Part shown: positions 1 to 64,000 of the stretch, piece after piece
Layout: the number at the start of each line of letters is the position of its first letter
How positions within the stretch are numbered: position 1 is the first letter of the stretch
Source: an uncultured Gammaproteobacteria bacterium
GTDB lineage: Bacteria > Patescibacteriota > Patescibacteriia > UBA2591 > UBA6264
Reading direction: 5' to 3'
Assembly (NCBI GenBank): GCA_964596735.1
Contig: CAZQVF010000006.1
Location: 24,152 to 88,151, forward strand
Length of the DNA stretch: 64,000 nt
The notes under the pieces: model-generated
Databases searched by the model: none
Told to the model about the DNA's origin: nothing
What the model saw: the letters and a program-made list of their open reading frames with translations, nothing else
Translations under genes and position numbers: made by a program

Positions 1-33
1 CCATGAATTAAATCATAAAAAATCATATATTTC

Positions 34-1221
34 TTATTTCCAAGAGCCTATCTTTTCAATCTCTTTATAATGTTTAAGTTTTTTTCTTCTTTCTAATTCT
101 TTAAAAATATTTTGGCTAATCATCTCCACTTGTTTATAGGTTTCAATAGTAATACTTTTTTCCAAAAGAGAAAGTATTTTTAAAAATCGATTTGTGTTTT
201 TCTCAATAATTCCAAAATTCCACCAAGGTTTAGCCGAGGCCCACCAATATTGATCCGAAGCAAGAGCCTTGTCTAAAAGCTTTCTGGCCTCTTTATAATT
301 AGAATTATCTCTAGCTTGTTTTATAAGACTAATAAACAAATTAGTTAATTGCCATTGATATTGATGAAGTTGATTTTCTGGATGTTGCCAAAGAGGATAT
401 GGAATCTTTTTTTGTAAATCCTTAATCTCTGTTGACCAGCTTGAAGGCAAGGGTTCAACTTCTATTAAAGGTTTATTTTTAAACATATCTAGGTATTCAG
501 AATAAGTAATGGTTTGTATTTTAGAACTTGTCAAAATTTCAGCCCATAAATCAGCTAAATGTTTACGATGGTGTCCAAGGTTTTCCCCATCAAAAGCAGT
601 AATTAAAAACTTATCTGACCGGCCATCTTTTTTAATAGATGAAAAAAACCTATCAATTGAATCTAACCATTTTCCAAAAAAAAGTAAACTTAAACCACGA
701 TTACGAAAAACTATTTTAAGATTTTTTGTTTTATAAATCTTATCAAATAAAACCTGGCCAAATTGTCCTTGATAAGCAATTTCATCTAAAACAATCCATT
801 GATATCCTAAGCCTTGAATAACCCGAGCAGTTTTTTTATCATAAGCCAACTCAGGCAGAAAAAAACCTTTTGGCTGCCAACCTTTACCAAAATATTTTTG
901 ATTAATATCTTCATTAAGTTTTATTTGACGACTTACCTCTGCCTTTGGTAAAAGGGGTAAAAGTGGATGATAAGCAGCTGAGCCGACCAATTCTATCTGC
1001 CCCTTTTTAGCCAAATGTTTAATTTGCTCTAAAAAACTTTGATGGCCATATTCAACTAATTGCTCGGTTAAAGACGCGCAAATATTTAAACTAAGTCTGA
1101 TATTAGGATTTGATTGTAAAACAGCTAAAATCCTATTATATGATTCTTTAACAACCTGGTCAATAATTTCTTTTTTTTGACCAGGGGGTTGATAAATATG
1201 TAAGAGATTGGCCCAATACAT
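34..1221 (-). CDS. GH57-family alpha-glucan-active enzyme (branching enzyme / 4-alpha-glucanotransferase-like)
   Basis: The N-terminal HIYQPP block resembles the GH57 HQP region and FDGENLGHH resembles the DGE catalytic region. The gene is adjacent to glgA. Confidence 0.5.
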   Translation of the reverse strand: MYWANLLHIYQPPGQKKEIIDQVVKESYNRILAVLQSNPNIRLSLNICASLTEQLVEYGHQSFLEQIKHLAKKGQIELVGSAAYHPLLPLLPKAEVSRQIKLNEDINQKYFGKGWQPKGFFLPELAYDKKTARVIQGLGYQWIVLDEIAYQGQFGQVLFDKIYKTKNLKIVFRNRGLSLLFFGKWLDSIDRFFSSIKKDGRSDKFLITAFDGENLGHHRKHLADLWAEILTSSKIQTITYSEYLDMFKNKPLIEVEPLPSSWSTEIKDLQKKIPYPLWQHPENQLHQYQWQLTNLFISLIKQARDNSNYKEARKLLDKALASDQYWWASAKPWWNFGIIEKNTNRFLKILSLLEKSITIETYKQVEMISQNIFKELERRKKLKHYKEIEKIGSWK

Positions 1222-1223
1222 AA

Positions 1224-2708
1224 CTATTTTTTGTTATTTGTTTTTCTTTTTCGAATTGCTTTTCGATAAAGAGTAATATATTTTTTAGCTGGTAAAGTCC
1301 AAGAATACGACTCCTTCATTGCTCGACGAACTAAGGTTTGCCAGGTGCTTTGTCTTTCATAATTTTCCAAAGCTCGAGCAAGGGCAAATAATAAATCCTT
1401 TGAACCATAAGAAGTAAAAACAAAGCCGTTTCCTCTTCCCGTCTTTGGATTATAGTCAGTAACAGTATCTGATAAGCCCCCAACTGCATGAACAACAGGA
1501 ATTGATCCATAACGCAAAGAAATTAATTGGGAAATTCCGCAAGGCTCAAAACGCGAAGGCATTAAATAAATGTCTGAAGCAGCATAAATCTTTCGAGCAA
1601 TATCTTCGCGGAATGGTGAAACAAATAATAATTTTTTAACATGTTTTCGTTTAATCACTCGCAAAATATCAACATAAATTCCCCCTCCACTGCCAATAAT
1701 AGCAACTTGTAAATTTTGTTTTAATAAGAAATCTAAAAGCTTAATAATCAATTCAAATCCCTTTTGTTCAGTTAAACGATTGGCTAAGCCAATCATGGGG
1801 GTATTTGGATTTATTTCCAACCCATATTTTTCTTGGAGAATTAATTTATTTTCTACTTTTTTCTCTAATAAATCAGCGTCGTAATTAACATAAACGTCTG
1901 GATCAAATTTGGGATTAAAAATAGCATAATCAACTCCATTAATAATCCCATAAACATCTCTCTTCCTTCTTCGTAAACGATTGTCTAATTGACAACCAAA
2001 CTCTGGGGTCATTAGTTCCTGAGCATGGCGCAAACTAACTGTATTGATAATATCTGCATGAATAATGGCTCTTTTAGCAAAATTTAATAATTCTAATCTC
2101 TCTAAATTTTCTGTTGGCAGGCCCTTACCTTCATCTCTTTTTTCTAAAGGAATCTTCCACCAATCCTCTGGACCCTGAAAAAGTAAATTATGAATGGTAA
2201 AAAGCGTGGCCACACTTTTTAGTTTCTCATCCTTATGATACTTCATTTTTAAATAACCAGGAATCAAGCCTGTGTGCCAATCGTGGCAATGAATTATCTG
2301 TGCGTCAAACTTTAAAATTTTGATTAATTCAATCGCTGCTAAATTAAAAAGAAGGAACCTCAGACCATTGTCTGGATAGGCATACATTCCTAGACCCCCT
2401 TTTTGCCGAGAACCAAAAAGCTTGCGCTGACAGACAAAAAAGACCGGATAGTTATCCGGACAAATAATTTTTTTAAAGCCAAATCTATATTTTTGGCCAG
2501 CAAATTCTAAGGTTATTCGGGCGCTTAGATTTTCCAAAGGCCAATCCTTGTTCTTTATAAAACCATAATAAGGGGTAATCACCATTACCTGATGACCTAA
2601 ACGCCGCAAAGCCCGCGGCAAAGACCTGGTAACATCTCCTAATCCTCCACTTTTAGAATAAGGTGAAATTTCAGAACTAACGTGAACAATTTTTAAGGGT
2701 CTTCTCAT
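1224..2708 (-). CDS. glgA: glycogen/starch synthase (GT5)
   Basis: N-terminal KSGGLGDV signature, HDWH and RFEPCG motifs are present, and the length is about 490 aa. Confidence 0.85.
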   Translation of the reverse strand: MRRPLKIVHVSSEISPYSKSGGLGDVTRSLPRALRRLGHQVMVITPYYGFIKNKDWPLENLSARITLEFAGQKYRFGFKKIICPDNYPVFFVCQRKLFGSRQKGGLGMYAYPDNGLRFLLFNLAAIELIKILKFDAQIIHCHDWHTGLIPGYLKMKYHKDEKLKSVATLFTIHNLLFQGPEDWWKIPLEKRDEGKGLPTENLERLELLNFAKRAIIHADIINTVSLRHAQELMTPEFGCQLDNRLRRRKRDVYGIINGVDYAIFNPKFDPDVYVNYDADLLEKKVENKLILQEKYGLEINPNTPMIGLANRLTEQKGFELIIKLLDFLLKQNLQVAIIGSGGGIYVDILRVIKRKHVKKLLFVSPFREDIARKIYAASDIYLMPSRFEPCGISQLISLRYGSIPVVHAVGGLSDTVTDYNPKTGRGNGFVFTSYGSKDLLFALARALENYERQSTWQTLVRRAMKESYSWTLPAKKYITLYRKAIRKRKTNNKK

Positions 2709-3787
2709 AAATATCCTAGATAATGACTAGCAATAATAAACATGGCGTGAGACCAAGATAAAGGATAAATACCTTGGCGGAAATCTTCAAAAATTTGTTC
2801 AGGAATATAATTTTGATAACCATCTTTTTCTATTCTTTTTAAAACCCACTCATAATACTCAAGAGCCCCCTTCTTGTTCCCGCTTAAAGCATAACATATT
2901 GATAACCAAAAATTCAAAATCGGCCAGGCCCCGCTGCCTTCTTGAGAAGAGCCTTCGCCGTCATAATAATCAAACTGGTAACGATGAACCCCTCCATTAA
3001 TCACTAACTTTTCTTCTATCCTTTTAATGGTTTCTCTAATTTCCTCGCTCTGCGGTTCATAAATTTCAAAAGGCCAAACCAACCCAAGCAACGAAGCGTC
3101 TATGTTTGAATCGTTAATTTTACCAAAAGTTCGATAAAAATATTTTTTCTCTTTATTATAGGCTTTTTTAATTTGTTCTATCATCTGCCAGGCTGTCTCT
3201 TTCCAAAGAGCAACCGGTTGTATTTGATAGGCTAATAACAATCCTCTTGCACAAGCCGCCAAAGAATAAGTAAAATTATTTTTCATAGTTACTGAGGTAT
3301 GACGATGAAACTCCTCCCAAATATCAATCGTATGCGTATCAAAATGAAATTTATCCCAATGATGACAAAGCCCATTACTTAAACGTTCTATTAAATCTTT
3401 ATATTTTAAAGCTTGTTTAATGTCTTCTTTAAAATGCCAATGAATTGCCCAAAGAATCTCTCCCGCCTGATCGGGCTGGAAAGAGCGCCCCATACTCCCC
3501 AATCGACCATTAGTTGCATAATTAGCATAGAGTATTTTATTCCTTTGAAAATCTTGTGGCGCATGATCAAGCCAGGAAAAAAATGGCTCTTGAATGGGAA
3601 TATTTAAAATATCAGCCGCAACACAGACAAAAGCTGCGTCGCGTGGCCAGACCCAACGATAATTAGCTGCTTCCCGATGGACATATGGCTTATCAATGTT
3701 TGCCGCAACAATAGCCCCGTTCTCTAAGGCACAATCTTTAAAAACTTCTCTTGACGTCTCAATTAATTTTTTAATGTCTTTCCTCAT
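2705..3787 (-). CDS. GH15-related six-hairpin glycosidase (glucoamylase-like)
   Basis: A WPRDAAF motif resembles the GH15 conserved region. The gene sits in an alpha-glucan cluster. Confidence 0.4.
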   Translation of the reverse strand: MRKDIKKLIETSREVFKDCALENGAIVAANIDKPYVHREAANYRWVWPRDAAFVCVAADILNIPIQEPFFSWLDHAPQDFQRNKILYANYATNGRLGSMGRSFQPDQAGEILWAIHWHFKEDIKQALKYKDLIERLSNGLCHHWDKFHFDTHTIDIWEEFHRHTSVTMKNNFTYSLAACARGLLLAYQIQPVALWKETAWQMIEQIKKAYNKEKKYFYRTFGKINDSNIDASLLGLVWPFEIYEPQSEEIRETIKRIEEKLVINGGVHRYQFDYYDGEGSSQEGSGAWPILNFWLSICYALSGNKKGALEYYEWVLKRIEKDGYQNYIPEQIFEDFRQGIYPLSWSHAMFIIASHYLGYL

Positions 3788-3839
3788 AATTAAATTACTT
3801 CATTATCTATACAATATAATATTTAATTTCAAGCTTTGC

Positions 3840-4319
3840 TTATAATTTAAAATTTTTTGTTTGCGCACAAGTAAGGGCAATAGCTAGGGCGTCAGCCACA
3901 TCATCTGGACGAGGTGTTTCCTTTAATTTAAAAACTATTTTTACCATTTGCTGAATTTGATTTTTAGAAGCTCGTCCATAACCAGTTAAAGCTTGTTTAA
4001 CCTGGAGAGGCGTAAATTCACTAACCTTAATTTTGTTCTCTGCTGCAGCTAAAATAGCAACGCCCCTTGCCTCGCTGACCCTCATTGCAGTTTTGACATT
4101 TTTAGCAAAATAAATATTTTCTATAGCAATTTGATCTGGTTTATTTTTTTTTATCAATGCTTCTATTCCATGATAAATCTGAGACAATCTTTTAGAAAAA
4201 TCTTCTTTTTTAGAGGTTTTGATGCAACCATAATCAAGAGCTATCAATTCATCATTTTTAAAAGAAATAATTGCATAACCAATGATTGCTGTACCTGGAT
4301 CAATGCCTAAAATAATCAT
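3840..4319 (-). CDS. ruvC: Holliday junction resolvase RuvC
   Basis: MIILGIDPGTAIIGYAI N-terminus, about 160 aa. Confidence 0.85.
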   Translation of the reverse strand: MIILGIDPGTAIIGYAIISFKNDELIALDYGCIKTSKKEDFSKRLSQIYHGIEALIKKNKPDQIAIENIYFAKNVKTAMRVSEARGVAILAAAENKIKVSEFTPLQVKQALTGYGRASKNQIQQMVKIVFKLKETPRPDDVADALAIALTCAQTKNFKL

Positions 4320-4336
4320 TTTACTTATCTAAAAAA

Positions 4337-5056
4337 TTATTCAATATTTGTATAATAATCATTAATGTCTGGATTATCATCAAGTTCGGCAAGAGTGGCA
4401 TTAACCTTTTTTTTTGATTCTTTGTCAATTTTAATTAAATCTTTAGCAAACCACTCTATCTGAGCATAATCTATTTTTACTCCCTGATTTTCTAATCCCT
4501 TTTTTATTTTTTCTAAATCCTCTAATTTAGTGTAAATAGCTAATTCATCTCCCTCTGTTCTTATGTCTTCAGCGTTAAGATCAATCGCTTTTAATTCAAT
4601 CTCTTCTTTCTTTTTTAAATCATCAGTAACAATTCTAATAATTCCCCTTTTTTCAAACATCCAGCAAACAGAATTTTGACCAGCTAAGCTTCCTCCATGT
4701 TTATTAAAAATCCGTCGCAAATTAGCCACGGTTCTATTCTTATTGTCAGTCAAAGCTTCAACAATAAATGAAGTTTTATTAGGACCAAATGCTTCATAAA
4801 TCACCTCTTCAATCTGCCCGCCAGTTGATTCTCCTGTTCCTCTCTTAATTGCTCTTTCAATATTATCTTTTGGTAAATTAGCTTTTCTTGCGTTTTCAAT
4901 GGCTAAACGTAATTTAAAATTACTGTCTGAATCTCCACCGCCCTCACGAGCGGCAATAGTAATCACATTGCCTAATTTTGTAAACATAGCCCCTCTCTTA
5001 GCGTCAAGCGCCCCTTTAGAATGCTTTAATTTTGCCCATTTTGAATGGCCACTCAT
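4337..5056 (-). CDS. YebC/PmpR family DNA-binding regulator
   Basis: MSGHSKWAKLKH N-terminus and overall YebC-like architecture. Confidence 0.85.
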   Translation of the reverse strand: MSGHSKWAKLKHSKGALDAKRGAMFTKLGNVITIAAREGGGDSDSNFKLRLAIENARKANLPKDNIERAIKRGTGESTGGQIEEVIYEAFGPNKTSFIVEALTDNKNRTVANLRRIFNKHGGSLAGQNSVCWMFEKRGIIRIVTDDLKKKEEIELKAIDLNAEDIRTEGDELAIYTKLEDLEKIKKGLENQGVKIDYAQIEWFAKDLIKIDKESKKKVNATLAELDDNPDINDYYTNIE

Positions 5057-5181
5057 AAAAATGTAGATAAATATTCTTTATTAAACAACTCTTATTATAT
5101 CAAAATCAACCGCTTTATACAATAGACAACCCTTAATTTTAGTGTTAAAATACTAACATATTTAAAAAGTAATGTTTTTCT

Positions 5182-6243
5182 ATGAGTTTTCTTGATAACA
5201 TTAAACAAATTCAAAAATTAGATAAATCTAATATGTCTGATTTTATTGCTGATTTACCAGAAAAATGCTCAAAAGCCTATACTTTAGCCCAAAAGATCAT
5301 TTTACCTCAAGACTATCAAGATATAAACATTGAAAATGTTGTTATCTGTGGCATGGGCGGTTCGGGAATTGGTGGAGAATTGGTTAAAAATATTATTGCT
5401 GATCAGCTTAAAAAACCTATTATTATCATCCGGGACTGGAATCCCCCTAAAATGATTAATAAAAATAGTTTAGTTTTTCTAGTGAGTTATTCAGGCAATA
5501 CTAAGGAAACATTATCTTGTGCAGAAATAGCCCTTCGGGCAAAAGCTAAAATTTTTGTCATTACTCAGGGCGGAGAATTAAAAAGATTTGCTCAAAAAAA
5601 TAAATTACCTATTTTTAATTTTCAATATAAAACGCCTCCTCGAGCCAGTTTAGGTTATCTTTTAATGCCTATTTTGATTGTTTTAGAAAAAAGTAAACTT
5701 ATTAACCTCAAAAAGCTACAAATACCTCACAATTTAAAAATATTAAAAGAATTTAACCAGCTCTTCTATCCTCAAACGTCAACTGAAAAAAACATTGCCA
5801 AACATTTAGCCTATTTTGTCTTTGATCACCTGCCTATTGTTATTGCCCCGACAAATCTTTCTGGAGTGGCTAGGCGTTGGAAAACACAATTTGCCGAAAA
5901 TGGCAAAAATTTTTCTTTCTTTGAAACTGAACCAGCCATTTTTCATAATTTTATTGAAAGCAGGTTTCCCCAACGCTTAAAAGATGATTTTGCTTTTTTA
6001 ATCTTAGAAAATCTTAAAAAACAAACAAAATCTAAAAAATCTTTAAAAGAATTTGAAAAGCTTTTAGAGGAACAATGTATTTGTTGGGAAAAAATTCCTC
6101 AATTTGGCAAAAATATCTTCACCCAGATACTCTCTTTGGTTTTACTTGGTGATTGGATTAGTTTTTATCTAGCCATGCTCAATCAGGTAGACCCGACACC
6201 TGTACAACAAATTGAAGCAATAAAAAGAAGCTCAAAAAAATAA
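5182..6243 (+). CDS. bifunctional phosphoglucose/phosphomannose isomerase (SIS domain)
   Basis: CGMGGSGIGGE SIS motif, about 350 aa, archaeal-type PGI/PMI architecture. Confidence 0.6.
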   Translation: MSFLDNIKQIQKLDKSNMSDFIADLPEKCSKAYTLAQKIILPQDYQDINIENVVICGMGGSGIGGELVKNIIADQLKKPIIIIRDWNPPKMINKNSLVFLVSYSGNTKETLSCAEIALRAKAKIFVITQGGELKRFAQKNKLPIFNFQYKTPPRASLGYLLMPILIVLEKSKLINLKKLQIPHNLKILKEFNQLFYPQTSTEKNIAKHLAYFVFDHLPIVIAPTNLSGVARRWKTQFAENGKNFSFFETEPAIFHNFIESRFPQRLKDDFAFLILENLKKQTKSKKSLKEFEKLLEEQCICWEKIPQFGKNIFTQILSLVLLGDWISFYLAMLNQVDPTPVQQIEAIKRSSKK

Positions 6244-6246
6244 ATA

Positions 6247-7926
6247 ATGTTGAATATTTTGTTTGTTAAAATTAAAAAAAACTGGCAATGGTTAGGTTAT
6301 TTTTTTATTTTTGCCCTGGGTTTTATTGTTTTTCTCTACCTTCTTATTCCCCCGGGGATTCTTTGTCCAGATAGTTTTTATCACACTAAGATGGCTTTGA
6401 TGATAAAGGATCAAGGCCTGATTCAAGATTTTCCCTGGACTCAATTTACTACCTATAAAGACCTGTTTGTTGATCATCATTTTGTCTATCATTTATTTTT
6501 AATTCCCTTTCTTAGTTTGCCCACCCCAGATAATCTGGATACTTTTTCAGCAGAACTTGACCCTTTAATTAAGGCTAAACTAGGGACTGCATTTTTTGCT
6601 GCCCTGGTTTTTTTGTTTATTTATTGGCTTTGTCGACGCTTAAAAATAAAGCTGCCTTTTGTTTGGACTTTATCTGGATTTTTGGTTTCTTATTTTATCC
6701 TTCGCCTTTCCCTTATCAGGGCCCCAGCTTTATCTTTAATTCTTCTTATTCTTGGCTTTTATTTTATTTTAAAAAAGAAGTATTTAGGACTATTCTTTGT
6801 TTGTTTCTTTTATGTCTGGACTCATGGCACCTGGCCTTTAATATTAATTGTCGCTATTTTATATTGTCTATCTCAAACTGTTAAAAATTTAACTATCAAT
6901 TGGACTAATATATTTATTGAAAATAAAAAGAGGTTATTTCAAACCATTAAATACGCTTTTATTTACTTTTTTGAAAAAAGTAATGTAAAAATATTATCAA
7001 CCTGTATAATGGGTCTTTTCTTGGGCCTGGTTATCAACCCCTACTTTCCAAAAACACTGCCTTTTTACTGGTTTCAAACAATCAAAATCGGTGTTTTAAA
7101 TTATCAAAACAAAATTGGAGTAGGGGCTGAATGGTATTCTCCTGATCCCCAAATGCTTTTCTTTAGTGTTTTACCAATTCTTATCCTCTGGTTAATCTCT
7201 CTGGCCTGGTTTATTACTAAACAAAAAGGACAAAATTCTTCATCCTGGTTTTTCGTTTTTGTCTCTACTTTTTTTCTTCTCTATACATTAAAGGCGAGAC
7301 GTAACATTGAATATTTTGTCCCCTCAGCCATCTTTTTGAATGGACTCATTTTTACTCAAATAGCAAAAAAAATAAATTGGGGAGCTCTTAAAAAACATTT
7401 AAAAGAATTTTTTCAAGGACCAGACAATATTTTCTATTTTATCACTACGATTATTTCAAGTATTTTAGTAATCTTTTTTATTGGATTTTATCTTAATTTT
7501 AGTATTAAAAACCTTTTCCAATCTTATACTAATGAATCTCGTAGCTTAAATTCTCTGCAAATGGCTAGTCATTGGATAAAAACTAATGTCCCATCAGAGG
7601 AAATTATCTTTCAAAGTAATTGGGCAATCTTCCCTCATTTATTCTATTTTAATACTCAAAATTATTATATTAATGGTCTAGACCAAACCTTTATGTACGA
7701 AAAGGACAAAGAACTTTATCAAGACTGGCTAGATTTGGTTTCTTATCATGTTGATCCAAATCAAACGGCTCAAATCTTAAAAGAAAAATTCAAGGCTTCT
7801 TATGTTCTGGTTGACAAAAATGATGAACGATTTACTAGATTAATAGAAAAATCAAAATTTTTAAAACAAGTTTATAAAGACGACCAAGCCAGTATTTATC
7901 AAATAGATTTTAACTATGTCCATTAA
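6247..7926 (+). CDS. polytopic membrane protein, GT-C-like glycosyltransferase candidate
   Basis: More than 10 predicted TM helices across 559 aa, lying between GT2 polyprenyl-phosphate-sugar synthase-like genes. Confidence 0.35.
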   Translation: MLNILFVKIKKNWQWLGYFFIFALGFIVFLYLLIPPGILCPDSFYHTKMALMIKDQGLIQDFPWTQFTTYKDLFVDHHFVYHLFLIPFLSLPTPDNLDTFSAELDPLIKAKLGTAFFAALVFLFIYWLCRRLKIKLPFVWTLSGFLVSYFILRLSLIRAPALSLILLILGFYFILKKKYLGLFFVCFFYVWTHGTWPLILIVAILYCLSQTVKNLTINWTNIFIENKKRLFQTIKYAFIYFFEKSNVKILSTCIMGLFLGLVINPYFPKTLPFYWFQTIKIGVLNYQNKIGVGAEWYSPDPQMLFFSVLPILILWLISLAWFITKQKGQNSSSWFFVFVSTFFLLYTLKARRNIEYFVPSAIFLNGLIFTQIAKKINWGALKKHLKEFFQGPDNIFYFITTIISSILVIFFIGFYLNFSIKNLFQSYTNESRSLNSLQMASHWIKTNVPSEEIIFQSNWAIFPHLFYFNTQNYYINGLDQTFMYEKDKELYQDWLDLVSYHVDPNQTAQILKEKFKASYVLVDKNDERFTRLIEKSKFLKQVYKDDQASIYQIDFNYVH

Positions 7927-8677
7927 AGCCCCTGACTATAAAATTGTTGCGGTTCTTCCTGCTTACAACGCAGAAAAAACATTAAAAAAAACCTTACATG
8001 ACATTGATCAAAATTGGGTCGATGAGATTATTTTAGTTGATGATGCCAGCCAAGATAATACTGTAGACCTAAGTAAAAAACTTGGGTTAAAAACATTTAA
8101 ACACAATAAAAACTTAGGATATGGAGGAAATCAAAAAACTTGCTATGAACAAGCTTTAAAATTAAAGGCTGATATTATAATTATGATTCATCCTGATCAC
8201 CAATATGATCCTACTTATATTCCTCAAATTGTTCTTCCTATTATCCGAGGTAAGGCTGATGCTGTTTTTGGCTCACGAATAATGGTTAAAGGGTGGGCCC
8301 TAGAAGGAGGAATGCCTTTATGGAAATATTTAGCTAATATCTTCTTAACCAAGATAGAAAATCTTTTTCTGGGCTTAAAACTCACTGAATATCACTCTGG
8401 TTTTCGGGCTTATCATTCTAAAATTTTTAAAAATATCCCTTTTAAAAAATTTTCAGATGACTTTGTTTTCGATACTGAAATTATTGTTCAACTCAAAATT
8501 CACAAATTTAAAATTAGAGAAATTCCTATTACCACTCGCTATTTTAAAGACGCCTCTATGATTGGATTTAGAAGGGGCGCTCAATATGGAATGGATATTT
8601 TAAAAGTACTTTTTAATTTTACTTTATCACGACTAAATATAAAAAAAGATCCCCGTTTTAAAAAAAATGACAATTAA
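7916..8677 (+). CDS. GT2 glycosyltransferase (Dpm1/polyprenyl-phosphate sugar synthase-like)
   Basis: VLPAYNAEKTL ... DDASQDNT GT2 N-terminal motifs, about 250 aa. Confidence 0.8.
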   Translation: MSIKAPDYKIVAVLPAYNAEKTLKKTLHDIDQNWVDEIILVDDASQDNTVDLSKKLGLKTFKHNKNLGYGGNQKTCYEQALKLKADIIIMIHPDHQYDPTYIPQIVLPIIRGKADAVFGSRIMVKGWALEGGMPLWKYLANIFLTKIENLFLGLKLTEYHSGFRAYHSKIFKNIPFKKFSDDFVFDTEIIVQLKIHKFKIREIPITTRYFKDASMIGFRRGAQYGMDILKVLFNFTLSRLNIKKDPRFKKNDN

Positions 8678-10268
8678 ACAAATTAGACAAAATATAGATA
8701 AAAAAGAATGGTCATTTTTAGCCATCATTGCCTTTCTTTTAATTTTTATCACTTCTTTACCCTATGTTTATGGTTATTTAACTGCTCCAGAAGATACCTA
8801 TTTTTTAGCTGTTTCTGGTGTCAACCGTGGTGATTATGCTAATTATTTTTCCTATATTGAACAAACTAGAGATGGGCACTTATTATTTAAAGATCTTTAC
8901 ACTACAGAGCCGCAACCAAGAGTAATCCTTAATTTATTCTTCCTAGGGCTTGGTCTTTTTGCTAAATTTTTTAATCTTTCAGCTATTGCTATTTTTCAAA
9001 TTAGTAGAATTATCTTAATTCCTATCTTTGTTTTCATTTTTTATCTTTTTATTTCTCTTTTATTTAAAGAAAAATTAAAAAGGAAATTGGGATTAATCTT
9101 TATTTGTTTCTCGGCTGGATTAGGAGGTTTATTCTCTTTATTTCTTACCTTTCCTACTTTGCAAATACCAATAGATTTATGGATTCCTGAAGCATTTACT
9201 TTTTTAAGTTTATTTCTTAATCCTCTTTATATTTTTTCTTTTATATTAATAATCTTTGCGTTCTTTTTAATACTTTTAGCCAAGAAAAATGCTTCTTATA
9301 AATATAGTTTTTTAGCTGGGGTCTGCGGATTAATTCTTTTTCAAATTCATCCTTATGACATTCCTATTATTTTTCTAACTTTATTTATTTTTTGGATACT
9401 ATCAAGCATAGTAGAAAAACGTATCAATTGGAAACTTTTTAAACATTATTTGGTTTTTATCTTGGTTTCCTCGCCGTCAGTCATATACTATTTTTGGCTT
9501 TCCACAAGCCATTTTGTCACTGTAGAACGCCTTGCCCAAGCCTCCTCTCTTTTAATTACTCCATCAATTTTAGCTTTTATTTTAGGATATGGTTTTATTC
9601 TGCCTTTGACTTTAATTGGAATATATGTCTTTTTGAAAAAAAAATCTTCTTATCTTCCACTTTTGATAGCCTGGCTCATGGTCCATCTTGCCCTTCTTTG
9701 CCTTCCTTTACCCCTTCAAAGAAAAATGACAGAAGGATTACATATTATTCTTTGTGTTTTTGCTGTTGAAGGAATATGGCTTATTCATCAAAAATTTAAT
9801 TTATTAAAATATAAGTTTTTGTGGCTTGTTATTTTTATCTTTCTTTTTAATTTTTCAAATATCTTTATAATAAAAAGAGACATTAATTATTATAAGACTT
9901 CATATTTTTCTATCCCAAAAGAGTTAATCTCTTCTATGAAATGGCTAAGAATTAACTCCCCCAAAGAAGCAAATGTTATTAGTAATTCTGACATGATTAC
10001 CAACAACCTAATTCCTGCTTTTTCAGTAAGAAAAATTTATTTTGGTCATCGAATAGAAACTATTCAGGCGGCAAAAAAAGAAAAAGAGGTTTCTTGGTTT
10101 TTTGAAACAAATAAAAATGACGATGAAAAATATTCTTTTCTTCAAAAAGAAAAATTAGATTATGTTTTTATAAATAAAAAAGAAGAATATATTTTTCACC
10201 CTAGAGAAAAACCATATTTAAAAATTATCTTTGATAATAATACTGCTAGTATTTTTCAAGTTCTATAA
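8667..10268 (+). CDS. polytopic membrane protein, GT-C-like glycosyltransferase candidate
   Basis: Many TM helices in the N-terminal 400 aa followed by a soluble C-terminal domain, an ArnT/PMT-like layout. Confidence 0.35.
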   Translation: MTIKQIRQNIDKKEWSFLAIIAFLLIFITSLPYVYGYLTAPEDTYFLAVSGVNRGDYANYFSYIEQTRDGHLLFKDLYTTEPQPRVILNLFFLGLGLFAKFFNLSAIAIFQISRIILIPIFVFIFYLFISLLFKEKLKRKLGLIFICFSAGLGGLFSLFLTFPTLQIPIDLWIPEAFTFLSLFLNPLYIFSFILIIFAFFLILLAKKNASYKYSFLAGVCGLILFQIHPYDIPIIFLTLFIFWILSSIVEKRINWKLFKHYLVFILVSSPSVIYYFWLSTSHFVTVERLAQASSLLITPSILAFILGYGFILPLTLIGIYVFLKKKSSYLPLLIAWLMVHLALLCLPLPLQRKMTEGLHIILCVFAVEGIWLIHQKFNLLKYKFLWLVIFIFLFNFSNIFIIKRDINYYKTSYFSIPKELISSMKWLRINSPKEANVISNSDMITNNLIPAFSVRKIYFGHRIETIQAAKKEKEVSWFFETNKNDDEKYSFLQKEKLDYVFINKKEEYIFHPREKPYLKIIFDNNTASIFQVL

Positions 10269-10343
10269 TTAAAATACATTAATTTATATACAATGGAATT
10301 TAATTTCAAGGTTCCTAAGCGTAGCGAAGGGTTCTTATAATCT

Positions 10344-11063
10344 ATGAAAATTACAATCGCCATTCCGGCTTACAACGAAGAAAAAATCATTAGTCAAAAA
10401 ATTGACCAGCTTTTTAAGTTTTGCCAAGAACAATTATCAGATTATCAATGGTTAGTTGTTGTTGCTATTAATGGCTCAAAAGATAAAACATTAGAAATCG
10501 TCCAAGAAAAAAATAGAACATATTCTAACTTAGAATATGTTAACTTAGATGCCCTGGGTAAGGGCGGAGCAATTAGAAAGGCTTGGCAAACTCATCCCGG
10601 CGATATTAATATTTTTATGGATGCTGATCTCTCAACTGAACTAAAGTCAATCCATGAACTAATCAAAGCAATTAAAAAAGAAAACTATCAAATAGTTATT
10701 GGTTCTCGATATCAAAAACAAAGTCATTTAGAAAGATCCGTTATTCGTTCCCTTTTTACATATGCTTATAATCTAATCTTAAAATTATTTTTTAATCTCA
10801 AAATAACTGATGCTTCATGTGGATTTAAAGCTGTTTCTCGAGAAGTAGTAAAAAAAATTGTTCCTAAAATTAAAAACAATGACTTATTTTTTGACACAGA
10901 ACTTTTAATCCTGGCTCGTCAATCTAATTTTTCTATCAAAGAAATTCCTGTTACTTGGAGAGATGAGAATCAAAGAAAAACAAAAATCAAAATATTTAAA
11001 ACCTCTTTTGATTATTTTAAAGAGATTATTAAAATAAAAGTGCGCCTTAGAAAGACGCACTAG
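10344..11063 (+). CDS. GT2 glycosyltransferase (Dpm1-like)
   Basis: IAIPAYNEEKII N-terminus and DAD motif. Confidence 0.75.
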   Translation: MKITIAIPAYNEEKIISQKIDQLFKFCQEQLSDYQWLVVVAINGSKDKTLEIVQEKNRTYSNLEYVNLDALGKGGAIRKAWQTHPGDINIFMDADLSTELKSIHELIKAIKKENYQIVIGSRYQKQSHLERSVIRSLFTYAYNLILKLFFNLKITDASCGFKAVSREVVKKIVPKIKNNDLFFDTELLILARQSNFSIKEIPVTWRDENQRKTKIKIFKTSFDYFKEIIKIKVRLRKTH

Positions 11064-11089
11064 AATTCATATAAAGTGTTGTAATTTTA

Positions 11090-11512
11090 TTATTCAGGAA
11101 GGGGTTCACTTGTAGCCTCTTTGGTTACTCCGGATAGTCTTTCAACTACGAACTGAGAAATGGAATAAGAGAATATAACAATTATTAAACCAATCAAAGC
11201 TGATGACATTAGCTTTTTTGCTTTAGTTACCTGCTCGGCATTTCCGCCAGAAGTCATCCACATTATTCCGCCAGCAATCATTAAGACCACTAAGATTATT
11301 CCCATTAAGCCAAGGATAACTCCGATTATCCGACCAACAATTGCTGTTGGTTGAGTCTCTGATCCTAAACCAGCCACGTTTGCTGTTTGTTCCAATTCTC
11401 CAAGTTGAGCAAAAGCGACTTTTTTTTCTACTAAAAAACCGCTTAAAGCTAAGAGTAAAATTAATATTATTAAAACATAAACCACCTTCTCTTTCGAGTC
11501 GAGATGTTTCAT
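11090..11512 (-). CDS. secreted membrane-hairpin pilin-like protein (TrbC/VirB2-like T4SS pilin family candidate)
   Basis: Signal peptide followed by two hydrophobic helices around a conserved GGIMWMTSGGNAEQ..KAKKLM..ALIGLIIVI core that is shared with three neighbouring paralogs. Confidence 0.45.
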   Translation of the reverse strand: MKHLDSKEKVVYVLIILILLLALSGFLVEKKVAFAQLGELEQTANVAGLGSETQPTAIVGRIIGVILGLMGIILVVLMIAGGIMWMTSGGNAEQVTKAKKLMSSALIGLIIVIFSYSISQFVVERLSGVTKEATSEPLPE

Positions 11513-11531
11513 AATACTGTAATTAAAGATT

Positions 11532-11897
11532 CTAGGTTGTTACGCCTGATAACTTACCAATAACAAATGCAGCAATAGCGTAAGCGAGGATAACAATAAT
11601 TAAACCAATCAAAGCTGATCCCATCAATTTTTTAGCACTCTTAATTTTCTCTTCATTTCCTCCAGAGGTCATCCACTGGAAGCCACCAACAATAATTAAA
11701 ACAACTGCCACCAAACCAAGGAGACTTAAGACTATCTGAATTATCTTTCCAATAATTTCAGATAAACCAGCTGAACCATAACCTGCTCCTGTCTGAAAAT
11801 TGGTCAAATAATCATTCCCAAAATTTAATTGACCTAAAGCAATCGCTGGGAGTAAGAGTAAAGCGATGATAAGCCCTGGAACAATGTAATTTTTCAT
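11532..11897 (-). CDS. secreted membrane-hairpin pilin-like protein (paralog)
   Basis: Contains the GGFQWMTSGGNEEKIKSAKKLMGSALIGLIIVI core. Confidence 0.45.
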   Translation of the reverse strand: MKNYIVPGLIIALLLLPAIALGQLNFGNDYLTNFQTGAGYGSAGLSEIIGKIIQIVLSLLGLVAVVLIIVGGFQWMTSGGNEEKIKSAKKLMGSALIGLIIVILAYAIAAFVIGKLSGVTT

Positions 11898-12053
11898 TTT
11901 AAAACTCTTTTTCGCTTCTTAAACCCTCTTTTTTATGAAGCGAATATTTAATCAAACAACGACCTTGAATGACTATTTAATTATACTATTTAATTATTAA
12001 TTTCTATTCTAGAGGCAAATAAGGGATTCGTCAAGTTTGAAGTGTGGATATCT

Positions 12054-12419
12054 TTATTTGGTGCTAGACAAAAAAGCATTTAAAATAAAATCTAGAATGG
12101 CATAACTAAGGAAAACAAAAGCTAATCCAAAGATTGCCCAAACAAGTGTGTCTCTTCCTTTTTTAATTTTTTCTGCTGCTCCGGCTGAAGTCATCCAGGT
12201 TATTCCACCATAAATAAACATTACTAAAGCCAAAACGCCAACAAATCCTAATATATAGGCAATAATATCTCCCACTAAAACAGGGATGTCTCTTTTCCCC
12301 AAAGGATCATCTAGTTGAGGCATGTCTTCTTGGGCTTGAACAAAATTAGATAATAAAAAACATCCACTAATAATAAGGCTCACAACTAAAATGAAATAAA
12401 TTTTTGGTTTTTGTTTCAT
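12054..12419 (-). CDS. secreted membrane-hairpin pilin-like protein (paralog)
   Basis: Contains the GGITWMTSAGAAEKIKKG core. The start is more likely MKQKPK at 12419 than the track start at 12458, which overlaps the upstream gene. Confidence 0.45.
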   Translation of the reverse strand: MKQKPKIYFILVVSLIISGCFLLSNFVQAQEDMPQLDDPLGKRDIPVLVGDIIAYILGFVGVLALVMFIYGGITWMTSAGAAEKIKKGRDTLVWAIFGLAFVFLSYAILDFILNAFLSSTK

Positions 12420-12426
12420 ATAATAT

Positions 12427-13347
12427 TTATAGACAAGGATTAGTGATGACTCCAGCATCTCTTAAAATTTCTTTATAAGCATCTCTTGTACCCGAACCAA
12501 CCCTTCCGTCTACGCTCAAACAATAAGCATTAGGGCAGCCACCACTATTAGCTTGTTGAAATCTTGTTGTACAATCTCTTGTTGTCGAGCCAAACTTACC
12601 ATCTGGAGTTCCACAATCACATCCCCAGTTATTAAGTTTTTGTTGATATGTTAAAACTTCTGAAGACTGACATCCTTTATTTAGTCCTGTCCACGTACAA
12701 CCATAACACCAAGGCCGATTATCTGAAATATTATCAAGGAGAGGACAATCTGACCAGCCTTGATCTTCTGAAACTTCACTTGATTGAGGTAAATATTCTT
12801 CTGCACCAAAAGCTTCCATTACTACACGAACAATTGTAAAGGCAACTAAAACAATAATCAACCCAACAATTGCTCCCTTAATCATGTCTTTCCCTTTTTT
12901 AATTCTTTCGGCTGAACCGCCTGAGGTTATCCATATTATACCACCAATAACGAAAAATAACAAAGCAAAAACACCCAGAAACCCTAAAACGTTTCCTGCT
13001 ACATTAACTCCCATTAAAAGAAAATCATTTAAAACACAGTCTCCACAGCAAGAACAAACCGGATTACTAATAAAAAAACCTACATGACAATCTTCTACTT
13101 TGTTAGATCCTTGACAGATACAATCATAGACGCCTTCTGAGATTTTTCGACAACAGCTACACGCACTCCCTGAGAACATTCCACTCCCGCCTTTGCCGAT
13201 TTGTCTACAAAGACTGGAATTATATTCTCCACACTTAATTGTACACCATTGCTGACAAGCATTTTCTTGAGCCTGGACAGCTTTAGGCATAATCACTCCT
13301 AACAAACAAATAATTAGAATAATAAAAATTGTTTTTTTATAATTCAT
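12427..13347 (-). CDS. Cys-rich pilin-like fusion protein with C-terminal peptidoglycan-binding-like domain
   Basis: A signal peptide and about 18 Cys in the N-terminal 100 aa precede a GGIIWITSGGSAERIKKG pilin-like core. The C-terminus has DGKFGSTTRD..FQQ and VDGRVGSGTRDAY motifs like PG_binding_1. Confidence 0.45.
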   Translation of the reverse strand: MNYKKTIFIILIICLLGVIMPKAVQAQENACQQWCTIKCGEYNSSLCRQIGKGGSGMFSGSACSCCRKISEGVYDCICQGSNKVEDCHVGFFISNPVCSCCGDCVLNDFLLMGVNVAGNVLGFLGVFALLFFVIGGIIWITSGGSAERIKKGKDMIKGAIVGLIIVLVAFTIVRVVMEAFGAEEYLPQSSEVSEDQGWSDCPLLDNISDNRPWCYGCTWTGLNKGCQSSEVLTYQQKLNNWGCDCGTPDGKFGSTTRDCTTRFQQANSGGCPNAYCLSVDGRVGSGTRDAYKEILRDAGVITNPCL

Positions 13348-13352
13348 TTTCC

Positions 13353-14732
13353 TTAATAGGTTAAATTAACTTTTTGAGCACAATATTTAATCGCTTCCTC
13401 AATAGTTTTTTCTCCTGTTAAAGTATCTTTAATCATTTCTTTAAAGGCTTCCTCCACCAAAGAATAATTTTTTCCTTGATACCAAGTCTGAGCTGTTAAT
13501 ACGCCTCTGGCAAATGGAGCTAAATCAAAATCTTCTAATTGTCTTTGAATTAATGCTCTATGGGCTGTTGGTCTCTTTGTCCTTTCAATAAAAGTCTGAG
13601 TATTTTGGTTCTCTATAGCATAAAGTAAAAAACTCCAAGCTTCGGAAGGATGTTTTGTTTTTTTAGAAACTGTTTCTAACCAATACTGGGCGTAATTAAC
13701 CTCTTTAAGTGAACTGCTGATTTGTGGAACCTTGGCAATATCAAAATTTAATTTTGGTGCCTGAGATTTAATAATGGGTAAATAATTTGAGTAACCTAAA
13801 ATAAATCCAACCCTGCCTTGAATAAAAGCGTCTAATGAATTTATCATTTGTTCATTCCAGGTATAAATTCCTTGATAAGGATTGGCAAAGCCAGTATAAA
13901 AACGTATTGCTTCTATTCCAGGAAAATAACCTGGATCATCAATCAGCGCTTTATCAAAAATGACCTGATCTCTCTGATTAACCATTGATGTCCCGTTTTG
14001 CAACATTAATAAGGAAAGTATGTCTGTTAAATTGGCTACATTTTCTGCTGTTCCCATGGCTACTCCAGATTGAATAAAATTTCCATATCTATCTTGCAAT
14101 GTTAAAGCGCTAACACTATTAACAAATTCTTGCCAAGTTTGAGGAGGATTAATTATTCCAGCGTTATTTAAAAGTTCTTTGTTATAATAAAGAACTAATA
14201 AATCCAGCCCTAAGGGTAAGCCATAAATTTTCTCATCTAAAATGACCCCATCTGATACTGCTTCAACAAATATTTCTCTTAGCTCCCTTAAATTTGGTGC
14301 TTTTTTTCTTTCCTCAACAACTTTTGGCTCTTTTTTTATTGTCCCAGCCATTACTTGTCGTGCTAAAACAATTTCTTGGGACAAATTAACAGGTAGGATT
14401 TTTGTTTGATATTTTCCTAACCAAGTATTAGGAATGGAAAAAATGTCTGGCCCCCTGTCTTCGGCCCAAGCTTCTAAAAGAGCCTGTTCATATTCTTCTT
14501 CACGAATTGTTTTATAGGTAATAGAAATATGAGGATATAAAGTTTGCCAACCATCAATAATTGCTGCAAAAGCATCTTGGCTGTCTTGGGTTCGCCAATA
14601 AACCAAATTTATTGGCTTAATTTTTTCTGCTATCTTCTCACTGGCTGTACACTTACATCCCAGGCCAGAGGTAATTAAAAAAACACCTATTAAGAGTCCT
14701 ATTAGGATTTTTGTTTTTCTCTTTCTCGCCAT
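13353..14732 (-). CDS. ABC transporter extracellular solute-binding lipoprotein (family 1)
   Basis: Lipobox-like LGCKC after the signal peptide and SBP_bac_1-like length and composition. Confidence 0.6.
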   Translation of the reverse strand: MARKRKTKILIGLLIGVFLITSGLGCKCTASEKIAEKIKPINLVYWRTQDSQDAFAAIIDGWQTLYPHISITYKTIREEEYEQALLEAWAEDRGPDIFSIPNTWLGKYQTKILPVNLSQEIVLARQVMAGTIKKEPKVVEERKKAPNLRELREIFVEAVSDGVILDEKIYGLPLGLDLLVLYYNKELLNNAGIINPPQTWQEFVNSVSALTLQDRYGNFIQSGVAMGTAENVANLTDILSLLMLQNGTSMVNQRDQVIFDKALIDDPGYFPGIEAIRFYTGFANPYQGIYTWNEQMINSLDAFIQGRVGFILGYSNYLPIIKSQAPKLNFDIAKVPQISSSLKEVNYAQYWLETVSKKTKHPSEAWSFLLYAIENQNTQTFIERTKRPTAHRALIQRQLEDFDLAPFARGVLTAQTWYQGKNYSLVEEAFKEMIKDTLTGEKTIEEAIKYCAQKVNLTY

Positions 14733-14737
14733 ACAAT

Positions 14738-15598
14738 CTATTTTATGTTCTTTAAAAATTTTTTCAAGTCTTTTCTCATTTCCTTATCTTTAAGGGCAAA
14801 GGCGATATTTGCTTGTAAAAATCCTTGTTTACCACCAAAAGTATACCAATCCCCGTCAAATTCGCAAGCATAAGCCGGTTTTGTTTTAAGAAAAAGATTA
14901 AAAGCATCGCTAATTCCTGCTTCCTTTCCTTTTTTATAAGGAATTGATTTCATACATTTAACCAATTCCGGGGTAATAATATATCTACCCACCACCCCCA
15001 GATTAGAGGGTGCTTTCCCTGGTTTTGGTTTCTCAACTATTTTTTTAACTTGATAAATTTTTTGTTCTAATTTAACAGCTTTAATTGAACCAAAATGCCG
15101 AATCTCTTTTTTAGGCACTCTTTTTACGGCTAAAACTGGATCTCCATATTTCTCAAAAACGTCTATTAGCTGTTTTAAGCAGGGTTTTTTGCTATCAACA
15201 ATATCATCTCCAAAAAGTACTGCGCATGGTTCATTTTTAATAAATTCCTGGGCACAAAGAATTGCATCAGCCGTCCCCCTTTGCTGCTGTTGACGAATAA
15301 CAATAAAATCTGCCATCTTATGAATCCGGCGAACAGTTTCTAACGCCTTTTTCTTCCCTGCTTGTTTTAAGCGGGTTTCTAATTCAAAATTAAAATCAAA
15401 ATGGTTTTCAACCGCTCTTTTAGTATGACTAGTAATTAAAAATATCTGTTTAATCCCAGAAGCAACAACCTCTTCAACAATATTTTGGATAACTGGCTTG
15501 TCTAATAAAGGTAACATTTCTTTTGGTTGAGCCTTAGTAGCTGGTAAAAATCTTGTCCCTAAACCAGCTACGGGAATAATTGCCTTTGTAATTTTCAT
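14738..15598 (-). CDS. galU: UTP--glucose-1-phosphate uridylyltransferase
   Basis: KAIIPVAGLGTRFLPATKAQPKEMLP N-terminal signature. Confidence 0.8.
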   Translation of the reverse strand: MKITKAIIPVAGLGTRFLPATKAQPKEMLPLLDKPVIQNIVEEVVASGIKQIFLITSHTKRAVENHFDFNFELETRLKQAGKKKALETVRRIHKMADFIVIRQQQQRGTADAILCAQEFIKNEPCAVLFGDDIVDSKKPCLKQLIDVFEKYGDPVLAVKRVPKKEIRHFGSIKAVKLEQKIYQVKKIVEKPKPGKAPSNLGVVGRYIITPELVKCMKSIPYKKGKEAGISDAFNLFLKTKPAYACEFDGDWYTFGGKQGFLQANIAFALKDKEMRKDLKKFLKNIK

Positions 15599-15669
15599 TT
15601 TATAATTAAATTACCTTAATTTATATATAATAATATTTAATTTCAAGGTTCCCGCCGAAGGCGAGGTTC

Positions 15670-16860
15670 TTATTTTATTAATTTAATAAATCTCCTCTTA
15701 CCTACTTTTATTACCATACCAGGCTTTGGCTTAAATTCGTATTGCCAATCTTTAAATACTTTATCATTAATCTTCACTCCCCCTTGTTCAATTAATCTCC
15801 TTGCCTCACCCTTGCTGACGGTTAATTTTGCTTCTACTAAAACATCTATTAATTTAAATCTTTCTTTGTTTATTTTATAAACAGGAATATCTTCTGGTAA
15901 TCTTTTGTCCCTAAAAACTCTATTAAATTCTTTTTCTGCACTCTTTGCTTGATTTTCTCCATGGTATAGTTTCACAATTTCAAAGCTCAAACGCGCCTTA
16001 AGATCTCTTGGGTTAGCTCCTTTTTTTATTTGTTCCTCAATATCTTTTATCTCTGCATCTGTTAGTTGAGTACAAAGTCTGAAATATCTAAGAATCATGT
16101 CATCTTTCATAGACATTAGTTTCCCGTATTGATCCTTGGGGAGGGCTGTTATATTAACAACGTTTCCCTGACTAGTACTCATTTTATTCCCATCAAGCCC
16201 CTCTAACATTTTAAAGGTCATTATGTCTTGAGGTTCTTGATCATATGCTTGCTGAATTTTCCTTCCGGCCAATAAATTAAATAATTGATCATTTCCTCCA
16301 ACTTCTACGTCAGCTTTAATCATTACTGAATCATAACCCTGATAAAGAGGGTAATGAAATTCTCTTAGAGAAATATCTTCTTGGCTTTCCCAGCGTGTTT
16401 TAAAATTTCTCCTGGCCACCATTTGTTGAACACTAAATAAGTCAGCTAATTCATCAAGCTTACGCGGCTTTAATTTTCCTAACCATTTACTATTGCGATG
16501 CCATTCAATCTTTCCTGCATTTAAAACCTGGCTAATCTGTTTTTTATAATTTTTTAAATTCTTTTTAATTTGTTTTTCTGACAAAAAAGGCCTTTTGTGG
16601 AGCTTGTCTGAAGGATCGCCTATCTGAGCTGTGTAATCTCCTAGAATTAAAACTATCTGGTGTCCTAATTCTTGAAACTCTCTTAATTTCCATAAAGTTA
16701 TTGCTCGACCCAAATGAATCTGTGGGCCAGTCGGATCTACACCATGTTTAACCCTTAATTTTTCTCCTTTTAAAAGGCGTTTTTCTAAATGCTGATAATC
16801 AACAACTTCTTGAACATTACGAAAAAGAAGTCGTTTTATTTTCTCTTTATCGATTTTCAT
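15670..16860 (-). CDS. tyrS: tyrosine--tRNA ligase
   Basis: HIGH-like region, KMSTS motif and a C-terminal S4 domain (GEARRLIEQGGVKIN). Confidence 0.75.
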   Translation of the reverse strand: MKIDKEKIKRLLFRNVQEVVDYQHLEKRLLKGEKLRVKHGVDPTGPQIHLGRAITLWKLREFQELGHQIVLILGDYTAQIGDPSDKLHKRPFLSEKQIKKNLKNYKKQISQVLNAGKIEWHRNSKWLGKLKPRKLDELADLFSVQQMVARRNFKTRWESQEDISLREFHYPLYQGYDSVMIKADVEVGGNDQLFNLLAGRKIQQAYDQEPQDIMTFKMLEGLDGNKMSTSQGNVVNITALPKDQYGKLMSMKDDMILRYFRLCTQLTDAEIKDIEEQIKKGANPRDLKARLSFEIVKLYHGENQAKSAEKEFNRVFRDKRLPEDIPVYKINKERFKLIDVLVEAKLTVSKGEARRLIEQGGVKINDKVFKDWQYEFKPKPGMVIKVGKRRFIKLIK

Positions 16861-16937
16861 GCTTCTAGTTTAAAACAAAAAAACAAAAAAATCAAGTGCA
16901 TCTTGAATTTTTACCCCTTTTTTGATATAATAACTCT

Positions 16938-19844
16938 ATGCCAGTCAAAAAGAAAAATATAAAAAGAAGATCGTCTTGGAAAAGCCGACCAATTGGCAAA
17001 AAAACCAGGTCAAAGGGTCGTTTTAAAAAGACAAGAAAAAATCAAACAAACTCTTTGCGTAGTTTTTCTATTTTCTTTGGTTTTTCTATTTTATTAATTA
17101 GTGTTTTTGTAATTGGCACTTTTTCTTGGCTCACTTATACATTACCTAATCCAGAAGAACTTTTACAAAGAAACATTGCTCAAAGCACTAAAATTTATGA
17201 CCGCACTGGCAAAGCAGTATTATACGAAATATTTGCAGAAGAAAGAAGAAGCTTAGTTGAGCTTAAAGACATACCTCAAAACTTAATTAATGCCACGTTA
17301 ATGGCTGAAGATCAAGATTTCTTTACTCATCCTGGATTTGATCTTAAAGGAATCTTTAGGGCTATAATTGTTGATGTTTTGCAAGGAGGAAAGGTTCAAG
17401 GAGCGTCTACTTTAACTCAACAATTTATTAAAAATGCTTTTTTAACTACTGAAAAAACCTGGCAACGAAAAATTAAAGAATTACTTTTAGCCTATCAGTT
17501 AGAAAAAAAATATTCTAAACAAGAAATTCTACAAATGTATTTTAATGAAATTCCCTATGGATCAAACGCTTACGGGGCTGAAGCAGCTAGTCAAATCTAT
17601 TTTGGAAAATCAGTTAAAAATTTAGGGCTTGATGAATGTGCTCTCTTAGCGGCTATGGCTAAAGCTCCTACTTATTATTCTCCACGAGGTAATCATCAGG
17701 ATGAATTAATTCTCCGCCGCAATTATCTTCTAGATGTTATGGCTGACAAGGGACATATTTCTCAAGAATTAGCTAGTCAAACAAAAAAAATAAGTACTTT
17801 AGAAAAAGTTACCCCTCGTTATGAGAACATTACTGCCCCTCACTTTATTATGTATGTTAAAGGACTTTTAACAGAAAAATATGGTCAACGATCTGTTGAA
17901 CAAGGTGGGTTTAAGGTTATTACCACTCTTGATGTAAATAAACAAGAAATTGCTGAAAAAGCAATTGAAAATCAAGCTAAAAGAAACGAAGAAATATTTA
18001 AAGCAACTAATGCTGCCTTGGTTAGCATTGACGTTAAAACAGGACAAATTCTTGCCATGGTTGGCTCAAAAGACTTTTTTGATGAAGAAATTGATGGCCA
18101 GGTTAATGTTGCCACTCGTCTTCGCCAACCTGGTTCTTCTTTTAAACCAATTGTTTATGCGGCGGCTTTTGAAAAAGGCTATACTCCTGACACAATCCTT
18201 TTTGATGTAGAAACAAGTTTTGGTCCAACCGGAATTGATGATGAAGAATATATTCCTCAGAACTATAATGAAAAATTTTATGGACCAGTAACTATTCGTC
18301 AAGCTTTGTCTGGATCTTTAAATGTTCCTGGAGTTAAAACCCTTTATTTAACCGGCGTAAATAATGCCTTAAATTTAGCTCAAAGAATAGGCTATACTAC
18401 TTTAGTTGATAAGAGTCGTTACGGACTATCTCTTGTTCTAGGTGGAGGCGAAGTTAAACTTCTTGAGCACGTAGCTGCTTTTGGTGTTTTTGCCAGGGAG
18501 GGAGAAAAAATTCCCACTACCTGCATTCTCAGAGTAAAAGATGCTTCAGGAAAAGTCCTTGAAGAAAACGATCCTGAACTTTTTATTCCCCAAAGAGCTA
18601 TTGAACCTCAAATTACTCGCCTTATTAACAACATCCTTTCTGACAATCAATCCCGTGCTTTTGTTTTTGGTGAAAATAACCATTTAACCCTACCTGATCG
18701 CCCCGTAGCGGCTAAAACTGGAACAACTAATAATTTTCGTGACGCCTGGACAGTCGGCTATACTCCTGATCTAGTGGCTGGCGTCTGGGTTGGCAACAGC
18801 CGCAACGAAGCAATGGCAGATAAGGCAGATGGCTCTAATGTTGCTGCCCCTATTTGGCAAGAGTTTATGGCAAAGTCCTTAATCAATACTCTGGCAAAAG
18901 AATTCACTCCTCCAGAGCCAATTATTGTTGATAAGCCTATCCTTAAGGGACAAATGCCAAGTGAAATTACCCTTGAAGTTGATAAGGCCTCTCGCAAATT
19001 AGCGACTGATTTAACCCCTGATTCACAAAAAATAAGAAAAACATTTAAAAAATATTATCCTATTCTCTATTATTTAGATAAAGATGACCCTCGAGGGCCA
19101 ATCCCTAAAAACCCCGGCCTTGATTCCCAATATGAACGCTGGCAACAGGGAATAAAAGATTGGCTAGAAAAACTAAGTGAAGAAAATGGAGACGAAATTA
19201 AAATAGAGATTCCCCCGACTGAATATGATGATTTACATGTTCCAGCAAATCAACCAAGCTTATCAATCATCTCTCCACAAAATGGAATAACAGTTAGTTC
19301 CCAAATTTTACCAATCAAATTAACAACCGCGACTCCTAGAGAAACTAGCAAATTAATCTGCTATGTTGATAATATTCCCATAGACTCGGTTTCTCTTGAA
19401 AACGTTCCTAACAACTCTTTATCTGAATGTTTTATTAATTTTGCTGGCCTTGATTTAGGAGAACATAAAATTAAGGTTAGTGTTTTTGATGATATTGATA
19501 ATAGTAAAAGTCAGGAAATTTGGGTTATTGCTAATAAAACATTTAATCAAGAAATTTCCTGGTTGAATCTCGACAATAATGATACTGTTTTACAAAAAGA
19601 CTTTCCTTTAAATTTAAGTGTGTTAGCTCCTGCCTTAAAAATAAAAATGGTTAGATTCTTTGCTCAAAATCTAACCACATTACAAACTTCTTTGATTGGA
19701 ACAATCTTTAATCCAGAAGCAAGTGGAAGAATAAATTTAAACTGGAATATGGCCGACAAAACAGGCTATAAACTATGGGCAGAAATAATTGACACCAATA
19801 ATCAAACGCTGATTGGGAAAGAAATACAAGTTGAGGTTAAATAA
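16938..19844 (+). CDS. penicillin-binding protein 1A (GT51 transglycosylase + transpeptidase) with long C-terminal extension
   Basis: EDQDFFTHPG GT51 motif, SSFKP and KTGT transpeptidase motifs, N-terminal TM helix. Confidence 0.85.
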   Translation: MPVKKKNIKRRSSWKSRPIGKKTRSKGRFKKTRKNQTNSLRSFSIFFGFSILLISVFVIGTFSWLTYTLPNPEELLQRNIAQSTKIYDRTGKAVLYEIFAEERRSLVELKDIPQNLINATLMAEDQDFFTHPGFDLKGIFRAIIVDVLQGGKVQGASTLTQQFIKNAFLTTEKTWQRKIKELLLAYQLEKKYSKQEILQMYFNEIPYGSNAYGAEAASQIYFGKSVKNLGLDECALLAAMAKAPTYYSPRGNHQDELILRRNYLLDVMADKGHISQELASQTKKISTLEKVTPRYENITAPHFIMYVKGLLTEKYGQRSVEQGGFKVITTLDVNKQEIAEKAIENQAKRNEEIFKATNAALVSIDVKTGQILAMVGSKDFFDEEIDGQVNVATRLRQPGSSFKPIVYAAAFEKGYTPDTILFDVETSFGPTGIDDEEYIPQNYNEKFYGPVTIRQALSGSLNVPGVKTLYLTGVNNALNLAQRIGYTTLVDKSRYGLSLVLGGGEVKLLEHVAAFGVFAREGEKIPTTCILRVKDASGKVLEENDPELFIPQRAIEPQITRLINNILSDNQSRAFVFGENNHLTLPDRPVAAKTGTTNNFRDAWTVGYTPDLVAGVWVGNSRNEAMADKADGSNVAAPIWQEFMAKSLINTLAKEFTPPEPIIVDKPILKGQMPSEITLEVDKASRKLATDLTPDSQKIRKTFKKYYPILYYLDKDDPRGPIPKNPGLDSQYERWQQGIKDWLEKLSEENGDEIKIEIPPTEYDDLHVPANQPSLSIISPQNGITVSSQILPIKLTTATPRETSKLICYVDNIPIDSVSLENVPNNSLSECFINFAGLDLGEHKIKVSVFDDIDNSKSQEIWVIANKTFNQEISWLNLDNNDTVLQKDFPLNLSVLAPALKIKMVRFFAQNLTTLQTSLIGTIFNPEASGRINLNWNMADKTGYKLWAEIIDTNNQTLIGKEIQVEVK

Positions 19845-19846
19845 AG

Positions 19847-20458
19847 ATGAAGCAATTAATTATTGGCACAAAAAATCAAGCCAAGTTTAATCAAATAAAA
19901 GGGGTCTTGAGCTCCCTTAACATTGAAATAATGGGGCTCCCAACAGGGATTGATTTACCTGAGGTAATCGAAGACAGGGCGACTGCCCAAGAAAACGCAA
20001 GAAAGAAAGCAATATTTTATTCTCAATTTTTAAAGAAGGCTGTATTATCTATAGACAATGCCCTTTATATCGAGGGCTTAAGCCTTGATAAGCAGCCCGG
20101 AATTAATGTTAGAAGAATTAAAGGAAGGACTGATAGACCAAGCGACAAAGAACTTTTAAGTTATTATCAAAAAATATTTAGACCATTAGGAAATAGAATT
20201 AATGGACATTGGGAAGTTGCAATTTGTGTGGCTCATCCTAATGGTCAACTTAAGGAAACAACAATTGTTTCTCCTCGTATTTTTACCAATAAAAAAAGTG
20301 AAAAAATAACCAAGGGATATCCCCTTGAATCGCTACAAATTGACCCAAAAAGTGGTAAATATATTTCAGAAATGGATCAACAAGAACAGAATGTTTTTTG
20401 GAAAAAAATAATAGGGAGTCCTCTAAAAATTTTTGTTGAAAAAGCTATGTCCCTGTAG
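19847..20458 (+). CDS. Ham1/RdgB-like non-canonical purine NTP pyrophosphatase
   Basis: N-terminal GTKNQAKFNQIK region matches the Ham1 family, about 200 aa. Confidence 0.55.
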   Translation: MKQLIIGTKNQAKFNQIKGVLSSLNIEIMGLPTGIDLPEVIEDRATAQENARKKAIFYSQFLKKAVLSIDNALYIEGLSLDKQPGINVRRIKGRTDRPSDKELLSYYQKIFRPLGNRINGHWEVAICVAHPNGQLKETTIVSPRIFTNKKSEKITKGYPLESLQIDPKSGKYISEMDQQEQNVFWKKIIGSPLKIFVEKAMSL

Positions 20459-20538
20459 GCCATAGCTTTATTTAAAATTAAAATATAAAAACAACCCTGA
20501 AATGAACCTAAAGGGTCGTTCTTAATTTCACATATTTT

Positions 20539-21393
20539 CTACTCTTTCTCCACTACAATCATCACTTTTTCTCCCTGCAGCATGACTTCCTCTGCCTTTT
20601 CATCCTTGGAAAGAAACTTTATCTCGTCTAAAGAAAAGGGCCAATCATGGATCGCCTTAAAAAAAATATCATCTGAATATATAAAATCTGCTCCTAGGCG
20701 TGTTCCTGGATCATTAGTAATGATCCCTTTTTTATTATACCCCTTTACAACTAACATATGATATGGTGGTCCTGGCTGGCGATAATAGGGATTTTTTAAT
20801 AACCTCCCAGCTGCTGGAACGATAACAATATTGCCCTTGCTCAATTCGTATTTAACATTATCGATACTGTCTACGTTGGTAATATATATTTTTTCTATAC
20901 CAAAATATTGATCAGCCAATCTGACCGTTTCAGAGGCATTTAAATCATAATGTCCACCCCAATTATCTTCTTGCCATTTAACTGAATCTAAAATTTGTTC
21001 ATTTGCTTGTTCTTTGGTTAATTCTTGATTATTTAACCAGGCATTAGCAATAATTAAGACGGCTTCTTCGCAAGCCTCTTTATGTAATTCGTCCCACTCA
21101 GCAAACGGGGCTTGAACAATAAAGGGAACTGACAAATCAACTGATTCTTCTAGCTCTGAAGAAAAATCTTGGACAATAGTCTCTTCTATTTCAGATTCTT
21201 CAGGGATATTTCCAATAGGAAAATTTTCTGTTGAATTTTGTTCTTGATAGTCTTGTTCTAATGGTTTTTGCTCAACATCTGGAGTAGAAGAGAAATCCTT
21301 TGGACTAAATAACCAAAAATCAAAAACAAAAACTACCGCTAAGACAACGAATCCGATAATTATTTTTTGAAAAAGACTTTTACTTTCTTCCAT
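20539..21393 (-). CDS. membrane-anchored protein with C-terminal papain-like (C39/YvpB-like) domain candidate
   Basis: N-terminal TM helix and acidic linker, with a Cys (EACEEA) ... His (YHMLVVKGY) ... Asp (TNDPG) arrangement. Confidence 0.3.
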   Translation of the reverse strand: MEESKSLFQKIIIGFVVLAVVFVFDFWLFSPKDFSSTPDVEQKPLEQDYQEQNSTENFPIGNIPEESEIEETIVQDFSSELEESVDLSVPFIVQAPFAEWDELHKEACEEAVLIIANAWLNNQELTKEQANEQILDSVKWQEDNWGGHYDLNASETVRLADQYFGIEKIYITNVDSIDNVKYELSKGNIVIVPAAGRLLKNPYYRQPGPPYHMLVVKGYNKKGIITNDPGTRLGADFIYSDDIFFKAIHDWPFSLDEIKFLSKDEKAEEVMLQGEKVMIVVEKE

Positions 21394-23482
21394 ATTGTGC
21401 TTTATAGTACTTTAAATACTCTCCAGACTTTATTCTTTTCCACCAATCCTGATTACTCTTGTACCAATCAATTGTTTCCTTTAATGCTTTGTTAAATTTG
21501 TGTTTCGGCTCCCAGCCAAGTTCTTTTTTAATTTTTGTCGCATCAATAGCATAACGTAGGTCATGTCCCTTGCGATCAGCCACATATTTAATTTTATCTT
21601 TACCAAAACCTAAAATCTTAAGAACTTGATAAGTAATCTCTAAATTTGTTTTCTCTTCATTTCCTCCAATACAATAAGTCTCTCCTGTTTTTCCTTTACG
21701 TAAAACGACATCTATAGCCTGACAGTGATCTTCTACATATAGCCAATCTCTAACATTAAGCCCATCTCCATAAAGGGGAACCTTTTTACCTTGTAAAAGA
21801 TTGGTGGCAAATAAAGGAATAAGTTTTTCTGGAAATTGATAAGGGCCATAATTGTTGGAACAATTAGTAATAGTGATGGGGAGTTGATAAGTATGAAAAT
21901 AAGCCCGTACCAGATGATCAGAGGCTGCCTTAGAAGCAGAATAAGGACTACGAGGGTCATAAGGTGTTTTTTCATTAAAAAAGCCTGTTGGGCCAAGGCT
22001 GCCGAAAACCTCATCTGTATTCCCACAAAAATCTAACCTTCCATTTCTTTCGATAATAAAATTTTTATTGTCCTCGACGTTTAAACACCAAATTTTTCCT
22101 TTATATTTTTTTTTGCTAACATTATCCCTTATTAACATTTTTCTGCGACCCGAAAAACAAACATAATAACCATGCCCGCTTATCTTTCTATTTTTATAAA
22201 AACTTTTAGAAAATCTTCTTCCGACTAATGGTTTTTTATTTAATTTAAAAGCCAGCTCACAAATATCAGAAACAAGTTTTTCCGAGACAGTATAATAAAT
22301 TAGGCTCCCCTTTTTTTTACTTCCATCACTATCTATTAATCCGTCTAATAGATATTTTAAATATCTAGGAGAATAAGTCAGCATCCACCTGGGTATACAT
22401 TTATTCTTAGCCCCTTTTCCGAATTGTTCGAAAAAATCCATCCACTCCTTAGAAGAAAAATATAAATGCTCTCCTGCCCTTCCTTGATGGGTATGAAAAG
22501 GTATGCCTAAAATCTTTAACGCCCCCTCCACTTTCTTTCTAGCTTTATCGCTTCTAGGAACATCAAAAAATATTCTGTAACTATTTTGTTCGATAAGGTG
22601 TTTGTTTTTTGTCCTTATGCTATAGAATCTGCCCTTATTATCCCTGCCCCTTCTCATATACTCCGTTTTATTTAACCCTGTTTTTGATTCTTGAATTTTT
22701 ATTTGATGGCTAATAAATCCATCACCTATAAAAAACCCACACAAATAAAACAAATCTTTTGTGATCAATTTTCCAATATTTTTAATCCTGGTAAATTCTT
22801 TGTCTTCACCTGCCCATTTAGCTTCTGGCATAAAATTTCTACTTCGCGATAATAATTCTCTCGCTTCTTCCAATTTGATATTACCGCATTTTGTTTCTAA
22901 ATACATTCGATGATTTGGGGTTGTTTTAATATCTATCCTTTTGCTCTTAAAATAAATCATCTCTCCTTGATAATCTTGAATAATAACTTTATTCACTTTT
23001 TTTTCTTCTAAGAATTTTGACTTGGAATTAATACTAAAAACCACATCTCCTTTTTTTATTTCATTATATTTTTTAAATCCATCTTTAGTTAAAGCTCTTG
23101 TCTCTTCGTCATAACAAGAAACATGATGAAATCTTTTGTTTCCATGTTTAGTGGCTGCATTTAATAAGGTAGTTGTTCCCAAAATATTGGTGTTGATAAA
23201 AGGCCCTGGATCTAAAATAGAACGATCAACATGACTCTCTGCTGCTAAATGAATAATCGCATCGCATTGTTTAACCAAACTATCAACTAATTCAACATCG
23301 CAAATGTTTCCCTTGATAAATTTGTACTTAGGATTATTTTCAACTTCTTTTAAGTTTTCTAAATTGCCACAATAGGTTAACAAATCAAGGTTAACTATTT
23401 CATCTTCTGGATAATTTTTTAAAATATAGTGGATAAAATTTGATCCAATAAATCCAGCTCCACCAGTGATTAAAAGTTTCAT
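21380..23482 (-). CDS. rfbB: dTDP-glucose 4,6-dehydratase interrupted by an in-frame intein
   Basis: GGAGFIGS Rossmann motif and YSASK catalytic motif. The exteins total 334 aa and join as HHVS|TDEVFGS. A 366-aa insertion carries the intein blocks. Confidence 0.85.
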   Translation of the reverse strand: MKLLITGGAGFIGSNFIHYILKNYPEDEIVNLDLLTYCGNLENLKEVENNPKYKFIKGNICDVELVDSLVKQCDAIIHLAAESHVDRSILDPGPFINTNILGTTTLLNAATKHGNKRFHHVSCYDEETRALTKDGFKKYNEIKKGDVVFSINSKSKFLEEKKVNKVIIQDYQGEMIYFKSKRIDIKTTPNHRMYLETKCGNIKLEEARELLSRSRNFMPEAKWAGEDKEFTRIKNIGKLITKDLFYLCGFFIGDGFISHQIKIQESKTGLNKTEYMRRGRDNKGRFYSIRTKNKHLIEQNSYRIFFDVPRSDKARKKVEGALKILGIPFHTHQGRAGEHLYFSSKEWMDFFEQFGKGAKNKCIPRWMLTYSPRYLKYLLDGLIDSDGSKKKGSLIYYTVSEKLVSDICELAFKLNKKPLVGRRFSKSFYKNRKISGHGYYVCFSGRRKMLIRDNVSKKKYKGKIWCLNVEDNKNFIIERNGRLDFCGNTDEVFGSLGPTGFFNEKTPYDPRSPYSASKAASDHLVRAYFHTYQLPITITNCSNNYGPYQFPEKLIPLFATNLLQGKKVPLYGDGLNVRDWLYVEDHCQAIDVVLRKGKTGETYCIGGNEEKTNLEITYQVLKILGFGKDKIKYVADRKGHDLRYAIDATKIKKELGWEPKHKFNKALKETIDWYKSNQDWWKRIKSGEYLKYYKAQYGRK
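22019..23116 (-). mobile_element. intein with LAGLIDADG homing endonuclease domain inserted in rfbB
   Basis: Block A starts with Cys (CYDEETRAL), block B is TTPNH, block F is CLNVEDNKNFI, and block G is NGRLDFCGN with Thr at +1. Two LAGLIDADG motifs are present (LCGFFIGDGF and LLDGLIDSDGS). Confidence 0.8.
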
Positions 23483-23499
23483 AACGCTTAATATTATAT

Positions 23500-23973
23500 T
23501 TATTTAAAAATCCAAAACTTTTGAATAACAAAACGAAAAAACAAAACAATAAAAGCCGCAAAAGCCTTGGCTAAAATATCATAAACAGAAAAATATTCCA
23601 CAAACGCAAATAACAAATACTGGTAAAAAACCATTCCCCCTGCTGCCCCAACAACCCAAAATTTAATATATTGAGAGGCAATATTATCCCCCTTGTCTTT
23701 AAAGACCCATGTTTTATTTAAAATAAAACTGGCAAGTGCTCCAACAGACATAGCAATAAAATTAGTCCAGAGATAATGTGTCTGCCAAAATAAAAAAACT
23801 CGAGTTAAAAAAATGTAAATAGCGAAATCAACTAAAGTTAATGATCCTCCCGAAATAATAAATTTGGTTAATTGTCTTAAATAAAGATGTTTGCCAACAA
23901 TCGGTAATTTAAACAAAAGCCTGTCTGTCCAGGAAAATAATTTTTTTATATTTAAAAAAAATCTTTTTGTCAT
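23500..23973 (-). CDS. GtrA-family polysaccharide synthesis membrane protein
   Basis: Four TM helices and a KFIISGGSLTLVDFAIYIFL GtrA-like N-terminus. Confidence 0.55.
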   Translation of the reverse strand: MTKRFFLNIKKLFSWTDRLLFKLPIVGKHLYLRQLTKFIISGGSLTLVDFAIYIFLTRVFLFWQTHYLWTNFIAMSVGALASFILNKTWVFKDKGDNIASQYIKFWVVGAAGGMVFYQYLLFAFVEYFSVYDILAKAFAAFIVLFFRFVIQKFWIFK

Positions 23974-25013
23974 TTAAGATAAAAACTTTTGTTTCTATTA
24001 TGTTCTTCTACTGTTTGGCTGAAAATCATTTCTCCTTGATCTGTTGATAAAAAACAACAATAATCATTTTCTAGGGGGCTAAGGGTGGCTTTAATAGAAG
24101 AAAGACTTGGATTGTTAATCGGTGCCGGGGGCAAACCTGCATTAAGGTAGGTATTATATGGGGAGGGAATCCTTGTGTCTTCAAAACTTAACCTTGCTTT
24201 AGGATCACCAAGAATATAATTAATAGTTGCGCAAGATTCTAATGCCCAACCAACTTCCAATCTTTTCCAAAAAATATCAGCGATTAAACGCCGATCTTGA
24301 TCTAAAGCTGCTTCTTTTTCAATTAAAGAGGCCATGGTGACAACCTCAAAAATGCTCCTTCCAGCTTGTTCTGCTTTTAGTCTTAGTCCGACACCTATTT
24401 TTTCATCAAAGTTCTCCAACATCCTTTTGATAATTGCTTCAGCTGTAGTTTCTTTATAAAACCGATAAGTATCTGGAAAAAGAAAACCTTGCAACATGGC
24501 CTCTTTAGAAGATCTTTCTACTGCTTCAGATAAAAATTCGTATTTATCTAAAATCTCTTGATTTTGGCTAATAGTATTTAATGCGAGTAAAAATTCTTCT
24601 TTAGAAATAATCTCCTGTTCTTTTAAAAATTCTTCTATTTCTTTATTAGTCCAGCCTTCAATAAATGTTATTTCCCTTTCTTGGGCCAATGGTGAGCTAA
24701 TTAAAGCCCTAATCAAGTCTTTTAATCCCATTCCCATTTCTACTTTATATTCGCCTGGCCAAAATTTATTCTTAGCCCTGCTTAAAAAAGAATAAAGCTC
24801 AAAAGTTTTGACATTATTTATCAATCCCTGGTCTTTTAATTTTTGACCAATCTCTTTCAATCCCTCTCCTTTTTCTACTAAAATAGTCGTCACCTCTATG
24901 TCTTGTCTATCAATAACAGAAACATTTGGAGAGGAGTTTTGAAATGAAAAATATAAAACAATAACAATAACTGCGAAAATTAAATAACCCAAAATTATTC
25001 CTTTTTGGGACAT
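23970..25013 (-). CDS. mltG: endolytic murein transglycosylase (YceG/MltG family)
   Basis: N-terminal TM helix and a GFLFPDTY motif. Confidence 0.7.
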   Translation of the reverse strand: MSQKGIILGYLIFAVIVIVLYFSFQNSSPNVSVIDRQDIEVTTILVEKGEGLKEIGQKLKDQGLINNVKTFELYSFLSRAKNKFWPGEYKVEMGMGLKDLIRALISSPLAQEREITFIEGWTNKEIEEFLKEQEIISKEEFLLALNTISQNQEILDKYEFLSEAVERSSKEAMLQGFLFPDTYRFYKETTAEAIIKRMLENFDEKIGVGLRLKAEQAGRSIFEVVTMASLIEKEAALDQDRRLIADIFWKRLEVGWALESCATINYILGDPKARLSFEDTRIPSPYNTYLNAGLPPAPINNPSLSSIKATLSPLENDYCCFLSTDQGEMIFSQTVEEHNRNKSFYLK

Positions 25014-25138
25014 ACTTTTTTATATAACTCTTTAATTTGTTTTTTCTTTTCTTCAAAATCTGAAACTTCTCGTTGCAAGCGAGCTTTTTCTAAGCGAATA
25101 TATTTTCTCACACTTTTGGATAAACGTTTTTTAGACAT
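24995..25138 (-). CDS. small basic protein (47 aa, not in ORF track)
   Basis: ATG at 25138 down to TAA at 24995 gives MSKKRLSKSVRKYIRLEKARLQREVSDFEEKKKQIKELYKKVCPKKE. The ORF is intergenic between mltG and trxB. Confidence 0.2.
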   Translation of the reverse strand: MSKKRLSKSVRKYIRLEKARLQREVSDFEEKKKQIKELYKKVCPKKE

Positions 25139-25253
25139 TTGATAATCGAATTATGTTTTTTATATTTATTTCCTTCAAATCATAACAAAAATTAAAAACA
25201 AAAACAAGAGACTAAGATTTGTCATTTTAATTAAAACAGGTTATACTATAATC

Positions 25254-26201
25254 ATGAATTCCAAAACCGACACAATCTATGACTTAATCATTATCGGAAC
25301 CGGACCAGCTGGTTTAGCTGCCTCTATTTATGCCTCTCGTTATGGTTTAAAACACTTGATTCTTGGCATTTTCAAAGGAGGAACGGCTACAGAGGCTTTT
25401 ATAGTTGAAAATTATCCAGGATTTAAATCAATCTCTGGCAATGAATTAATGCAAAAATTTATAGAACATGTTAAACAGTATAATCCTGAAATAATCCCCA
25501 CTGAAGTAAAGAGTATGAAAAGACAAGGGAATTATTTTGAAATAAAAACCGAGTTGAGTAAAATTTTCAAAGCTAAAACGCTTATCTTGGCCCTGGGCGT
25601 TCACCATCGGACCCTCTCAATTATCGGAGAAAAAAAATTCCTTGGCAAAGGAGTCAGTTATTGTCATACCTGCGATGGGCCTCTTTTTAAAGATAAAATT
25701 GTAGGCGTCGTTGGGGGCGGAGATGGAGCCTTAACAGCTGCTCTCTTTCTTTCTAAGCACGCTAAAAAGGTCTATTTGATTCATCGACGAAAAGAATTTC
25801 GTGGACAAATTGCTTGGCAACATAGTGTTGCCAAAAACAAAAAAATTATTAAAATATTACAAAGACAGGTAAAAGAAGTACGTGGCGATAAATTTGTAAA
25901 AGAGCTTGTTTTAGATCTTCCCCATAAAACAAAAAAAAGTCTTAAGGTTGATGGACTTTTTATTGAGATAGGCACTTTGCCATCAGGAGGAAAAATAATT
26001 TTTGAACCTCCTTTAAACTTAAAAAGGGATAAATTAAACTATATTGTTACTGACCGCTCAATGCAGACAAATATTCCAGGGATATTTGCTGCCGGTGATA
26101 TCACTAGTCCGCCGGAAAAATTAAGACAAATCCTAACTGCTTCTGCTGAAGGATCTATTGCCACGGCCAGTGCTCAACGTTTCTTAGCAAAACAAGGATA
26201 A
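25254..26201 (+). CDS. trxB: thioredoxin-disulfide reductase
   Basis: IIGTGPAGLAA FAD motif, CHTCDG redox-active pair, GGGDGA NADPH motif. Confidence 0.85.
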   Translation: MNSKTDTIYDLIIIGTGPAGLAASIYASRYGLKHLILGIFKGGTATEAFIVENYPGFKSISGNELMQKFIEHVKQYNPEIIPTEVKSMKRQGNYFEIKTELSKIFKAKTLILALGVHHRTLSIIGEKKFLGKGVSYCHTCDGPLFKDKIVGVVGGGDGALTAALFLSKHAKKVYLIHRRKEFRGQIAWQHSVAKNKKIIKILQRQVKEVRGDKFVKELVLDLPHKTKKSLKVDGLFIEIGTLPSGGKIIFEPPLNLKRDKLNYIVTDRSMQTNIPGIFAAGDITSPPEKLRQILTASAEGSIATASAQRFLAKQG

Positions 26202-26213
26202 TCTAAAATAATC
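26180..26213. repeat. 34-bp perfect direct repeat, copy 1 (tttcttagcaaaacaaggataatctaaaataatc)
   Basis: Identical to 26963..26996. Copy 1 encodes the last residues and stop of trxB. Confidence 0.9.
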
Positions 26214-26236
26214 GTTATATATCTATTAAGAATGTT

Positions 26237-26899
26237 CTACCCCTGCTTTTTATACAGGTTGACATGAAATAAATCAAAAGGATAGCAAAGGGGTATTTTT
26301 TTTAATAACACCCTGTCAAAGCCCATTTGTCGAATAATCTTGTCTAATTGCCTTGCGTTATAATAATGTTTCCCTGCTCCGGGCCCACTCGCCTGAGAAT
26401 AAGTACCCTTTATAATAAATCTTAATGATTTATATAACGTAGATTCAACCGGTGAGCTCACTATTAAATGGCCATCGTCTTTTAAAATTCGCTTGATTTC
26501 TATGATCGCTACTTTAATATCTTTCATGTGTTCAAGAATATCTAGACAAACTACTACATCAAACATATAATTCTGAAAGCCCGTTTTTAGAATGTTTCGA
26601 ACCCTAAAATCGCAATTCCTAATTTGCGTTTCTAATTGAATAACTCTTGGATTTAAATCAATTCCCCACATTGCACGGGCTTTGATGCCACACTTATTTA
26701 TTAATTGAATGAAATACCCATCTCCACAGCCTATGTCTATTAAAACATCTGTTTTGATTGTTTTTAAAAATTTCAGTGCTATATACAGTCGCTTTTTGAA
26801 CAACCATTTAACAGCTGGATTTTTTGAATAATACTCTGGAACAATCTTTTTCAAAGGGATATCAAATTTTTGGTTTTCATCTAATTGAATATTATTCAT
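26237..26899 (-). CDS. class I SAM-dependent methyltransferase
   Basis: VLIDIGCGDGYF motif I and LDILEH motif. Confidence 0.7.
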   Translation of the reverse strand: MNNIQLDENQKFDIPLKKIVPEYYSKNPAVKWLFKKRLYIALKFLKTIKTDVLIDIGCGDGYFIQLINKCGIKARAMWGIDLNPRVIQLETQIRNCDFRVRNILKTGFQNYMFDVVVCLDILEHMKDIKVAIIEIKRILKDDGHLIVSSPVESTLYKSLRFIIKGTYSQASGPGAGKHYYNARQLDKIIRQMGFDRVLLKKIPLCYPFDLFHVNLYKKQG

Positions 26900-26938
26900 A
26901 TTCTCTTTTTAACGAAATTAAAATCTTTGTCAATGTCT

Positions 26939-27409
26939 TTATGTCAATTGATCCTTTTTCTCTTTCTTAGCAAAACAAGGATAATCTAAAATAATCATTT
27001 GCCAAATCAAAATAATTATACCAACAAGAATCATTAAGTCAGCCACATTAAAAACAGCAACAAACGGCAAGTCAAAATAATCTATTACTAATCCATGTTT
27101 CCAACGATCTAAAAGATTACTAAAAGCTCCTACTAAAATTAATAGTAAACACGAAATATTAACTAGATTTCTTTGTTGATAACTCTTAATTAATTTTAAA
27201 ACTACCCAGAAAAGAATAATAATTAATAAAAAATAAAAAAATATTCCCTTTAAAGGAATACCCAAGGCAATATTCGGGTTAGTCGAAAGAGAAAAATTAA
27301 AAAAATAAATTTCCTTTGTTGCTCCCTCAAGAGCAAATTTTTTTAAAGATCTGTCTAAAATAAAAAGAAATAATATTAAGAGATTAACCCAGAATAATCG
27401 TCTATTCAT
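26939..27409 (-). CDS. lspA: lipoprotein signal peptidase (signal peptidase II)
   Basis: Four TM helices and a FNVADL motif. Confidence 0.7.
   Translation of the reverse strand: MNRRLFWVNLLILFLFILDRSLKKFALEGATKEIYFFNFSLSTNPNIALGIPLKGIFFYFLLIIILFWVVLKLIKSYQQRNLVNISCLLLILVGAFSNLLDRWKHGLVIDYFDLPFVAVFNVADLMILVGIIILIWQMIILDYPCFAKKEKKDQLT
26963..26996. repeat. 34-bp perfect direct repeat, copy 2
   Basis: Identical to 26180..26213. On the minus strand it encodes the C-terminal tail (ILDYPCFAKKE) of the lspA-like gene. Confidence 0.9.
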
Positions 27410-27418
27410 TGTTATTTT

Positions 27419-27784
27419 TTAATTTTTACCTGTTTTGCAAGATAAACAATATCGCGCTGTTGGCAAAATCTTTAATCTTTTTTTTCCTATCTTCTTGCCG
27501 CACGTTTCGCATAAACCATATTGATTACGAGTAATTTTTCGTAAAGCTAAATTAACCCCTTCTAATGATTCTTTTAGATTTTCTCCCATAGAAAGAGTAT
27601 CAACAAACGCTGCCACTTCATCGGCATTTTCATCTTCAGCTCGACCATACTCTGGAAATTTCGGCTCATACCTGTTTCCACTTCGACCACTCTTTTTAGC
27701 TATCTGTTCAAGCTCTTTTTTAATTTTCTGCCGTTGAACTTGTAATTCTTCTTTTATAGAAGATAAGCTACTTAACATAAACAT
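27419..27784 (-). CDS. DksA/TraR-family C4 zinc-finger protein
   Basis: C-terminal CETCGKKI...CLSCK four-Cys finger, with a coiled-coil N-terminus. Confidence 0.65.
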   Translation of the reverse strand: MFMLSSLSSIKEELQVQRQKIKKELEQIAKKSGRSGNRYEPKFPEYGRAEDENADEVAAFVDTLSMGENLKESLEGVNLALRKITRNQYGLCETCGKKIGKKRLKILPTARYCLSCKTGKN

Positions 27785-27901
27785 TTATTTTTAGTTTTTA
27801 AGAGAAAAAAGGGGGTTGCCCTTGTTTTCTTGTAGTCTCAGTCTATAAGTATATAATTAAAAAATCGACTAGCAAGGGGGCTTATCCACAGGTAAATCCA
27901 A

Positions 27902-29206
27902 TTATAAGCCTAATGTTAACCTTCCTTTTATCCCTTGTTCTGTTTGAATAATTAATAAATTTTTTAAAGGTAATTCACTGCCTTGAAAAAATATACCTTT
28001 TTCAATTTCTTGGATTTGAAATCCAGAGAAAAGCTTATTGGGAGCGTTAACAATTTCTTCAAATAAAGAAATTTTATTAGCAATAAAATTCTGTTCCTTG
28101 TCTTGCCAGACAATAAAACCCGCTTGTTCTTGATTTTCAAAAAAATCCATTGGCCAGTAATGTACTAATGTCTGATTGAATTCTTCTGTTTTAAAATTAA
28201 ACTTATTTGAATCAACAATTAATTCTGTAAATTTCGTTTGATCAGGCAATAACACTTGTTTTTTAATTGGTTTTTGAATAGCCAAGGCTTGTTTAATTTT
28301 CTGTAATAAAAAATCAGTTGAGTTGATTTGAGGTAAAACAAAAACAAAACCTTGATTAGAATTATTATCCGAGATAAAATCGTCAAAAGAAAATAAATTT
28401 TCCTTGTAATCTTGATTGGACAAATTTATAGAAAAAAATAAATTTTCAGCATTTAAAATAGAATAAAGACTGATTCCTGCTAAATCGTTCCCTGTCTGGC
28501 TGATTTCATTTTCTTTTTTTATTTCTTCTTGTAAATCTTTAAAGCTAATATAACCACTTGCCCAAACTGAAAACCCTGGTCCTGAAAATAAAGAATCTTT
28601 TTTATTAAGAAGGCTTTGAGACAGAAAAAAATCTGAAGATTGAAAATCGTTTAAAAAAGACTGAGGAGAAACTACCCAAACATGTGTTGTTAATTCTTGC
28701 ACATGAAAACCCTTTAATGATTTAATTAACAAAGAGGGATTGGACCATCTTTTCAACTTTAACAAAAGAACTATTTCCATTTTTGATAAAAGCCCTTTAT
28801 TGTTTTCGTGGGTTCGTTCCTGGGGAAATAAAACTAAGGCAATTTCATCTATAAATCCTATATTTTCTCCTTTAAATGTATTCTTAATTAAGGCCAATCT
28901 GGGATCATTTTCCGGAAGACCAGCTAAAATTTGTTGTATTTTTAAATCATTAAGCCACTGATTGCCCAAACAACCAGTTCGTCTAGCTTGATTCAAATCT
29001 AAATGTAAATAAAGAAAACTATTTTTAGGAACGAATTCGATTAAATTATCTGGCTGCCAAAAAAAATAAATAGACAAAGCAAAGATAACTAAAATAATAC
29101 CTAAAAACAATATTGCGTTTCGTGACCTAAGTCTCATAAAAGCATAATAAAATAAAGCGAAGGGCTTGTCAATCTTTCTAAAACCCTTATAATAAGATGT
29201 ATGCAA
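27902..29206 (-). CDS. hypothetical membrane-anchored protein
   Basis: Long ORF with an N-terminal TM helix; no family recognised. Confidence 0.3.
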   Translation of the reverse strand: MHTSYYKGFRKIDKPFALFYYAFMRLRSRNAILFLGIILVIFALSIYFFWQPDNLIEFVPKNSFLYLHLDLNQARRTGCLGNQWLNDLKIQQILAGLPENDPRLALIKNTFKGENIGFIDEIALVLFPQERTHENNKGLLSKMEIVLLLKLKRWSNPSLLIKSLKGFHVQELTTHVWVVSPQSFLNDFQSSDFFLSQSLLNKKDSLFSGPGFSVWASGYISFKDLQEEIKKENEISQTGNDLAGISLYSILNAENLFFSINLSNQDYKENLFSFDDFISDNNSNQGFVFVLPQINSTDFLLQKIKQALAIQKPIKKQVLLPDQTKFTELIVDSNKFNFKTEEFNQTLVHYWPMDFFENQEQAGFIVWQDKEQNFIANKISLFEEIVNAPNKLFSGFQIQEIEKGIFFQGSELPLKNLLIIQTEQGIKGRLTLGL

Positions 29207-30280
29207 GATACAACAAGTAAAAAAGACTATAGTCAGTTAATAAAATCCCTACCTAAACTTGGTGACCTTATTGAGGGGACAGTTATTGAAATTGGTCGTA
29301 ATGAAATCTATCTAGATATTAACGGTCTAACCACTGGGGTTGTCAGAGGACCTGAACTTTTTGACGAATCTGGAGAATTTTCTAACCTAAAAAAGAAAGA
29401 TAAAATTTCCGCTACAGTCGTTGAATTAGAAAATGAAAAAGGATTGGTTGAATTATCTTTTCGTCATGCTAGTCACAAAAAGGCTTGGAACAGGCTTGAA
29501 GATATCGCTAAAGGCGAAAATTCTTTATTAATTAAAGTTATCGAAGCAAACAAGGGAGGTTTAATTGTCCGAAGTGGTAAAATCCAAGGATTTTTACCTG
29601 TTTCACAGTTAAAACCCGAACATTATCCTCGAGTCGACGACGGTGATAAAAATAAAATTTTAGAAAAATTAAAAAGCTTTATTAACAAGGAAATGCTTGT
29701 CAAAATTATTACCATTGACGAAAAAAATGGAAAGCTAATTGTTTCTGAAAAAGAAGTCGGACCAAGTAAGAAAAAACTTATACATAAAAATTACAAAATT
29801 GGTGATGTTATTAAAGGAAAAATTAGTGGATTAGTTGACTTTGGCATTTTTGTAACTTTTGACAAAAATCAAGAAGGCCTGGTTCATATTTCTGAATTAG
29901 CCTGGCAAAGAATTGACCATCCTCAAGATATAGTTAAAGTCGGAGAAACAGTAAAAGCAGAAATTATTGGTATTACCGATGATGGTAAAATTTCCCTTTC
30001 CATTAGAAGATTGTTAAAAGACCCCTGGAGTGTGGTCAAGAAAAAATATAAAATTGACCAAAAAGTTAAAGGGAAGGTTTTAAAGATTAACCCCTTTGGT
30101 CTTTTTGTTGAACTAGACAAAGACATTCACGGATTAGCCCATATCTCAGAATTATCAAAAGCTCCAATTAGAGATATTTCTAAGGTCGCCAAAGAAGGTG
30201 ATATATTGGATTTTAAAGTTGTTTCAATTGAGCCAGAAGACCATCGTCTTGGACTATCATTGATTGAAAGTAAAAAATAG
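29201..30280 (+). CDS. rpsA: 30S ribosomal protein S1 (short form, four S1 domains)
   Basis: Repeated S1 OB-fold blocks (GDVIKGKISGLVDFGIFV, GLVHISEL, GLAHISEL). Confidence 0.7.
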   Translation: MQDTTSKKDYSQLIKSLPKLGDLIEGTVIEIGRNEIYLDINGLTTGVVRGPELFDESGEFSNLKKKDKISATVVELENEKGLVELSFRHASHKKAWNRLEDIAKGENSLLIKVIEANKGGLIVRSGKIQGFLPVSQLKPEHYPRVDDGDKNKILEKLKSFINKEMLVKIITIDEKNGKLIVSEKEVGPSKKKLIHKNYKIGDVIKGKISGLVDFGIFVTFDKNQEGLVHISELAWQRIDHPQDIVKVGETVKAEIIGITDDGKISLSIRRLLKDPWSVVKKKYKIDQKVKGKVLKINPFGLFVELDKDIHGLAHISELSKAPIRDISKVAKEGDILDFKVVSIEPEDHRLGLSLIESKK

Positions 30281-30283
30281 ATT

Positions 30284-32107
30284 ATGAAATCATTGATTAA
30301 AAATTTTCTTATTTTCTTAATCATTTTTTTGATTATCTCTGGAATCTTTAGTCTCTTGGGTAGTCAAAGCAAAAGAATTCAAGAAATCAGTTTAAACGAA
30401 TTGGTTCAAGAAATTCAAGACGAATTAGTTCAAAAAATTACCATAGAAGAAAATCGTTTAAACATTCTCTTAATTGATCAAACACAACAAATTACATTTA
30501 AAGAAGAGAATGAATCTCTTGTTGAACTATTAAATAATTATGGTGTTTCTCCTGAAAAACTTTCCAAATTATCTTTGGTGGTTAAAAGTATGAGAGGAAG
30601 AAACACTTTTTTTAATATTATTTTTCCTCTTCTTATTCCCTTACTTTTATTAATCGGCTTGATTTATTTCTTTTCCAAGCAAGTTAAAGGGGCTGGGATG
30701 CAAGCTTTTAAGTTTGGAGAAAGTAAAGCAAGAAAAGTTAATCCTCAAGATAAAAAAGTAAAAACCACCTTTAAAGACGTGGCTGGCGTTCAAGAAGCTA
30801 AAGAAGAATTAAAAGAAATCGTTGACTTTTTAAAGAATCCTAAAAAATATATTCTTCTTGGAGCAAAAATCCCCAAAGGTGTTTTATTGGTTGGTCCTCC
30901 TGGCTGTGGAAAAACTCTTTTAGCGCGAGCTGTAGCTGGAGAGGCTAATACTCCCTTCTTCCATATTTCTGGTTCAGAATTTATTGAGCTCTTTGTTGGT
31001 GTTGGAGCCTCACGCGTCCGAGATCTTTTTACTAAAGCAAAAAAGAATCTTCCGGCTATTGTTTTTGTGGACGAATTAGACGCTGTTGGTCGTCAAAGAG
31101 GAGCGGGGTTAGGAGGTTCACATGATGAAAGAGAACAAACCTTAAACCAAATCTTAGTTGAACTTGATGGCTTTGAACCAAATATTGGTCTAATTGTCTT
31201 AGCGGCTACTAATCGTCCAGATATTTTAGATCCAGCGCTATTAAGACCAGGCCGTTTTGACCGAAAAGTAATCCTTAATTTACCAGACATTAAGGGTCGT
31301 GAATCAATTTTAAAAATTCATGCGAGGGGAAAACCACTCGACCCAAAAGTTAATCTTAAAAAAATTGCTGAGAGAACCCCCGGATTCACTGGAGCTGACT
31401 TAGAAAACCTTTTAAATGAAGCTTCAATTCTATCCGCTAAAACAAATAAGAAAAAAATTGGTTTAAAAGAAATATTAGAAAGCGTTGAAAGGGTTCTTTT
31501 AGGACCTGAAAGAAAAAGCCATATTCTCTCAAAAAAAGAAAAAGAAATTATCGCATTTCATGAAGCAGGGCACGCTATTGTTAGTCATGTTTTACCAGGA
31601 TGTGATCCTGTACAAAAAATTTCTATTATCTCCCGGGGACAAGCGGCCGGTTATACCTTAAGCATTCCTGAACAAGAAAAATTTCTTAAAACAAAGTCTG
31701 AGTTTTTAGATAATCTTTCTGCTCTATTAGGAGGATACGTGGCTGAAGAAGAAACCTTTGGACAAGTGACAACAGGGGCGGCTAATGATCTTCGCCGGGC
31801 AACTCAACTGTCTCGTAAACTAGTAACCGAATATGGGATGAGCAAAATATTAGGACCAAGAACTTTTGGCGAAAAAGAAGAAATGATTTTTCTTGGTCGT
31901 GAAATTGCTGAAAGAAGGGACTATTCTGAAGAATTTGCCCAAATTATTGACAAAGAAGTTTCTAGTTTCATTAAGCTCTGCTATGATAAGGCCAAAAACA
32001 TTCTTCAAAAAAATAAAACAAAACTAGAAGAAGTTGCTCAACTTTTATTAAAAAAGGAAACCTTAGAAAAAGAGACCTTTCTTAAAATAATGACTAAAAA
32101 GAAATAA
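30284..32107 (+). CDS. ftsH: ATP-dependent zinc metalloprotease FtsH
   Basis: GPPGCGKT Walker A, AAA second region of homology (SRH), HEAGHA zinc motif. Confidence 0.9.
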
Positions 32108-32116
32108 ATTATTAAT

Positions 32117-33031
32117 ATGAAACCTGAACTAAAAACCTTGTTTAAAAATTCTTGGAATTTTGTTTGGCATCATCCATTTCTTTGGCTCTTTGGCTTCTTT
32201 GCTGCTTTTTTTACTAACAATGAAGTCCATTTAATTATTGCTAATTTCCAACGAATAAATAAGTGGGTAGATCAATTAATCATTTTTAAATCTTTTCAAA
32301 TACAGTTTCAAAATCTTTTAAATACTTTCACTCCTTTACAATTTCTTAATATAAAAACTAATTATCATTTAATCTTCGCTGTCATTGTTGTTCTTTTGTT
32401 TTTTTACTTATCCTTTCTTTCACAAATTTCCATTATCTTATCAGTAAAAAATCGTCATTTTAAAGAAAAATTGTCTTTCAATAAAATGTGGAAAAAAAGT
32501 AAAAATTTTCTTTGGCCTATTGTTGGAATTTATTTAATTATTTTCCTGCTTATTTATGGCTTCTTGTCTTTATTGGGCCTTTCTTTTTTCTATCAAATAC
32601 CTATTCCTTTTGTTGTTTATGTTTTTTTGTTTATAATTTTAGGCTTTCTCATTTCTTTTATCTCTAGATTTACTATTTGTTTCATAGTCTTAGAAAAAAA
32701 GAAATTCTTTAACGCAATCAAAATGGGAACTATATTCTTCTTTAAAAATTGGTTGACCACAATTAAAATTTCTATTTATTTTTGTTTAATCACTATTTTA
32801 ATCGGATTAGGGCTTTTCTTAGTTTCTGTAGGAACAGCCGTTCCCTTCCTAATCCTTGTTGACCTGTTTTTACGTTTAAATTTTGTTATTGGTTTTTGGT
32901 TAATTCTCGTCTTTTGGACAATTCTTATTCTTACTTTCTTCCTATTATTAAGTTCTATTTTTTCTGCCTGGCAATTCTCTGTTTGGACTTCATTTTTCAT
33001 GCGACATCGTAATTCCTCTGAAAAAGAATAG
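32117..33031 (+). CDS. hypothetical polytopic membrane protein
   Basis: Multiple TM helices; no family recognised. Confidence 0.3.
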   Translation: MKPELKTLFKNSWNFVWHHPFLWLFGFFAAFFTNNEVHLIIANFQRINKWVDQLIIFKSFQIQFQNLLNTFTPLQFLNIKTNYHLIFAVIVVLLFFYLSFLSQISIILSVKNRHFKEKLSFNKMWKKSKNFLWPIVGIYLIIFLLIYGFLSLLGLSFFYQIPIPFVVYVFLFIILGFLISFISRFTICFIVLEKKKFFNAIKMGTIFFFKNWLTTIKISIYFCLITILIGLGLFLVSVGTAVPFLILVDLFLRLNFVIGFWLILVFWTILILTFFLLLSSIFSAWQFSVWTSFFMRHRNSSEKE

Positions 33032-33247
33032 GAAAAGATGTGGATAAAGGACAATCTTTCTTATGTATTTAAATTTTATACAAGGATAACTTAATCTATT
33101 AACATTTATTCAACACATTATCCCATTCTTTCCCATATAATCAATATTCTTAAACGTCTTTTTAAAGGCTTTTTACTAAAATCTCCTCTTTTCTCCACTT
33201 AGTTATTACTATATACTATATATAAATATATAATATAATAATATAAT

Positions 33248-34366
33248 ATGAAATTTTCATGTCTTCAAGAAAACCTTTCTCAGGGATTGAATACTTGTAC
33301 CCATTTAGCAGGTACAAGCAGAACAAGTTTACCTATTTTGAATAATATTCTATTAACAGCTCAAAAGGGTTTTCTTAAAATTAGCGCTACCAATTTAGAA
33401 ATAGCAATTGAAACAAAAATTAGAGCAAAAATAGAGAAAGAAGGAAAAATCACTATTCCAGCACAGTTATTTAATAATTATATAGATCTTTTGCCAAATG
33501 AAGCTTTAAATTTTGAAACAATTAAAGACGAAATATCGATTAAGAGTAAAAAACAAAGTGCAAAAATTAAAGGAATTTCGCCTGATGAATTTCCTATTAT
33601 TCCTTTAGTTGAAACAAAAGAAAAATTTTTAATAGAAGGGACAGCATTAAAAAATGCTTTAGAAAAAACAATTTTTTCTATTTCTTCTTCAGAGGTAAGA
33701 GCTGAATTGAGCGGGGCTCTTTTTTCTTTTAATAAACCAGAAAGAAATAAATTAACAATGGTTGGAACAGATAGTTATCGATTAACAGAGAAAGAAATTT
33801 CTGTTAAAAATACGCCTTCTAAGACAATTAAAAATCTTATTATTCCAGTAAGGACGCTTCAAGAGGTATTAAGAATTATTAAAGATAAAGGAGATGTGGA
33901 GATATGTTTGTCAGAAAATCAAATATTGTTTGTTCATAAGGGCACAGAACTCACCTCACGAGTAATTAACGGAGAGTATCCTGACTATAAGCAAACCATT
34001 CCCCAGGCAATAAAGACAAAAGTTTTAATTAAAAAAGAGGAGTTTTTAAGAAGCGTTAAAGCGGCTAGCTTTTTTACTAAATTAGGAATAAATGATATAA
34101 ATTTGAAATTTTTAGCCAAGGAAAACCAATTGATTATTTCTTCTCTTAATAGTCAGATTGGTGAAAATAAGGCAATATTGCCAGCCGAGGTTGTTGGGGA
34201 AAATAATGAAATAGTTTTTAATTATCGTTACCTAATAGACGGTTTAACCAATTTATCCGGAGATGAGGTCAGTCTAGAAATAGTTAATGATGACACCCCT
34301 GGATTAATAAGGTCGACAACAGATAAACATTACTTATATTTAATTATGCCGATAAAAAATAATTAA
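33248..34366 (+). CDS. dnaN: DNA polymerase III beta sliding clamp
   Basis: MKFSCLQENL...LPILNNILL N-terminus, about 370 aa, three-domain length. Confidence 0.85.
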   Translation: MKFSCLQENLSQGLNTCTHLAGTSRTSLPILNNILLTAQKGFLKISATNLEIAIETKIRAKIEKEGKITIPAQLFNNYIDLLPNEALNFETIKDEISIKSKKQSAKIKGISPDEFPIIPLVETKEKFLIEGTALKNALEKTIFSISSSEVRAELSGALFSFNKPERNKLTMVGTDSYRLTEKEISVKNTPSKTIKNLIIPVRTLQEVLRIIKDKGDVEICLSENQILFVHKGTELTSRVINGEYPDYKQTIPQAIKTKVLIKKEEFLRSVKAASFFTKLGINDINLKFLAKENQLIISSLNSQIGENKAILPAEVVGENNEIVFNYRYLIDGLTNLSGDEVSLEIVNDDTPGLIRSTTDKHYLYLIMPIKNN

Positions 34367-34406
34367 CTTCCTACTTTTTAAAAAAAGTAGGATTAATGAG
34401 GTTTTT

Positions 34407-34682
34407 ATGAACAAAAAAGAATTAATCGAAGCCTTAACCAAAAAAGGTAAATGTTGTTCAAAAGCAGAAACAAGCAGATGCTTAAATGCTTTTGTTGAAA
34501 TTATTAAAACAACCTTAAAAGGAGGAGGGAAAGTAGTTATTGCTGGTTTTGGTACTTTTTCAGTTAAAAAAAGAGCAGCTCGAATTGGAGTTAACCCTCA
34601 AACTGGAGCAAGGATTCAAATTCCTGCCATGAGAGTTCCGAAATTTAAAGCAGGACAAGACTTTAAAAAGGTTGTTAAATAG
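34407..34682 (+). CDS. hup: HU family DNA-binding protein
   Basis: MNKKELIEALT...GFGTF...R.GRNPQTG pattern, 91 aa. Confidence 0.85.
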   Translation: MNKKELIEALTKKGKCCSKAETSRCLNAFVEIIKTTLKGGGKVVIAGFGTFSVKKRAARIGVNPQTGARIQIPAMRVPKFKAGQDFKKVVK

Positions 34683-34838
34683 TTTTTTACACTTATATAA
34701 AAAAAGGCCTTTTAAGGGGTCTTTTTTTAATTTAAAAAAGCCTTAAAGGGCTATATTAAAACAATGTAACGTTTTTAGCTTTAAATCGTCTTAATTAGTA
34801 GTGCTAGACTAGTATTTAGAAAACTAAAAATATTTTGT

Positions 34839-34873
34839 GCCAGGGTATGTCCAATTAAGGCCCCTGGCTTTTT
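34839..34873 (+). terminator. hairpin (GCCAGGG...CCCTGGC) plus T5, candidate hup terminator or 3' end of a small RNA
   Basis: 7-bp GC-rich inverted repeat followed by TTTTT, lying 157 nt after the hup stop. Confidence 0.35.
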
Positions 34874-35162
34874 ATTGTTAAATAGTATGGTTTTATAACG
34901 AAATACGAACTTTTTTGAAAATAATTATTAGGGGTTTATGATTTAGAAATTTTTCACTCTTACAACCCCGCAAAATTCGGGAGAATAAAAAGAAAAGGTT
35001 TAGGGGAGGGAATTTTTATCTGCCCTTTTATCCAACCGAAGTTTTATAAAGGCGGGTTTTCTCGTCCAAACGTGTTTTTTTATTTCGCCTTGCCAAATGC
35101 GCCGCCGAAACGCAAATATTATGTTATCCACAGTGTAGACTTGACGAATTCTTTCCGAATTG

Positions 35163-35193
35163 GTACAGTACTGATGTACTATTACAACAGTAC
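35163..35193 (+). promoter_or_regulatory. trp-operator-like GTAC array (GTACAGTACtgatGTACTattacaacAGTAC)
   Basis: Four GTAC motifs end 7 nt before the ATG of the TrpR-like gene. GTACT-N8-AGTAC has the same architecture as the E. coli trp operator GTACTAGTTAACTAGTAC. Confidence 0.4.
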
Positions 35194-35199
35194 ACAATT

Positions 35200-35472
35200 A
35201 TGAATTCAAAATACAAACAAGAATTAATAAATTTATTTATCCAAATTAAAAATCCCAAACTTATGGATGAGTTTTTAGAGGATATTCTTACTCCTGTAGA
35301 ATTTGAAGATATAATTACTCGCTGGCAAATTATTAAACAATTATCAAGAGGCGTTCCTCAAAGAGAAATAGCAAAGCAATTGGGAGTAAGTATAGCCAAA
35401 ATAACACGTGGTTCGCGGGAATTAAAGGATAAAAAAGGAGGATTTAATAAAGTATTGAGCATGAAGAAATAA
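35200..35472 (+). CDS. TrpR-related YerC/YecD-family DNA-binding protein
   Basis: ILTPVEFEDIITRWQII..LSRGVPQREIAKQLGVSIAKITRGSRELK, a helix-turn-helix typical of TrpR-like proteins, 90 aa. Confidence 0.7.
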   Translation: MNSKYKQELINLFIQIKNPKLMDEFLEDILTPVEFEDIITRWQIIKQLSRGVPQREIAKQLGVSIAKITRGSRELKDKKGGFNKVLSMKK

Positions 35473-35572
35473 TAATTTATGCAGATCAATAGTAGAAAAA
35501 ATTATTTAGCTTGGTGGACTTGTTACGATAAAGGCAAGATCCAATTTTAGTATTACTAAATTTTATATAAAG

Positions 35573-35606
35573 CGCCTTGGATCTTGCCAGGGCGTTTTTT
35601 GTTTTT
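35573..35606 (+). terminator. rho-independent terminator
   Basis: 8-bp stem CGCCTTGG/CCAGGGCG with a 6-nt loop, followed by TTTTTTGTTTTTG. Confidence 0.6.
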
Positions 35607-35677
35607 GTCTGAAATAGGTTGGTGAATGATTCGCCAGTCTAAACAGACAAAAAAGATCTTTTGCGAAGGAGGAAATT

Positions 35678-36772
35678 ATGCCGTTTCGTACTGACGTATC
35701 CGAAAAAAAAATGGTGGGGATAGGAATCGACATCACAGAGGTCTGCAACCGCAAATGCCCAACTTGCTTCGTAGCTCACACGCCACGCAACATGACACTG
35801 GAGATGTTCCAATGTATTGTTGACCAAGGGATCGAAATGGGTTTCACAGAGCTGTATATACTGGGTGGCGAGCCCACTACCCACCCCAACATTATGGAGT
35901 GCCTACAGTACATAAAAGGTAAGTTTAGCCTCGTGATTCTTGTTACGAATATGGATCGCCTGGCAGACAAGGCTTTTTGTGTGGCAGTAGAGAAAATGGG
36001 TGTGATTATTGCTGGACAACGCCACACGCTTGCTTCAGATAGTGATAACAGTAAGATGGAGTACCTGCTCACGGGTGGTAATCACCTCAATAGCTCTCAC
36101 CAGGCATGGGAGAACGTAGCCTTGTTTTTCCCTGCTAACCGTGTCTGCGTGCAGTGTTGTATCACGGCGCCAGTGGTCAAGAACGGCAGTATTTACGAGG
36201 TATTCCGCTGGTGTCGCCGGATGGGATATGAACCCGTAATGGAGTTCACTAAGGAAGGAGGTGGCTTCAAGCGTGGTTGTAGTTTAGATGTGGATCCAAC
36301 CACTATGCTCAGCGTGCTCGAGGAACTCCGCCGCATCGACCAGCAGGAATTCGACCTACCTGGCGCGGATTTACTCTCACCTCAAGCCTACGGGAAGACG
36401 TGTCACATGCAGGAAACCTCAATCCATTTTTGCGTGGACGGCGAGGCAATTCCTTGTGTGGGGTATCCGGCCTTAAGCTACGGTAACATTATAACCACCG
36501 GAATCAGGGAGATGCTCGGACATCCACTCAGAGTTCACATCTCCAATCCGCAGGCCTGGGTGTATGGTTACTGCCGTGATGAGTGCCCTCACTTTGACCT
36601 ATGCACTGGTGGCTGTCGTGGTTCGAGTTTCGACATGTCTGGGTGTTATCGGGCGAGTTTCTATTACTGCCCGTATATCCCGCGCGAGCGTCTTACTCTC
36701 GTTGACATGATTCCTCCCTCCTGTGCTGGCTGTCCTCTCGAGGGCAAACCGGCCTGTAATCCTCGGCGTTAA
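35678..36772 (+). CDS. radical SAM enzyme with C-terminal SPASM/twitch-like Cys cluster (peptide/protein maturase-like), GC-rich, horizontally acquired
   Basis: CNRKCPTC (CxxxCxxC), an ILGGEPTTHP glycine-rich SAM motif, and C-terminal CRDECPHFDLCTGGC plus CAGCPLEGKPAC clusters. AAGGAGG lies 5 nt upstream. The ORF is markedly GC-rich compared with its flanks. Confidence 0.85.
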   Translation: MPFRTDVSEKKMVGIGIDITEVCNRKCPTCFVAHTPRNMTLEMFQCIVDQGIEMGFTELYILGGEPTTHPNIMECLQYIKGKFSLVILVTNMDRLADKAFCVAVEKMGVIIAGQRHTLASDSDNSKMEYLLTGGNHLNSSHQAWENVALFFPANRVCVQCCITAPVVKNGSIYEVFRWCRRMGYEPVMEFTKEGGGFKRGCSLDVDPTTMLSVLEELRRIDQQEFDLPGADLLSPQAYGKTCHMQETSIHFCVDGEAIPCVGYPALSYGNIITTGIREMLGHPLRVHISNPQAWVYGYCRDECPHFDLCTGGCRGSSFDMSGCYRASFYYCPYIPRERLTLVDMIPPSCAGCPLEGKPACNPRR

Positions 36773-36785
36773 TGTGCCGATATAG

Positions 36786-36835
36786 GGTAGGAGCTGTAAT
36801 AATTAAACATTACAGCTTCTACCTACCTTCCCTCA
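36786..36835 (+). terminator. long hairpin terminator
   Basis: 15-bp stem GGTAGGAGCTGTAAT/ATTACAGCTTCTACC (one G·U pair), an 8-nt loop, then a T-rich tail. Confidence 0.55.
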
Positions 36836-36865
36836 TTTTAAAATCTGTGAAATAATAACACTATT

Positions 36866-37585
36866 ATGATATCAATATATAAAAGACAATTTAGAATAAT
36901 TAAAAAATACTTAGGAATTAAAAAGATTATTTCAATTCGTTTTTCTAATACCAAAACCTTGAATTTTAAAAAATATAAAGATACAGTTTGCACAGCTTTG
37001 GCTCGAAGTTTCAAAAATAATATCTCTACATATATAGATAGACAAAAGGGACAATTGTGCCCTGGTGGCAATTATTTTTTGAACATTACTCACCTGTCAA
37101 AAAAAGAAATTTGTAACGTGTATATTAAAGACGAAAAAGTTTTTAAAAATAATACTGTCTGCTCCCTTTTTTTAAAAAAGTTGCCCAAATATCCTTCTTT
37201 AGCACAAAAAAGATATATATTATTTACTCCATTAAGTGAAGAAATTAGAAAACCCGATGTAATAATTTTTTTGACTACTCCAGCACAGGCTGGTAGAATT
37301 TTAGGGGTAAGTGTTTATAAGAAATTATCTCAACCTTTAATAATGCCGGCATTATCAACCTGTGCTAGTATATATGCACCAATTGAATCTAATAGAATCC
37401 ATTTAAATTTTATTGATTATTACGACCGGTATTACCAAGGAAAACAAAATGGACAATTGCTTTGGAAAGATGAAGAGCTGATTGTCTCAATGCCATATGG
37501 TATTTTTAAAGAAATAATCAAGTGTATTCCGCTGTCGGCTCATGGAAATTATAGACCAAAAATAAAACCGCAAAAAGTTGAGTAG
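36866..37585 (+). CDS. hypothetical Cys-containing basic protein (possibly DUF169-like; unverified)
   Basis: 239-aa ORF with native AT-rich composition; conserved-looking LCPGGNYF and STCASIYAP segments. Confidence 0.3.
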   Translation: MISIYKRQFRIIKKYLGIKKIISIRFSNTKTLNFKKYKDTVCTALARSFKNNISTYIDRQKGQLCPGGNYFLNITHLSKKEICNVYIKDEKVFKNNTVCSLFLKKLPKYPSLAQKRYILFTPLSEEIRKPDVIIFLTTPAQAGRILGVSVYKKLSQPLIMPALSTCASIYAPIESNRIHLNFIDYYDRYYQGKQNGQLLWKDEELIVSMPYGIFKEIIKCIPLSAHGNYRPKIKPQKVE

Positions 37586-37685
37586 TTATAAACCATGTGG
37601 CGTGCCAGTACATTGGCACAAAAAAATACGGTTGGGCGATATACACCGCCTACCGAATGTCGTTCGAAAACCAAAAAGTTTTTAT

Positions 37686-37759
37686 TGGTACCCCCAGTAG
37701 GAATCGAACCTACGTCAACTGCTTAAGAGGCAGCTGCTTTACCATTAAGCTATGGGGGC
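37686..37759 (-). tRNA. tRNA-Lys (anticodon CUU), CCA encoded
   Basis: Cloverleaf GCCCCCA/TGGGGGT acceptor, GCTGC-CTCTTAA-GCAGT anticodon arm, GGTTCGATTCC T-arm, 3' ACCA. Confidence 0.85.
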
Positions 37760-37770
37760 TTTAAATACAA

Positions 37771-37842
37771 TGCCTCCGAAGGGAATCGAACCCCTATTTA
37801 CAGTTCCGAAGACTGTCGTGTTATCCATTACACCACGGAGGC
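37771..37842 (-). tRNA. tRNA-Arg (anticodon UCG)
   Basis: GCCTCCG/CGGAGGC acceptor, ACAGT-CTTCGGA-ACTGT anticodon arm, GGTTCGATTCC T-arm, discriminator A. Confidence 0.85.
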
Positions 37843-37910
37843 TTAAGATATTTAAAAAATTAAATCGGAGACAGGAACTCCGACTTCTCTCTTTTAGATA
37901 AAATATTCTT

Positions 37911-38957
37911 TTATTCTTTTAAAATTTCTTCAGGATAATTAGCATGAGCCAATGCAGTTTTTAAGGTGATCGATCCATTGCGATAAAGTCTTTTTAGACT
38001 TTGTTCTAGGGTACACATTCCTTCTTTGCTGCTAGTTTGTAAAACAGATTTGATTTGTGCTACTTTATTCTCGCGAATTAAATTAGCAGCAGCACCAGTG
38101 TTAATAAGAACTTCTCGGGCAGCAACTCGTCCGCCGCCTATTTTAGGTAATAAGTGTTGAGAAAGAATTCCCTTAAGAGCAAGGGCTACCTGGAGCCGGA
38201 TTTGCCCTTGTTGATCAACCGGGAAAATATCAATAATTCTATCAATAGTTTGGGGAGCGTTGGCAGTATGAAGAGTAGCTAAAACCAAGTGACCAGTTTC
38301 TGCTAAAGTAATTGCCAAAGCAACGGTTTCTAGATCTCTCATCTCACTGACCAATATAACATCAGGATCCTGACGGACAATATGTTTAAGAGCGGATTGA
38401 AAAGAAATCATATCTTGATTTAATTCTCTTTGAGCAATAACGCTTTTTTTTGAAGTAAAAACAAATTCAATAGGGTCTTCTAGCGTAATAATATGACAAG
38501 CTCTTTTATTGTTAATATAATCAATTAGGGCAGCTAAAGTAGTTGATTTTCCACAACCAGTGGGACCAGTAACAAGAACTAGCCCATCACGGAGCTCTGC
38601 AAAGTCGTAGACTGCTTTAGGCATATCAATTTCTTCCATTGTTGGAATCTCGGGGCAGATTAAACGAGCGGCTAAAGCAAGGACATTTTTTTCCCAAAAA
38701 ATGCTAACCCTAAAACGAAAACCACCTTTAATTTGATAAGAAAATTCTAGATTTTTCTTATTAAAAAGTTCATCTTTTTGGTCTTTGTTAATTACAGGTT
38801 CTATCAAAGACAAAATATTTTCATGTTTAAGGGCAGGCCAGTTTTTTACAGGCCTCATGACCCCATCAATACGAAAAAATACAGGTAAATTTGTGGCTAA
38901 ATGGACGTCGGAAGCTTTTAAAGAAATGGCTCCCTTAAAAATTTCTTCAATATTCAT
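37911..38957 (-). CDS. pilT: type IV pilus retraction ATPase PilT-like
   Basis: GPTGCGKSTTLAALIDYIN Walker A, with Asp-box and His-box spacing typical of PilT; about 348 aa. Confidence 0.8.
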   Translation of the reverse strand: MNIEEIFKGAISLKASDVHLATNLPVFFRIDGVMRPVKNWPALKHENILSLIEPVINKDQKDELFNKKNLEFSYQIKGGFRFRVSIFWEKNVLALAARLICPEIPTMEEIDMPKAVYDFAELRDGLVLVTGPTGCGKSTTLAALIDYINNKRACHIITLEDPIEFVFTSKKSVIAQRELNQDMISFQSALKHIVRQDPDVILVSEMRDLETVALAITLAETGHLVLATLHTANAPQTIDRIIDIFPVDQQGQIRLQVALALKGILSQHLLPKIGGGRVAAREVLINTGAAANLIRENKVAQIKSVLQTSSKEGMCTLEQSLKRLYRNGSITLKTALAHANYPEEILKE

Positions 38958-38966
38958 TTTATTTTT

Positions 38967-39524
38967 TTAAACCCTTTCAACATATTCCCCTGTGTCTGTA
39001 TTAACCCCAACCAAATCATCTTTTTTTACAAAAATAGGAACAGTTATTTTAGCTTTAGTTTCCAAAACAACAGTCTTTGTTGGAGTTGTTGCAGAATCCC
39101 CTTTGACACTTGGAGGAGCTTCAATAACCTTAAGATTTACTTTTTTAGGCAATTCAACATTAATTGGATTTTTATTAAAAAAGAGAACATCGACCTCAAG
39201 CCCTTCTTTTAAGAATTTTTTCTTATCTGTTAAAGGTTTTAAAGGAAGAAAGAATTGATCATAATTTTGATTATTCATAAAAAAGACCTTTTCTTCTTCA
39301 ATATATAAAAAGTTTGCTTTAATTTTTTCTATATTAGCTTCTGCGACCTTGTCAGAGGCATTAAATGTTTTTTCTAATACTTGTCCCGTGGCAAGATTTT
39401 TTAATTTTGTTCTAACAAATGCCTGGCCGCGGGCCGTTTTAGAATGTTGAGAAAAAATTACTTGATAAGGCTCGTTGTTTAACACAATAACAATTCCTGT
39501 TTTTTTAAGATCATTAACCTGCAT
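38967..39524 (-). CDS. efp: elongation factor P
   Basis: Three-domain length (185 aa), NNEPYQV...ARGQAFVRTKLKN loop; Arg stands at the position of E. coli Lys34. Confidence 0.85.
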   Translation of the reverse strand: MQVNDLKKTGIVIVLNNEPYQVIFSQHSKTARGQAFVRTKLKNLATGQVLEKTFNASDKVAEANIEKIKANFLYIEEEKVFFMNNQNYDQFFLPLKPLTDKKKFLKEGLEVDVLFFNKNPINVELPKKVNLKVIEAPPSVKGDSATTPTKTVVLETKAKITVPIFVKKDDLVGVNTDTGEYVERV

Positions 39525-39529
39525 CTTTA

Positions 39530-39754
39530 TTATTTCTTAACAAATGGAAGTAGAGCCATGATCCGCGCTCTTTTAATTGCTCTAGATAGCTTTCTTTGAT
39601 GTTTAGAGCAGGTTCCTTTTTTGCGTCGGGGAAGAATTTTTTCGTAAGAGGAAACAAATCTACGCAAGATGTCAGTGTCTTTATAATCAATTTCATTAAT
39701 ATTATTGACGCAAAAATAACAATGTTTTTGGTTGTTGTTCTGATGATTATTCAT
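39530..39754 (-). CDS. rpsR: 30S ribosomal protein S18
   Basis: CYFC...[14 protein letters not shown]...[26 protein letters not shown]. Confidence 0.85.
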
Positions 39755-39825
39755 AATTCAAATGGATTAAACAATCTATCGCGAATTAGTAAATTCGTGT
39801 TTTAATAAATTTTATCTTATAGATT

Positions 39826-40248
39826 CTAAAAGGGTATTTCTTCAACGTTAATTTCGTCTGAAACAGGAGCTTCTTCGTTTGGTTTTTCTTCTTTTGGCTG
39901 TTCAATTCCAGTGCCTCCAGGCCTTGGCCCTAACTGGAGCATTTCTGCAACAATTTCAGTTCTTGTTTTTTTATTGCCCTGAGGATCTTGCCAGTTTTTT
40001 GTTTGCAGGCGCCCTTCAATATAAACAAGACCTCCCTTTTTTAGGAACTGTTGAGAGATTTCTCCCAATCTTCCCCAGGCAATTATATTGTGATACTCGA
40101 CCTGTTTCTTCTTTTCACCACTTTCTCTGTCCGTCCAGAAACGATTTGTTGCCAAACTGTATGAAGTTACTGTTTGTCCTGACGGAAGAGTTCTTGTTTC
40201 GGGGTCTCGCGTAAGATTCCCCATAACAATAGCTTTGTTAACATTCAT
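39826..40248 (-). CDS. ssb: single-stranded DNA-binding protein
   Basis: OB-fold N-terminus, acidic C-terminal tail ...EEIPF. Confidence 0.85.
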   Translation of the reverse strand: MNVNKAIVMGNLTRDPETRTLPSGQTVTSYSLATNRFWTDRESGEKKKQVEYHNIIAWGRLGEISQQFLKKGGLVYIEGRLQTKNWQDPQGNKKTRTEIVAEMLQLGPRPGGTGIEQPKEEKPNEEAPVSDEINVEEIPF

Positions 40249-40275
40249 AAAAATTTAAGAAATTATTTATTAATA

Positions 40276-40680
40276 TTATATTTTAAATAAATCGTCAATT
40301 TTTTCTCCCAATTTCTTAAGATCAATTTTTTTGGTACTTTTTCCACTTTTTAATGTTTTTTCTTCCTGTTTTTTTTGAGATAACCGAGTAACCTTTTTTT
40401 TCTCAATTTTTTTAGTTACCAAGTGCCTTAAAATTTCAGGCATTAATTTTAATTTTTGATCTAATTCTTTTAATTTTTTTGGGGCAATTTCAAAATTTAA
40501 TAAAAGATAAAAACCACGATAAATTTGTTTAATTGGATAAGCTAGTTTTTTGTTTCCCAGGTTCTCTTCTTTGCTGATTTTTCCACCTAATTTTTCGACT
40601 ATTTCTTTTACTTTTTTTGAAACATTCGGCAGGTCTTTTTCAGTTAGAGGAGCGGGGACAAGGTACAATAATTCGTACAT
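40276..40680 (-). CDS. rpsF: 30S ribosomal protein S6 (with Lys-rich C-terminal extension)
   Basis: MYELLYLV.. N-terminus, and rpsF-ssb-rpsR synteny. The start is probably Met-5 of the track ORF. Confidence 0.7.
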   Translation of the reverse strand: MYELLYLVPAPLTEKDLPNVSKKVKEIVEKLGGKISKEENLGNKKLAYPIKQIYRGFYLLLNFEIAPKKLKELDQKLKLMPEILRHLVTKKIEKKKVTRLSQKKQEEKTLKSGKSTKKIDLKKLGEKIDDLFKI

Positions 40681-40720
40681 AAACGTTGACAATTATTTAA
40701 TTCTAAAAGACAATAACATT

Positions 40721-41971
40721 ATGACCTATTTTTTTATCTTAGGCAATAACCCAACTTTGTCAATAGCTGAAATTATCAATGTTTTGTCCAAACAGATAGT
40801 TAAGATTGAAAAATTTTCTTCAGAAGTTTTACTAATAAAATTATCAGGAAAGGTCAGTGTATTAGAACTACAAAATCAGCTGGGAGGAACAATTAAGATC
40901 GGACAGATAGTCGACCAGGTTGACCTGAATTCCTTTTCAGATTTAATTAATAAGGTTTGGCAGTTTTTACCTAAGAATTTATCTAATTTATACTTTGGCC
41001 TTAGCACTTATTATTTAGGAGACCAGAAAAGAGATATAAGCAGGAAATTAAAAAAAGCAGCCCTAGAAGTAAAAGCACGTTTTAAAAAACAAGGAGTCGG
41101 TTGCCGCTGGGTCGAGTCTAAAGAAAAGGTATTATCTTCGGTTATACTTCAAAAAAATAAATTATTAAGCCGTGGAACAGAAATAGTTTTTTTAATAGAT
41201 AACAACAAATGTTATACAGGGAAAACCTTAAGTTGCCAGTCTTTTAAAGACTATGCCTTAAGAGATTTTGGTCGGCCAGCCAGAGCCATAAAAAGGGGGA
41301 TGATTCCTCCAAAATTAGGACAAATAATGCTTAATTTAAGCAGAGATTCAGGTTTTTCACTTGAAAAAACTTTAATCTTAGACCCTTTTTGCGGCTCAGG
41401 AACAATCTTGCAAGAAGCGCTTTTAATGGGGTTTAAAAGCATTATAGGAACAGATAAAGACAAACGAACAATTATTAATGCCCAAAAAAACCTAGAATGG
41501 TTGGTACAAAAAATAAAACAGCCTCTAAAGGGCGTCAGGATTTTTTATTCTGATGCGAGAAAGATTAGCAAAAAGATAAGAGCTAAATCAGTGGGGGCAA
41601 TTGTAACAGAACCATATTTAGGTCCTTTAAAATTTTCTTCATCAGAATACAGCTTTATTGTTAGGGAATTAGGACAATTATATCTTTTAGCTTTTGAACA
41701 GTTTAGTAGAATTTTAAAAACAAATAGGAGAGTAGTAATCATTTTTCCAATATTTAAAATCGAAAATAAACAACATTTTTTACCTATTCTAGATAAGCTA
41801 AAAAATCAAGGATGGCAAGTACAACCCCCTATTCCTCATTCTTTATTAAAGAATCCAGTGATTAAAATAACAAAACGGGAATCTATTATTTATTCTAGAA
41901 CAGACCAAAGAGTCTTAAGGGAAATTTTTATATTTAAGTTAGGTAAACATGAGAAAAGAACGAACAATTAA
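40721..41971 (+). CDS. UPF0020/Trm11-RlmL-type RNA (guanine-N2) methyltransferase-like protein
   Basis: LDPFCGSGTILQEA motif I. The start is trimmed to ATG 40721, because the track N-terminus runs antisense through rpsF. Confidence 0.5.
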   Translation: MTYFFILGNNPTLSIAEIINVLSKQIVKIEKFSSEVLLIKLSGKVSVLELQNQLGGTIKIGQIVDQVDLNSFSDLINKVWQFLPKNLSNLYFGLSTYYLGDQKRDISRKLKKAALEVKARFKKQGVGCRWVESKEKVLSSVILQKNKLLSRGTEIVFLIDNNKCYTGKTLSCQSFKDYALRDFGRPARAIKRGMIPPKLGQIMLNLSRDSGFSLEKTLILDPFCGSGTILQEALLMGFKSIIGTDKDKRTIINAQKNLEWLVQKIKQPLKGVRIFYSDARKISKKIRAKSVGAIVTEPYLGPLKFSSSEYSFIVRELGQLYLLAFEQFSRILKTNRRVVIIFPIFKIENKQHFLPILDKLKNQGWQVQPPIPHSLLKNPVIKITKRESIIYSRTDQRVLREIFIFKLGKHEKRTNN

Positions 41972-43721
41972 AGGATTAAAAATTGTTTTCCAGCATCTTG
42001 GCAAGTATAAGGGCGATCTTATTATACTTTCAGTCCTGGGTGTAATTTCAGCCATAGCCAATGGGGTGGTGCCTTATTTGGTCGGTCGTTTTTTTGATTC
42101 AATTTTAGTTCCATCAAGGATTTTTATTGGGGCGATAGTTGAGATGCCTTTATTTTTATTTCTTATTCTAGTATGGGTCGTAGTGCAATTGATAGCAAAT
42201 TTTGTTGATTGGAAAAGTAATGTAAAAAATGCTCATTTGAGCGAGACTATTTATTCAAAATATATTATAAAGGGGTTTGGTACGCTTTTAGAGTTGCCTT
42301 TATCTTTTCACAAGAACCGCAAAATGGGTGATATTTTTGACAGAATAAGCAGGGCAGCTAGCCGGATGGAGCAGATCGTGGGGACTGTAATCATTGATTT
42401 AGCCCCTCAGTTTTTGAGTATTTTAGTCGCTTTGATAATATGTTTTTATGTTAATTATTTTCTAGCCTTTTTTCTTTTATTAAGCGTATTTGTTTATGTT
42501 ATAGTTATTTTTAAAATAGCGCCTCCTTTGATTAGGCTTCAACGTAAAATGCATAGAGCGTATAATATAGCCTTTGGTAGTGCTTATGACGCTGTTTTTA
42601 ACATATCTGCCGTTAAACAAGGGGTGACAGAAAAACAGGAGCATAAAAAGCTTTATAAAAATTTTTATTTAAAAGCATCAAAATTTTGGCAAAAAATGTA
42701 CTCAATCTGGCAAAAAATGAATTTTTATCAGCGTTTAATTATTACCCTTACCCAATTTATCATTTTTGTTTTGTCAGTAATTTTTATTCAAAAAGGAACA
42801 ATGACAATCGGCGAATTAGTGATGTTTAATGGGTATGCAATGATGCTTTTTGGCCCCTTTGTCCAATTGGGTCGGAACTGGCAAACAGTTCAAAATGGTT
42901 TGGTGGCCACAGAAAGAGCAGAGGTTATTTTATCTGTGTCAAAAGAAAAATATATTCCCAAAAACGCGACAATTCTTTCTGATATTAAAGGAGAAGTGGT
43001 TTTTAAAAATGTTAGTTTTGCTTATAAAAAGGAGAATAAAGTGCTTGATAACATTAGTTTTACGGCTAAATCAGGAGAAGTTGTGGCCCTGGTCGGAGAA
43101 TCTGGGGTTGGCAAAAGCACCCTTGTTGATTTGATCTCCGGATATTATTTTCCCCGAAAAGGAAAGATATTAATTGATGGATACGATATTAAGAATTTTA
43201 ATTTAAAATTTCTTAGGAGTAAAATTGCTGTGGTTCCTCAGGAGATTGTTCTATTTAATGATACGATTAAAAATAATATTGCTTATGGAAATTTTTCAGC
43301 TACTGATGAAGAGATAAAAGAAGCAGTGAGAAAAAGTCATGCTAGTGAATTTATAGAGTCATTTCCTAAAAAATATAAGCAGATTGTGGGTGAAAGAGGG
43401 ATTAAGCTCTCAGTTGGCCAAAAGCAAAGAGTAGCTATTGCCCGGGCAATTTTGCGAGATCCTAAAATATTGGTTTTAGACGAACCAACATCAGCCTTGG
43501 ACGCTAAATCAGAAAAATTTATTCAAGAATCCTTAGAAAAGCTAATGAAAAATAGAACAACTTTTATTATTGCCCACCGTTTAAGCACGGTCAGAAGAGC
43601 GGATAAAATTTTGGTTCTTGAAAACGGTAGAATTGTTGAACAGGGCCTGCATCAGGATTTAATTAAGATCCCTAATGGTGTTTATCATCAGCTTTACAGA
43701 TATCAAATCGGCTTGTTATAA
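41949..43721 (+). CDS. ABC exporter, fused permease/ATPase (MsbA-like)
   Basis: Six-TM N-terminal domain, GESGVGKST Walker A, LSVGQKQRVAIARA signature, LVLDEPTSALD Walker B. Confidence 0.8.
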   Translation: MRKERTIKGLKIVFQHLGKYKGDLIILSVLGVISAIANGVVPYLVGRFFDSILVPSRIFIGAIVEMPLFLFLILVWVVVQLIANFVDWKSNVKNAHLSETIYSKYIIKGFGTLLELPLSFHKNRKMGDIFDRISRAASRMEQIVGTVIIDLAPQFLSILVALIICFYVNYFLAFFLLLSVFVYVIVIFKIAPPLIRLQRKMHRAYNIAFGSAYDAVFNISAVKQGVTEKQEHKKLYKNFYLKASKFWQKMYSIWQKMNFYQRLIITLTQFIIFVLSVIFIQKGTMTIGELVMFNGYAMMLFGPFVQLGRNWQTVQNGLVATERAEVILSVSKEKYIPKNATILSDIKGEVVFKNVSFAYKKENKVLDNISFTAKSGEVVALVGESGVGKSTLVDLISGYYFPRKGKILIDGYDIKNFNLKFLRSKIAVVPQEIVLFNDTIKNNIAYGNFSATDEEIKEAVRKSHASEFIESFPKKYKQIVGERGIKLSVGQKQRVAIARAILRDPKILVLDEPTSALDAKSEKFIQESLEKLMKNRTTFIIAHRLSTVRRADKILVLENGRIVEQGLHQDLIKIPNGVYHQLYRYQIGLL

Positions 43722-43799
43722 TAAATGAGTGAAACCCGATTTCAATCATTTAAATATAGAAGGAGAAAGGAGGGGTAAAGAAAATGTTAAAATGAATTT

Positions 43800-44883
43800 A
43801 TGCGTATTGGAATTGATGCCCGGTTTTATGATTTGTCAGTAGGAATCGGGCGTTATACGGAAAAATTAATTACTCATTTAGAAAAAATTGATCAAGTCAA
43901 TGATTATTTTATTTTTCTAACCAGAGGAAATTTTAATTCTTATCAACCGCAAAACCCAAAATTTCATAAAGTTTTAGCCAATTATCGTTGGTATTCTTTT
44001 GGAGAGCAGCTTTTATTTCCTTTTAAGCTCTATAGAGCCAAGTTAGATCTTTTTCATTTTTTACATTTTAATGTACCATTTTTATTCTGTAATAAATTTA
44101 TAGTGACAATTCACGATTTGACTCAAAGAGAATTAACAAAGAAGGCCTCAAAATTACCCCCCTTATTTTTTTATTTTAAAAAGTTATTATATTTTTTAGT
44201 TATTAAAAATGCTATAAAAAAAGCAAAAAAGATTATTGCGGTTTCTGGTTTTACCAAAAAAGAGATAATTAGACATTATAAGATAAAACCAGAAAAGATA
44301 ATTGTTATTTATGAATCAGCAGAATAAAATTAAAGAACCATACCTTTTATATGTTGGAAACGCATATCCTCATAAGAATTTAGAGAGATTACTTCAGGCT
44401 TTCAAGATTATTTTGAAAGAAAGTCCAAATTTATCATTAGTTCTAGTTGGTAGAATAGATTATTTTTATAATAGATTACAAGAAAAGGTCAGAGAATTAA
44501 ATTTAGACAATAAAATTATTTTTACTGACAGAATATCTGATAAAATATTAAATGATTTATATAAAAAAGCCTTAATCTATATTTTTCCTTCTTTGTCAGA
44601 AGGATTTGGTTTACCAGGACTAGAAGCAATGAAACAGGGGCTACCAGTTGTTTGTTCAGATAAAGGACCTTTACCAGAGATTTATGGCCAAGCAGCAGTT
44701 TATTTTAATGGAGAAAATATTAAAGAAATGGCTCAGATGATTTTACAAGTAATTTCTAACGATAGTTTAAGAGAAAATATGAGAAAGCGAGGTTATTTAC
44801 AGGTAAAAAAATATTCTTGGCAAAAATGTGCTCAAGAAACATTAGAAATTTATAATCAAGTATTAGAAAGAAAAAAGATATAA
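43800..44883 (+). pseudogene. GT4 glycosyltransferase split by an apparent frameshift (ORFs 43800..44327 and 44302..44883)
   Basis: A GT4 N-terminal domain (MRIGIDARFY) and a GT1 C-terminal domain (EGFGLPGLEAMKQGLPVV) lie in adjacent frames. The shift falls within 44302..44327. Confidence 0.5.
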
Positions 44884-44900
44884 TCGTATTTTACGACACC

Positions 44901-44928
44901 AAAACTGCTTTATAAAAAGCAGTTTTTT
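44901..44928 (+). terminator. hairpin terminator
   Basis: 11-bp stem AAAACTGCTTT/AAAGCAGTTTT followed by a T-run. Confidence 0.5.
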
Positions 44929-44970
44929 GTTTTTTTATAAATCTATTGACCATTTCTAGTTGATTTTTTA

Positions 44971-45462
44971 TTATAATTTTTCAGTACCAATTATTTTCGG
45001 TTTAAAGTCTTCATCTAATGATTCTGGAATGGCTCGGATTAATTTTGGCAGTTTTTCTACATAATGATACCGCCATTTTTTCTCTTGTTCAGAAAATTCT
45101 TTTTTCCATTGATTAAATTGTTTTTCTTTTAAGCCATATAAACGGCCATCAAGAGCTGGAATAATAATTTTTTTAATAGTTTCTCTTCGGCGAACCAATA
45201 GTTTGGCCTGATGTCGCCATAATGAAGGTTTTTTTCGATCTTGATAGTTATATTCATAAACAGACTCTTTTAATCCCAAAGTATTTTTAACAGAAAAAAC
45301 TAAATTTCTGTCATTATAGTGCATTTGAAGCTGAAAAACGGCTATTTTTTGTTTGCCTTTATTATGAGAAACCCAACCAAAATAACCTTCTCCGGTAATT
45401 AAACCAGCAATGAAGTCTAAAGAAAGTTTTTTAGTATTTGTAATCTCTGGAATTTTAGCCAT
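44971..45462 (-). CDS. free-standing LAGLIDADG homing endonuclease (single-motif type)
   Basis: LDFIAGLITGEGYFGW motif near the N-terminus, 163 aa, intergenic position. Confidence 0.65.
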   Translation of the reverse strand: MAKIPEITNTKKLSLDFIAGLITGEGYFGWVSHNKGKQKIAVFQLQMHYNDRNLVFSVKNTLGLKESVYEYNYQDRKKPSLWRHQAKLLVRRRETIKKIIIPALDGRLYGLKEKQFNQWKKEFSEQEKKWRYHYVEKLPKLIRAIPESLDEDFKPKIIGTEKL

Positions 45463-45688
45463 GAATTATAGATTAGATGGCACATGTTCTTTGAAGAACA
45501 ATTTGTTATACTGTATAACATTATATTACATATTATATTAAAATCAACCAGTACTTGTGGATAACTTTTGACTGGTTTCTTCAGTTTAACTGTTGTTTTA
45601 GTGTCGTAAATTATATAACTAAAAAAAGAGAATTAATAAATACTCTTCTTAATAGGTTAAAACAGCTTTTTAATAGGCTAAAACAGCT

Positions 45689-46525
45689 TTATTTTATATG
45701 AGTTTTTAAAAAATGAAACCCCCCATAAACTCCGGATTTATCTCCTAAACGGTTCTTAAGGATCGGTGGAGATTTAAAAATTAATAGATTTTGTTTAACA
45801 AACTTTCTTAATGGGCTAAAAAATATTCTCCCCTTTTTGCTAAATGAACCGCCAATAATAACAACATGAGGAGACCAAAAAACAATAGTATTTATTACTC
45901 CTTGAGAAAAGTTTTTAGCAAAGTCTTGCCAAATTTTAACATTATTACAATTTTCAGGTTTAATTTTATATCTTTGGTAAAAAGTCTTGCCTGAAACATA
46001 TGACTCAAGACAACCTTTTTGTCTGCAATTAGGAAAGTATTTTCCGTTCAGTCTAACAATTTGATGGCCTGGCTCAAACCCTTGAGCCGATTGATCAATT
46101 TGTTTATTAATAATTCTTGCTCCTCCAATTCCGGTGCCAATTGCAAGGTAGGCAACTATTTTGTATTTTTTTCCAGCCCCAAAAACAGCTTCACCAAGAC
46201 CAGCTAGGGCAGTGTCGTTTTGAATAAAGACAGGGCATTTAAATTTTTTAGATAAGAGCTCAAAGATTGGTTTATTTGTCCATTCTTTAAGGTGTGGGGA
46301 TTTAATTAATTTATTTTTTTTTGTATCAATTATTCCATGAAGGCCGAAGGCAAACCCTTTAATTTGGCTTTGTAGAGTCATTTCCTCAACAGTATTAGTT
46401 ATTTTTTTTATTCCTAAATTAAAATTTTTTCGTGTAGAAAAAATTCTATAGTCTTTAATATCTTTGAGGTTTTTTGAGGTCGCCACACGAGTGTTTGTTC
46501 CACCCGTTTCAATTGAGATAAACAT
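45689..46525 (-). CDS. ROK-family sugar kinase (glucokinase-like)
   Basis: IETGGTNTRVA N-terminal ATP motif, LAIGTGIGGARI, Cys-rich zinc motif CRQKGC. Confidence 0.7.
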   Translation of the reverse strand: MFISIETGGTNTRVATSKNLKDIKDYRIFSTRKNFNLGIKKITNTVEEMTLQSQIKGFAFGLHGIIDTKKNKLIKSPHLKEWTNKPIFELLSKKFKCPVFIQNDTALAGLGEAVFGAGKKYKIVAYLAIGTGIGGARIINKQIDQSAQGFEPGHQIVRLNGKYFPNCRQKGCLESYVSGKTFYQRYKIKPENCNNVKIWQDFAKNFSQGVINTIVFWSPHVVIIGGSFSKKGRIFFSPLRKFVKQNLLIFKSPPILKNRLGDKSGVYGGFHFLKTHIK

Positions 46526-46545
46526 ATTTTTAATTATTTCATTAA

Positions 46546-46616
46546 TGGACCTAGGCAGAATCGAACTGCCGTTTTCGCAATGCGAATGCGATGTACTTCC
46601 ACTGTACTATAGGCCC
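46546..46616 (-). tRNA. tRNA-Ala (anticodon CGC)
   Basis: GGGCCTA acceptor with the G3:U70 Ala identity pair, TCGCA-TTCGCAT-TGCGA anticodon arm, GGCAGTTCGATTCTGCC T-arm. Confidence 0.85.
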
Positions 46617-46642
46617 TTTAATTTATTTTTTAAAGATTCATC

Positions 46643-47080
46643 CTAGGGATAAACAATCCAAACGTTTTCTACTTTGCGAGCAAAATAATCTGGTTTAATT
46701 TTTGATCTTGGCTCCCAATGGAGAGTGGCAGACGTCACTTTATTCTTTTCTTTTTTTAAGAATTGGGTTGCCGCCAATAAAGTGTTTCCAGTATCGGCCT
46801 TTTCATCAACTAAAAGTACATGACGATTTTTAATGTTTTCTCCAGGAAGAGAAATTCTCCTTAGTTTTCCCCTAACCCCGGGTTTTAAATAATAATTATA
46901 ACCAATAACATGTATTTTTTTTATATCTAAAAGATATGACAGAACAGCAGCTGGTATTAATCCACCCCGAGAAACCGCTACTAAACAATCAAAATTTTGT
47001 TTACGCAATTTTTTACTAATAATCAAACAATCCTTAACCAATTGAGGCCAAGAATATAACCTTTTTTTTAATTTAGCCAT
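46643..47080 (-). CDS. purine phosphoribosyltransferase (xanthine/guanine PRT-like)
   Basis: VSRGGLIPAA, LLVDEKADTGNTL PRPP-binding motif, about 145 aa. Confidence 0.6.
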   Translation of the reverse strand: MAKLKKRLYSWPQLVKDCLIISKKLRKQNFDCLVAVSRGGLIPAAVLSYLLDIKKIHVIGYNYYLKPGVRGKLRRISLPGENIKNRHVLLVDEKADTGNTLLAATQFLKKEKNKVTSATLHWEPRSKIKPDYFARKVENVWIVYP

Positions 47081-47097
47081 AAATCTTATTTTCTAAA

Positions 47098-47169
47098 TCC
47101 CCCTGAGAGGAATCGAACCCCTATTTAGGGCTTAGGAGTCCCTTGTTCTATCCATTGAACTACAGGGGG
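47098..47169 (-). tRNA. tRNA-Arg (anticodon CCU)
   Basis: CCCCCTG/CAGGGGG acceptor, GTTC-AATGGATA-GAAC D-arm, AGGGA-CTCCTAA-GCCCT anticodon arm, AGGGGTTCGATTCCTCT T-arm, discriminator A. Closely resembles E. coli argW. Confidence 0.7.
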
Positions 47170-47480
47170 TAGGTAATTTTGTCTTTTATTTCTTTATAGT
47201 TAAATCACCTAAATTAACAAGGAAATTAGTCTTAAGATTAATAAAATACAGGGCAATGATAATAACAAGAACAATCAATGCAACAACAATAGTGCTTTTT
47301 AAGTCCCTTTTTAAATTAATTGATTTTTCCTCTATTTGTTTTTCCATAATTTTTAATTATTCTTCTTTATTTTAGCCAGAGAATCGCTTTTGTCAATATT
47401 TTTAATTGACCTAATGAGTCTATTTTGTTATAATATTAATGTTGATAATAAAAAAATAATAAATCATTAATTTATTTATT

Positions 47481-47882
47481 ATGCTTGGTAAAGATTTTAA
47501 AGTAAAACCTGAAGACGCAGAAACAATAATTGGTACAGGAGTAAAAGTTGAAGGAACCTTTAGTGCTTTTGGCGATGTTATTGTTAAGGGGCAATTGATT
47601 GGCTCTTTGTCAACAGAAAACGATGTCTCTTTAAGAAACAGTGGAATGATTGAGGCTAATATTAGAGCAAAAAACGCTTCAATTGCTGGAGAATTAAAGG
47701 GAAATTTAAGTGTGGACGAAAAAATAGAATTAGCAGCCACAGCTAAAGTTTCAGGCGATATTCATTGTCGAGTTTTAGCGATTGAAGAGGGGGCTATTCT
47801 TAACGGTCGATGTAAAGTCGGCGGAGCAGGCCCAAACAATCTTAAAGAAAAGAAAAAAGAAGACAAAGTTGAAGAGAAATAA
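47481..47882 (+). CDS. bactofilin-family polymer-forming protein
   Basis: Repetitive beta-helix pattern GTGVKVEGTF..GDVIVKG..G.I.A.I.A.. and a Lys/Glu-rich tail. Confidence 0.7.
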   Translation: MLGKDFKVKPEDAETIIGTGVKVEGTFSAFGDVIVKGQLIGSLSTENDVSLRNSGMIEANIRAKNASIAGELKGNLSVDEKIELAATAKVSGDIHCRVLAIEEGAILNGRCKVGGAGPNNLKEKKKEDKVEEK

Positions 47883-47956
47883 CCCATTAATTTAATGGTT
47901 ATTTTTTCATAATTTTGTCTACTTATTTGTAGTGATTCATTTATTTGTATTAGTCT

Positions 47957-48739
47957 ATGTATTTTTATATTTATGATTCTTTTTTAACAGAGAAGAAATA
48001 TGCTAAAGTAGTTTCTAAAATAGAAACAAGGTTGGCTAGTCTAGGGATCGCAGGCAAGAAACATCAGTTATCTATTTTAAGAAGCGTAGATGAGATGGTT
48101 GAAGGAATACTCAAAAAAGAATCCCCAACAATTGTCGTTATTGGCAGCGATCAGACTTTTTGTCGTGCTGCTCTGCCCATGGCCAATACAAACGCTGTTC
48201 TTGGTTTTATTCCTACACAAGCAGATTCGTTAATGGCCAACCTTTTAGGTTTACCAGTTAATGAGTATGCGTGTGATGTTATATCTGCCCGTCGAGTTGA
48301 AGGGATTAGCCTTGGAAAGATTAATGGTCAACGTTTTTTTTCTTCCCTTGAATTCGACGCTAATAAGACAAAATTAACAGCAGATAATAAGTATCAGATT
48401 ATTCCTAAGAGAGTAAAAGCAGTTAAGGTTATTAATTTAGACTTACTTCAATTTCAGGAGATGTCTCAAGAACCAGACTGGCAAAGATTAGCCAGTAATC
48501 CAAAAGATGAATACCTGGAGGTTTTAATGGGAACGCCAGGAAAAGAATTTTGGTTTTTAAAAAGAAAAGAAAAAAGAGATAGTTTATTCTTTGTGAAAAA
48601 GTTAAAAGTAAAATCTAAAAAGCCTAATCAGGAAATTTTAATTAAAGTTGATCAGGAAAAAACAGTTAAAACACCAGCTTTAATTGAATCAGCCAAAGAA
48701 GGTTTAAAAATAATCGTAGGAAAAGACAGACTTATTTAA
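47957..48739 (+). CDS. DAGK-catalytic-domain lipid kinase-like protein
   Basis: A VVIGSDQTF-type glycine loop resembles the DAGK_cat family; weak. Confidence 0.35.
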   Translation: MYFYIYDSFLTEKKYAKVVSKIETRLASLGIAGKKHQLSILRSVDEMVEGILKKESPTIVVIGSDQTFCRAALPMANTNAVLGFIPTQADSLMANLLGLPVNEYACDVISARRVEGISLGKINGQRFFSSLEFDANKTKLTADNKYQIIPKRVKAVKVINLDLLQFQEMSQEPDWQRLASNPKDEYLEVLMGTPGKEFWFLKRKEKRDSLFFVKKLKVKSKKPNQEILIKVDQEKTVKTPALIESAKEGLKIIVGKDRLI

Positions 48740-48745
48740 TTAAAA

Positions 48746-49444
48746 TTGAAAGTGAAAAAAACAAAAAAAAGTACAGTTTCTAAAAGAGTAGAAATTGCCC
48801 AGTTAATTGATCATACCAATGTTAGTCCTGTCGCTACAACAGCGGATATTGAAAAACTTTGTCAGGAAGCACAGGAATATAGTTTTTATTCAGTTTGTTT
48901 AACGCCCAAACGAGTTGCTTTGGCAAGGAAATTCTTAAAAAAGACATCAATTAAAATAGTTTGTGTTATTGGGTTTCCGCATGGAACCCCAACTAGGCAA
49001 GCCAAGGTTCTAGAAACACAAGCGGCTATTAATAATGGTGCAGACGAGATAGATTTGACAATAGACTTGGGAGCATTTAAAGATAAAAATTATCAACTTG
49101 TTTTTCAAGAAATGAAAGCAGTTGTTAGGGCAGCTAAAACAAAACCAGTTAAAAGTATTTTAGAAATAGGTTGTTTAACTGAGAAGGAGCTTAGAAAGGC
49201 ATGTCAAATAGCTGAGAAAGCGGGAGTTCAATTTATTAAAACCAGCACAGGTTATGGCCCTCGAAATGTAAAAGAAAGCGATATTAGGTTGATCAAGCAA
49301 ATTGTTAAAGGGAAAATGAAAATTAAGGCTTCAGGCGGAATTAAGACCTACGTAGAAGCTTGTTTAATGGTTAAGGCAGGAGCTGATCGTATTGGTAGTC
49401 GAGCAGGAGTTGAAATGATAAAGATGGCTAATAAAATAAAATAA
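48746..49444 (+). CDS. deoC: deoxyribose-phosphate aldolase
   Basis: IDHTNVSP.. and VCLTP motifs, KASGGIKT Schiff-base region. Confidence 0.85.
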   Translation: MKVKKTKKSTVSKRVEIAQLIDHTNVSPVATTADIEKLCQEAQEYSFYSVCLTPKRVALARKFLKKTSIKIVCVIGFPHGTPTRQAKVLETQAAINNGADEIDLTIDLGAFKDKNYQLVFQEMKAVVRAAKTKPVKSILEIGCLTEKELRKACQIAEKAGVQFIKTSTGYGPRNVKESDIRLIKQIVKGKMKIKASGGIKTYVEACLMVKAGADRIGSRAGVEMIKMANKIK

Positions 49445-49449
49445 TCTTA

Positions 49450-50943
49450 ATGAAGATATTATTCGTTGCATCAGAGGCTCATCCAATTTTAAAGGTGGGA
49501 GGAATAGCTGACGTAGTTGGCTCTTTAACTAAAGAGATAAAAAAGAGCGGACATGATGTTAGGGTTGCTATGCCCTTTTATCAACCCTTAAAAGACAAGA
49601 AAATAACCCCTTTAGATAAAATCGCATCTTTACAAATAGAATTCAATAAAACGTCTGAGAGGATAAATATTTTTGAAACGTTTATACCGGGGACGGAAAA
49701 ACAAACAGACGTACCAGTTTATTTATTTGAAAACAATCAATATTTAAGCGACAAAGGTGTTTATTTAGACACTAAAAGTTTTTTGTACCTGAAAAGATTT
49801 CTGTTTTTTTCTCAAGCAGTATTACAGATGTTTCCAGTCCTTAACTGGAAGCCTGATATTATTCATTGTCATGATTGGCAGTCTGGACTAATTCCTGTCC
49901 TTTTAAAGATAAAACAAAATTCTGCTAAAAATGATTTATCAATTAAAACCTTATTTACTGTCCATAATCTTCTTATTCAAGGACGCTGGAATTATACCCA
50001 AGTTTTAAAATGTCTGAATCTAAAAGGAAATGAAATTCCGTCCTTGTCTCAAAAAATGAAAGGTCTTTACGGAGAAGATTTTAATGTTTTACAGCAGGCA
50101 ATTTTAAATTCTGATTTAATTAATGTAGTTAGTCCTGGATATGCTAATGAAATTAAGACAGATTCTTATTATGCTCGTGGACTGGAAAATGTTATTCAAA
50201 AAAGAAAAAAGGATTTAACCGGTATTCTTAATGGAATTGATACAGATTTTTTCAATCCTGAGACAGATCAATTTATAAAAAGAACTTATTCGATCAAAAA
50301 ATTAGATCTTAAAAACCTTAATAAACTAGACTTGCAAAAGAAAGCTGGTCTTAAACAAGATGTAGAGATTCCTTTGTTTTCTATGATATCTCGGCTAGAC
50401 GTTCAAAAAGGAGTAGATTTGGTTTCTCAGGCAGTTGATGAAATTGTTAACATGGGGGGACAGATTATTTTTCTAGGCACTGGCCAAAAGGAATATGAAA
50501 TAACATTAGAAAAGGCGAGCAAAAAACACCTTGGTCAAGTTGCTACTTATATTAAATTTGATCAAGCTCTGGCTCAACAAATTTATGCTGGAGCCGACAT
50601 CTTTCTAATGCCTTCGCGTTTTGAGCCCTGTGGCTTGTCTCAATTAATTGCTATGCGTTATGGAACTATTCCTATAGTTAGAGCAACCGGGGGTCTGCGC
50701 GATACAGTAGAGAATGTAAAGATAAACAGAAGGCTATTTGGGCTAATAAAACAGATTCAAGGAACAGGTTTTGTTTTTAATAATTTCTCTTTGCCTGAAT
50801 TTATTTCTGCCATTAAACAGGCTTTGGGGTTTTATCAAAATAAACAAAACTGGAAACGACTACAAACTAAGGTAATGAGACAGGATTTTTCTTGGTCAAA
50901 GTCTGCTCAAAAATATTTAGAATTATACGATAATTTAATTTAA
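49450..50943 (+). CDS. glgA: glycogen/starch synthase (GT5), second paralog
   Basis: KVGGIADVVGSL N-terminal signature, HCHDWQ, RFEPCGLSQ. Confidence 0.85.
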   Translation: MKILFVASEAHPILKVGGIADVVGSLTKEIKKSGHDVRVAMPFYQPLKDKKITPLDKIASLQIEFNKTSERINIFETFIPGTEKQTDVPVYLFENNQYLSDKGVYLDTKSFLYLKRFLFFSQAVLQMFPVLNWKPDIIHCHDWQSGLIPVLLKIKQNSAKNDLSIKTLFTVHNLLIQGRWNYTQVLKCLNLKGNEIPSLSQKMKGLYGEDFNVLQQAILNSDLINVVSPGYANEIKTDSYYARGLENVIQKRKKDLTGILNGIDTDFFNPETDQFIKRTYSIKKLDLKNLNKLDLQKKAGLKQDVEIPLFSMISRLDVQKGVDLVSQAVDEIVNMGGQIIFLGTGQKEYEITLEKASKKHLGQVATYIKFDQALAQQIYAGADIFLMPSRFEPCGLSQLIAMRYGTIPIVRATGGLRDTVENVKINRRLFGLIKQIQGTGFVFNNFSLPEFISAIKQALGFYQNKQNWKRLQTKVMRQDFSWSKSAQKYLELYDNLI

Positions 50944-50944
50944 A

Positions 50945-51568
50945 ATGAATATCACCTGGTATGGACAATCCTGTTTTAGGATACAAAACACTCAACAAAA
51001 TGTTTTAATTGACCCTTATAGTTCCCGACAAGCTGGTTTAAGAGGTCCTAATTTTAAATCAACAATCACGATTTTAACTAATCCAGAGGACAAAAAGGCA
51101 ATTAAAAAAGATTCTAGAGAAAGTTTTTTAGTTACAAGTCCTGGAGAATATGAGATAAGTGGCATTTTTGTTTATGGAACACCTTTTATAAGAAAAGATA
51201 AAAAATTAACTGTTTATCAAGTTGAAATAGATAATGTCAGGTTTGGTATTTTAGGAGAGATTAATTCTTCTCTTGCCAGTGAAGAGTTAGAAAGCTTAGA
51301 TGGGATTGATGTTCTGTTTGTGCCAATTGGTGGAGGAACCATGATTGGCCCGGAAAAAGCAGTAGAGATAATTAATTCAATAGAGCCAAGGATTATTATA
51401 CCCTGTTGTTATCAGATTCCTAAAATTAAAATAAAATTGGGCTCACTCGAAAAATTTCTGGGAGAAATGGGAATAAAGAAGATAGAAAAATTGCCCAAAC
51501 TAATCTTGCGTAAAAAAGACTTATCTTCTGAAGAGACAAGAATGGTTGTTTTAGAACCAAGGGGGTAG
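50945..51568 (+). CDS. MBL-fold metallo-hydrolase-like protein
   Basis: N-terminal ITWYGQSCFRI resembles the beta-lactamase-fold family. Confidence 0.45.
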   Translation: MNITWYGQSCFRIQNTQQNVLIDPYSSRQAGLRGPNFKSTITILTNPEDKKAIKKDSRESFLVTSPGEYEISGIFVYGTPFIRKDKKLTVYQVEIDNVRFGILGEINSSLASEELESLDGIDVLFVPIGGGTMIGPEKAVEIINSIEPRIIIPCCYQIPKIKIKLGSLEKFLGEMGIKKIEKLPKLILRKKDLSSEETRMVVLEPRG

Positions 51569-51604
51569 GATAAGACTTTCAAAAGGGGTTAAGTTGGAGT
51601 TTCT

Positions 51605-51877
51605 ATGAAAAAAAATTTTTTAACTTCATTAATTATTTTTATCCTGATATTTATTTTTATTATTTGGGCATTTAATTTAAAAACCATATTAGACGAGGAT
51701 GAGATTGGGAACAGCCTACAAACTCTTTTTAAACAGGCCCTTGGTGATATAAAAAATTCTTTAAAAGATATGACCGAGGGAATTAAAACATTAAGGGACG
51801 AGGATTTGCCTAAATTTTTAAATGATGAAGAAGTGCTTCGTTTAAAACAAAAGGTTTTAGAATATGAAAAAAAATAG
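51605..51877 (+). CDS. small membrane-anchored coiled-coil protein
   Basis: TM helix followed by a charged helical region; overlaps the gyrA start by 14 nt. Confidence 0.25.
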
Positions 51878-54392
51878 GAAGAAAACACAAAAAAATAAAT
51901 TTAAAAAAACAAAACTTAAAAAAGAAGAAGTTAGTTTAGTTCATGACAAAATTGAATTAATTGACCTTGAACAGGAGATGGGACGGTCTTATTTAGACTA
52001 TGCTATGAGTGTAATTGTAGCCAGGGCTTTGCCAGATGTCCGTGATGGACTTAAGCCAGTTCATCGGCGCATTCTTTATGCTATGTCTGAAATGGGATTA
52101 AAACCAAGTGCTAAGCATAGAAAGTCTGCCACAGTAGTTGGAGAAGTTCTTGGCAAATTTCATCCTCATGGAGATACTGCTGTTTATGATTCAATGGTGC
52201 GCATGGCTCAAACCTTTTCTCTGCGTTATCCCTTAATTGATGGTCAAGGAAATTGGGGCTCTTTAGAAGATGATCCAGCTGCCATGCGTTACACTGAGTG
52301 TCGATTAACCCCAATTGCTGAGGAACTTTTAATTGATATTGACCAAGAAACGGTTAATTTTGTCCCTAATTATGACGGAGCTTTAAAAGAACCCCAGGTT
52401 TTGCCAGCAAAATTACCTTGCTTGCTGCTTAACGGAGCAATGGGAATCGCTGTTGGCATGGCAACTAACATTCCCCCTCATAATTTAAATGAAGTTTGTG
52501 ATGCAGCTATTTATTTGATTGATCATTCAAAAGCAGAGATGGAAGATCTTTTTCAATTTATAAAAGGGCCAGATTTTCCTACTGGTGGGATTATTTTCGA
52601 TTCTAGTCAGATTAAACAAGTTTATGCCATTGGTAAAGGACCGATTGTTATGAGAGCAAAGACAGAAATTGTTGAAAAAAAATTAAATCAATTTGATATT
52701 GTTATTAATGAATTGCCCTATCAGGTTAACAAGGCAACTCTTCTTCAAAGAATAGCAGAACTTGTTAAAAATAAAAAACTTGATGGGATTAAAGATATCC
52801 GTGATGAATCTGACAGAGAGGGGTTAAGGATAGTAATAGAACTTAAAAGGGCAGCTTTCCCTCAAAAAATATTAAACAGACTTTTTAAATTAACTGACCT
52901 GCAACAAGTTTTTCATGTTAATATGGTTTCGCTTTCCCAGGGAATTCAGCCCAAGATTTTAGGACTAAAAGGAATGTTAGAAGAGCACATAGGACATCGC
53001 CAGATTGTTATTCGCAAACGAATAGAATATAACTTATTAAAAACCAAAGACAGGGTTCATATTTTAAAGGGACTACAAATTGCCCTTGATCATTTGGATG
53101 TTATTATTAAAATTATTAAACAATCCAGAGATCGTGAGACAGCAAAAAAGAATTTAATAAAAAAATATCGTTTGACTGAAATACAAGCCCTGGCTATTTT
53201 GGAGATGCGCCTTCATCAATTAGCTGGCCTAGAGAGGACGAAAATTAAAGATGAATTAAAAGAGAAAATTAAAAAAATAAAAGAATTAGAAGAAATTTTA
53301 GCCAAGCCAAAGATGATACTGAAGATCATTAAAAAAGAGATGAATGAATTAAAAGAAAAATACGGAGACGCTCGCAGAACTAAGGTGGTTTCTCGTGAAA
53401 TTGAAAAATTTAAAGAAGAAGATCTAATTCCAAATGAACCAACTGTAATAATCATTACTCAGGACGGTTACATTAAAAGATTAGCCCCAGAAAGCTTTAA
53501 AACTCAAGCCAGAGGAGGAAAAGGAGTAACTGGACTAGAAATAAAAGAAGAAGACAGGGTCCAGCATTTGGTCACCACCACCACCCATTCGGACCTTTTG
53601 TTTTTTACGACTCGTGGCAAGGTCTTTCAAATCAAAGCCTATGATGTGCCCCAGACACAAAGAACAGCCCGCGGCCAGTCTTTGGTTAATTTTTTAGAGA
53701 TGGCTTCGAATGAAAAAGTTTCTGTGCTTTTACCAGTTTCAGACTTAGAAAATTATAAATATTTAGTTATGGTTACGGAAAAAGGGGTGATAAAGAAAGT
53801 ACAGATCACAGATTTTGCCAATGTAAGACGTTCGGGCCTAATCGCCCTTAAATTAAAAAAAGACGATACATTACAGTGGGTTAAACCAAGTACTGGCAAG
53901 AACGAAATAGCATTAGTTTCTGCTTTAGGCCAAGCAATTAGATTTAAGGAAAAGGACATAAGAGCAATGGGAAGAACGGCGGCTGGTGTTCGAGGAATGA
54001 GACTTAAGCCAGACGATATAATTGTGGGCATGGGCATGATTTATCAGACAACTCAAACCAAGTCCTCAGAAGACAAATTATTAGTGATAACAGAAAATGG
54101 CTTTGGGAAAATGACTGGTTTAAAGAATTATCGCTTTCAACACAGGGGTGGCTCAGGGGTGAAGACTGCAAAAATAACAGAAAAAACAGGCAAGATTATT
54201 AGCGCGAGAGTAATTAATGAACAAAGATTACCTACTTTTGTTAAGGGTGACTTGTTGTTAATTTCTCGCCTTGGCCAAATTATTCGCTTGCCCTTAAAGA
54301 GTGTACCAGTCATGAGTCGTTCAACCCAAGGAGTTAGATTGATGAGATTTAAGGGGAAAAACGACAAAGTAAGTTCATCTACTTTAATCTAA
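51864..54392 (+). CDS. gyrA: DNA gyrase subunit A
   Basis: [28 protein letters not shown], catalytic Tyr region, [10 protein letters not shown] GyrA-box, beta-pinwheel C-terminal repeats. Confidence 0.9.
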
Positions 54393-54407
54393 AGTTTTTA
54401 TAAATAT

Positions 54408-55037
54408 ATGGCAGAATTAATTCAGCAGCTTATTGATCAGGGTTATTTAAAAACCAAAAAAATCATCCAGGCTTTTAAGAAAATTAATCGTCGAGATTTT
54501 GTTTTACCTGATATGCAATCAGAATCGGGAGAAAATGTTCCTTTGACAATTGGTTATGGGCAAACAATTTCTCAACCATTGACAGTTGCCTTTATGCTAG
54601 AATTGTTAGATATTCAAGAGGGCCAAAAAATATTGGATATCGGTTCTGGCTCTGGCTGGACAACCGCCCTTTTAGCTGAAATTGTTGGACCAAAAGGAAA
54701 AGTCTTTGCCATAGAAAGAATTCAAGAGTTAAAAGACTTTGGAGAAAGTAATACCTCTAAATATAATTTTGTTAAATCAAACAGAGCTGTTTTCATGGTC
54801 GGAGACGGCACCAAAGGTTTACCAGCCCAAGCTCCTTTTGACCGAATACACGTGGCTGCAGCAGCTAATAAAATCCCCTCAACTCTATTAAAACAATTAA
54901 CAATCGGTGGAAAGTTAATTGTTCCTCAGGGAATTAATTTTCAAGACATCGTTTTGATAGAAAAAATAGAGAAAGATAAATATCAACAAGAAAAGTTTCC
55001 CGGTTTTAGTTTTGTTCCTTTAATAGGGAGTGATTAA
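54408..55037 (+). CDS. pcm: protein-L-isoaspartate O-methyltransferase
   Basis: TISQPLTVAFMLELL and LDIGSGSGW motifs. Confidence 0.75.
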   Translation: MAELIQQLIDQGYLKTKKIIQAFKKINRRDFVLPDMQSESGENVPLTIGYGQTISQPLTVAFMLELLDIQEGQKILDIGSGSGWTTALLAEIVGPKGKVFAIERIQELKDFGESNTSKYNFVKSNRAVFMVGDGTKGLPAQAPFDRIHVAAAANKIPSTLLKQLTIGGKLIVPQGINFQDIVLIEKIEKDKYQQEKFPGFSFVPLIGSD

Positions 55038-55050
55038 AAAGAATAAATAG

Positions 55051-57129
55051 ATGCTTTTGAACCAAAAAAATATTTTAATAATTAGCATTTTAGTCATCAC
55101 TTTGTTTTTAAGTGCGGTTTGTTTTTTGTTTTTTTCTCAAGAGATTGAAACCAAAAAAACAACAGAAAATTTTGTTACTGGAGAACTATTAATAAAATTG
55201 AAAAATCATTCAAAAATTTATAAACTCAAAGACCCGGGCTTTAATTTACAAGATTGGCAAACAATTGTCTTAGAGATTCCAGAGGTTGAATGGGCTGAGC
55301 CGAATTATTTATTACAAGCTAGTTATTTACCAAGTGATCCATATTATCATGAACAATGGTACTTAGATAAGGTAAAGGCCCCCCAAGCCTGGGATTTAAC
55401 TAAAGGCGGCAGTGAAGATATTATTATTGCTGTTTTAGATACAGGCGTAGACATAGACCACCCTGATTTAAAAGATAATATTTGGGTTAATTTGGATGAG
55501 CTTAAAGGTGACGGCATTGATAACGACAACAATGGTTACATAGACGATTTTAATGGTTGGGATTTTGTTCAAAATGTTCCCAATCCAAAGCCAAAATTTG
55601 ATAAAGAATATACTGAAGGAGGAATTCATCATGGGACATTGGTTTCAGGCATTGCAGCAGCAATTGGCAATAATTTAGAAGGAGTTGTTGGAGTGGCCTG
55701 GAAAAGCAAAATAATGCCTTTACGCGTGCTTAATAGTGAAGGAACAGGGAGTATAGAAGATGTTATCCAAGCAGTTAATTATGCTGTTGATAATGGAGTC
55801 AAGATTATAAATTTGAGTTTCGTGGGTACAAATAAAAGCTATTTTTTAGCAGAAGCACTTAAAGAGGCCTGGCGTAAAGGGGTTCTTATTGTCGCCGCGG
55901 CGGGAAATGAAACTACTGGCGAATCTGTCAATTTAAATGAAAACCCTAATTATCCTATTTGTCTTGATGAAGATGAAGAGAATTTTATTATTGGTGTAGC
56001 CGCAGTAGACAACACCGACCATAAAGCGCTTTTTTCTGATTATGGATCCAATTGCGTTGATATTTCTGCTCCAGGAATGAGAATCTACGGTCCATTAGTT
56101 TATAATCCTAATTATGACTTTAAAGAATATTATGGTGGCTATTGGTCAGGCACGTCAATTTCTGCTCCAATTGTATCGGGCTTAGCTGCTCTAGTTTGGT
56201 CTATTAATCCTTTATTTAGTCACAAACAGGTCCAAGATTTTATTCTAAATCAGACTGATGAGATTGATTCGATTAATCCTGATTTTGTTGGAGAATTGGG
56301 CAGAGGACGAGTTAATGTTTATAAAGCAGTTGAAAAGGCCTATAACCAACTAGGTGGAGTTCCACAAAATTATTATATTATCACTGGAGCCGGGCCAGGA
56401 GGTGGTCCTCATGTAAGGGTTTTTGATTCAGTTGGTTTACCAAAAGGCGGCTTCTTTGCTTATAATGAAGATTTTCGTGGAGGGGTTAATGTAGCTGGTG
56501 GTGATGTTGATGGCGATGGTTTAGACGAGATTATCACTGGACCAGGTAAAGGAGTGGAGTCAGAAATTAAAGTTTTTGATTTATCTGGTAATTTAAAAAA
56601 TAGTTTTGTTGTTTATCCCCCTAAGTTTTTAGGAGGGGCGAACGTAGCCGTCGGTGATGTTGATGGCGATGGTCAAGATGAAATCATCACTGGAGCTGGG
56701 CCAGGAGGTGGTCCTCATGTAAGGGTTTTTGATGGGCAGGGTAATTTTAAGTTTCATTTTTTTGCGTTTAATAAAAATTTCTTGGGTGGAGTTAATGTAG
56801 CCGTAGGAGATACAGATGCTGACAATAGAGATGAAATTATTGTAGGGGTTGCTTCTGGTGCCTCTTCTTATATCAGAGTCTTCAACGCAGAATTTCTTTT
56901 ACTTCGACTTCAATTTTTAGCTTATTCTAAAGATTTTTATCATGGAACAAACATAGCTGTAGCTGATTTTGATGGAGATCAACAAGTTGAAATTATTTCT
57001 GCGTCAGGGCCGACAACAGAACCAAGAGTAGAAATTTTTGATTCTTTGGGCAATCATTTGTCTCAGTTTTATGCCTATGTTCGTCATTTTCATGGAGGAG
57101 TTAATGTGGCAACAATGCAAGCAGAATAA
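55051..57129 (+). CDS. secreted subtilisin-like (S8) serine protease with C-terminal FG-GAP/beta-propeller repeats
   Basis: Triad motifs VLDTGVD, HGTLVSG and GTSISAPIVSG. Four to five DxDGDG..EII repeats each followed by a ..RVFD blade. Confidence 0.8.
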   Translation: MLLNQKNILIISILVITLFLSAVCFLFFSQEIETKKTTENFVTGELLIKLKNHSKIYKLKDPGFNLQDWQTIVLEIPEVEWAEPNYLLQASYLPSDPYYHEQWYLDKVKAPQAWDLTKGGSEDIIIAVLDTGVDIDHPDLKDNIWVNLDELKGDGIDNDNNGYIDDFNGWDFVQNVPNPKPKFDKEYTEGGIHHGTLVSGIAAAIGNNLEGVVGVAWKSKIMPLRVLNSEGTGSIEDVIQAVNYAVDNGVKIINLSFVGTNKSYFLAEALKEAWRKGVLIVAAAGNETTGESVNLNENPNYPICLDEDEENFIIGVAAVDNTDHKALFSDYGSNCVDISAPGMRIYGPLVYNPNYDFKEYYGGYWSGTSISAPIVSGLAALVWSINPLFSHKQVQDFILNQTDEIDSINPDFVGELGRGRVNVYKAVEKAYNQLGGVPQNYYIITGAGPGGGPHVRVFDSVGLPKGGFFAYNEDFRGGVNVAGGDVDGDGLDEIITGPGKGVESEIKVFDLSGNLKNSFVVYPPKFLGGANVAVGDVDGDGQDEIITGAGPGGGPHVRVFDGQGNFKFHFFAFNKNFLGGVNVAVGDTDADNRDEIIVGVASGASSYIRVFNAEFLLLRLQFLAYSKDFYHGTNIAVADFDGDQQVEIISASGPTTEPRVEIFDSLGNHLSQFYAYVRHFHGGVNVATMQAE

Positions 57130-57152
57130 TATATTGATATTAAATCAACTTT

Positions 57153-58076
57153 ATGTTGGCAGAGATTCGTAAAGATTATTTTTTAGACAAATATGTCATT
57201 ATTACACCTCGTCGAGCTAAACGTCCACGAGGAGTTAAAGCTAAGACAACTTTTTCTCAGGAAAAACCTTGTCCCTTTTGTCCTAAGGGTGTTGAAAAAA
57301 AATTAATTATTAAAACCTACCCTAGTTTTAAAAAAAATGAGCCATGGTCAGCCATGGTTATAAAAAATAAATATCCAATTGTTACTCTTAATAATCCAAA
57401 AGCATATGGTCAACATGAAGTTATTATTGAAACCCCAAATCATGGGAAAGAGCTTTCTCAATTGAGTCTTCAACAGATTGTAAGTCTATTAGAAGTTTTT
57501 AAGGATAGAACAAATATTTTAGCTAAGATTTCAAAAATTGATTATATACTAATTTTTAAAAATGAAGGAGGCAAAGCAGGGGCTTCTTTGGCCCATGCTC
57601 ATTGTCAAGTTTTTGCTTCAGGGATTTTACCGCCTGATTTATCAGAAGAATTCACAGCCATGCGTCAGTATCAACAAAAACATAAGCGTTGCCCTTATTG
57701 TGATATTATTAAAAAAGAGGAAAAAAGTTCAAGACGAATTTATGCTGACAGGCATATGGTTGCTTTTGCTCCTTATGCCTCGGCTTATCATTATGAGACC
57801 TGGATATTTCCCAGGAGACACATTGATAATATTATTCATTCTTCTAAACAAGAAACAGTTGCCCTAGCTGAGATTCTTAAAAAAGTCTTAAAGAAAATTT
57901 ATCAATTAGGTCTTAGTTATAACCTTTTTCTTCATCAGGTCGTTTCTAATAAAAACCAACATTTTTATTTAAAAATTCAGCCGCGGGAAGCTGTTTGGGG
58001 AGGAGTAGAACTTGGTTCAGGAATTGTTGTTAATTCCTTATCCCCTGAAAAAGCAGCGGCTTATTTAAGAAAATAA
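57153..58076 (+). CDS. galactose-1-phosphate uridylyltransferase-like HIT-superfamily protein
   Basis: CPFCP zinc motif and HAHCQV (an HxHxQ-like active site). Confidence 0.5.
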   Translation: MLAEIRKDYFLDKYVIITPRRAKRPRGVKAKTTFSQEKPCPFCPKGVEKKLIIKTYPSFKKNEPWSAMVIKNKYPIVTLNNPKAYGQHEVIIETPNHGKELSQLSLQQIVSLLEVFKDRTNILAKISKIDYILIFKNEGGKAGASLAHAHCQVFASGILPPDLSEEFTAMRQYQQKHKRCPYCDIIKKEEKSSRRIYADRHMVAFAPYASAYHYETWIFPRRHIDNIIHSSKQETVALAEILKKVLKKIYQLGLSYNLFLHQVVSNKNQHFYLKIQPREAVWGGVELGSGIVVNSLSPEKAAAYLRK

Positions 58077-58080
58077 TTTT

Positions 58081-58572
58081 ATGAAAAATTTTTGGGGTAA
58101 AATTTCAGGATTAGATAAAGAAATTTTAGAAAAAAAAGGTCAAGAAGTAACTGTTGTCTATAAAGAAAAAAGACAAAAAAGTAAGAAATCCTTATTGCGA
58201 GAAAAAAAAGAAGAGGTAGGACAGGAAGAATGGATGTCTGACACAAGTCAAGGGCAGTTGGTAGTTGATATATATGAAAAAGACGAGGCTTTAATTATTG
58301 AATCAACTATTGCTGGAGTAAAAGCTCAAGATATTGATATTACTATTGAGCCAGATTTAATTGTTATTAGAGGAGAAAGGAAAAAATCTAAGAGAGTAGA
58401 AAATAGACGATACTATTATCAAGAATGTTTCTGGGGCAAGTTCTCTCGAACGCTTGTTTTACCTTTTCCCATAAAACCTGATCAGGTCAAGGCTAATTTT
58501 AGAAATGGAATGCTAATTATTTCCTTGCCCAAGGCAGAAGAAAAAAGCAAACAAGTGCAGATCAAAGAATAA
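58081..58572 (+). CDS. Hsp20/alpha-crystallin small heat-shock protein
   Basis: Alpha-crystallin domain with I-x-I-type elements and FSRTLVLP...NGMLIISLPK. Confidence 0.85.
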   Translation: MKNFWGKISGLDKEILEKKGQEVTVVYKEKRQKSKKSLLREKKEEVGQEEWMSDTSQGQLVVDIYEKDEALIIESTIAGVKAQDIDITIEPDLIVIRGERKKSKRVENRRYYYQECFWGKFSRTLVLPFPIKPDQVKANFRNGMLIISLPKAEEKSKQVQIKE

Positions 58573-58581
58573 TGAGAAAAA

Positions 58582-60426
58582 ATGAGGACAGGAAAGAAAT
58601 CGACAAAAAGTTCAAAATACCAAAAAAGAGGCATTTTTTATTTAGTAATTATTTTAATTATTATTGGAGGGTATTTCTTTCTTTTTCAAGAGATTTATGC
58701 TTTGGCCATTTATCCCCGAGTTTATTGTGCAGACAATTTAAGGTTAACAGGGCTAAAGTTTAATGAAGCCAAGGCTTTAATGGAGATTTTAGTTGAAAAG
58801 ATAGAAAAACAAGGATTTTCTTTTTCTGCTCAAACAGAGTTGGGAGAGAAACGGGTTATTGTTCAACCTACACAAATTGCCTTAACAGATCCAGACCTTA
58901 GTCGTCATCTAGTCTCTTTTGATGTAAATAAAACCTTAGAAAATGCTTTTCAGATTGGCAGAGGAGGCAATTTTTATCAGAGAATTAAGAAAATAATTTC
59001 AAGTCTAACAAAAGATCAGACTGTAGATTTGGTTTTTGAAATAAATCAAGATGAAATCAGGCAGGTCTTAGAGGAAAATTTTAAAGAATTAGAAAAACCA
59101 GCTCAGAATGCCCATTTGTTAATTTCCAATCAAGAGCTAGTTTTAGCACAAGAATCGGCCGGATTTATTCTAGATTATGATACGTCTATTAAACAATTGA
59201 AAACAGGATTAAAAGGTTTTCAAAATAAAGAAATTAAAATTAGTATTCTTTTTAAAGAGCCACAGATAAAAGCGGAAAATTCAGAAAAGGCCTTTATTCA
59301 GGCCCAAGATTTATTTGCTTCAGCTCCTTATGCTTTAGTCTATAAAAACAAAAAGTGGATTTTACCCGATACTAAGATTGGAGAATGGTTTGAATTTAAA
59401 AAAGGCGGATTTGACAGGGTTGTTTTAGGTTTTAACCAACAAAGCATTCAAAAATATCTACAAGAGATTGCCAAAGAAATAGATGTCGATCCAGTTAAGC
59501 CGCAATTTGAAATAGAAAATGAACGAGTCATTGAATTTCAAGTTGGTCAACCAGGTTTTGTTTTAGACCAGGAAAAAAATGCAATAATTATTGCTCAGAT
59601 GATTCTGAACAAAAAAGAACAAGTAGATTTAAGAGTGGATGAGATTGAACCTGTTCCTCTGCCTAAAGATATAGATAGTTTGGGAATTAAAGAATTAATA
59701 GCTGAGGGAAGTTCCAGTTTTGCTGGAAGCCCTAAAAACAGAAGATATAATATTAAAGTTGGAGCGGAAAAATTACACGGAATTTTAATTAAACAAGATC
59801 AGGAATTTTCTTTGGTTCAAGCCATTGGAGAGGTAAACAAGGAAGCAGGGTTTTTACCAGAATTAGTTATTAAAGGAGATCGGACTATTCCTGAATATGG
59901 CGGGGGCCTTTGCCAGATAGGAACAACAATGTTTCGTTTAGCCATTAATGCCGGCTTGCCAATTACCGAAAGAAGACCGCATTCGTATCGTGTTTCCTAT
60001 TATGAACCAGCCGGCATGGATGCCACAATTTATAATCCCTGGCCAGATTTGAAATTTATTAATGATACCAACCATCATTTACTTTTACAAACAGAGATTC
60101 AAGGAGATAAATTGAGTTTTAAATTTTATGGCACCTCTGATGGTCGTCAGGTTAAAACAACCAAACCTGAATTATCTGATATTGTTAAACCAGGACCGGT
60201 TCAATATGTTGAAACAACAGAATTACCTCCAGGCGAAAAAAAGAAAGTTGAATCAGCTCACGCTGGAGCAAACGCAGAATTTATAAACATAATAACCTTT
60301 CCTAATGGTATTGTAAGAGAAGAGATTTGGAAAAGTCATTACCGTCCCTGGCCAGAAGTTTGGCTGGTTGGGAAAGAAATAGAGGAGATAGAAGAAATAG
60401 AAGGAGATATAGAGATTATTAATTAA
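58582..60426 (+). CDS. VanW-domain protein
   Basis: GGGLCQIGTTMFRLAINAGLPI...RRPHSYRVSYY VanW core; N-terminal TM helix. Confidence 0.65.
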   Translation: MRTGKKSTKSSKYQKRGIFYLVIILIIIGGYFFLFQEIYALAIYPRVYCADNLRLTGLKFNEAKALMEILVEKIEKQGFSFSAQTELGEKRVIVQPTQIALTDPDLSRHLVSFDVNKTLENAFQIGRGGNFYQRIKKIISSLTKDQTVDLVFEINQDEIRQVLEENFKELEKPAQNAHLLISNQELVLAQESAGFILDYDTSIKQLKTGLKGFQNKEIKISILFKEPQIKAENSEKAFIQAQDLFASAPYALVYKNKKWILPDTKIGEWFEFKKGGFDRVVLGFNQQSIQKYLQEIAKEIDVDPVKPQFEIENERVIEFQVGQPGFVLDQEKNAIIIAQMILNKKEQVDLRVDEIEPVPLPKDIDSLGIKELIAEGSSSFAGSPKNRRYNIKVGAEKLHGILIKQDQEFSLVQAIGEVNKEAGFLPELVIKGDRTIPEYGGGLCQIGTTMFRLAINAGLPITERRPHSYRVSYYEPAGMDATIYNPWPDLKFINDTNHHLLLQTEIQGDKLSFKFYGTSDGRQVKTTKPELSDIVKPGPVQYVETTELPPGEKKKVESAHAGANAEFINIITFPNGIVREEIWKSHYRPWPEVWLVGKEIEEIEEIEGDIEIIN

Positions 60427-60435
60427 AAAAGAAAA

Positions 60436-62463
60436 ATGAACATTACAGAACTAGCCAGAAGACTAAAAGTTACCCCTAATGAGCTTAAGCAAACTTTGCC
60501 AAAGCTAGGTTTTCATATTGGCCCAAGAGCAATTCAGATTCCCGATAAACAAGCAGAGAAAGTAATTAAAATTTGGCAGGAGAAGAAAGTAAAAGAAAAA
60601 GCTTTAGCTAAAATTAAAGAAAGAATTTCTCAGACAGATGAAAAAGAAAAAACATCTGAATCTCGCAAAGTGATTACTTTACCCCCAACAATTCAAGTGT
60701 ATCGTTTTGCAGAAGAGTTATCCATGTCCGTACCCAAAGTAATGAGTGAGTTAATTAAAAATGGCATTCTGGCCAGTGTCAACGAGAGCTTAGATTATGA
60801 GATTGCGGCGATTATTGCTGAGAATTTAGGAGTAAAAACCGTTAAAGGAGAAATAGAACAAGAAGATTTAACCCAATCTCTTAAGAGTAAATTAGGGGAG
60901 ATTTTAAAAAAGGAAAATAAAAAGAACCTAGAATCAAGGCCTCCCGTAGTCGTAGTCATGGGGCATGTTGACCATGGAAAAAGTTCTATTCTTGATGCCA
61001 TTAGACAAAGCAAAATCGTTGACCAAGAAAAAGGAGGTATTACTCAACATATCGGAGCTTATCAAGTAGAAAAAAATAACCACTTAATTACTTTTATTGA
61101 TACGCCAGGCCATGAGGCCTTTCAAAGTATGCGGGCCCGGGGAGGAGAACTGGCTGATATTGCCGTTCTGGTGATAGCGGCTGATGACGGAGTTCTGCCA
61201 CAAACATTAGAGTCTGTAAAAATTATTCAGCAACAAGGCATCCCTTTCATTGTCGCCATTAATAAGATTGATAAACCAGGAATAGACGTAGAAAAAGTAA
61301 AGAAAGATCTATCTAAAATTAATCTAATACCAGAGGACTGGGGAGGGAAAGTTATTTGTGTATCAGTTTCTGCTAAAACAAAACAAGGGATAGAAGACCT
61401 TTTAGAAACAATAAATTTAGTTTCAGAAATGGAAAAAGATAAATTACTTACCAACCCAAAAGGAGATTTACTGGGCGTTGTAGTAGAGTCTCATTTAGAC
61501 CCAGGGTTTGGACCAGTAGCCAGTGTAATTATTTACCAGGGGATTCTTAAAAAGGGTGATAATATTGTTATTGGTCAAACTTATGGTCGTTTACGTTCCC
61601 TTAAGGACCAGTTAGGAAATTCAGTCAATGTTGCAAAAGCAAGTTTCCCAGTCCAAATTTTTGGATTAAAAAGCCTGCCTCAGGTAGGAGAATTAATAGA
61701 AGTAATTAAAGATAGCCGCGAATTTAAAAAAAGAATTAAACAAATGACTCAAACGCCAGTGTTTAAACAGGAAACTTTTGCGGCAGATTATTCTCAAGAA
61801 AAGGACAAATCAGTAAAATCAATAAAATATATAAATATTATTTTAAGAGTTGATGTTATTGGTTCTCTTGAGGCTATTACTCAAGATCTAAAAAAATTAG
61901 ACCACCCAGAGGTGAAGATTAAGATTTTAAAAAAGGGTCTGGGAGATTTAACTGAGGCAGACGTTGATCTGGCTAAAGCGGCTCAAGCCTGGTTAATTAG
62001 CTTTGGAACAGAGATTAACAGGTCAGCCAAACAATTGGCTTATGAATTAAATTTAAAAGTAAATCATTATCAGGTCATTTATGATTTAACAGACGACATA
62101 AAAGAAGAAATGAATAGGTTGTTGTCCCCGGAGATTTCTGAAGAAAAAACAGGAAAGCTTGAGGTTTTAAAGATTTTTCAACAAACCAATAAAGAGATTA
62201 TTTTAGGAGGAAGAGTTATTGAAGGCAAGATCATTAAAGATGGTATTGTTCGGGTTTGGAAAACAGAGGTTGTTAATGGAGAAAAAAAAGAACCAGAATT
62301 AAAGGGCGAAGGCAGATTAACTCAATTACAAATTAATAAAAAAGATGTAGAAGAAGTAAAATCAGGAACAGAATGTGGAATGAAGTTTAAAGGACGAGTT
62401 AAAATAGAAGTTAGCGACATCTTAGAAATTTATAAAGAAGTGAAAAAACAGAGGGAGATATAG
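60436..62463 (+). CDS. infB: translation initiation factor IF-2
   Basis: VVVVMGHVDHGKSS G1 motif, DTPGHEAF, NKID G4 motif. Confidence 0.9.
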   Translation: MNITELARRLKVTPNELKQTLPKLGFHIGPRAIQIPDKQAEKVIKIWQEKKVKEKALAKIKERISQTDEKEKTSESRKVITLPPTIQVYRFAEELSMSVPKVMSELIKNGILASVNESLDYEIAAIIAENLGVKTVKGEIEQEDLTQSLKSKLGEILKKENKKNLESRPPVVVVMGHVDHGKSSILDAIRQSKIVDQEKGGITQHIGAYQVEKNNHLITFIDTPGHEAFQSMRARGGELADIAVLVIAADDGVLPQTLESVKIIQQQGIPFIVAINKIDKPGIDVEKVKKDLSKINLIPEDWGGKVICVSVSAKTKQGIEDLLETINLVSEMEKDKLLTNPKGDLLGVVVESHLDPGFGPVASVIIYQGILKKGDNIVIGQTYGRLRSLKDQLGNSVNVAKASFPVQIFGLKSLPQVGELIEVIKDSREFKKRIKQMTQTPVFKQETFAADYSQEKDKSVKSIKYINIILRVDVIGSLEAITQDLKKLDHPEVKIKILKKGLGDLTEADVDLAKAAQAWLISFGTEINRSAKQLAYELNLKVNHYQVIYDLTDDIKEEMNRLLSPEISEEKTGKLEVLKIFQQTNKEIILGGRVIEGKIIKDGIVRVWKTEVVNGEKKEPELKGEGRLTQLQINKKDVEEVKSGTECGMKFKGRVKIEVSDILEIYKEVKKQREI

Positions 62464-62488
62464 AATTAAATAATTATTAAATAAAAAT

Positions 62489-63214
62489 ATGAAGGGTATT
62501 ATTCTAGCGGGAGGGACAGGAAGCAGAATGTTTCCTTGTACTAAAGTTACAAATAAACACCTGCTTCCAATCTATAACAAACCAATGATTTATTACCCCT
62601 TAGAAACCTTAGCCAGAGCAGGAATAAAAGACGTTTTAATTGTTACTGGAGGAAACAGTCCAGGTGATTTTCTTAAACTCTTAGGGAATGGTAAAAGTTT
62701 TGGGTTAAAAGAGCTTCATTATACGTATCAAGAAGGTTCAGGAGGTATTGCCGAAGCCCTGGGTTTGGCAGAAGATTTTGCAGACAATGGCAGGGTAGTG
62801 GTTATTTTAGGCGACAATATTTTTGAAGATAACATCTCTCAGGCAGTTAAAGATTTTAAAAAGCAAAAGTTGGGAGCCAAGCTTTTTTTAAAAAAAGTTC
62901 TTGACCCAAAACGTTTTGGCGTGGCAGAAGTTAAAGGTAAAAAGATAATTAACATTGAAGAAAAACCCAAAAAGCCCAAAAGCAGTTATGCTGTTACTGG
63001 TCTTTATATGTATAATGGTCAGGTATTTGATGTGATTAAGACATTAAAACCGTCTCAAAGAGGAGAATTAGAAATTACTGATGTAAATAATTTCTATATT
63101 AAACAAGAAACAGCTACTTATGAAGTGGTTAAAGGTTTTTGGTCAGACGCGGGAACGTTTGAATCTCTGTTTAGAGCAACCAATTTAATAGAAAAAAAGA
63201 TTTCCAGCAAATAG
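62489..63214 (+). CDS. rfbA: glucose-1-phosphate thymidylyltransferase-like sugar nucleotidyltransferase (short form)
   Basis: MKGIILAGGTGSRMFP...KHLLPIYNKPMIYYPL N-terminus. Confidence 0.7.
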   Translation: MKGIILAGGTGSRMFPCTKVTNKHLLPIYNKPMIYYPLETLARAGIKDVLIVTGGNSPGDFLKLLGNGKSFGLKELHYTYQEGSGGIAEALGLAEDFADNGRVVVILGDNIFEDNISQAVKDFKKQKLGAKLFLKKVLDPKRFGVAEVKGKKIINIEEKPKKPKSSYAVTGLYMYNGQVFDVIKTLKPSQRGELEITDVNNFYIKQETATYEVVKGFWSDAGTFESLFRATNLIEKKISSK

Positions 63215-63253
63215 ACTTGCTTATTTGTCTGAATATGATAGAATAATTCCACT

Positions 63254-63616
63254 ATGTTAACGATAAAATTAAGCCGAAAAGGAAAAAAGAATCAACCATT
63301 TTTTCGTATAATCGTATTAGAAAAAAGTAAAGATCCTTGGGGGGATTTTTTAGAGGATCTGGGCTTTTTAAATCCTTTAACAAAAAAAACCTCTCTTAAG
63401 GTTGACAGAATAAAACATTGGATTTCTCAAGGGGCTCAACCAACAGGTTCGGTTCATAATCTATTGGTTAAGGAAGGGGTTATTAAGGCAGATAAGGTTA
63501 AGGTTACAAAAATCCACAAGAAAAAGGCTAAAAAGAAAAAAGAAGAAAAGCCAAAAAAAGCAGCAAAAGAAGAAAAAAAAGCGCAAACTAAAGAGGAATC
63601 ACCAGACAAGTCTTGA
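63254..63616 (+). CDS. rpsP: 30S ribosomal protein S16 with Lys-rich C-terminal tail
   Basis: MLTIKLSRKGKKNQPFFRIIV N-terminus. Confidence 0.85.
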   Translation: MLTIKLSRKGKKNQPFFRIIVLEKSKDPWGDFLEDLGFLNPLTKKTSLKVDRIKHWISQGAQPTGSVHNLLVKEGVIKADKVKVTKIHKKKAKKKKEEKPKKAAKEEKKAQTKEESPDKS

Positions 63617-63784
63617 CAAACCTTTTATTTCTGTTATTATTAAAGCAGATTTCAATACAAGACCAGTCTTAAACAAGACAAGAAACCTTTATTTGAATTA
63701 ATTCGGTTTCAAGAAAAGGTCGGTAGACTGCAAGGATGTATTTGTTCTTTAATTAATAGTTAATTTGAATATTAGATTAAGTAT

Positions 63785-64000
63785 ATGGCAGAAAAACATT
63801 TAGATAAGGAATTCTTAGAACACCTGATTAAGGCTCTTGTCGCTCACCCAGAAGACGTTAAAATAGCTCGTAACGTTGATGAGATGGGAGTTTTACTTTC
63901 TCTTAAGATTCACCCAGAAGACATGGGTCAGGTTATTGGCCGCCAGGGCTCAACCGCTCGCGCCATTAGGTCCCTTTTACGCATTGTTGGCTTAAGAAAC
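63785..64000 (+). CDS. KH-domain RNA-binding protein (KhpA/YlqC-like), 3'-truncated by window end
   Basis: Translation from ATG 63785 gives MAEKHLDKEFLEHLIKALVAHPEDVKI...VIGRQGSTARAIRSLL (a GxxG KH motif). The position after rpsP is the usual one. Confidence 0.6.
   Translation, partial: MAEKHLDKEFLEHLIKALVAHPEDVKIARNVDEMGVLLSLKIHPEDMGQVIGRQGSTARAIRSLLRIVGLRN

What the first reader, a model, noticed from the sequence alone, without database searches (positions are those of the whole stretch)
11090..13347. Tandem array of four pilin-like membrane-hairpin paralogs, one fused to a Cys-rich module and a peptidoglycan-binding-like domain
Four consecutive minus-strand genes each encode a signal peptide followed by two hydrophobic helices around an almost invariant GG(I/F)xW(M/I)TSGG(N/S)xExxxK(A/G)KK...ALIGLIIV core. 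That is the topology of TrbC/VirB2-type T4SS pilins, a family abundant in CPR and Gram-positive conjugative systems. They are not type IV prepilins: there is no G|F(T/S)LIE motif. The fourth paralog adds an N-terminal module with about 18 Cys and a C-terminal region with two DG.FG..TR.A..FQ PG_binding_1-like motifs. No VirB4/VirD4 ATPase is in the window. pilT lies 25 kb away.
Basis: partly seen in the sequence, partly recalled or inferred. Interest (0 to 1): 0.6.

Follow-up and report, generated by a model that had tools for sequence, protein, structure and literature searches.

The report
Binding-protein-led VirB2-like pilin gene cassette
Four neighbouring genes in an ultrasmall (Patescibacteria/CPR) bacterium encode conjugation-type (VirB2-like) pilins, a known kind of array, but here it is a conserved ordered cassette that always follows a solute-binding lipoprotein gene and starts with a pilin carrying cysteine-rich and cell-wall-binding domains.

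Summary
Four minus-strand genes (11090-13347) each encode a Sec signal peptide and a two-helix hairpin. All four pass Pfam's T4SS_pilin (PF18895) cut-off, and the fourth also passes PG_binding_1. They are not type IV prepilins and not holins. Tandem VirB2-like pilin arrays are already described in Patescibacteria (441 arrays; an essential one in Southlakia), so the array itself is not new.

I found no report of the cassette's architecture:
- The four paralogs are old orthologous groups kept in a fixed order in 16+ species-level genomes.
- An SBP_bac_1 lipoprotein gene (13353-14732) directly precedes the pilins in 67 of 70 independently sampled loci (34 of 36 clusters at 70% identity). No ABC permease lies nearby.
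- The lead pilin has Cys-rich ectodomains: 24 mature Cys, all on the predicted outer side.
- A conserved promoter, an AAGGTCG motif and a covarying leader hairpin precede the last two pilin genes, and a terminator follows them.

No VirB4, VirB6 or VirD4 lies within the 84 kb I could inspect, and the rest of the genome was out of reach. Most likely reading: subunits of a T4SS-type pilus, with two abundant and two specialised subunits. The SBP would be a surface partner. Function is inferred, not shown.

The parts
13353..14732 (-). SBP_bac_1/SBP_bac_8 solute-binding protein, probable lipoprotein (conserved SG.GC near the N-terminus). It is the conserved first gene of the cassette and ends 6 bp before pil4.
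   Evidence: Pfam 80.9 bits against 26. G23 and C26 are nearly invariant in 26 homologs. It lies directly upstream of a pilin gene in 20 of 20 genome loci and in 67 of 70 metagenome loci chosen by SBP homology alone. No ABC permease or ATPase is adjacent in any annotated locus.
12427..13347 (-). pil4, the decorated lead pilin (306 aa): signal peptide, Cys-rich N-module, VirB2-like hairpin, and a Cys-containing tail with a PG_binding_1 domain.
   Evidence: PF18895 32.0 bits against 26.6 and PF01471 33.1 bits against 23. AF2 model has mean pLDDT 72, with beta-rich residues 47-88, helices 106-141 and 146-179, and a tail at pLDDT 85-92. Ortholog alignment A2.
13033..13266 (-). Cys-rich N-terminal ectodomain of pil4 (aa 28-105, 14 Cys). 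It ends in the invariant C-x-C...C...C-x-CCGDC motif immediately before TM1.
   Evidence: Invariant C76, C78, C87, C98, C100, C101 and C104 in 20 homologs. Only 22 hits at E<=1e-3 among 1.84 billion representative proteins, nearly all pil4-type proteins of 178-344 aa.
12820..12990 (-). Pilin core of pil4 (aa 120-176, the PF18895 match).
   Evidence: The hairpin of the model matches the Aeropyrum pernix conjugation pilin 8dfu (prob 0.96, TMt 0.68, E 0.9).
12478..12666 (-). PG_binding_1 domain of pil4 (aa 228-290), predicted extracytoplasmic.
   Evidence: Pfam. Foldseek matches 3bkh, 6tci and 4c2g at prob 0.99-1.00. PHROG endolysin families match only this stretch, with no catalytic domain.
12054..12419 (-). 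pil3 (121 aa from the favoured start), the paralog closest to classical TrbC/VirB2.
   Evidence: PF18895 31.6-31.9 bits. TrbC E 0.0094 for the window protein; 16 of 19 orthologs hit TrbC.
12006..12034 (-). Sigma-70-like promoter TTGACG-17-TAGAAT in the pil3-pil2 gap.
   Evidence: A promoter with >=10/12 matches (mostly TTGACA-17-TAxxxT) lies in the orthologous gap of 12 of 16 genomes. The site count in the window region alone is not above chance; the support comes from positional conservation.
11959..11966 (-). Conserved leader motif AAGGTCGT.
   Evidence: AGGTCG occurs exactly once in this gap in 16 of 16 genomes and in 18 further metagenome gaps of the same clade. Background is 0.096 per kb. 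It occurs once in the whole window.
11911..11944 (-). Leader hairpin (TTCGCTTC...GAAGCGAA) with a purine-rich loop, 14-47 nt upstream of the pil2 ATG.
   Evidence: RNAfold -15.2 kcal/mol, z -2.9. RNAalifold gives 6 pairs, 5 with compensatory changes. 89% of cells are paired against 46-62% in slid controls, covariation is 0.588 against <=0.31, and 0 of 500 shuffles reach it.
11532..11897 (-). pil2 (121 aa), the most conserved paralog and the putative major subunit.
   Evidence: PF18895 40.4 bits. Orthologs are 47-80% identical. AF2 model has mean pLDDT 78, with hairpin helices 45-76 and 82-120 at about 90.
11090..11512 (-). pil1 (140 aa), the last gene and a fast-evolving paralog.
   Evidence: PF18895 30.1 bits. 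Orthologs are 39-56% identical.
11039..11061 (-). Terminator-like GC-rich hairpin plus T-run, 29 nt after the pil1 stop codon.
   Evidence: 10-bp stem, 5 GC pairs, TTTATTTT tail.

Best explanation
This is a chromosomal cassette of four non-interchangeable VirB2/TrbC-family (T4SS_pilin) genes in a Patescibacteria genome. It is led by a solute-binding lipoprotein gene.

Shown:
- All four proteins belong to the T4SS_pilin family.
- Each has a Sec signal peptide and a two-helix hairpin with a positively charged loop.
- The gene order SBP, pil4, pil3, gap, pil2, pil1 is conserved across deep divergence.
- A conserved promoter, leader motif and hairpin precede pil2, and a terminator follows pil1.

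Inferred mechanism:
- The precursors are inserted by Sec and cleaved by signal peptidase I. They then sit in the membrane with both ends outside and the K/R-rich loop inside.
- A VirB4-type ATPase encoded elsewhere extracts them and polymerises them into a conjugative-type pilus or short conduit.
- pil2 and pil1 have their own strong promoter and a stabilising 5' hairpin, so they are the abundant building blocks.
- pil3 and pil4 are low-copy specialised subunits.
- In pil4 the disulfide-rich N-module and the PG_binding_1 tail both project outward. This fits a base subunit that fixes the filament in the cell's own wall, or a tip subunit that grips the peptidoglycan of a host cell.
- The SBP lipoprotein, which has no ABC permease, is a surface partner: a glycan-binding adhesin or a ligand receptor working with the filament.
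For: - Family membership: PF18895 above cut-off for all four, and TrbC/VirB2 hits in 16 of 19 pil3 orthologs.
- Topology: hydropathy and loop charge and the AF2 hairpins.
- Cys placement: all 24 mature Cys of pil4 lie in the predicted outside segments, in even numbers of 14 and 10.
- PG_binding_1: supported by HMM and by fold.
- Fixed order: each paralog has its own ortholog at the same position in 16 species-level genomes.
- SBP linkage: 67 of 70 loci, or 34 of 36 clusters at 70% identity, reaching Kuenenbacteria.
- Internal promoter, motif and hairpin, and the terminator.
- Literature: VirB2-like pilin arrays are common in Patescibacteria. In the published dataset (3,035 genomes, 2,474 virB4 genes), 1,948 VirB4-carrying assemblies have VirB2-like pilins, and the pilin gene lies near virB4 in only 1,135 of them (PMC12102498). 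The Southlakia pilin array is essential (PMC10633639; PMC12857230).
Against: - No VirB4, VirB6, VirB3/PrgI, TrsD or VirD4 was found in the 84 kb inspected (record 37.5-121 kb of a 315 kb contig). None was found in about 100 related loci either. T4SS-dependent assembly therefore rests on a phylum-wide prior.
- Fold comparison cannot separate a VirB2 hairpin from other helical hairpins. The pil2 model's best hits are ATP synthase subunit c and F-BAR domains at E>1.
- The major/minor assignment rests only on promoter position.
- The SBP link is genetic only. The upstream UGPase-SBP adjacency (9 of 20 genomes) shows that some synteny in this region is simply inherited.
- No pilus has ever been seen for this family in a monoderm.
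Confidence: 0.55

Rival explanations
1. The four hairpin proteins never leave the membrane. Together with the SBP lipoprotein they form a T4SS-independent envelope complex, for example a binding-protein-dependent uptake or signalling device in which small two-helix subunits replace a classical permease, or a membrane platform that holds the SBP and the wall together.
For: The SBP has no ABC permease or ATPase beside it in any locus, yet it is almost always followed by pilin-family genes. No T4SS gene lies near the cassette in about 100 loci. In many lineages the SBP is followed by a single pilin gene. The role of the Patescibacteria T4SS and its pilins is stated to be unknown (PMC11665869).
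Against: Sequence homology is to pilus-forming VirB2/TrbC proteins. In Southlakia the same family sits inside the T4SS locus, without an SBP. No two-helix protein family is known to act as an SBP-dependent permease. The weak Pfam hits to TctB and other membrane families are far below their cut-offs.
Confidence: 0.2
2. The array is a set of interchangeable pilin variants kept for antigenic or host-range variation, as proposed for Bartonella and Anaplasma VirB2 paralogs and suggested for Patescibacteria arrays.
For: The paralogs are divergent (33-48% identity), similar to the 25% mean and 54% maximum reported for Patescibacteria arrays. pil1 and pil4 evolve faster than the neighbouring housekeeping genes. 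The copy number of the pil2 type varies between 1 and 2.
Against: Each paralog has a one-to-one ortholog at the same position in 16+ genomes that have diverged to about 50% SBP identity. Architecture differs systematically: the lead gene is always decorated. The internal promoter always separates pil4/pil3 from pil2/pil1. This is the pattern of distinct structural roles, not of a variable repertoire.
Confidence: 0.1
3. The proteins are holin-like or lysis and cell-wall-remodelling factors. pil4 would be a membrane-anchored peptidoglycan-binding protein acting with wall hydrolases, and not a pilus subunit.
For: pil4 carries PG_binding_1, a domain typical of endolysins and spore cortex-lytic enzymes. 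Small two-helix membrane proteins can be holins. Pfam gives a weak Phage_holin_3_6 hit (E 0.071).
Against: There are no holin hits in PHROGs for any of the four. The Pfam holin score is 13.6 against a 28.4 cut-off. There is no catalytic domain in pil4 and no endolysin next to the cassette. Cleavable Sec signal peptides and T4SS_pilin membership fit pilins. About half of the pil4 orthologs lack the PG-binding tail.
Confidence: 0.03

Closest known systems
VirB2-like pilin arrays of Patescibacteria (Quinonero-Coronel et al. 2025, PMC12102498; the essential array SEML1_0014-0019 of Ca. Southlakia epibionticum, Wang et al. 2023, PMC10633639)
   Same: Same Pfam family (PF18895, some PF04956) and the same phylum. 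Tandem divergent paralogs of about 100-185 aa, chromosomal, with no relaxase nearby. SEML1_0015 also has an N-terminal extension before the pilin domain.
   Different: The Southlakia array lies inside the T4SS locus and has no SBP. Here the cassette is at least 10-37 kb from any T4SS gene, is led by an SBP lipoprotein, has four orthologous types in fixed order, and starts with a pilin fused to a Cys-rich module and PG_binding_1. [quoted passage not shown] In the passages I read, it does not mention an SBP partner, fusions or an internal promoter.
Classical conjugative pilins VirB2 (Ti plasmid), TrbC (RP4) and TraA (F); archaeal CedA1/TedC conjugation pilins (8dfu)
   Same: Signal peptide plus a two-helix hairpin with a basic loop. 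There are HMM hits to TrbC in orthologs, and a fold match of the pil4 hairpin to 8dfu.
   Different: Those pilins are single major genes inside a T4SS operon in diderms or archaea, with VirB5 as a separate tip protein. None is fused to a PG-binding domain or linked to an SBP. Cyclisation or acetylation of the mature pilin could not be assessed here.
Mycoplasma ICE Mbov_0395 pilin-like conjugal transfer protein (NCBIfam NF045849)
   Same: It is the best NCBIfam match for all four (E 1e-8 to 7e-5, covering nearly the whole 80-residue model). Both are monoderm contexts.
   Different: Scores (22-38 bits) are below the 40-bit equivalog cut-off. That family lies on an integrative conjugative element beside its transfer genes.
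PG_binding_1 domains of phage endolysins (phiKZ gp144), SleB and CtpB
   Same: The pil4 tail matches by HMM and by fold.
   Different: In those proteins the domain targets an enzyme to the wall. Here it is fused to a pilin hairpin with no catalytic domain, and it carries extra Cys residues plus a Cys-containing insertion.
SBP-dependent carbohydrate ABC importers (CUT1; MalE, GanS, UgpB)
   Same: The upstream protein is a bona fide SBP_bac_1 member, with weak similarity to GanS and MalE.
   Different: No permease or ATPase genes accompany it in any locus. Its constant neighbour is a pilin gene.

Membership tests
T4SS_pilin (PF18895) / TrbC-VirB2 (PF04956) pilin superfamily | Profile-HMM score at or above the curated gathering threshold | tested here: met
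   PF18895 scores of 30.1, 40.4, 31.6 and 32.0 bits against 26.6 for the four proteins. The window proteins are below the cut-off for PF04956 (pil3 16.6 against 27.9), but 16 of 19 pil3 orthologs match it at E<=1e-3, best 1.1e-10.
T4SS_pilin (PF18895) / TrbC-VirB2 (PF04956) pilin superfamily | Cleavable signal peptide followed by two hydrophobic helices joined by a short basic loop | tested here: met
   Three hydrophobic segments per protein, and loops with 3-5 K/R against 1-2 D/E. AF2 helices 106-141/146-179 in pil4 and 45-76/82-120 in pil2. No SignalP or TMHMM was available.
T4SS_pilin (PF18895) / TrbC-VirB2 (PF04956) pilin superfamily | Fold similarity to solved conjugative pilins | tested here: inconclusive
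T4SS_pilin (PF18895) / TrbC-VirB2 (PF04956) pilin superfamily | Encoded with, or in a genome with, VirB4 and other T4SS machinery | tested here: inconclusive
   None was found in 84 kb around the array. The remaining roughly 230 kb of the contig and the rest of the genome could not be read.
T4SS_pilin (PF18895) / TrbC-VirB2 (PF04956) pilin superfamily | Polymerises into an extracellular pilus | not testable with these tools
   This needs microscopy or biochemistry. It has not yet been shown for any Patescibacteria pilin (PMC12857230).
Patescibacteria VirB2 pilin array (PMC12102498) | Two or more VirB2-like genes in tandem, or separated by one non-pilin gene, in a Patescibacteria genome | tested here: met
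   Four consecutive genes. Homologs and neighbours are labelled Patescibacteria, Parcubacteria or Kuenenbacteria by their sources.
Patescibacteria VirB2 pilin array (PMC12102498) | Low identity among the copies of an array (mean 25%, maximum 54%) | tested here: met
   29-52% in the global alignment and 33-48% in local alignments.
PG_binding_1 (PF01471) | HMM score above the cut-off and the three-helix PG_binding_1 fold | tested here: met
   33.1 bits against 23 at aa 228-290. Foldseek matches 3bkh, 6tci and 4c2g at prob 0.99-1.00 with rmsd 1.4-3.1 A. Actual peptidoglycan binding was not tested.
Type IV (T4P/T2SS) prepilins | Class III signal peptide with G|F(T/S)LxE and a single N-terminal hydrophobic helix | tested here: not met
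   The N-termini read MKHLDSKEK..., MKNYIVPG..., MKQKPKIY... and MNYKKTIF..., with AxA-type sites. There are no N_methyl or T2SS pilin hits in Pfam.
Phage holins | Match to a holin family profile | tested here: not met
   No holin family in PHROGs at E<=0.1. Pfam Phage_holin_3_6 scores 13.6 bits against 28.4.
SBP-dependent ABC importer (for the upstream gene) | SBP gene accompanied by permease and ATPase genes | tested here: not met
   The SBP domain is met (80.9 bits). No BPD_transp or ABC_tran importer genes are adjacent in the window or in annotated related loci.

The most novel reading that the evidence does not exclude
The solute-binding lipoprotein and the VirB2-like pilins form one functional organelle. 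In this reading it is a binding-protein-coupled filament or conduit that captures host-derived glycans or other solutes, or docks onto host wall polymers through the SBP and the PG-binding lead pilin. The 'T4SS pilins' of many Patescibacteria would then serve host-dependent nutrient acquisition or attachment rather than conjugation, possibly without a canonical T4SS.
Probability: 0.15. Interest if true: 0.85.

Novelty: new variant of a known kind. Interest (0 to 1): 0.55.

Why it matters
The T4SS and its pilin array are essential for the epibiotic life of the one Patescibacterium studied genetically, yet reviews state that the role of the system is completely unknown. They also note that a pilus made by a monoderm would be unprecedented. 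This cassette gives three concrete handles on that question:
- A near-obligate genetic partner, an orphan sugar-type binding lipoprotein, points to ligand or host-surface recognition.
- A lead pilin with a peptidoglycan-binding domain points to a wall contact.
- The fixed four-type order with an internal promoter predicts major and minor subunits.

Each of these can be tested by phylogenetic profiling, structure prediction of complexes, metatranscriptomics or biochemistry.

Tried and rejected
- VirB4 in this genome. I walked 10 kb beyond both window ends and scanned unannotated ORFs with Pfam. I looked for extra pilin paralogs on the same 315 kb contig through the pil2 homolog list. I searched the 2025 paper's supplement for genomes that share the cassette. 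I screened large Walker-A ORFs in 80 related loci; these are SMC-like and AAA+ proteins, not VirB4. None of this settled the question.
- Holin reading. Rejected.
- Type IV prepilin reading. Rejected from the N-terminal sequences.
- Known RNA family in the pil3-pil2 gap. Rfam at gathering threshold finds only four tRNAs in the window.
- Promoter scan on the window alone. The number of sites is not above chance (22 against 21.3 expected). Only cross-genome conservation gives the gap promoter weight.
- Weak Pfam hits to TctB, Yip1, DUF6112 and similar families. All are below their cut-offs and are treated as hydrophobic-composition noise.
- My first strict filter gave 62 of 70 loci with a pilin after the SBP. 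Inspection showed five of the eight 'exceptions' were overlapping-ORF artefacts, so the corrected figure is 67 of 70.
Full report
**1. What is there**

The region 11090-13347 holds four consecutive minus-strand ORFs of 140, 121, 134 and 306 aa. I call them pil1 to pil4, numbered from the 3' end of the array. For pil3, the gene callers behind the public assemblies use the internal ATG, giving 12054-12419 and 121 aa. That start gives a typical MKQKPK signal-peptide N-terminus shared by its orthologs.

Each protein has three hydrophobic segments:
- The first is an N-terminal signal segment ending in an AxA-like site.
- The other two are long helices joined by a short loop with 3-5 Lys/Arg and 1-2 Asp/Glu.

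AlphaFold models show the same helical hairpin (pil4 helices 106-141 and 146-179; pil2 helices 45-76 and 82-120 at pLDDT about 90). The core GGxxWxTS(G/A)G..E is invariant among the four.

**2. Family**

All four exceed the Pfam gathering score for T4SS_pilin PF18895 (30.1, 40.4, 31.6 and 32.0 bits against 26.6). The best NCBIfam match for all four is the Mycoplasma ICE pilin-like protein NF045849, just under its cut-off. The window's pil3 hits the classical TrbC/VirB2 model only weakly (E 0.0094). Of its 19 orthologs, however, 16 hit that model, with a best E of 1.1e-10. This ties the cassette directly to VirB2.

They are not type IV prepilins, because they have Sec-type N-termini and no G|FTLxE. 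They are not holins either: PHROGs gives no holin hit, and the Pfam holin score is far below its cut-off.

Fold comparison adds little. The pil4 hairpin matches the Aeropyrum pernix conjugation pilin 8dfu (prob 0.96, but E 0.9). The pil2 model matches only generic hairpins.

**3. The fused paralog**

pil4 has 25 Cys: one in the signal peptide, 14 in residues 28-105 and 10 in residues 180-306. The N-module ends in the motif C-x-C...C...C-x-CCGDC, which abuts the first pilin helix and is invariant in 20 homologs.

The tail contains one PG_binding_1 domain (aa 228-290, 33.1 bits against 23). The modelled tail is confident (pLDDT 85-92) and matches the PG_binding_1 domains of phiKZ gp144, SleB and CtpB (prob 0.99-1.00). 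PHROG endolysin families match only this stretch, and there is no catalytic domain.

With VirB2 topology (ends out, loop in), both decorations lie outside the membrane. This agrees with every mature Cys lying in those segments, in even numbers.

The N-module is rare. It gives 22 hits at E<=1e-3 among 1.84 billion representative proteins, nearly all pil4-type proteins. About half of the pil4 homologs carry the PG-binding tail.

**4. Where it sits**

The window is part of a 315 kb metagenome contig from a Patescibacteria genome. The evidence is low G+C and homologs named Patescibacteria, Parcubacteria or Kuenenbacteria. The neighbours are housekeeping genes: PBP1a, TyrRS, UDP-glucose pyrophosphorylase and glycosyltransferases.

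No VirB4, VirB6, PrgI, TrsD or VirD4 is present in the window or within 10 kb beyond each end. No further pilin gene is present either. I could not read the rest of the contig.

**5. What is already known**

Quinonero-Coronel et al. 2025 (PMC12102498) found 2,474 virB4 genes in a set of 3,035 Patescibacteria genomes. VirB2-like pilins occurred in 1,948 VirB4-carrying assemblies, near virB4 in only 1,135 of them. They also counted 441 arrays of 2-11 divergent pilin genes.

Wang et al. 2023 (PMC10633639) showed that the six-gene array SEML1_0014-0019 of Southlakia is essential. Reviews call the role of this T4SS completely unknown (PMC11665869). They also note that a pilus in a monoderm would be unique (PMC12857230).

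The array as such is therefore a new member of a known kind.

**6. What I found beyond that**

(a) Fixed order. In 16 species-level genomes the order is SBP, pil4-type, pil3-type, a larger gap, pil2-type (one or two copies), then pil1-type. Each window paralog is most similar to the gene at the same position. Against the L011 orthologs, for example, identity is 76% for the SBP, 44% for pil4, 66% for pil3, 80% for pil2 and 48% for pil1. These are old, specialised paralogs, not a shuffling repertoire.

(b) SBP linkage.
- An SBP_bac_1 protein (13353-14732; Pfam 80.9 bits) ends 6 bp before pil4. It has a conserved SG.GC lipobox-like site.
- It precedes the pilins in all 20 genome loci examined. 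This includes distant ones where the SBP is only 47-55% identical and the outer flanks differ (Kuenenbacteria L031, L032 and L033).
- As an independent test I scanned metagenomes with an SBP alignment only and scored the ORFs with a pilin HMM. Of 70 loci with enough downstream sequence, 62 passed a strict filter. Five of the eight failures were overlap artefacts, giving 67 of 70.
- After removing redundancy, the figure is 57 of 59 clusters at 90% identity and 34 of 36 at 70%.
- No ABC permease accompanies the SBP in any annotated locus.
- Southlakia's array has no SBP, and I found no paper linking an SBP to these pilins.

(c) Internal expression signal.
- The pil3-pil2 gap carries a TTGACA-17-TAxxxT-type promoter in most genomes.
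- It has a motif AAGGTCG exactly once in 16 of 16 genomes, and in 18 more metagenome loci of the same clade, against a background of 0.096 per kb.
- A hairpin whose stem sequence changes but stays paired follows the motif. It is 89% paired against 46-62% in slid controls, and 5 of 6 pairs show compensatory changes.
- A terminator-like hairpin follows pil1.

**7. Most likely mechanism**

Shown: family, topology, domain content, conserved order and linkage, and conserved cis elements.

Inferred:
- Sec insertion and signal-peptidase cleavage of the precursors.
- A membrane pool of hairpins.
- Extraction and polymerisation by a VirB4-type machine encoded elsewhere.
- pil2 and pil1 as abundant subunits made from their own promoter.
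- pil3 and pil4 as low-copy subunits.
- pil4 placing a disulfide-rich module and a peptidoglycan-binding domain on the outside, at the base (own wall) or the tip (host wall).
- The orphan SBP acting as a surface adhesin or receptor with the filament.

I put this at about 0.55.

The main rival (about 0.2) is a T4SS-independent membrane complex of the SBP and the hairpin proteins. Interchangeable antigenic variants (about 0.1) are disfavoured by the one-to-one orthology. A holin or lysis role (about 0.03) failed its tests.

**8. Verdict**

The array is a known kind. The SBP-led, ordered cassette with a decorated lead pilin is a variant I could not find described. It offers testable leads on what these essential pilins do. 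The decisive missing piece is whether this genome encodes a VirB4.

Noticed in passing
window 11898-12053 (minus strand); motif 11959-11966, hairpin 11911-11944: The conserved 5' leader upstream of pil2 has an AAGGTCG motif followed by a hairpin with covarying stems and a purine-rich, Shine-Dalgarno-like loop (GGGAGGG, AAGAGGG, AGGAGG). There is no Rfam match. It could be an mRNA-stabilising 5' stem-loop or a binding site for a regulator (CsrA-like GGA-in-loop sites come to mind, but this was not tested).
   Followed up: partly
window 5182-11063 (plus strand), convergent with the pilin cassette: This block holds two GT2 glycosyltransferases (7916-8677 and 10344-11063) interleaved with two large polytopic membrane proteins that have no Pfam family (6247-7926, with a weak EpsG hit; and 8667-10268). 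It stays next to the pilin cassette in many related genomes (L011, L013, L018, L024, L027, L028, L033; L011 adds a PMT_2 protein). It may be a surface or protein glycosylation system, and could act on the pilins or the SBP.
   Followed up: no
window about 27900-34400: This is the probable replication origin region. Cumulative GC skew reaches its minimum near 28 kb, gene orientation switches from minus to plus at about 29.2 kb, and dnaN lies at 33248-34366. No DnaA Pfam hit was found anywhere in the window. The ORFs flanking the switch (27902-29206 and 32117-33031) have no family. The pilin cassette lies about 16 kb from this point, and the 2025 paper notes T4SS genes near the origin in some Patescibacteria.
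   Followed up: partly
L080 7331-9842 and L101 6898-8960 (metagenome loci): In a more distant lineage (SBP about 45-48% identical), the SBP and lead pilin are followed by three conserved unknown genes of about 220, 183 and 127 aa before further pilin genes. These are candidate extra components of the same module.
   Followed up: no
L061, L062, L064, L099 (metagenome loci): The SBP is followed by very long arrays of nine pilin-HMM ORFs. Several of these ORFs are 190-337 aa long and carry 10-27 Cys, so multiple decorated pilins can occur in one cassette.
   Followed up: no
window 43800-45462: A GT4-type glycosyltransferase appears split into two overlapping ORFs (43800-44327 Glyco_transf_4 and 44302-44883 Glycos_transf_1). 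It is followed on the other strand by a free-standing LAGLIDADG homing-endonuclease-like ORF (44971-45462, a weak Pfam hit).
   Followed up: no
window 35200-36772: A radical-SAM protein with a weak SPASM domain (35678-36772; gene callers use a shorter 273-aa form) sits next to a small Trp_repressor/HTH protein (35200-35472). It may be a peptide-maturation pair.
   Followed up: no
L013 8628-9987: In 'Ca. Parcubacteria bacterium 4484_255' the cassette's SBP gene is split into two overlapping ORFs (187 and 269 aa). This is either a frameshift or sequencing error, or a decaying SBP, although the pilin genes remain intact.
   Followed up: no

Follow-up and report, generated by a model that had tools for sequence, protein, structure and literature searches.

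In a 64-kb stretch of DNA from a Patescibacteria-like genome (the window, i.e. the whole stretch that was analyzed), the catalytic Thr of a sugar-nucleotide dehydratase is directly preceded by a 366-residue intein. The locus raises the question of how a functional enzyme is obtained from a gene that is interrupted within its active-site motif, and of what kind of element the insert is. As argued below, we estimate at about 80% the probability that the gene encodes a dTDP-glucose 4,6-dehydratase (RmlB) precursor that is interrupted after Ser122, directly ahead of the catalytic Thr, by a full-length Hint and LAGLIDADG intein, which would most likely splice by the class 1 route.

The interrupted rmlB gene and its intein-less alleles

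The precursor ORF, rfbB/rmlB (21380–23482, minus strand, as are all features described here), is an intact 2103-nt frame encoding 700 aa. The N-extein (aa 1–122, 23117–23482) carries the Rossmann motif GGAGFIGS and ends with RFHHVS, and the C-extein (aa 489–700 plus the stop codon, 21380–22018) begins with the +1 Thr (22016–22018) of T-D-E-V-F-G and includes YSASK (YxxxK). Between them lies the intein (366 aa, 1098 bp, 22019–23116). In the ORF, CYDEETRAL begins with residue 123 and TDEVFGS with residue 489, which shows that the in-frame insert and the extein lengths (122 and 212 aa) reported in an earlier note on this DNA were exact.

The RmlB model TIGR01181 matched the precursor in two stretches with 477 bits, above its curated equivalog cutoff of 365, and GDP_Man_Dehyd likewise matched in two pieces (2e-82). 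When the exteins were joined, the composite 334-aa sequence aligned without gaps to the RmlB structures 6bi4 of B. anthracis (E value, 1.8e-132) and 1g1a of S. enterica (9e-111). The alignment was contiguous across the junction, and GGAGFIGS (the NAD-binding GxxGxxG), TDE and YSASK were each aligned to the solved enzymes. The +1 Thr was aligned with Thr133 of 1g1a, which we take to be the catalytic Thr of RmlB. The insertion therefore lies where the earlier note had placed it, ahead of the catalytic Thr, and the exteins do rebuild an RfbB of normal length. The solved RmlB enzymes are uninterrupted, whereas the gene described here carries the 1098-bp insert. Because the insert stands between the NAD-binding half and the catalytic residues (Thr-Asp-Glu and YxxxK), no activity is possible for the precursor, and active RmlB is obtainable only after splicing.

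Comparison to a syntenic relative, L001 (gene order YceG-GtrA-RfbB-C39_2; 87–90% nucleotide identity), showed that L001 is without exactly these 1098 bp. The blastn alignment stopped exactly at 23117 and restarted at 22019, and the empty site in L001 reads AAAAGGTTTCACCATGTTTCT followed directly by ACAGATGAGGTTTTCGGCAGCCTTGG. Intein-less RmlB orthologues are exactly 334 aa long and share 91–93% identity with the exteins, and all 120 of the nearest RmlB relatives lack the insert. The homing site is thus defined by intein-less alleles of close relatives, the check that had been proposed for it. Other intein boundaries (a start at Ser122 or a different end) were rejected, because they would lose or double one residue of the invariant H-H-V-S-T-D-E and because the DNA break against L001 is exact. 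Taken together, the intein anatomy, the exteins, the empty site and the family profile match described below are far beyond chance.

None of rmlA, rmlC and rmlD adjoins the gene and no rhamnose operon was found around it; neither a second RmlB copy nor a second intein of the same family was seen within the 64-kb window. At 0.26, GC3 is the same in the intein as in the host genes, thereby ruling out a recent foreign arrival. The nearest relative of the intein is only ~55% identical, and a recent homing event is therefore not documented.

Splicing and endonuclease domains of the insert

In single-sequence scans with Pfam and NCBIfam, all intein and LAGLIDADG matches were sub-threshold (Intein_splicing, 32.9 bits against a Pfam cutoff of 35.8; intein_Nterm, 23 against 24.5), and phmmer with the single sequence against the PDB gave E values of 0.007–0.07. 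In contrast, a family profile matched PI-PkoII (3.5e-17), the Tli and Pho VMA inteins (1e-13) and PI-SceI (5e-9) in the PDB, and a mini-intein profile matched AceL NrdHF (1.1e-11), KlbA (6e-9) and the hedgehog Hint domain (7.5e-4); the profiles also matched BIL and RecA mini-inteins. The AF2 model of the intein (pLDDT 93.4, pTM 0.88) retrieved 7qsu (3.9e-16), PI-PfuI, PI-PkoII and PI-SceI as the top Foldseek matches, followed by I-DmoI and hedgehog. The Hint-profile match for which the earlier note had called was thus obtained with the family profile and the structure but not with single-sequence scans, which fell short of their cutoffs, and it is the former that settle the Hint and LAGLIDADG identity. 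A non-splicing BIL or Hint domain was ruled out by the terminal Asn and the +1 nucleophile.

All of the motifs previously quoted for the insert were found. Block A (Cys1-Y-D-E-E-T-R-A-L-T-K-D-G, 23078–23116) opens with Cys1 (23114–23116). The TTPNH string lies in block B, the core of which is T66-P-N-H69-R70-M71 (22904–22921), with Thr at B:7, His at B:10, Arg at B:11 and Met at B:12. Block F, KGKIWCLNVEDNKNFII (22052–22102), includes KIWCLNVEDNKNFII and contains Cys344 at F:4 (22085–22087) and Lys351 at the usual position of the F:13 His; it was aligned with PI-PkoII (VYDLSVEDNENFLV) and KlbA (IYDLTVEDNHTYIA), where Cys344 stands opposite their F:4 Asp. Block G, ERNGRLDFCGN (22019–22051), ends with Cys364 (G:5), Gly365 (G:6) and Asn366 (G:7) and is followed by the +1 Thr. 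The catalytic set is therefore complete (Cys1, Thr66/His69, Asn366 and Thr+1) and is conserved across 262 relatives, whereas the canonical helper residues are all substituted: Asp F:4 by Cys, His F:13 by Lys and the penultimate His G:6, which is common but not obligatory, by Gly365. Three cysteines (positions 1, 344 and 364) are located in the splicing blocks.

Residue conservation was counted over 262 distinct family inteins (263 aligned sequences at some positions). Cys1 (262/262, and six more family representatives checked by eye), His B:10 and Asn G:7 (262 of 262–263) were essentially invariant. Gly was present at G:6 in 255 of the 262–263 sequences, Arg or Lys at B:11 in 218/262, and Cys at F:4 in 251/262, the others having Asp (seven) or Ser (four); Met at B:12 was near-invariant in the clade, alongside Arg B:11, Cys F:4 and Gly G:6. 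The conserved Cys at F:4 had previously been overlooked. Gly in place of the penultimate His had been pointed out, and is present, but it is a conserved clade trait, accompanied by the known compensating Arg at B:11, and neither a defect nor a sign of decay.

The LAGLIDADG motifs are KDLFYLCGFFIGDGFIS (motif 1, 22709–22759; LCGFFIGDG with Asp132, Asp or Glu in 245/263 aligned sequences), which in the model forms a helix (119–132) followed by strands, and LKYLLDGLIDSDGSK (motif 2, 22316–22360; LLDGLIDSDG with Asp264, Asp in 249/263), which was the top-scoring stretch against PI-PkoII and the VMA inteins. An intervening endonuclease segment, GAKNKCIP (22379–22414), contains Lys239 (Lys in 251/263, Arg in 12/263), which is invariant in alignment A1 and was aligned with AENKRIP of PI-PkoII. 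LAGLIDADG_3 matched 12 of 20 family members (best, 6.5e-12). The order alpha-beta-beta-alpha-beta-beta-alpha occurs twice in the AF2 model, corresponding to a double-motif LAGLIDADG fold, and Foldseek matched I-DmoI (5e-6) as well as PI-SceI and PI-PfuI in their endonuclease regions. The sequence and the model thus support the presence of a two-motif (monomeric-type) LAGLIDADG homing endonuclease, which is predicted to be active in cleavage.

Proposed splicing route and its alternatives

We propose that the intein excises itself after translation and that HHVS is ligated to TDEVFG, giving the normal 334-aa enzyme. By the class 1 route, Cys1 would form a thioester at the N-terminal junction and the acyl group would then move from this thioester to the hydroxyl of Thr+1. 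Cyclization of Asn366 would follow, with the C-scissile bond polarized by Arg70 (B:11) in place of the penultimate His, and an O-to-N shift would re-form the peptide bond. The endonuclease would cut intein-less rfbB alleles between CATGTTTCT and ACAGATGAGGTTTTC, and repair of the cut allele would copy in the 1098 bp. Such homing may account for the sporadic presence of the intein across phyla at an ultra-conserved site. The near-invariant Cys at F:4 and its link to a +1 Ser/Thr could mean a first step other than that of plain class 1.

One alternative keeps the same intein but has Cys344 (F:4) act as a covalent nucleophile, either attacking the N-scissile bond itself, as in class 3, with Cys1 not required, or in a relay intermediate between class 1 and class 3, in which the acyl group of the Cys1 thioester would pass by way of Cys344 to Thr+1, a poor oxygen nucleophile. 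The closest solved splicing domain is that of AceL NrdHF (1.7e-9 and 1.1e-11), an experimentally established class 3 intein, and the two share an unusual signature: S/T-P-N-H-R-M, Cys as the F:4 residue, residues other than His at both F:13 and G:6, and an x-G-N end followed by Ser or Thr. Because only the N-terminal half of AceL NrdHF could be aligned, the C-terminal part of this comparison was made from the residues quoted in the paper; neither the 44-aa fragment, the P0031 chimeric mini-intein nor the mini-intein profile gave an alignment of its C-terminal half to blocks F and G. The predominance of Cys at F:4 in the clade (251/262) likewise favors a role for this residue, as does its covariation with the +1 residue (Fisher p 9e-8, uncorrected for phylogeny): Cys F:4 was accompanied by +1 Ser/Thr in 241 cases and by +1 Cys in nine, whereas Asp F:4 was accompanied by +1 Cys in 6/7 cases, which are mutually only 22–37% identical. 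Tori and Perler in 2011 and Brace et al. in 2010 reportedly dealt with class 3 inteins that retain an N-terminal nucleophile. The +1 residue of class 3 inteins is typically Ser or Thr (PMC5222942), and an N-terminal Ser or Cys is kept by 3/37 inteins with the WCT triplet (PMC2807308). However, class 3 inteins by definition dispense with Cys1, and the invariance of Cys1 in all 262 family inteins and the six additional representatives argues that it is needed. The class 3 triplet residues Trp B:12 and Thr G:5 are replaced here by Met71 and Cys364. Because F:4 is occupied by Asp in seven clade members and by Ser in four, a thioester at this position is not obligatory in the clade, and Cys ranks second among F:4 residues across inteins in general (PMC4031507). 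We therefore regard a nucleophilic Cys344 as a minority reading, with a probability well below that of the class 1 route. The same tentative standing applies to the idea that this clade (Cys1, Cys F:4, Arg B:11, Gly G:6 and mostly +1 Ser/Thr) may bridge class 1 and class 3, with both cysteines acting in a thioester relay that ends at the +1 hydroxyl and with inteins of the AceL NrdHF type having arisen by loss of Cys1. If true, the class 3 mechanism, which is monophyletic according to reviews, would have arisen independently a second time. A relay through Cys F:4 would bear on class 3 evolution and could offer splicing tools that work well with +1 Thr or Ser.

The loss of the canonical His G:6, His F:13 and Asp F:4, together with the Pfam and NCBIfam scores below cutoffs, could instead point to a decayed, non-splicing remnant in a functionally dead rfbB, and a penultimate Gly is said to leave the Chlamydomonas ClpP intein unable to splice in E. 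coli. This reading is very improbable in view of the unbroken 2103-nt frame, the retention of every position invariant in the 262 relatives (both acidic residues of the endonuclease included), the exteins, which keep all RmlB motifs and are 91–93% identical to the orthologues that have no intein, and the failure to see a second RmlB copy within the 64 kb; Gly G:6, moreover, is the family norm and permits fast splicing in AceL NrdHF. In a third possibility, a sharper form of the splicing dependence suggested in the earlier note, the intein would splice only conditionally, for example gated by redox through Cys1, Cys344 and Cys364, and would thereby switch dTDP-sugar synthesis on or off after translation. 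Activity of the precursor is impossible with its NAD-binding half parted from the catalytic residues, the three cysteines are grouped in the splicing blocks, and redox-sensitive inteins, e.g. that of mycobacterial DnaB, have been described (PMC6195587). The sequence data, however, give nothing for regulation, and the family occurs in many unrelated hosts (NadE, NrdD-like, ThyX and methyltransferases), as would be expected of a selfish element at conserved sites. Close relatives live without the intein, and no rhamnose operon surrounds the gene. A switch is therefore improbable, although less so than decay, and regulated, splicing-dependent rhamnose synthesis would be pure conjecture.

Distribution of the family and comparison with known inteins

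The earlier note had called an intein at the active site of a nucleotide-sugar dehydratase uncommon. This holds for RmlB (0/120 of the closest proteins) but not for the site, because at least 45 different SDR genes from many phyla have the same Ser-Thr junction of SDR dehydratases filled. These include Gammaproteobacteria, Acidobacteriota, Armatimonadota, Planctomycetota, Chloroflexota, CPR bacteria, and DPANN and Asgard archaea; the junction is also filled in five viral contigs. Other hosts of the same intein family are NadE, NrdD-like proteins, ThyX and methyltransferases. The wider family comprises about 47,000 cluster representatives, with ~7,456 strong members, and the RmlB intein is a real and fairly ordinary member of it. 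Intein identity showed no significant correlation with that of the exteins (rho 0.23, p 0.15, n=42), a pattern suggesting that the intein has spread horizontally across bacteria, archaea and viruses. A literature search found no paper on an intein at this SDR/RmlB junction, although dozens of database sequences have it; a Trichodesmium intein, 'Ndse', is reportedly listed in InBase. The list of insertion sites thus gains an SDR sugar-nucleotide dehydratase, cut exactly ahead of the catalytic Ser/Thr, and one intein lineage is found in the same motif of bacteria, DPANN and Asgard archaea and viruses, as well as in paralogous SDR enzymes and in NadE. The fully syntenic pair of filled and empty alleles provides a ready target sequence for a new LAGLIDADG specificity.

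Among inteins of solved structure, the LAGLIDADG class 1 inteins PI-PkoII (2cw7), the VMA inteins of Thermococcus litoralis and Pyrococcus horikoshii (7qsu, 7qss and 7qst), PI-PfuI (1dq3) and PI-SceI (1vde) share with the RmlB intein a Hint domain with a two-motif endonuclease, Cys1, T-x-x-H, the terminal Asn and insertion into a conserved active-site motif. Foldseek E values ranged from 3.9e-16 to 1e-9 and TM scores were about 0.5–0.58, but identity was only 12–18%. Their hosts are polymerases and ATPases rather than an SDR sugar-nucleotide dehydratase, they have Asp F:4, His F:13 and His G:6 where Cys, Lys and Gly occur here, and PI-SceI has an extra DNA-recognition domain that is lacking in the intein described here (366 aa in all). 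The ClpP intein of Chlamydomonas eugametos also has Gly before its terminal Asn. Wang and Liu in 1997 reportedly obtained splicing of this intein in E. coli only after Gly had been changed to His, whereas Gly in the present case is conserved in a very large clade and is accompanied by the compensating Arg.

Canonical class 3 (WCT) inteins, such as those of mycobacteriophage Bethlehem DnaB and Msm and Mch DnaB-1, likewise have Cys F:4 and +1 Ser/Thr, and most of them contain LAGLIDADG domains. They differ in Trp B:12 and Thr G:5, neither of which is present in the RmlB intein, and in their helicase hosts. Class 3 is defined by Cys at F:4 and by the lack of Cys, Ser or Thr at position 1; here Cys344 is found at the former position, but the N-terminal nucleophile, Cys1, is kept. 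AceL NrdHF (PDB 6zgq), which the splicing domain matches best among solved structures, is a naturally split class 3 intein that ends with T-G-N followed by Ser and splices efficiently although positions F:13 and G:6 both lack His (Hoffmann et al. 2020, PMC7891396). In this intein, Arg69 (B:11) touches the C-scissile carbonyl and compensates for the missing penultimate His, and activity is killed by G145H and, in its entirety, by C124A/S at F:4 (PMC7891396). AceL NrdHF and the RmlB intein have in common x-P-N-H-R-M (thus Met at B:12), Cys F:4, the lack of His at F:13 and G:6, the x-Gly-Asn end and a +1 hydroxyl residue, but G:5 is Thr in the former and Cys in the latter. AceL NrdHF is split and associated with a free-standing GIY-YIG gene, whereas the RmlB intein is a single uninterrupted chain that carries its LAGLIDADG endonuclease internally. 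Finally, AceL NrdHF has Ala1 and a proven start at Cys F:4, whereas the RmlB intein has Cys1, which is invariant in its clade and from which we propose that splicing starts.

The insertion in rfbB and its empty counterpart

The rfbB gene is a single ORF of 700 aa (21380–23482, minus strand), in which a 366-aa insert (1098 bp; 22019–23116, minus strand) runs from residue 123 (CYDEETRAL) up to TDEVFGS at residue 489, flanked by an N-extein of 122 aa and a C-extein of 212 aa. The lengths and boundaries proposed in an earlier note on this DNA were exact, and every motif that it cited was found. The whole ORF scored 477 bits on TIGR01181 (dTDP-glucose 4,6-dehydratase; cutoff, 365) in two stretches, the first stopping at residue 122 and the second starting at 488. 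The joined exteins (334 aa) aligned end-to-end with solved RmlB enzymes, gap-free at the junction (Bacillus anthracis 6bi4, 1.8e-132; Salmonella enterica 1g1a, 9e-111). In the alignment to 1g1a, the first C-extein residue (+1 Thr) corresponded to Thr133, followed by Asp134 and Glu135, of which, in RmlB, the Thr is catalytic and the Asp and Glu serve as acid and base in dehydration; the Tyr and Lys of RmlB are supplied by YSASK in the C-extein. Since the unspliced precursor holds the NAD-binding half apart from the catalytic residues, enzyme activity would require excision of the insert.

Compared with the spliced extein, its ten nearest relatives showed 91–93% identity, each with a length of exactly 334 aa, and none of the 120 best RmlB matches (mostly Patescibacteria, Moranbacteria) carried the insert or exceeded 361 aa. 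The intein-less alleles that had been suggested as a check therefore exist, and an exact empty site was found in L001, a 45.9-kb contig of a relative (GCA_004196315.1) with the same gene order as the window (YceG, GtrA, RfbB, peptidase C39_2). The blastn alignment of L001 to the window (87–90% identity) broke at L001:10366, with the two flanking segments abutting window positions 23117 and 22019, indicating that the 1098 bp are a clean insertion into ...CA(T/C)CATGTTTCT|ACAGATGAGGTTTTCGGCAGC..., the presumed homing site. The GC3 of the intein (0.26) resembled that of host genes (0.22–0.27), so it is no compositionally fresh arrival. Directly after the common C39_2 peptidase gene, L001 carries a KAP_NTPase-QatB-QueC-TatD cluster (L001:12262–16973) resembling a Qat-type anti-phage island. 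No counterpart is present in the window (corresponding place, about 16938–20538), whose synteny with L001 stops at position 20538, at a Ham1-family gene and a class A PBP.

Around rfbB lie genes with cell-envelope and housekeeping roles (MltG/YceG, GtrA, a C39-like peptidase, a class A PBP, a thioredoxin-reductase-like gene, a GalU-like gene and glycosyltransferases). The rfbB gene has no rmlA, rmlC or rmlD next to it, and the 64-kb window contains no second RmlB and no second intein of the family. The suggestion that rhamnose synthesis could be splicing-dependent is trivially true for this RmlB if the gene is used, but nothing points to regulation. Elsewhere in the window, two adjoining small ORFs of 140 and 121 aa (11090–11512 and 11532–11897, minus strand) gave 34.7 and 38.1 bits, just below the cutoff of 40, with NF045849 (Mbov_0395 family pilin-like conjugal transfer protein).

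Sequence and fold of the insert

As a single sequence, the insert scored below every cutoff (Intein_splicing, 32.9 bits against 35.8; LAGLIDADG_3, 17–19 against 22.5; intein_Nterm, 23 against 24.5) and matched PDB chains weakly. A homologue search yielded 36 relatives, and an alignment of 20 full-length inteins was used for a profile search of the PDB and for AlphaFold2. The profile matched PI-PkoII (3.5e-17), the Thermococcus litoralis and Pyrococcus horikoshii VMA inteins (~1e-13), PI-SceI (5e-9) and, more weakly, KlbA (2e-7) and hedgehog Hint (1e-3). The AlphaFold2 model (pLDDT 93.4, pTM 0.88) had endonuclease-bearing inteins as its top Foldseek matches in the PDB (7qsu, 3.9e-16; PI-PfuI; PI-PkoII; PI-SceI), followed by I-DmoI, which matched the endonuclease half, and by hedgehog and mini-inteins, which matched the splicing half. 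Each LAGLIDADG helix terminates in an Asp (Asp132 and Asp264), and Lys239, in a K-x-I-P segment, was invariant in the alignment. With the exteins contiguous with RmlB, these profile and fold matches to solved inteins and the conserved LAGLIDADG residues uphold the original assignment. By sequence and modeled fold, the insert is a LAGLIDADG-bearing intein and appears to work like one; conservation and precedent suggest that it splices and cleaves DNA.

A Lys/Arg-rich segment, HQIKIQESKTGLNKTEYMRRGRDNKGRFYSIRTKNKH (approximately 22580–22700; intein residues ~140–180), falls within the first half of the endonuclease. SDR and NadE inteins share this segment, but ThyX and NrdD members lack it. Model confidence was lowest here (pLDDT 77–83), and the segment may be an added DNA-contact element.

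Distribution of the intein family

The same site (x-S|C...G-N|T-D-E-V) is filled by the same intein in SDR dehydratases of many lineages, both bacterial (Gammaproteobacteria, Pyrinomonadaceae/Acidobacteriota, Armatimonadota, Planctomycetota, Chloroflexota, Omnitrophota, Levybacteria and other Patescibacteria) and archaeal (Diapherotrites, Nanoarchaeota, Nitrososphaeraceae and one Asgard archaeon). Five IMG/VR viral contigs of 14–219 kb (L084, L085, L087, L088 and L159) carry it at the S|T-D-E site of SDR dehydratases and are possible vehicles of transfer between bacteria and archaea. The homologous position is also filled in SDR paralogues (...S|C...N|SSECYG, GDP-mannose-dehydratase-like; TNKVYG; TDKVYG). 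The SDR-site inteins, 45 of them distinct at x-S|T-D-E-V, shared 38–55% identity with the window intein, and intein and extein identities to the window were uncorrelated among SDR-site carriers (Spearman 0.23, p 0.15, n=42). Extein identity to the window was at most 69% in all carriers, whereas it reached 93% in intein-less orthologues, the pattern expected for a homing element targeting an invariant motif.

A sister lineage, 29–36% identical over the full length and with +1 Thr, occupies NAD+ synthetase NadE between G-Y-F and T-K-Y-G-D-G-G (44 distinct inteins; proteins P0012–P0026 and contigs L023–L051, e.g. L045:2788–3894) in Anaerolineae, Thermoflexales, Omnitrophota, Nitrososphaerota, Archaeoglobaceae and Hadarchaeota. 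More distant members reside in NrdD-like, ThyX, methyltransferase and many phage proteins. The family profile, whose count takes in LAGLIDADG inteins broadly, retrieved 47,047 cluster representatives from 1.84 billion at E<=1e-3 and 7,456 at E<=1e-30. Among protein representatives P0157–P0304, many were 1000–3700-aa proteins with 3–12 matched stretches, indicating several clade inteins in one host protein; in P0189 (e.g. residues 939–1275 and onward), one intein ends in ...VWTGN and the next begins after a single Cys (...TGN|C|CYTKGHDVLT).

Our literature search found no paper on an intein in a dTDP-glucose dehydratase or other SDR sugar-nucleotide enzyme; JGI automatic annotation labels one homologue [quoted passage not shown]. 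The SDR S|T site is thus recurrent in databases and undescribed in the literature searched.

Splicing signature and the initiating cysteine

Residues were counted after aligning 262 distinct inteins to the window sequence. Cys at A:1 (262/262), His at B:10 and Asn at G:7 (262) were invariant, and Thr at B:7 (258), Met at B:12 (195) and Arg or Lys at B:11 (185 and 33) prevailed. F:4 was Cys in 251, Asp in 7 and Ser in 4, and the +1 residue was Thr in 134, Ser in 113 and Cys in 15. The penultimate Gly, singled out in the earlier note as replacing His, is the clade norm (255 at G:6) and hence no lesion.

Because Cys1 is invariant in the clade, and Cys ranks second among F:4 residues across inteins anyway (PMC4031507), class 1 chemistry is the most likely route on sequence grounds. 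We keep alive the alternative that Cys F:4, rather than a plain class 1 step, starts the reaction, as is proven for the nearest characterized relative, the AceL NrdHF intein. Within the clade, Cys F:4 accompanies a hydroxyl nucleophile (Ser/Thr) at +1 in 241 cases and Asp F:4 accompanies Cys +1 in 6/7, an association (Fisher p 9e-8) that is uncorrected for phylogeny and drawn from a sample biased by retrieval patterns. The Asp-F:4 inteins are mutually only 22–37% identical, each being equally close to a Cys-bearing one, and this covariation is a lead, not a result. Against initiation by Cys F:4 stands Cys1 itself, also present in six further representatives whose alignment began past position 1. 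Class 3 inteins are defined by the absence of a nucleophile at position 1 and by Trp B:12, Cys F:4 and Thr G:5 (PMC5222942, PMC2807308). The window intein shares with them only Cys F:4 and the Ser/Thr tendency at +1, lacks Trp B:12 and Thr G:5, and by its sequence departs from class 3 in a defining feature, which places it outside that class.

Among solved structures, the AceL NrdHF intein (6zgq) best matched the splicing domain by itself (1.7e-9 with the full-length alignment; 1.1e-11 with a mini-intein profile). It is an atypical class 3 intein with block B S-P-N-H-R-M and an essential Cys124 (F:4), in which Arg69 (B:11) touches the C-scissile carbonyl (Hoffmann et al., PMC7891396). It lacks His at both F:13 and G:6, ends in T-G-N|S, yet splices within minutes, and its G145H variant lost activity (PMC7891396). 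AceL NrdHF thereby offers a tested precedent for Asn cyclization in the window intein without the two histidines.

What the first reader, a model, noticed from the sequence alone, without database searches (positions are those of the whole stretch)
35560..36840. GC-rich single-gene island encoding an orphan radical SAM/SPASM maturase-like enzyme
The ORF 35678..36772 is conspicuously GC-rich: about half G+C by eye, with GGC/CGC/CTG/GCC codons, and the track shows spurious antisense ORFs across it. Every flanking gene is AT-rich. The protein has the rSAM CxxxCxxC cluster (CNRKCPTC), a glycine-rich SAM motif (ILGGEPTTHP) and C-terminal cysteine clusters (CRDECPHFDLCTGGC, CAGCPLEGKPAC) of the SPASM/twitch kind. 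That kind of domain is found in peptide/protein-modifying rSAM enzymes such as anSME, PqqE, AlbA, QhpD and ranthipeptide maturases. The gene has its own strong Shine-Dalgarno (AAGGAGG) and is bracketed by rho-independent terminators at 35573..35606 and 36786..36835. This looks like a recently acquired self-contained transcription unit in a CPR-like genome. No precursor peptide, sulfatase or partner enzyme is visible in the window, so the substrate is unknown.
Basis: partly seen in the sequence, partly recalled or inferred. Interest (0 to 1): 0.85.

Follow-up and report, generated by a model that had tools for sequence, protein, structure and literature searches.

The report
Tryptophan-controlled radical SAM operon
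The GC-rich gene is real but is not an orphan import: it is the enzyme gene of a conserved operon (Trp repressor, Trp-codon leader with attenuator, radical SAM/SPASM enzyme, DUF169 protein) whose controls predict induction when tryptophan runs short, which points to an undescribed tryptophan-related enzyme.

Summary
The ORF 35678..36772 is real. It has 51.3% G+C against 33% for the window, and GC3 of 0.56 against 0.24±0.03 for the other ORFs. It encodes a divergent radical SAM/SPASM enzyme. It is not an orphan, not a self-contained unit, and not demonstrably a recent import. About 110 homologues exist, mostly in Patescibacteria. In the close family the gene is followed by a DUF169 gene (window 36866..37585).

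In the window's clade the operon reads: sigma-70-like promoter, canonical TrpR operator (GTACT-N8-AGTAC, 35168..35193), trpR-like gene (35200..35472), a 23-codon leader ORF with tandem Trp codons (35479..35550), then alternative antiterminator and terminator hairpins. A sister clade has a T-box leader with a UGG specifier instead. Other members sit beside TrpRS or tRNA-Trp.

The rSAM and DUF169 trees agree and synonymous sites are near saturation. The rSAM is G+C-richer than DUF169 in 19 of 19 loci, so the excess is a long-standing, unexplained property of this gene. Three independent assemblies reproduce both junctions.

Best reading: a Trp-starvation-induced enzyme system, most likely supplying tryptophan. 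Its chemistry is unknown.

The parts
35141..35169 (+). Sigma-70-like promoter of the operon (-35 TTGACG, 17-nt spacer, -10 TACAGT)
   Evidence: Promoter scan. A TTGAC(A/G) -35 and a -10 hexamer stand at the same place upstream of trpR in L001, L005, L013, L041, L042 and L043 (read by eye).
35168..35193 (.). TrpR-type operator: two overlapping GTACT-N8-AGTAC sites between the -10 hexamer and the trpR start
   Evidence: These are the only matches to GTACTN8AGTAC (up to 1 mismatch) in the 64-kb window. The motif is perfect at the same position in L001/L006 and L041 and has 1-2 mismatches in L004, L005, L013, L042 and L043. The geometry equals the E. coli trp operator GTACT-AGTTAACT-AGTAC (own knowledge).
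35200..35472 (+). trpR-like repressor gene (90 aa)
   Evidence: PF01371 scores 78.4 bits (cut-off 27). TIGR01321 TrpR scores 67.9 (cut-off 67.25). It aligns to E. coli TrpR structures at E = 2e-7, with LTP, TR and ITRGS stretches kept. By my recollection of the E. coli numbering these hold corepressor/DNA contacts T44, R54, T81, R84 and G85.
35479..35550 (+). Leader ORF (trpL-like), MQINSRKNYLAWWTCYDKGKIQF, with tandem Trp codons at 35512..35517; it starts 6 nt after the trpR stop
   Evidence: Homologous leader ORFs carry WW or WWW in 8 of 10 loci and a single W at the same place in 2 of 10.
35515..35522 (+). Attenuator region 1 (TGGACTTG, includes the second Trp codon); pairs with region 2 when no ribosome is present
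   Evidence: Minimum-free-energy fold of the leader. L001 shows a matching double change (CGGACTTGC with GCAAGATCCG), read.
35533..35544 (+). Attenuator region 2 (GGCAAGATCCAA), the last codons of the leader ORF and the 5' arm of the antiterminator
   Evidence: Duplex with region 3 is -13.7 kcal/mol. Across 9 loci 86% of cells pair, against 17-63% when the partner is slid, and 3 pairs change on both sides. Region 2 starts 16-22 nt after the W-run in all 10 loci.
35577..35588 (+). Attenuator region 3 (TTGGATCTTGCC), shared by the antiterminator and the terminator
   Evidence: The two helices are mutually exclusive because both use these bases.
35569..35606 (+). Attenuator terminator (regions 3:4): 12-pair G+C-rich hairpin followed by TTTTTTGTTTTT
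Evidence: Terminator scan. 90% of cells pair across 9 loci and 3 pairs change on both sides.
35602..35653 (+). Conserved second leader hairpin: the U-tract pairs with the downstream A-tract around an inner stem-loop; role unknown
   Evidence: RNAalifold on 9 loci gives 19 pairs, 6 of them with compensatory changes.
35666..35672 (+). Shine-Dalgarno AAGGAGG of the rSAM gene
   Evidence: Sequence.
35678..36772 (+). Radical SAM/SPASM enzyme gene (364 aa), the G+C-rich ORF
   Evidence: Invariant Cys: 23/27/30 (rSAM cluster); 242 and 260 (C-x12-G-x4-C); 299/303/309/313; 323/331; plus 160/161 and 349/352/360.
36786..36823 (+). Intercistronic 15-bp stem-loop after the rSAM stop codon (partial terminator or mRNA-stability element)
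   Evidence: I11, 93% complementary. A strong stem-loop (-18 to -35 kcal/mol) occupies this position in all 15 loci examined, often followed by a T-run.
36866..37585 (+). DUF169 partner gene (239 aa)

Best explanation
The G+C-rich ORF is the catalytic gene of a tryptophan-responsive operon: promoter / TrpR operator - trpR - leader ORF with tandem Trp codons - attenuator - rSAM/SPASM - stem-loop - DUF169.

What the sequence and the comparisons support. (1) The architecture is that of a classic ribosome-mediated trp attenuator. A ribosome stalled at the WW codons would leave region 2 free to pair with region 3, which prevents the terminator and lets RNA polymerase read into the rSAM gene. A ribosome that reaches the leader stop codon would cover region 2, so the 3:4 terminator forms. 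A TrpR orthologue would add repression at a canonical operator. (2) In sister lineages the same rSAM-DUF169 pair is driven by a T-box leader whose specifier reads UGG (Trp). Other family members lie beside TrpRS or tRNA-Trp.

Inferred. Expression rises when charged tRNA-Trp or free Trp is scarce. The enzyme therefore most likely acts to restore the tryptophan or Trp-tRNA supply, by biosynthesis or salvage from an unidentified precursor. The multi-cluster rSAM would be the catalyst. DUF169, which is replaced by a flavin-reductase-like protein in other lineages, would be a redox or accessory partner. The chemistry is unknown.

The G+C excess is a long-maintained property of this gene, not a mark of recent transfer. 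Its cause is unexplained.
For: Regulation.
- The operator GTACT-N8-AGTAC occurs only at 35168..35193 in the window and at the same place in other loci.
- The TrpR family models are passed and the stretches holding the ligand and DNA contacts are kept.
- Leader ORFs with WW or WWW occur in 8 of 10 loci.
- The geometry is constant: 16-22 nt from the W-run to region 2, region 2 at the 3' end of the leader ORF, and region 3 inside the terminator.
- Both alternative helices pair in 86-90% of cells, and each has 3 pairs changed on both sides. The A-to-G changes in region 2 of L004 and L013 alter the peptide (I to V, K to E) but are compensated in region 3.
- T-box leaders precede the same operon in 8 distinct loci: L002/L003, L014, L015, L017, L018, L019, L020 and L024. 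Rfam RF00230 gives E = 4e-11 and 5.6e-9, and the canonical GGUGG(U/C)ACC(G/A)CG...CUCGUCC motif is present.
- UGG+G is invariant directly before the 3' strand of the basal Stem I helix in the 7 aligned leaders and is also seen in L024.
- The acceptor-pairing base is C or U, which fits the G73 of the tRNA-Trp gene found in L024.

TrpRS linkage.
- TrpRS directly follows DUF169 in L002/L003 (TIGR00233, 303 bits).
- TrpRS is convergent with the rSAM in L047 (285 bits).
- TrpRS follows rSAM-Flavin_Reduct in L026, L027 and L028 (235-266 bits); tblastn shows the same arrangement in L031 and L033.

Cassette unity.
- rSAM, DUF169 and TrpR identities co-vary and the trees are congruent.
- Genes outside the cassette differ in every genome.

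Enzyme.
- All rSAM and SPASM Cys are invariant. The model is confident and resembles SuiB, CteB, anSME, PqqE and BlsE.
Against: - No expression or biochemical data exist; every regulatory step is inferred from sequence.
- Two of 10 leaders (L005, L042) have a single Trp codon.
- The T-box matches are below Rfam's gathering score (54 and 46 bits against 93). I read the specifier by inspection of an unusually short Stem I.
- The strong stem-loop between rSAM and DUF169 could terminate transcription, so co-regulation of DUF169 is not certain.
- Some neighbours are not Trp-related: TyrRS in L019, CysK/M in L014 and a racemase in L007.
- I could not check whether these genomes lack trpA-E or trpB.
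- The nearest solved structures are peptide or protein modifiers, which fits a maturase role as well as a small-molecule role.
- A related branch at about 40% identity (Smithella-type, L011, L030, L048) sits in NRPS-like clusters without Trp signals.
- The G+C excess remains unexplained.
Confidence: 0.7

Rival explanations
1. The ORF is a recently acquired single-gene island from a G+C-richer donor. It is an orphan peptide or protein maturase with its own transcription unit.
For: Composition is extreme at all three codon positions, and fourfold sites are nearly equimolar (A .18, C .29, G .24, T .29), like a gene from a genome of about 50% G+C. The G+C steps fall exactly at the ORF ends. The size of the excess varies among loci (GC3 offset +0.01 to +0.34), as differing degrees of amelioration would give. 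tRNA-Lys and tRNA-Arg genes lie 100-260 nt beyond DUF169.
Against: The flanking cassette genes have host composition, yet they co-diverge with the rSAM. Fourfold sites are near saturation against the nearest relative while both copies keep the same G+C contrast. The rSAM is richer than DUF169 in 19 of 19 loci. There are no direct repeats, integrase or transposase. The upstream 'terminator' belongs to an attenuator that feeds into the gene.
Confidence: 0.06
2. A RiPP system. The small W-rich ORF (35479..35550) is a precursor peptide, the rSAM/SPASM enzyme cross-links its Trp residues as StrB/SuiB, DarE or WgkB do, and the hairpin after it sets the ratio of precursor to enzyme.
For: The small ORF lies directly upstream of a SPASM rSAM gene. 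Its WW and G-K-(I/V) motifs are conserved. The best structural matches include SuiB, CteB and SkfB. There are weak hits to WgkB, DynA and cyclophane-forming maturase models.
Against: The rSAM-DUF169 pair is conserved in 8 or more loci that have a T-box and no such ORF. There is no room for a RiPP recognition element, because the cluster motif starts at residue 23. No protease or exporter is conserved. Changes in the G-K-I codons alter the peptide but are compensated in RNA region 3. The TrpR operator, T-box and TrpRS links are not expected for a RiPP.
Confidence: 0.05
3. A variant within the Trp-regulon frame. The rSAM is a protein maturase, like anSME with its sulfatase. It installs a post-translational modification or cofactor in DUF169, and DUF169 is the real Trp-related enzyme.
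For: Gene order rSAM then DUF169 is fixed and the two co-evolve. SPASM enzymes are typically peptide or protein modifiers. DUF169 has invariant or near-invariant Cys, Gln, Tyr, Asp and Arg residues and a fold with no solved relative.
Against: Family members at 36-56% identity pair with a flavin-reductase-like protein instead of DUF169 (L047, L009, L026-L028). That pattern suggests an exchangeable accessory or redox partner rather than a dedicated substrate. L020 and L023 lack DUF169 altogether.
Confidence: 0.15
4. The target is the translation apparatus for Trp rather than the amino acid. The enzyme would modify tRNA-Trp, mature TrpRS, or work in a tRNA-dependent route to Trp-tRNA.
For: TrpRS is adjacent in three separate branches and tRNA-Trp in one. 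T-box and attenuator both sense tRNA-Trp charging. The literature notes DUF169 as an occasional neighbour of SepRS and TYW1 in archaea (PMC8762117).
Against: TrpR senses free L-Trp (own knowledge), and TrpR plus WW attenuation is the control pattern of Trp biosynthesis operons. The enzyme has no recognisable RNA-binding domain. TrpRS is absent from most cassettes.
Confidence: 0.12
5. The G+C-rich block is an assembly chimera.
For: The composition changes abruptly at both ORF ends.
Against: Contigs from three other samples (two JGI, one ENA) are 100% identical to the window across both junctions over 2.1-3.4 kb. The same contrast is seen in a genome assembled as one 695-kb contig (CP179891.1, L002) and in the 1.19-Mb chromosome OY970181.1 (L001/L006). 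Reading frames and the regulatory RNA are continuous across the junctions.
Confidence: 0.01

Closest known systems
E. coli trp operon control (TrpR repression plus trpL ribosome-mediated attenuation)
   Same: The operator has GTACT-N8-AGTAC geometry. A short leader ORF carries tandem Trp codons. Alternative 1:2, 2:3 and 3:4 hairpins end in a U-run. The spacing between the Trp codons, region 2 and the leader stop codon is the same.
   Different: The regulated genes are a radical SAM/SPASM enzyme and DUF169, not trpEDCBA. The repressor gene lies inside the operon, directly before the leader. An extra conserved hairpin follows the terminator.
Chlamydia trachomatis trpRBA operon (trpR, an intergenic leader with Trp codons, then trpBA salvage genes); comparison from own knowledge
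   Same: The order is the same: repressor gene, Trp-codon leader/attenuator, effector genes. The host is also a reduced-genome, host-dependent bacterium.
   Different: The effector genes here are rSAM and DUF169 instead of tryptophan synthase. No link to indole salvage has been shown.
Trp-specific T-box leaders of Firmicutes (trpS, trp operon, Trp transporters)
   Same: The sister-clade leaders have the T-box sequence, the terminator/antiterminator pair and a UGG specifier, and one operon includes trpS.
   Different: Stem I is very short and the matches fall below Rfam's gathering score. The hosts are Patescibacteria and the cargo is the rSAM-DUF169 pair.
SPASM/twitch radical SAM enzymes (anSME, SuiB/StrB, CteB, PqqE, BlsE)
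   Same: CxxxCxxC and GGE motifs, a partial TIM-barrel fold, and a C-terminal C-x12-G-x4-C ... C-x3-C-x5-C-x3-C cluster domain. Foldseek TM-scores are 0.54-0.66.
   Different: No subfamily model comes near its cut-off. There is no RRE domain. It has extra invariant Cys (160/161 and 349/352/360). It is under Trp control and has a DUF169 or flavin-reductase-like partner instead of a peptide, sulfatase or PqqA/D.
DUF169 (PF02596, COG2043)
   Same: The window protein is a clear member (89 bits).
   Different: The family has no assigned function in the papers found. Its link to an rSAM enzyme and to Trp regulation does not appear there.

Membership tests
Radical SAM superfamily (PF04055) | CxxxCxxC motif that binds the SAM-cleaving [4Fe-4S] cluster | tested here: met
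   C23-x3-C27-x2-C30 is invariant in 56 sequences.
Radical SAM superfamily (PF04055) | Pfam model at or above the gathering score; GGE SAM-binding motif; partial TIM-barrel fold | tested here: met
   30.6 bits against 29.5. G63-G64-E65 are invariant. The model has pLDDT 89 and Foldseek gives E down to 1e-12 against rSAM structures.
SPASM domain (TIGR04085 / PF13186) | Seven-Cys signature CX9-15GX4C ... CX2CX5CX3C ... C for two auxiliary clusters | tested here: met
   C242-x12-G255-x4-C260, then C299-x3-C303-x5-C309-x3-C313 (x3 in place of x2), then C323/C331. All are invariant.
SPASM domain (TIGR04085 / PF13186) | HMM score at or above the curated cut-off | tested here: inconclusive
   26.2 against 27 (TIGR04085) and 16.2 against 21.5 (PF13186) for the window protein. 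Many close homologues carry a precomputed PF13186 hit.
anSME / PqqE / AlbA / ranthipeptide (PapB) / QhpD subfamilies | Equivalog HMM above cut-off, and a cognate substrate gene nearby (sulfatase, PqqA, precursor peptide, QhpC) | tested here: not met
   anSME 16.6 against 349; PqqE 27.9 against 381; AlbA 38 against 850. PapB and the QhpD model are not among the 25 rows shown, whose weakest scores 16.6 bits (37 families matched at E up to 0.1), so neither can approach its cut-off. No such substrate genes occur in any locus.
RiPP rSAM maturase | RiPP recognition element (PqqD-like) and a precursor peptide co-conserved with the enzyme | tested here: not met
   Only 22 residues precede the cluster motif. 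The small W-rich ORF is absent from the T-box-clade loci that keep rSAM-DUF169.
Ribosome-mediated trp attenuator | Short translated leader ORF with two or more consecutive Trp codons | tested here: met
   Window 35479..35550 with TGGTGG at 35512..35517. WW or WWW in 8 of 10 loci. That the ORF is translated is inferred.
Ribosome-mediated trp attenuator | Intrinsic terminator and a mutually exclusive antiterminator that uses the 3' end of the leader ORF, with spacing that fits stalled and released ribosomes | tested here: met
   The W-run to region 2 distance is 16-22 nt in 10 of 10 loci. Both helices show compensatory changes.
Ribosome-mediated trp attenuator | Trp-dependent read-through in vivo or in vitro | not testable with these tools
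   Needs reporter or in-vitro transcription-translation assays.
TrpR (PF01371 / TIGR01321) | Family HMMs above cut-off; corepressor- and DNA-contacting residues kept | tested here: met
   78.4 against 27 and 67.9 against 67.25, the latter only barely. The alignment to E. coli TrpR keeps the LTP, TR and ITRGS stretches; the residue numbers T44, R54, T81, R84 and G85 are from my recollection of the E. coli protein.
TrpR (PF01371 / TIGR01321) | Cognate palindromic operator (GTACT-N8-AGTAC) at a regulated promoter | tested here: met
   The only matches in the window lie at 35168..35193, overlapping the -10 hexamer. The motif is conserved in position in other loci. Binding itself was not tested.
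T-box leader, Trp class (related loci only, not in the window) | T-box sequence with antiterminator/terminator; Rfam RF00230 at or above gathering; specifier UGG followed by a purine | tested here: inconclusive
   The motif and terminator are present in 8 loci. Scores are 54.2 and 46.1 bits against 93, at E = 4e-11 and 5.6e-9. UGG+G is invariant before the basal helix. The whole-window Rfam scan at gathering scores and the sensitive E-value scan of 34600..37700 found no T-box.
DUF169 (PF02596) | Pfam model above the gathering score | tested here: met
   89.3 bits against 27, covering positions 11-207 of the 209-position model.
Horizontally acquired genomic island | Atypical composition, plus phylogenetic incongruence with neighbours, mobility genes or flanking repeats | tested here: not met
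   Composition is atypical. However, the trees are congruent with DUF169, synonymous sites are near saturation, and there are no repeats or mobility genes.

The most novel reading that the evidence does not exclude
The rSAM/SPASM enzyme, with DUF169 or a flavin-reductase-like protein as its partner, is a previously unknown tryptophan-forming or tryptophan-salvaging enzyme that does not belong to the canonical trp pathway. For example, it could couple an indole moiety to a three-carbon amino-acid unit by radical chemistry, by analogy with the C-C cross-links that SPASM enzymes make on Trp side chains. It would be used by CPR bacteria, and by the organisms of the 36-42% branch that carry an archaeal-type TrpRS, if they lack trpA-E. 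That would explain why three different Trp-sensing devices and TrpRS have been recruited to it.
Probability: 0.3. Interest if true: 0.92.

Novelty: new variant of a known kind. Interest (0 to 1): 0.75.

Why it matters
Three classical tryptophan sensors converge on one uncharacterised enzyme pair: a TrpR operator, a WW leader-peptide attenuator and a Trp T-box. TrpRS and tRNA-Trp neighbours add to this. It is the same comparative-genomics signature that has been used to find Trp biosynthesis and transport genes (own knowledge).

The organisms here have tiny genomes, and how they obtain amino acids is an open question. The finding gives a radical SAM family and DUF169 a concrete physiological context that can be tested. 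It also extends trp-type attenuation, TrpR control and short-Stem-I T-boxes to Patescibacteria.

In addition, it documents one gene of an operon holding a G+C content 4-23 points above its co-inherited neighbour across many lineages. Standard models of transfer followed by amelioration do not explain that.

Tried and rejected
- Rfam on the region (E-value mode) and on the whole window (gathering mode) found no known riboswitch or RNA family in the window leader. The only hits were spurious miRNA/sRNA matches and four tRNAs.
- A sequence search of the PDB with the rSAM gave only weak N-terminal hits.
- The afdb50 fold library was unavailable.
- Literature searches for DUF169, COG2043, T-box in CPR, Trp plus radical SAM plus T-box regulon, and Patescibacteria Trp biosynthesis gave no functional information.
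- Amino-acid composition alone does not explain the G+C excess: GC3 and fourfold sites are also raised.
- Classic translational selection is unlikely: NNC and NNG codons rise together, and the ribosomal-protein-size ORFs in the window stay at GC3 of 0.33 or below.
- The excess is not a general property of rSAM genes: other rSAM genes in the same CPR contigs have host composition.
- rSAM-only xenologous replacement is not supported: the rSAM and DUF169 trees are congruent.
- A palindrome TTTAGTA-T-TACTAAA at about 35545..35559 looked like an operator, but it is not conserved in other loci.
- No direct repeats flank the ORF or the cassette.
- The genome-contig scan with a single protein returned only 4 loci.
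Full report
**1. The observation**

The ORF 35678..36772 (+, 364 aa) exists as described. Its G+C is 0.513 against 0.331 for the window. That is z = 6.7 against all 1095-nt windows outside the region, and the highest value elsewhere is 0.402. All codon positions are shifted: GC1 0.54, GC2 0.44 and GC3 0.56. The 58 other ORFs have GC3 of 0.241±0.033 with a maximum of 0.326, and fourfold-site GC is 0.527 against 0.250±0.053. In 100-nt bins the G+C rises from 0.39 to 0.50 at the start codon and falls from 0.54 to 0.23 just after the stop codon.

The CNRKCPTC cluster motif, the GGEP motif and the C-terminal cysteine clusters are present and invariant in 56 homologues. HMM support is marginal. PF04055 scores 30.6 bits against a cut-off of 29.5. 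TIGR04085 (SPASM) scores 26.2 against 27, and PF13186 scores 16.2 against 21.5. No subfamily model comes near its cut-off. An AlphaFold model built on the family alignment is confident (pLDDT 89). It matches BlsE, SuiB, SkfB, PqqE, CteB and anSME with TM-scores of 0.54-0.66.

**2. Not an orphan**

A search of the 5.8-billion-protein collection found 114 relatives. About 80 of them are 51-78% identical, and the ones that carry a taxon name are almost all Patescibacteria (Nealsonbacteria, Gribaldobacteria, Parcubacteria, Paceibacterota). A further branch lies at 35-43% identity. An exhaustive search of 1.84 billion representatives showed a sharply bounded family: 16 clusters below E = 1e-30, then generic SPASM enzymes.

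In the close-family loci with enough downstream DNA, a DUF169 gene follows the rSAM gene on the same strand after 66-234 nt. I counted this in 19 of 21 loci. The two exceptions, L020 and L023, carry a YerC/TrpR-like gene and a second SPASM rSAM instead. In the window the DUF169 gene is 36866..37585 (PF02596, 89 bits).

In the window's own subclade a TrpR-family gene lies just upstream. In the window it is 35200..35472, scoring 78 bits on PF01371 and 67.9 on TIGR01321 against a cut-off of 67.25. Genes beyond these three differ in every genome.

**3. The upstream 'terminator' is an attenuator**

A 23-codon ORF lies between trpR and the rSAM gene. It is 35479..35550 and encodes MQINSRKNYLAWWTCYDKGKIQF. 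It starts 6 nt after the trpR stop codon and has tandem Trp codons at 35512..35517. Homologous leader ORFs have WW or WWW in 8 of 10 loci:

- L001: GWW
- L004: AWWW
- L013: AWW
- L040: SWWW
- L041: NWW
- L043: IWW
- L007: VWWW
- L005 and L042: a single W at the same position

The last codons of the leader, GGCAAGATCCAA at 35533..35544 (region 2), are complementary to TTGGATCTTGCC at 35577..35588 (region 3). Region 3 is the 5' arm and loop of the terminator hairpin at 35569..35598, which is followed by TTTTTTGTTTTT.

The geometry is constant in all 10 loci. Region 2 starts 16-22 nt after the W-run. Region 2 ends between 5 nt past and 15 nt before the first base of the leader stop codon. Region 3 lies inside the terminator.

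On a 9-sequence alignment the antiterminator pairs in 86% of cells, against 17-63% when the partner is slid, and 3 pairs change on both sides. The terminator pairs in 90% of cells, also with 3 such pairs. The region 2 changes in L004 (ATC to GTC) and L013 (AAG to GAG) alter the peptide but are compensated in region 3. This points to constraint on the RNA rather than on the peptide.

In the window the second Trp codon and the following bases (TGGACTTG, 35515..35522) can pair with region 2, giving a 1:2 helix. L001 shows a matching double change. This is the architecture of the E. coli trpL attenuator (own knowledge). The scans on 34600..37700 and on the whole window found no Rfam family in the leader.

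**4. TrpR and its operator**

The TrpR-like protein aligns to E. coli TrpR structures at E = 2e-7. The LTP, TR and ITRGS stretches are kept. By my recollection of the E. coli protein these hold contacts T44, R54, T81, R84 and G85.

Directly upstream of its start codon lies a sigma-70-like promoter: TTGACG, 17 nt, TACAGT, at 35141..35169. Two overlapping copies of GTACT-N8-AGTAC follow at 35168..35193. These are the only matches in the 64-kb window. The same motif stands at the same place in L001/L006 and L041 perfectly, and in L004, L005, L013, L042 and L043 with 1-2 mismatches. GTACT-AGTTAACT-AGTAC is the E. coli trp operator (own knowledge).

The unit therefore reads: promoter/operator, trpR, trpL, attenuator, rSAM, stem-loop, DUF169. 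This layout parallels the Chlamydia trpRBA operon (own knowledge).

**5. Independent Trp signals in sister lineages**

Close-family loci that lack TrpR have a long leader upstream of the rSAM gene. It carries the canonical T-box sequence GGUGG(U/C)ACC(G/A)CG...CUCGUCC and a terminator 115-162 nt before the rSAM start. This holds for L002/L003, L014, L015, L017, L018, L019 and L020, and L024 has the same leader. Rfam RF00230 matches at E = 4e-11 (L019, 54 bits) and 5.6e-9 (L002, 46 bits), below the gathering score of 93. Stem I is very short.

UGG followed by G is invariant directly before the 3' strand of the basal helix in the 7 aligned leaders and is also seen in L024. The alternative frames would read CUG, UUG or GUG inconsistently. 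The base that pairs with the tRNA discriminator is C or U, which fits G73. The tRNA-Trp gene that precedes the T-box in L024 has G73.

TrpRS linkage appears in three branches:

- TrpRS follows DUF169 directly in L002/L003 (TIGR00233, 303 bits).
- A 56%-identical family member (L047) pairs with a Flavin_Reduct protein and is convergent with TrpRS (285 bits).
- In the 36-42% branch the order is wHTH, rSAM, Flavin_Reduct, archaeal-type TrpRS, with TauE added in L028 and L033. TrpRS was confirmed by HMM in L026, L027 and L028 (235-266 bits) and seen by tblastn in L031 and L033.

L007 has a WWW leader and attenuator without a TrpR gene.

Not every neighbour is Trp-related. L019 has TyrRS, L014 has CysK/M and L007 has an amino-acid racemase. 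A Smithella-type branch at about 40% identity sits in NRPS-like clusters.

**6. What it most likely does**

The sequence supports regulatory devices that would raise transcription of the rSAM gene when Trp or charged tRNA-Trp is low. The inference is that the enzyme helps restore that supply. This is the role of genes under TrpR plus WW attenuation or a Trp T-box in studied bacteria: biosynthesis, salvage, transport or TrpRS (own knowledge).

The enzyme has the SAM cluster and a full SPASM signature. It also has extra invariant cysteines at 160/161 and 349/352/360.

The substrate and the chemistry are unknown. A radical route that joins an indole to an amino-acid side-chain carbon, by analogy with SPASM enzymes that cross-link Trp, is only a speculation. 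The searchable literature assigns no function to DUF169/COG2043 and describes no Trp-regulated radical SAM enzyme.

**7. The G+C excess**

The excess is real and family-wide. The rSAM gene is G+C-richer than the adjacent DUF169 gene in 19 of 19 loci, by 0.04 to 0.23 overall and 0.01 to 0.34 at GC3. The window shows the largest GC3 gap. GC1 (0.47-0.62) and GC2 (0.39-0.48) are nearly constant across hosts, while GC3 follows the host with a positive offset. In the window NNC and NNG codons rise together and fourfold sites are nearly equimolar.

Recent transfer is not supported, for five reasons:

- Fourfold sites differ by 57-84% between loci for rSAM, DUF169 and TrpR alike.
- Against the closest relative with DNA (L021, 78% aa identity) they differ by 64%, with 73% expected at saturation. 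Both genomes still keep rSAM GC3 near 0.5 beside a DUF169 gene with GC3 near 0.2.
- The rSAM and DUF169 neighbour-joining trees share their main clusters. Mantel r is 0.43 (p = 0.015, n = 16) and 0.59 (p < 0.0005, n = 14).
- No repeats or mobility genes flank the ORF or the cassette.
- Other rSAM genes on the same CPR contigs have host composition. The Flavin_Reduct-associated relatives show little or no excess.

A second SPASM rSAM found beside the cassette in L013, L020 and L023 is also G+C-rich. Because synonymous sites are near saturation, the raised GC3 looks like a gene-specific equilibrium. I cannot say what maintains it. Candidates are selection on the mRNA or on translation speed, or biased repair or conversion.

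**8. Artefact check**

Contigs from three other samples (two JGI, one ENA) are 100% identical to the window over 2.1-3.4 kb spanning both G+C junctions. The same architecture occurs in a genome assembled as a single 695-kb contig and in a 1.19-Mb chromosome-level MAG.

**9. Verdict**

The interpretation as an orphan, recently acquired, self-contained island is not supported. What is there is a conserved tryptophan-controlled operon for an uncharacterised radical SAM/SPASM enzyme and a DUF169 protein. The regulatory parts are new members of well-known kinds. The regulated enzyme system is a new variant with an unknown and possibly new role in tryptophan supply. The persistent gene-specific G+C excess is a second, unexplained finding.

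Noticed in passing
L002 7632-7894, L019 4693-4907, L014, L015, L017, L018, L020, L024 ~250-545: T-box leaders in Patescibacteria with a very short Stem I: a basal helix, a specifier loop and a 6-bp capped hairpin. They score only 46-54 bits on RF00230, below the gathering score of 93, so standard annotation would miss them.
   Followed up: partly
L013 60-1190; L020 6628-7698; L023 1443-2513: A second SPASM rSAM ('rSAM2', 21-24% identical to the family enzyme) lies next to a YerC/TrpR-like gene and the family rSAM. It is also G+C-rich (0.50-0.55) between AT-rich neighbours. L020 and L023 lack DUF169 and carry an unassigned 155-aa Cys-containing protein instead.
   Followed up: partly
L026, L027, L028, L031, L033 (rSAM at 5001 in L027 and L028): The 36-42% branch forms an operon wHTH - rSAM - Flavin_Reduct - archaeal-type TrpRS, with a TauE/TSUP permease added in L028 and L033. 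A TauE-like permease is also the neighbour of DUF169 in Desulfovibrio alaskensis G20 (PMC4001038).
   Followed up: partly
window 35602-35653: A conserved hairpin follows the attenuator. In it the terminator's U-tract pairs with a downstream A-tract around an inner stem-loop (19 pairs, 6 with compensatory changes). Its role is unknown.
   Followed up: partly
window 36786-36823 and the same position in 14 other loci: A strong G+C-rich stem-loop (-18 to -35 kcal/mol) directly follows the rSAM stop codon in every locus, often with a T-run a few bases later. It may set the rSAM:DUF169 expression ratio or stabilise the upstream mRNA.
   Followed up: partly
window 34683-35140: About 450 nt of non-coding DNA between the HU-like gene and the operon promoter. 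G+C is 0.38-0.41 in its 3' part and it holds several terminator-like hairpins (for example 34857-34871). The sensitive Rfam scan of 34600..37700 found nothing in it. One independent assembly (L046) lacks about 34 nt near 35027-35060.
   Followed up: partly
window 37686-37759 and 37771-37842 (- strand): tRNA-Lys(CTT) and tRNA-Arg(TCG) lie just beyond DUF169, followed by a PilT-like ATPase gene. L001 has the same tRNA pair and a PilT-like gene within 6 kb of its cassette, in a different arrangement.
   Followed up: no
window 35678 versus 35711: Public gene calls for this protein disagree on the start: 353, 273 and 364 aa. The 364-aa start (MPFR...) is the conserved one; M1, F3 and R4 are invariant in the family.
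   Followed up: yes
L017 7256-8653: A FibroRumin-type rSAM peptide maturase (TIGR04136, 365 bits against a cut-off of 400) lies just downstream of DUF169 in one locus. It has host-like composition.
   Followed up: no
L011, L030, L048 (rSAM at 8001, 5001 and 6001): The Smithella-type branch at about 40% identity is followed by a stand-alone Condensation-domain protein. In L048 it sits among AMP-binding, CapK-like and acyltransferase genes, which is a secondary-metabolite-like context for the same rSAM family.
   Followed up: no
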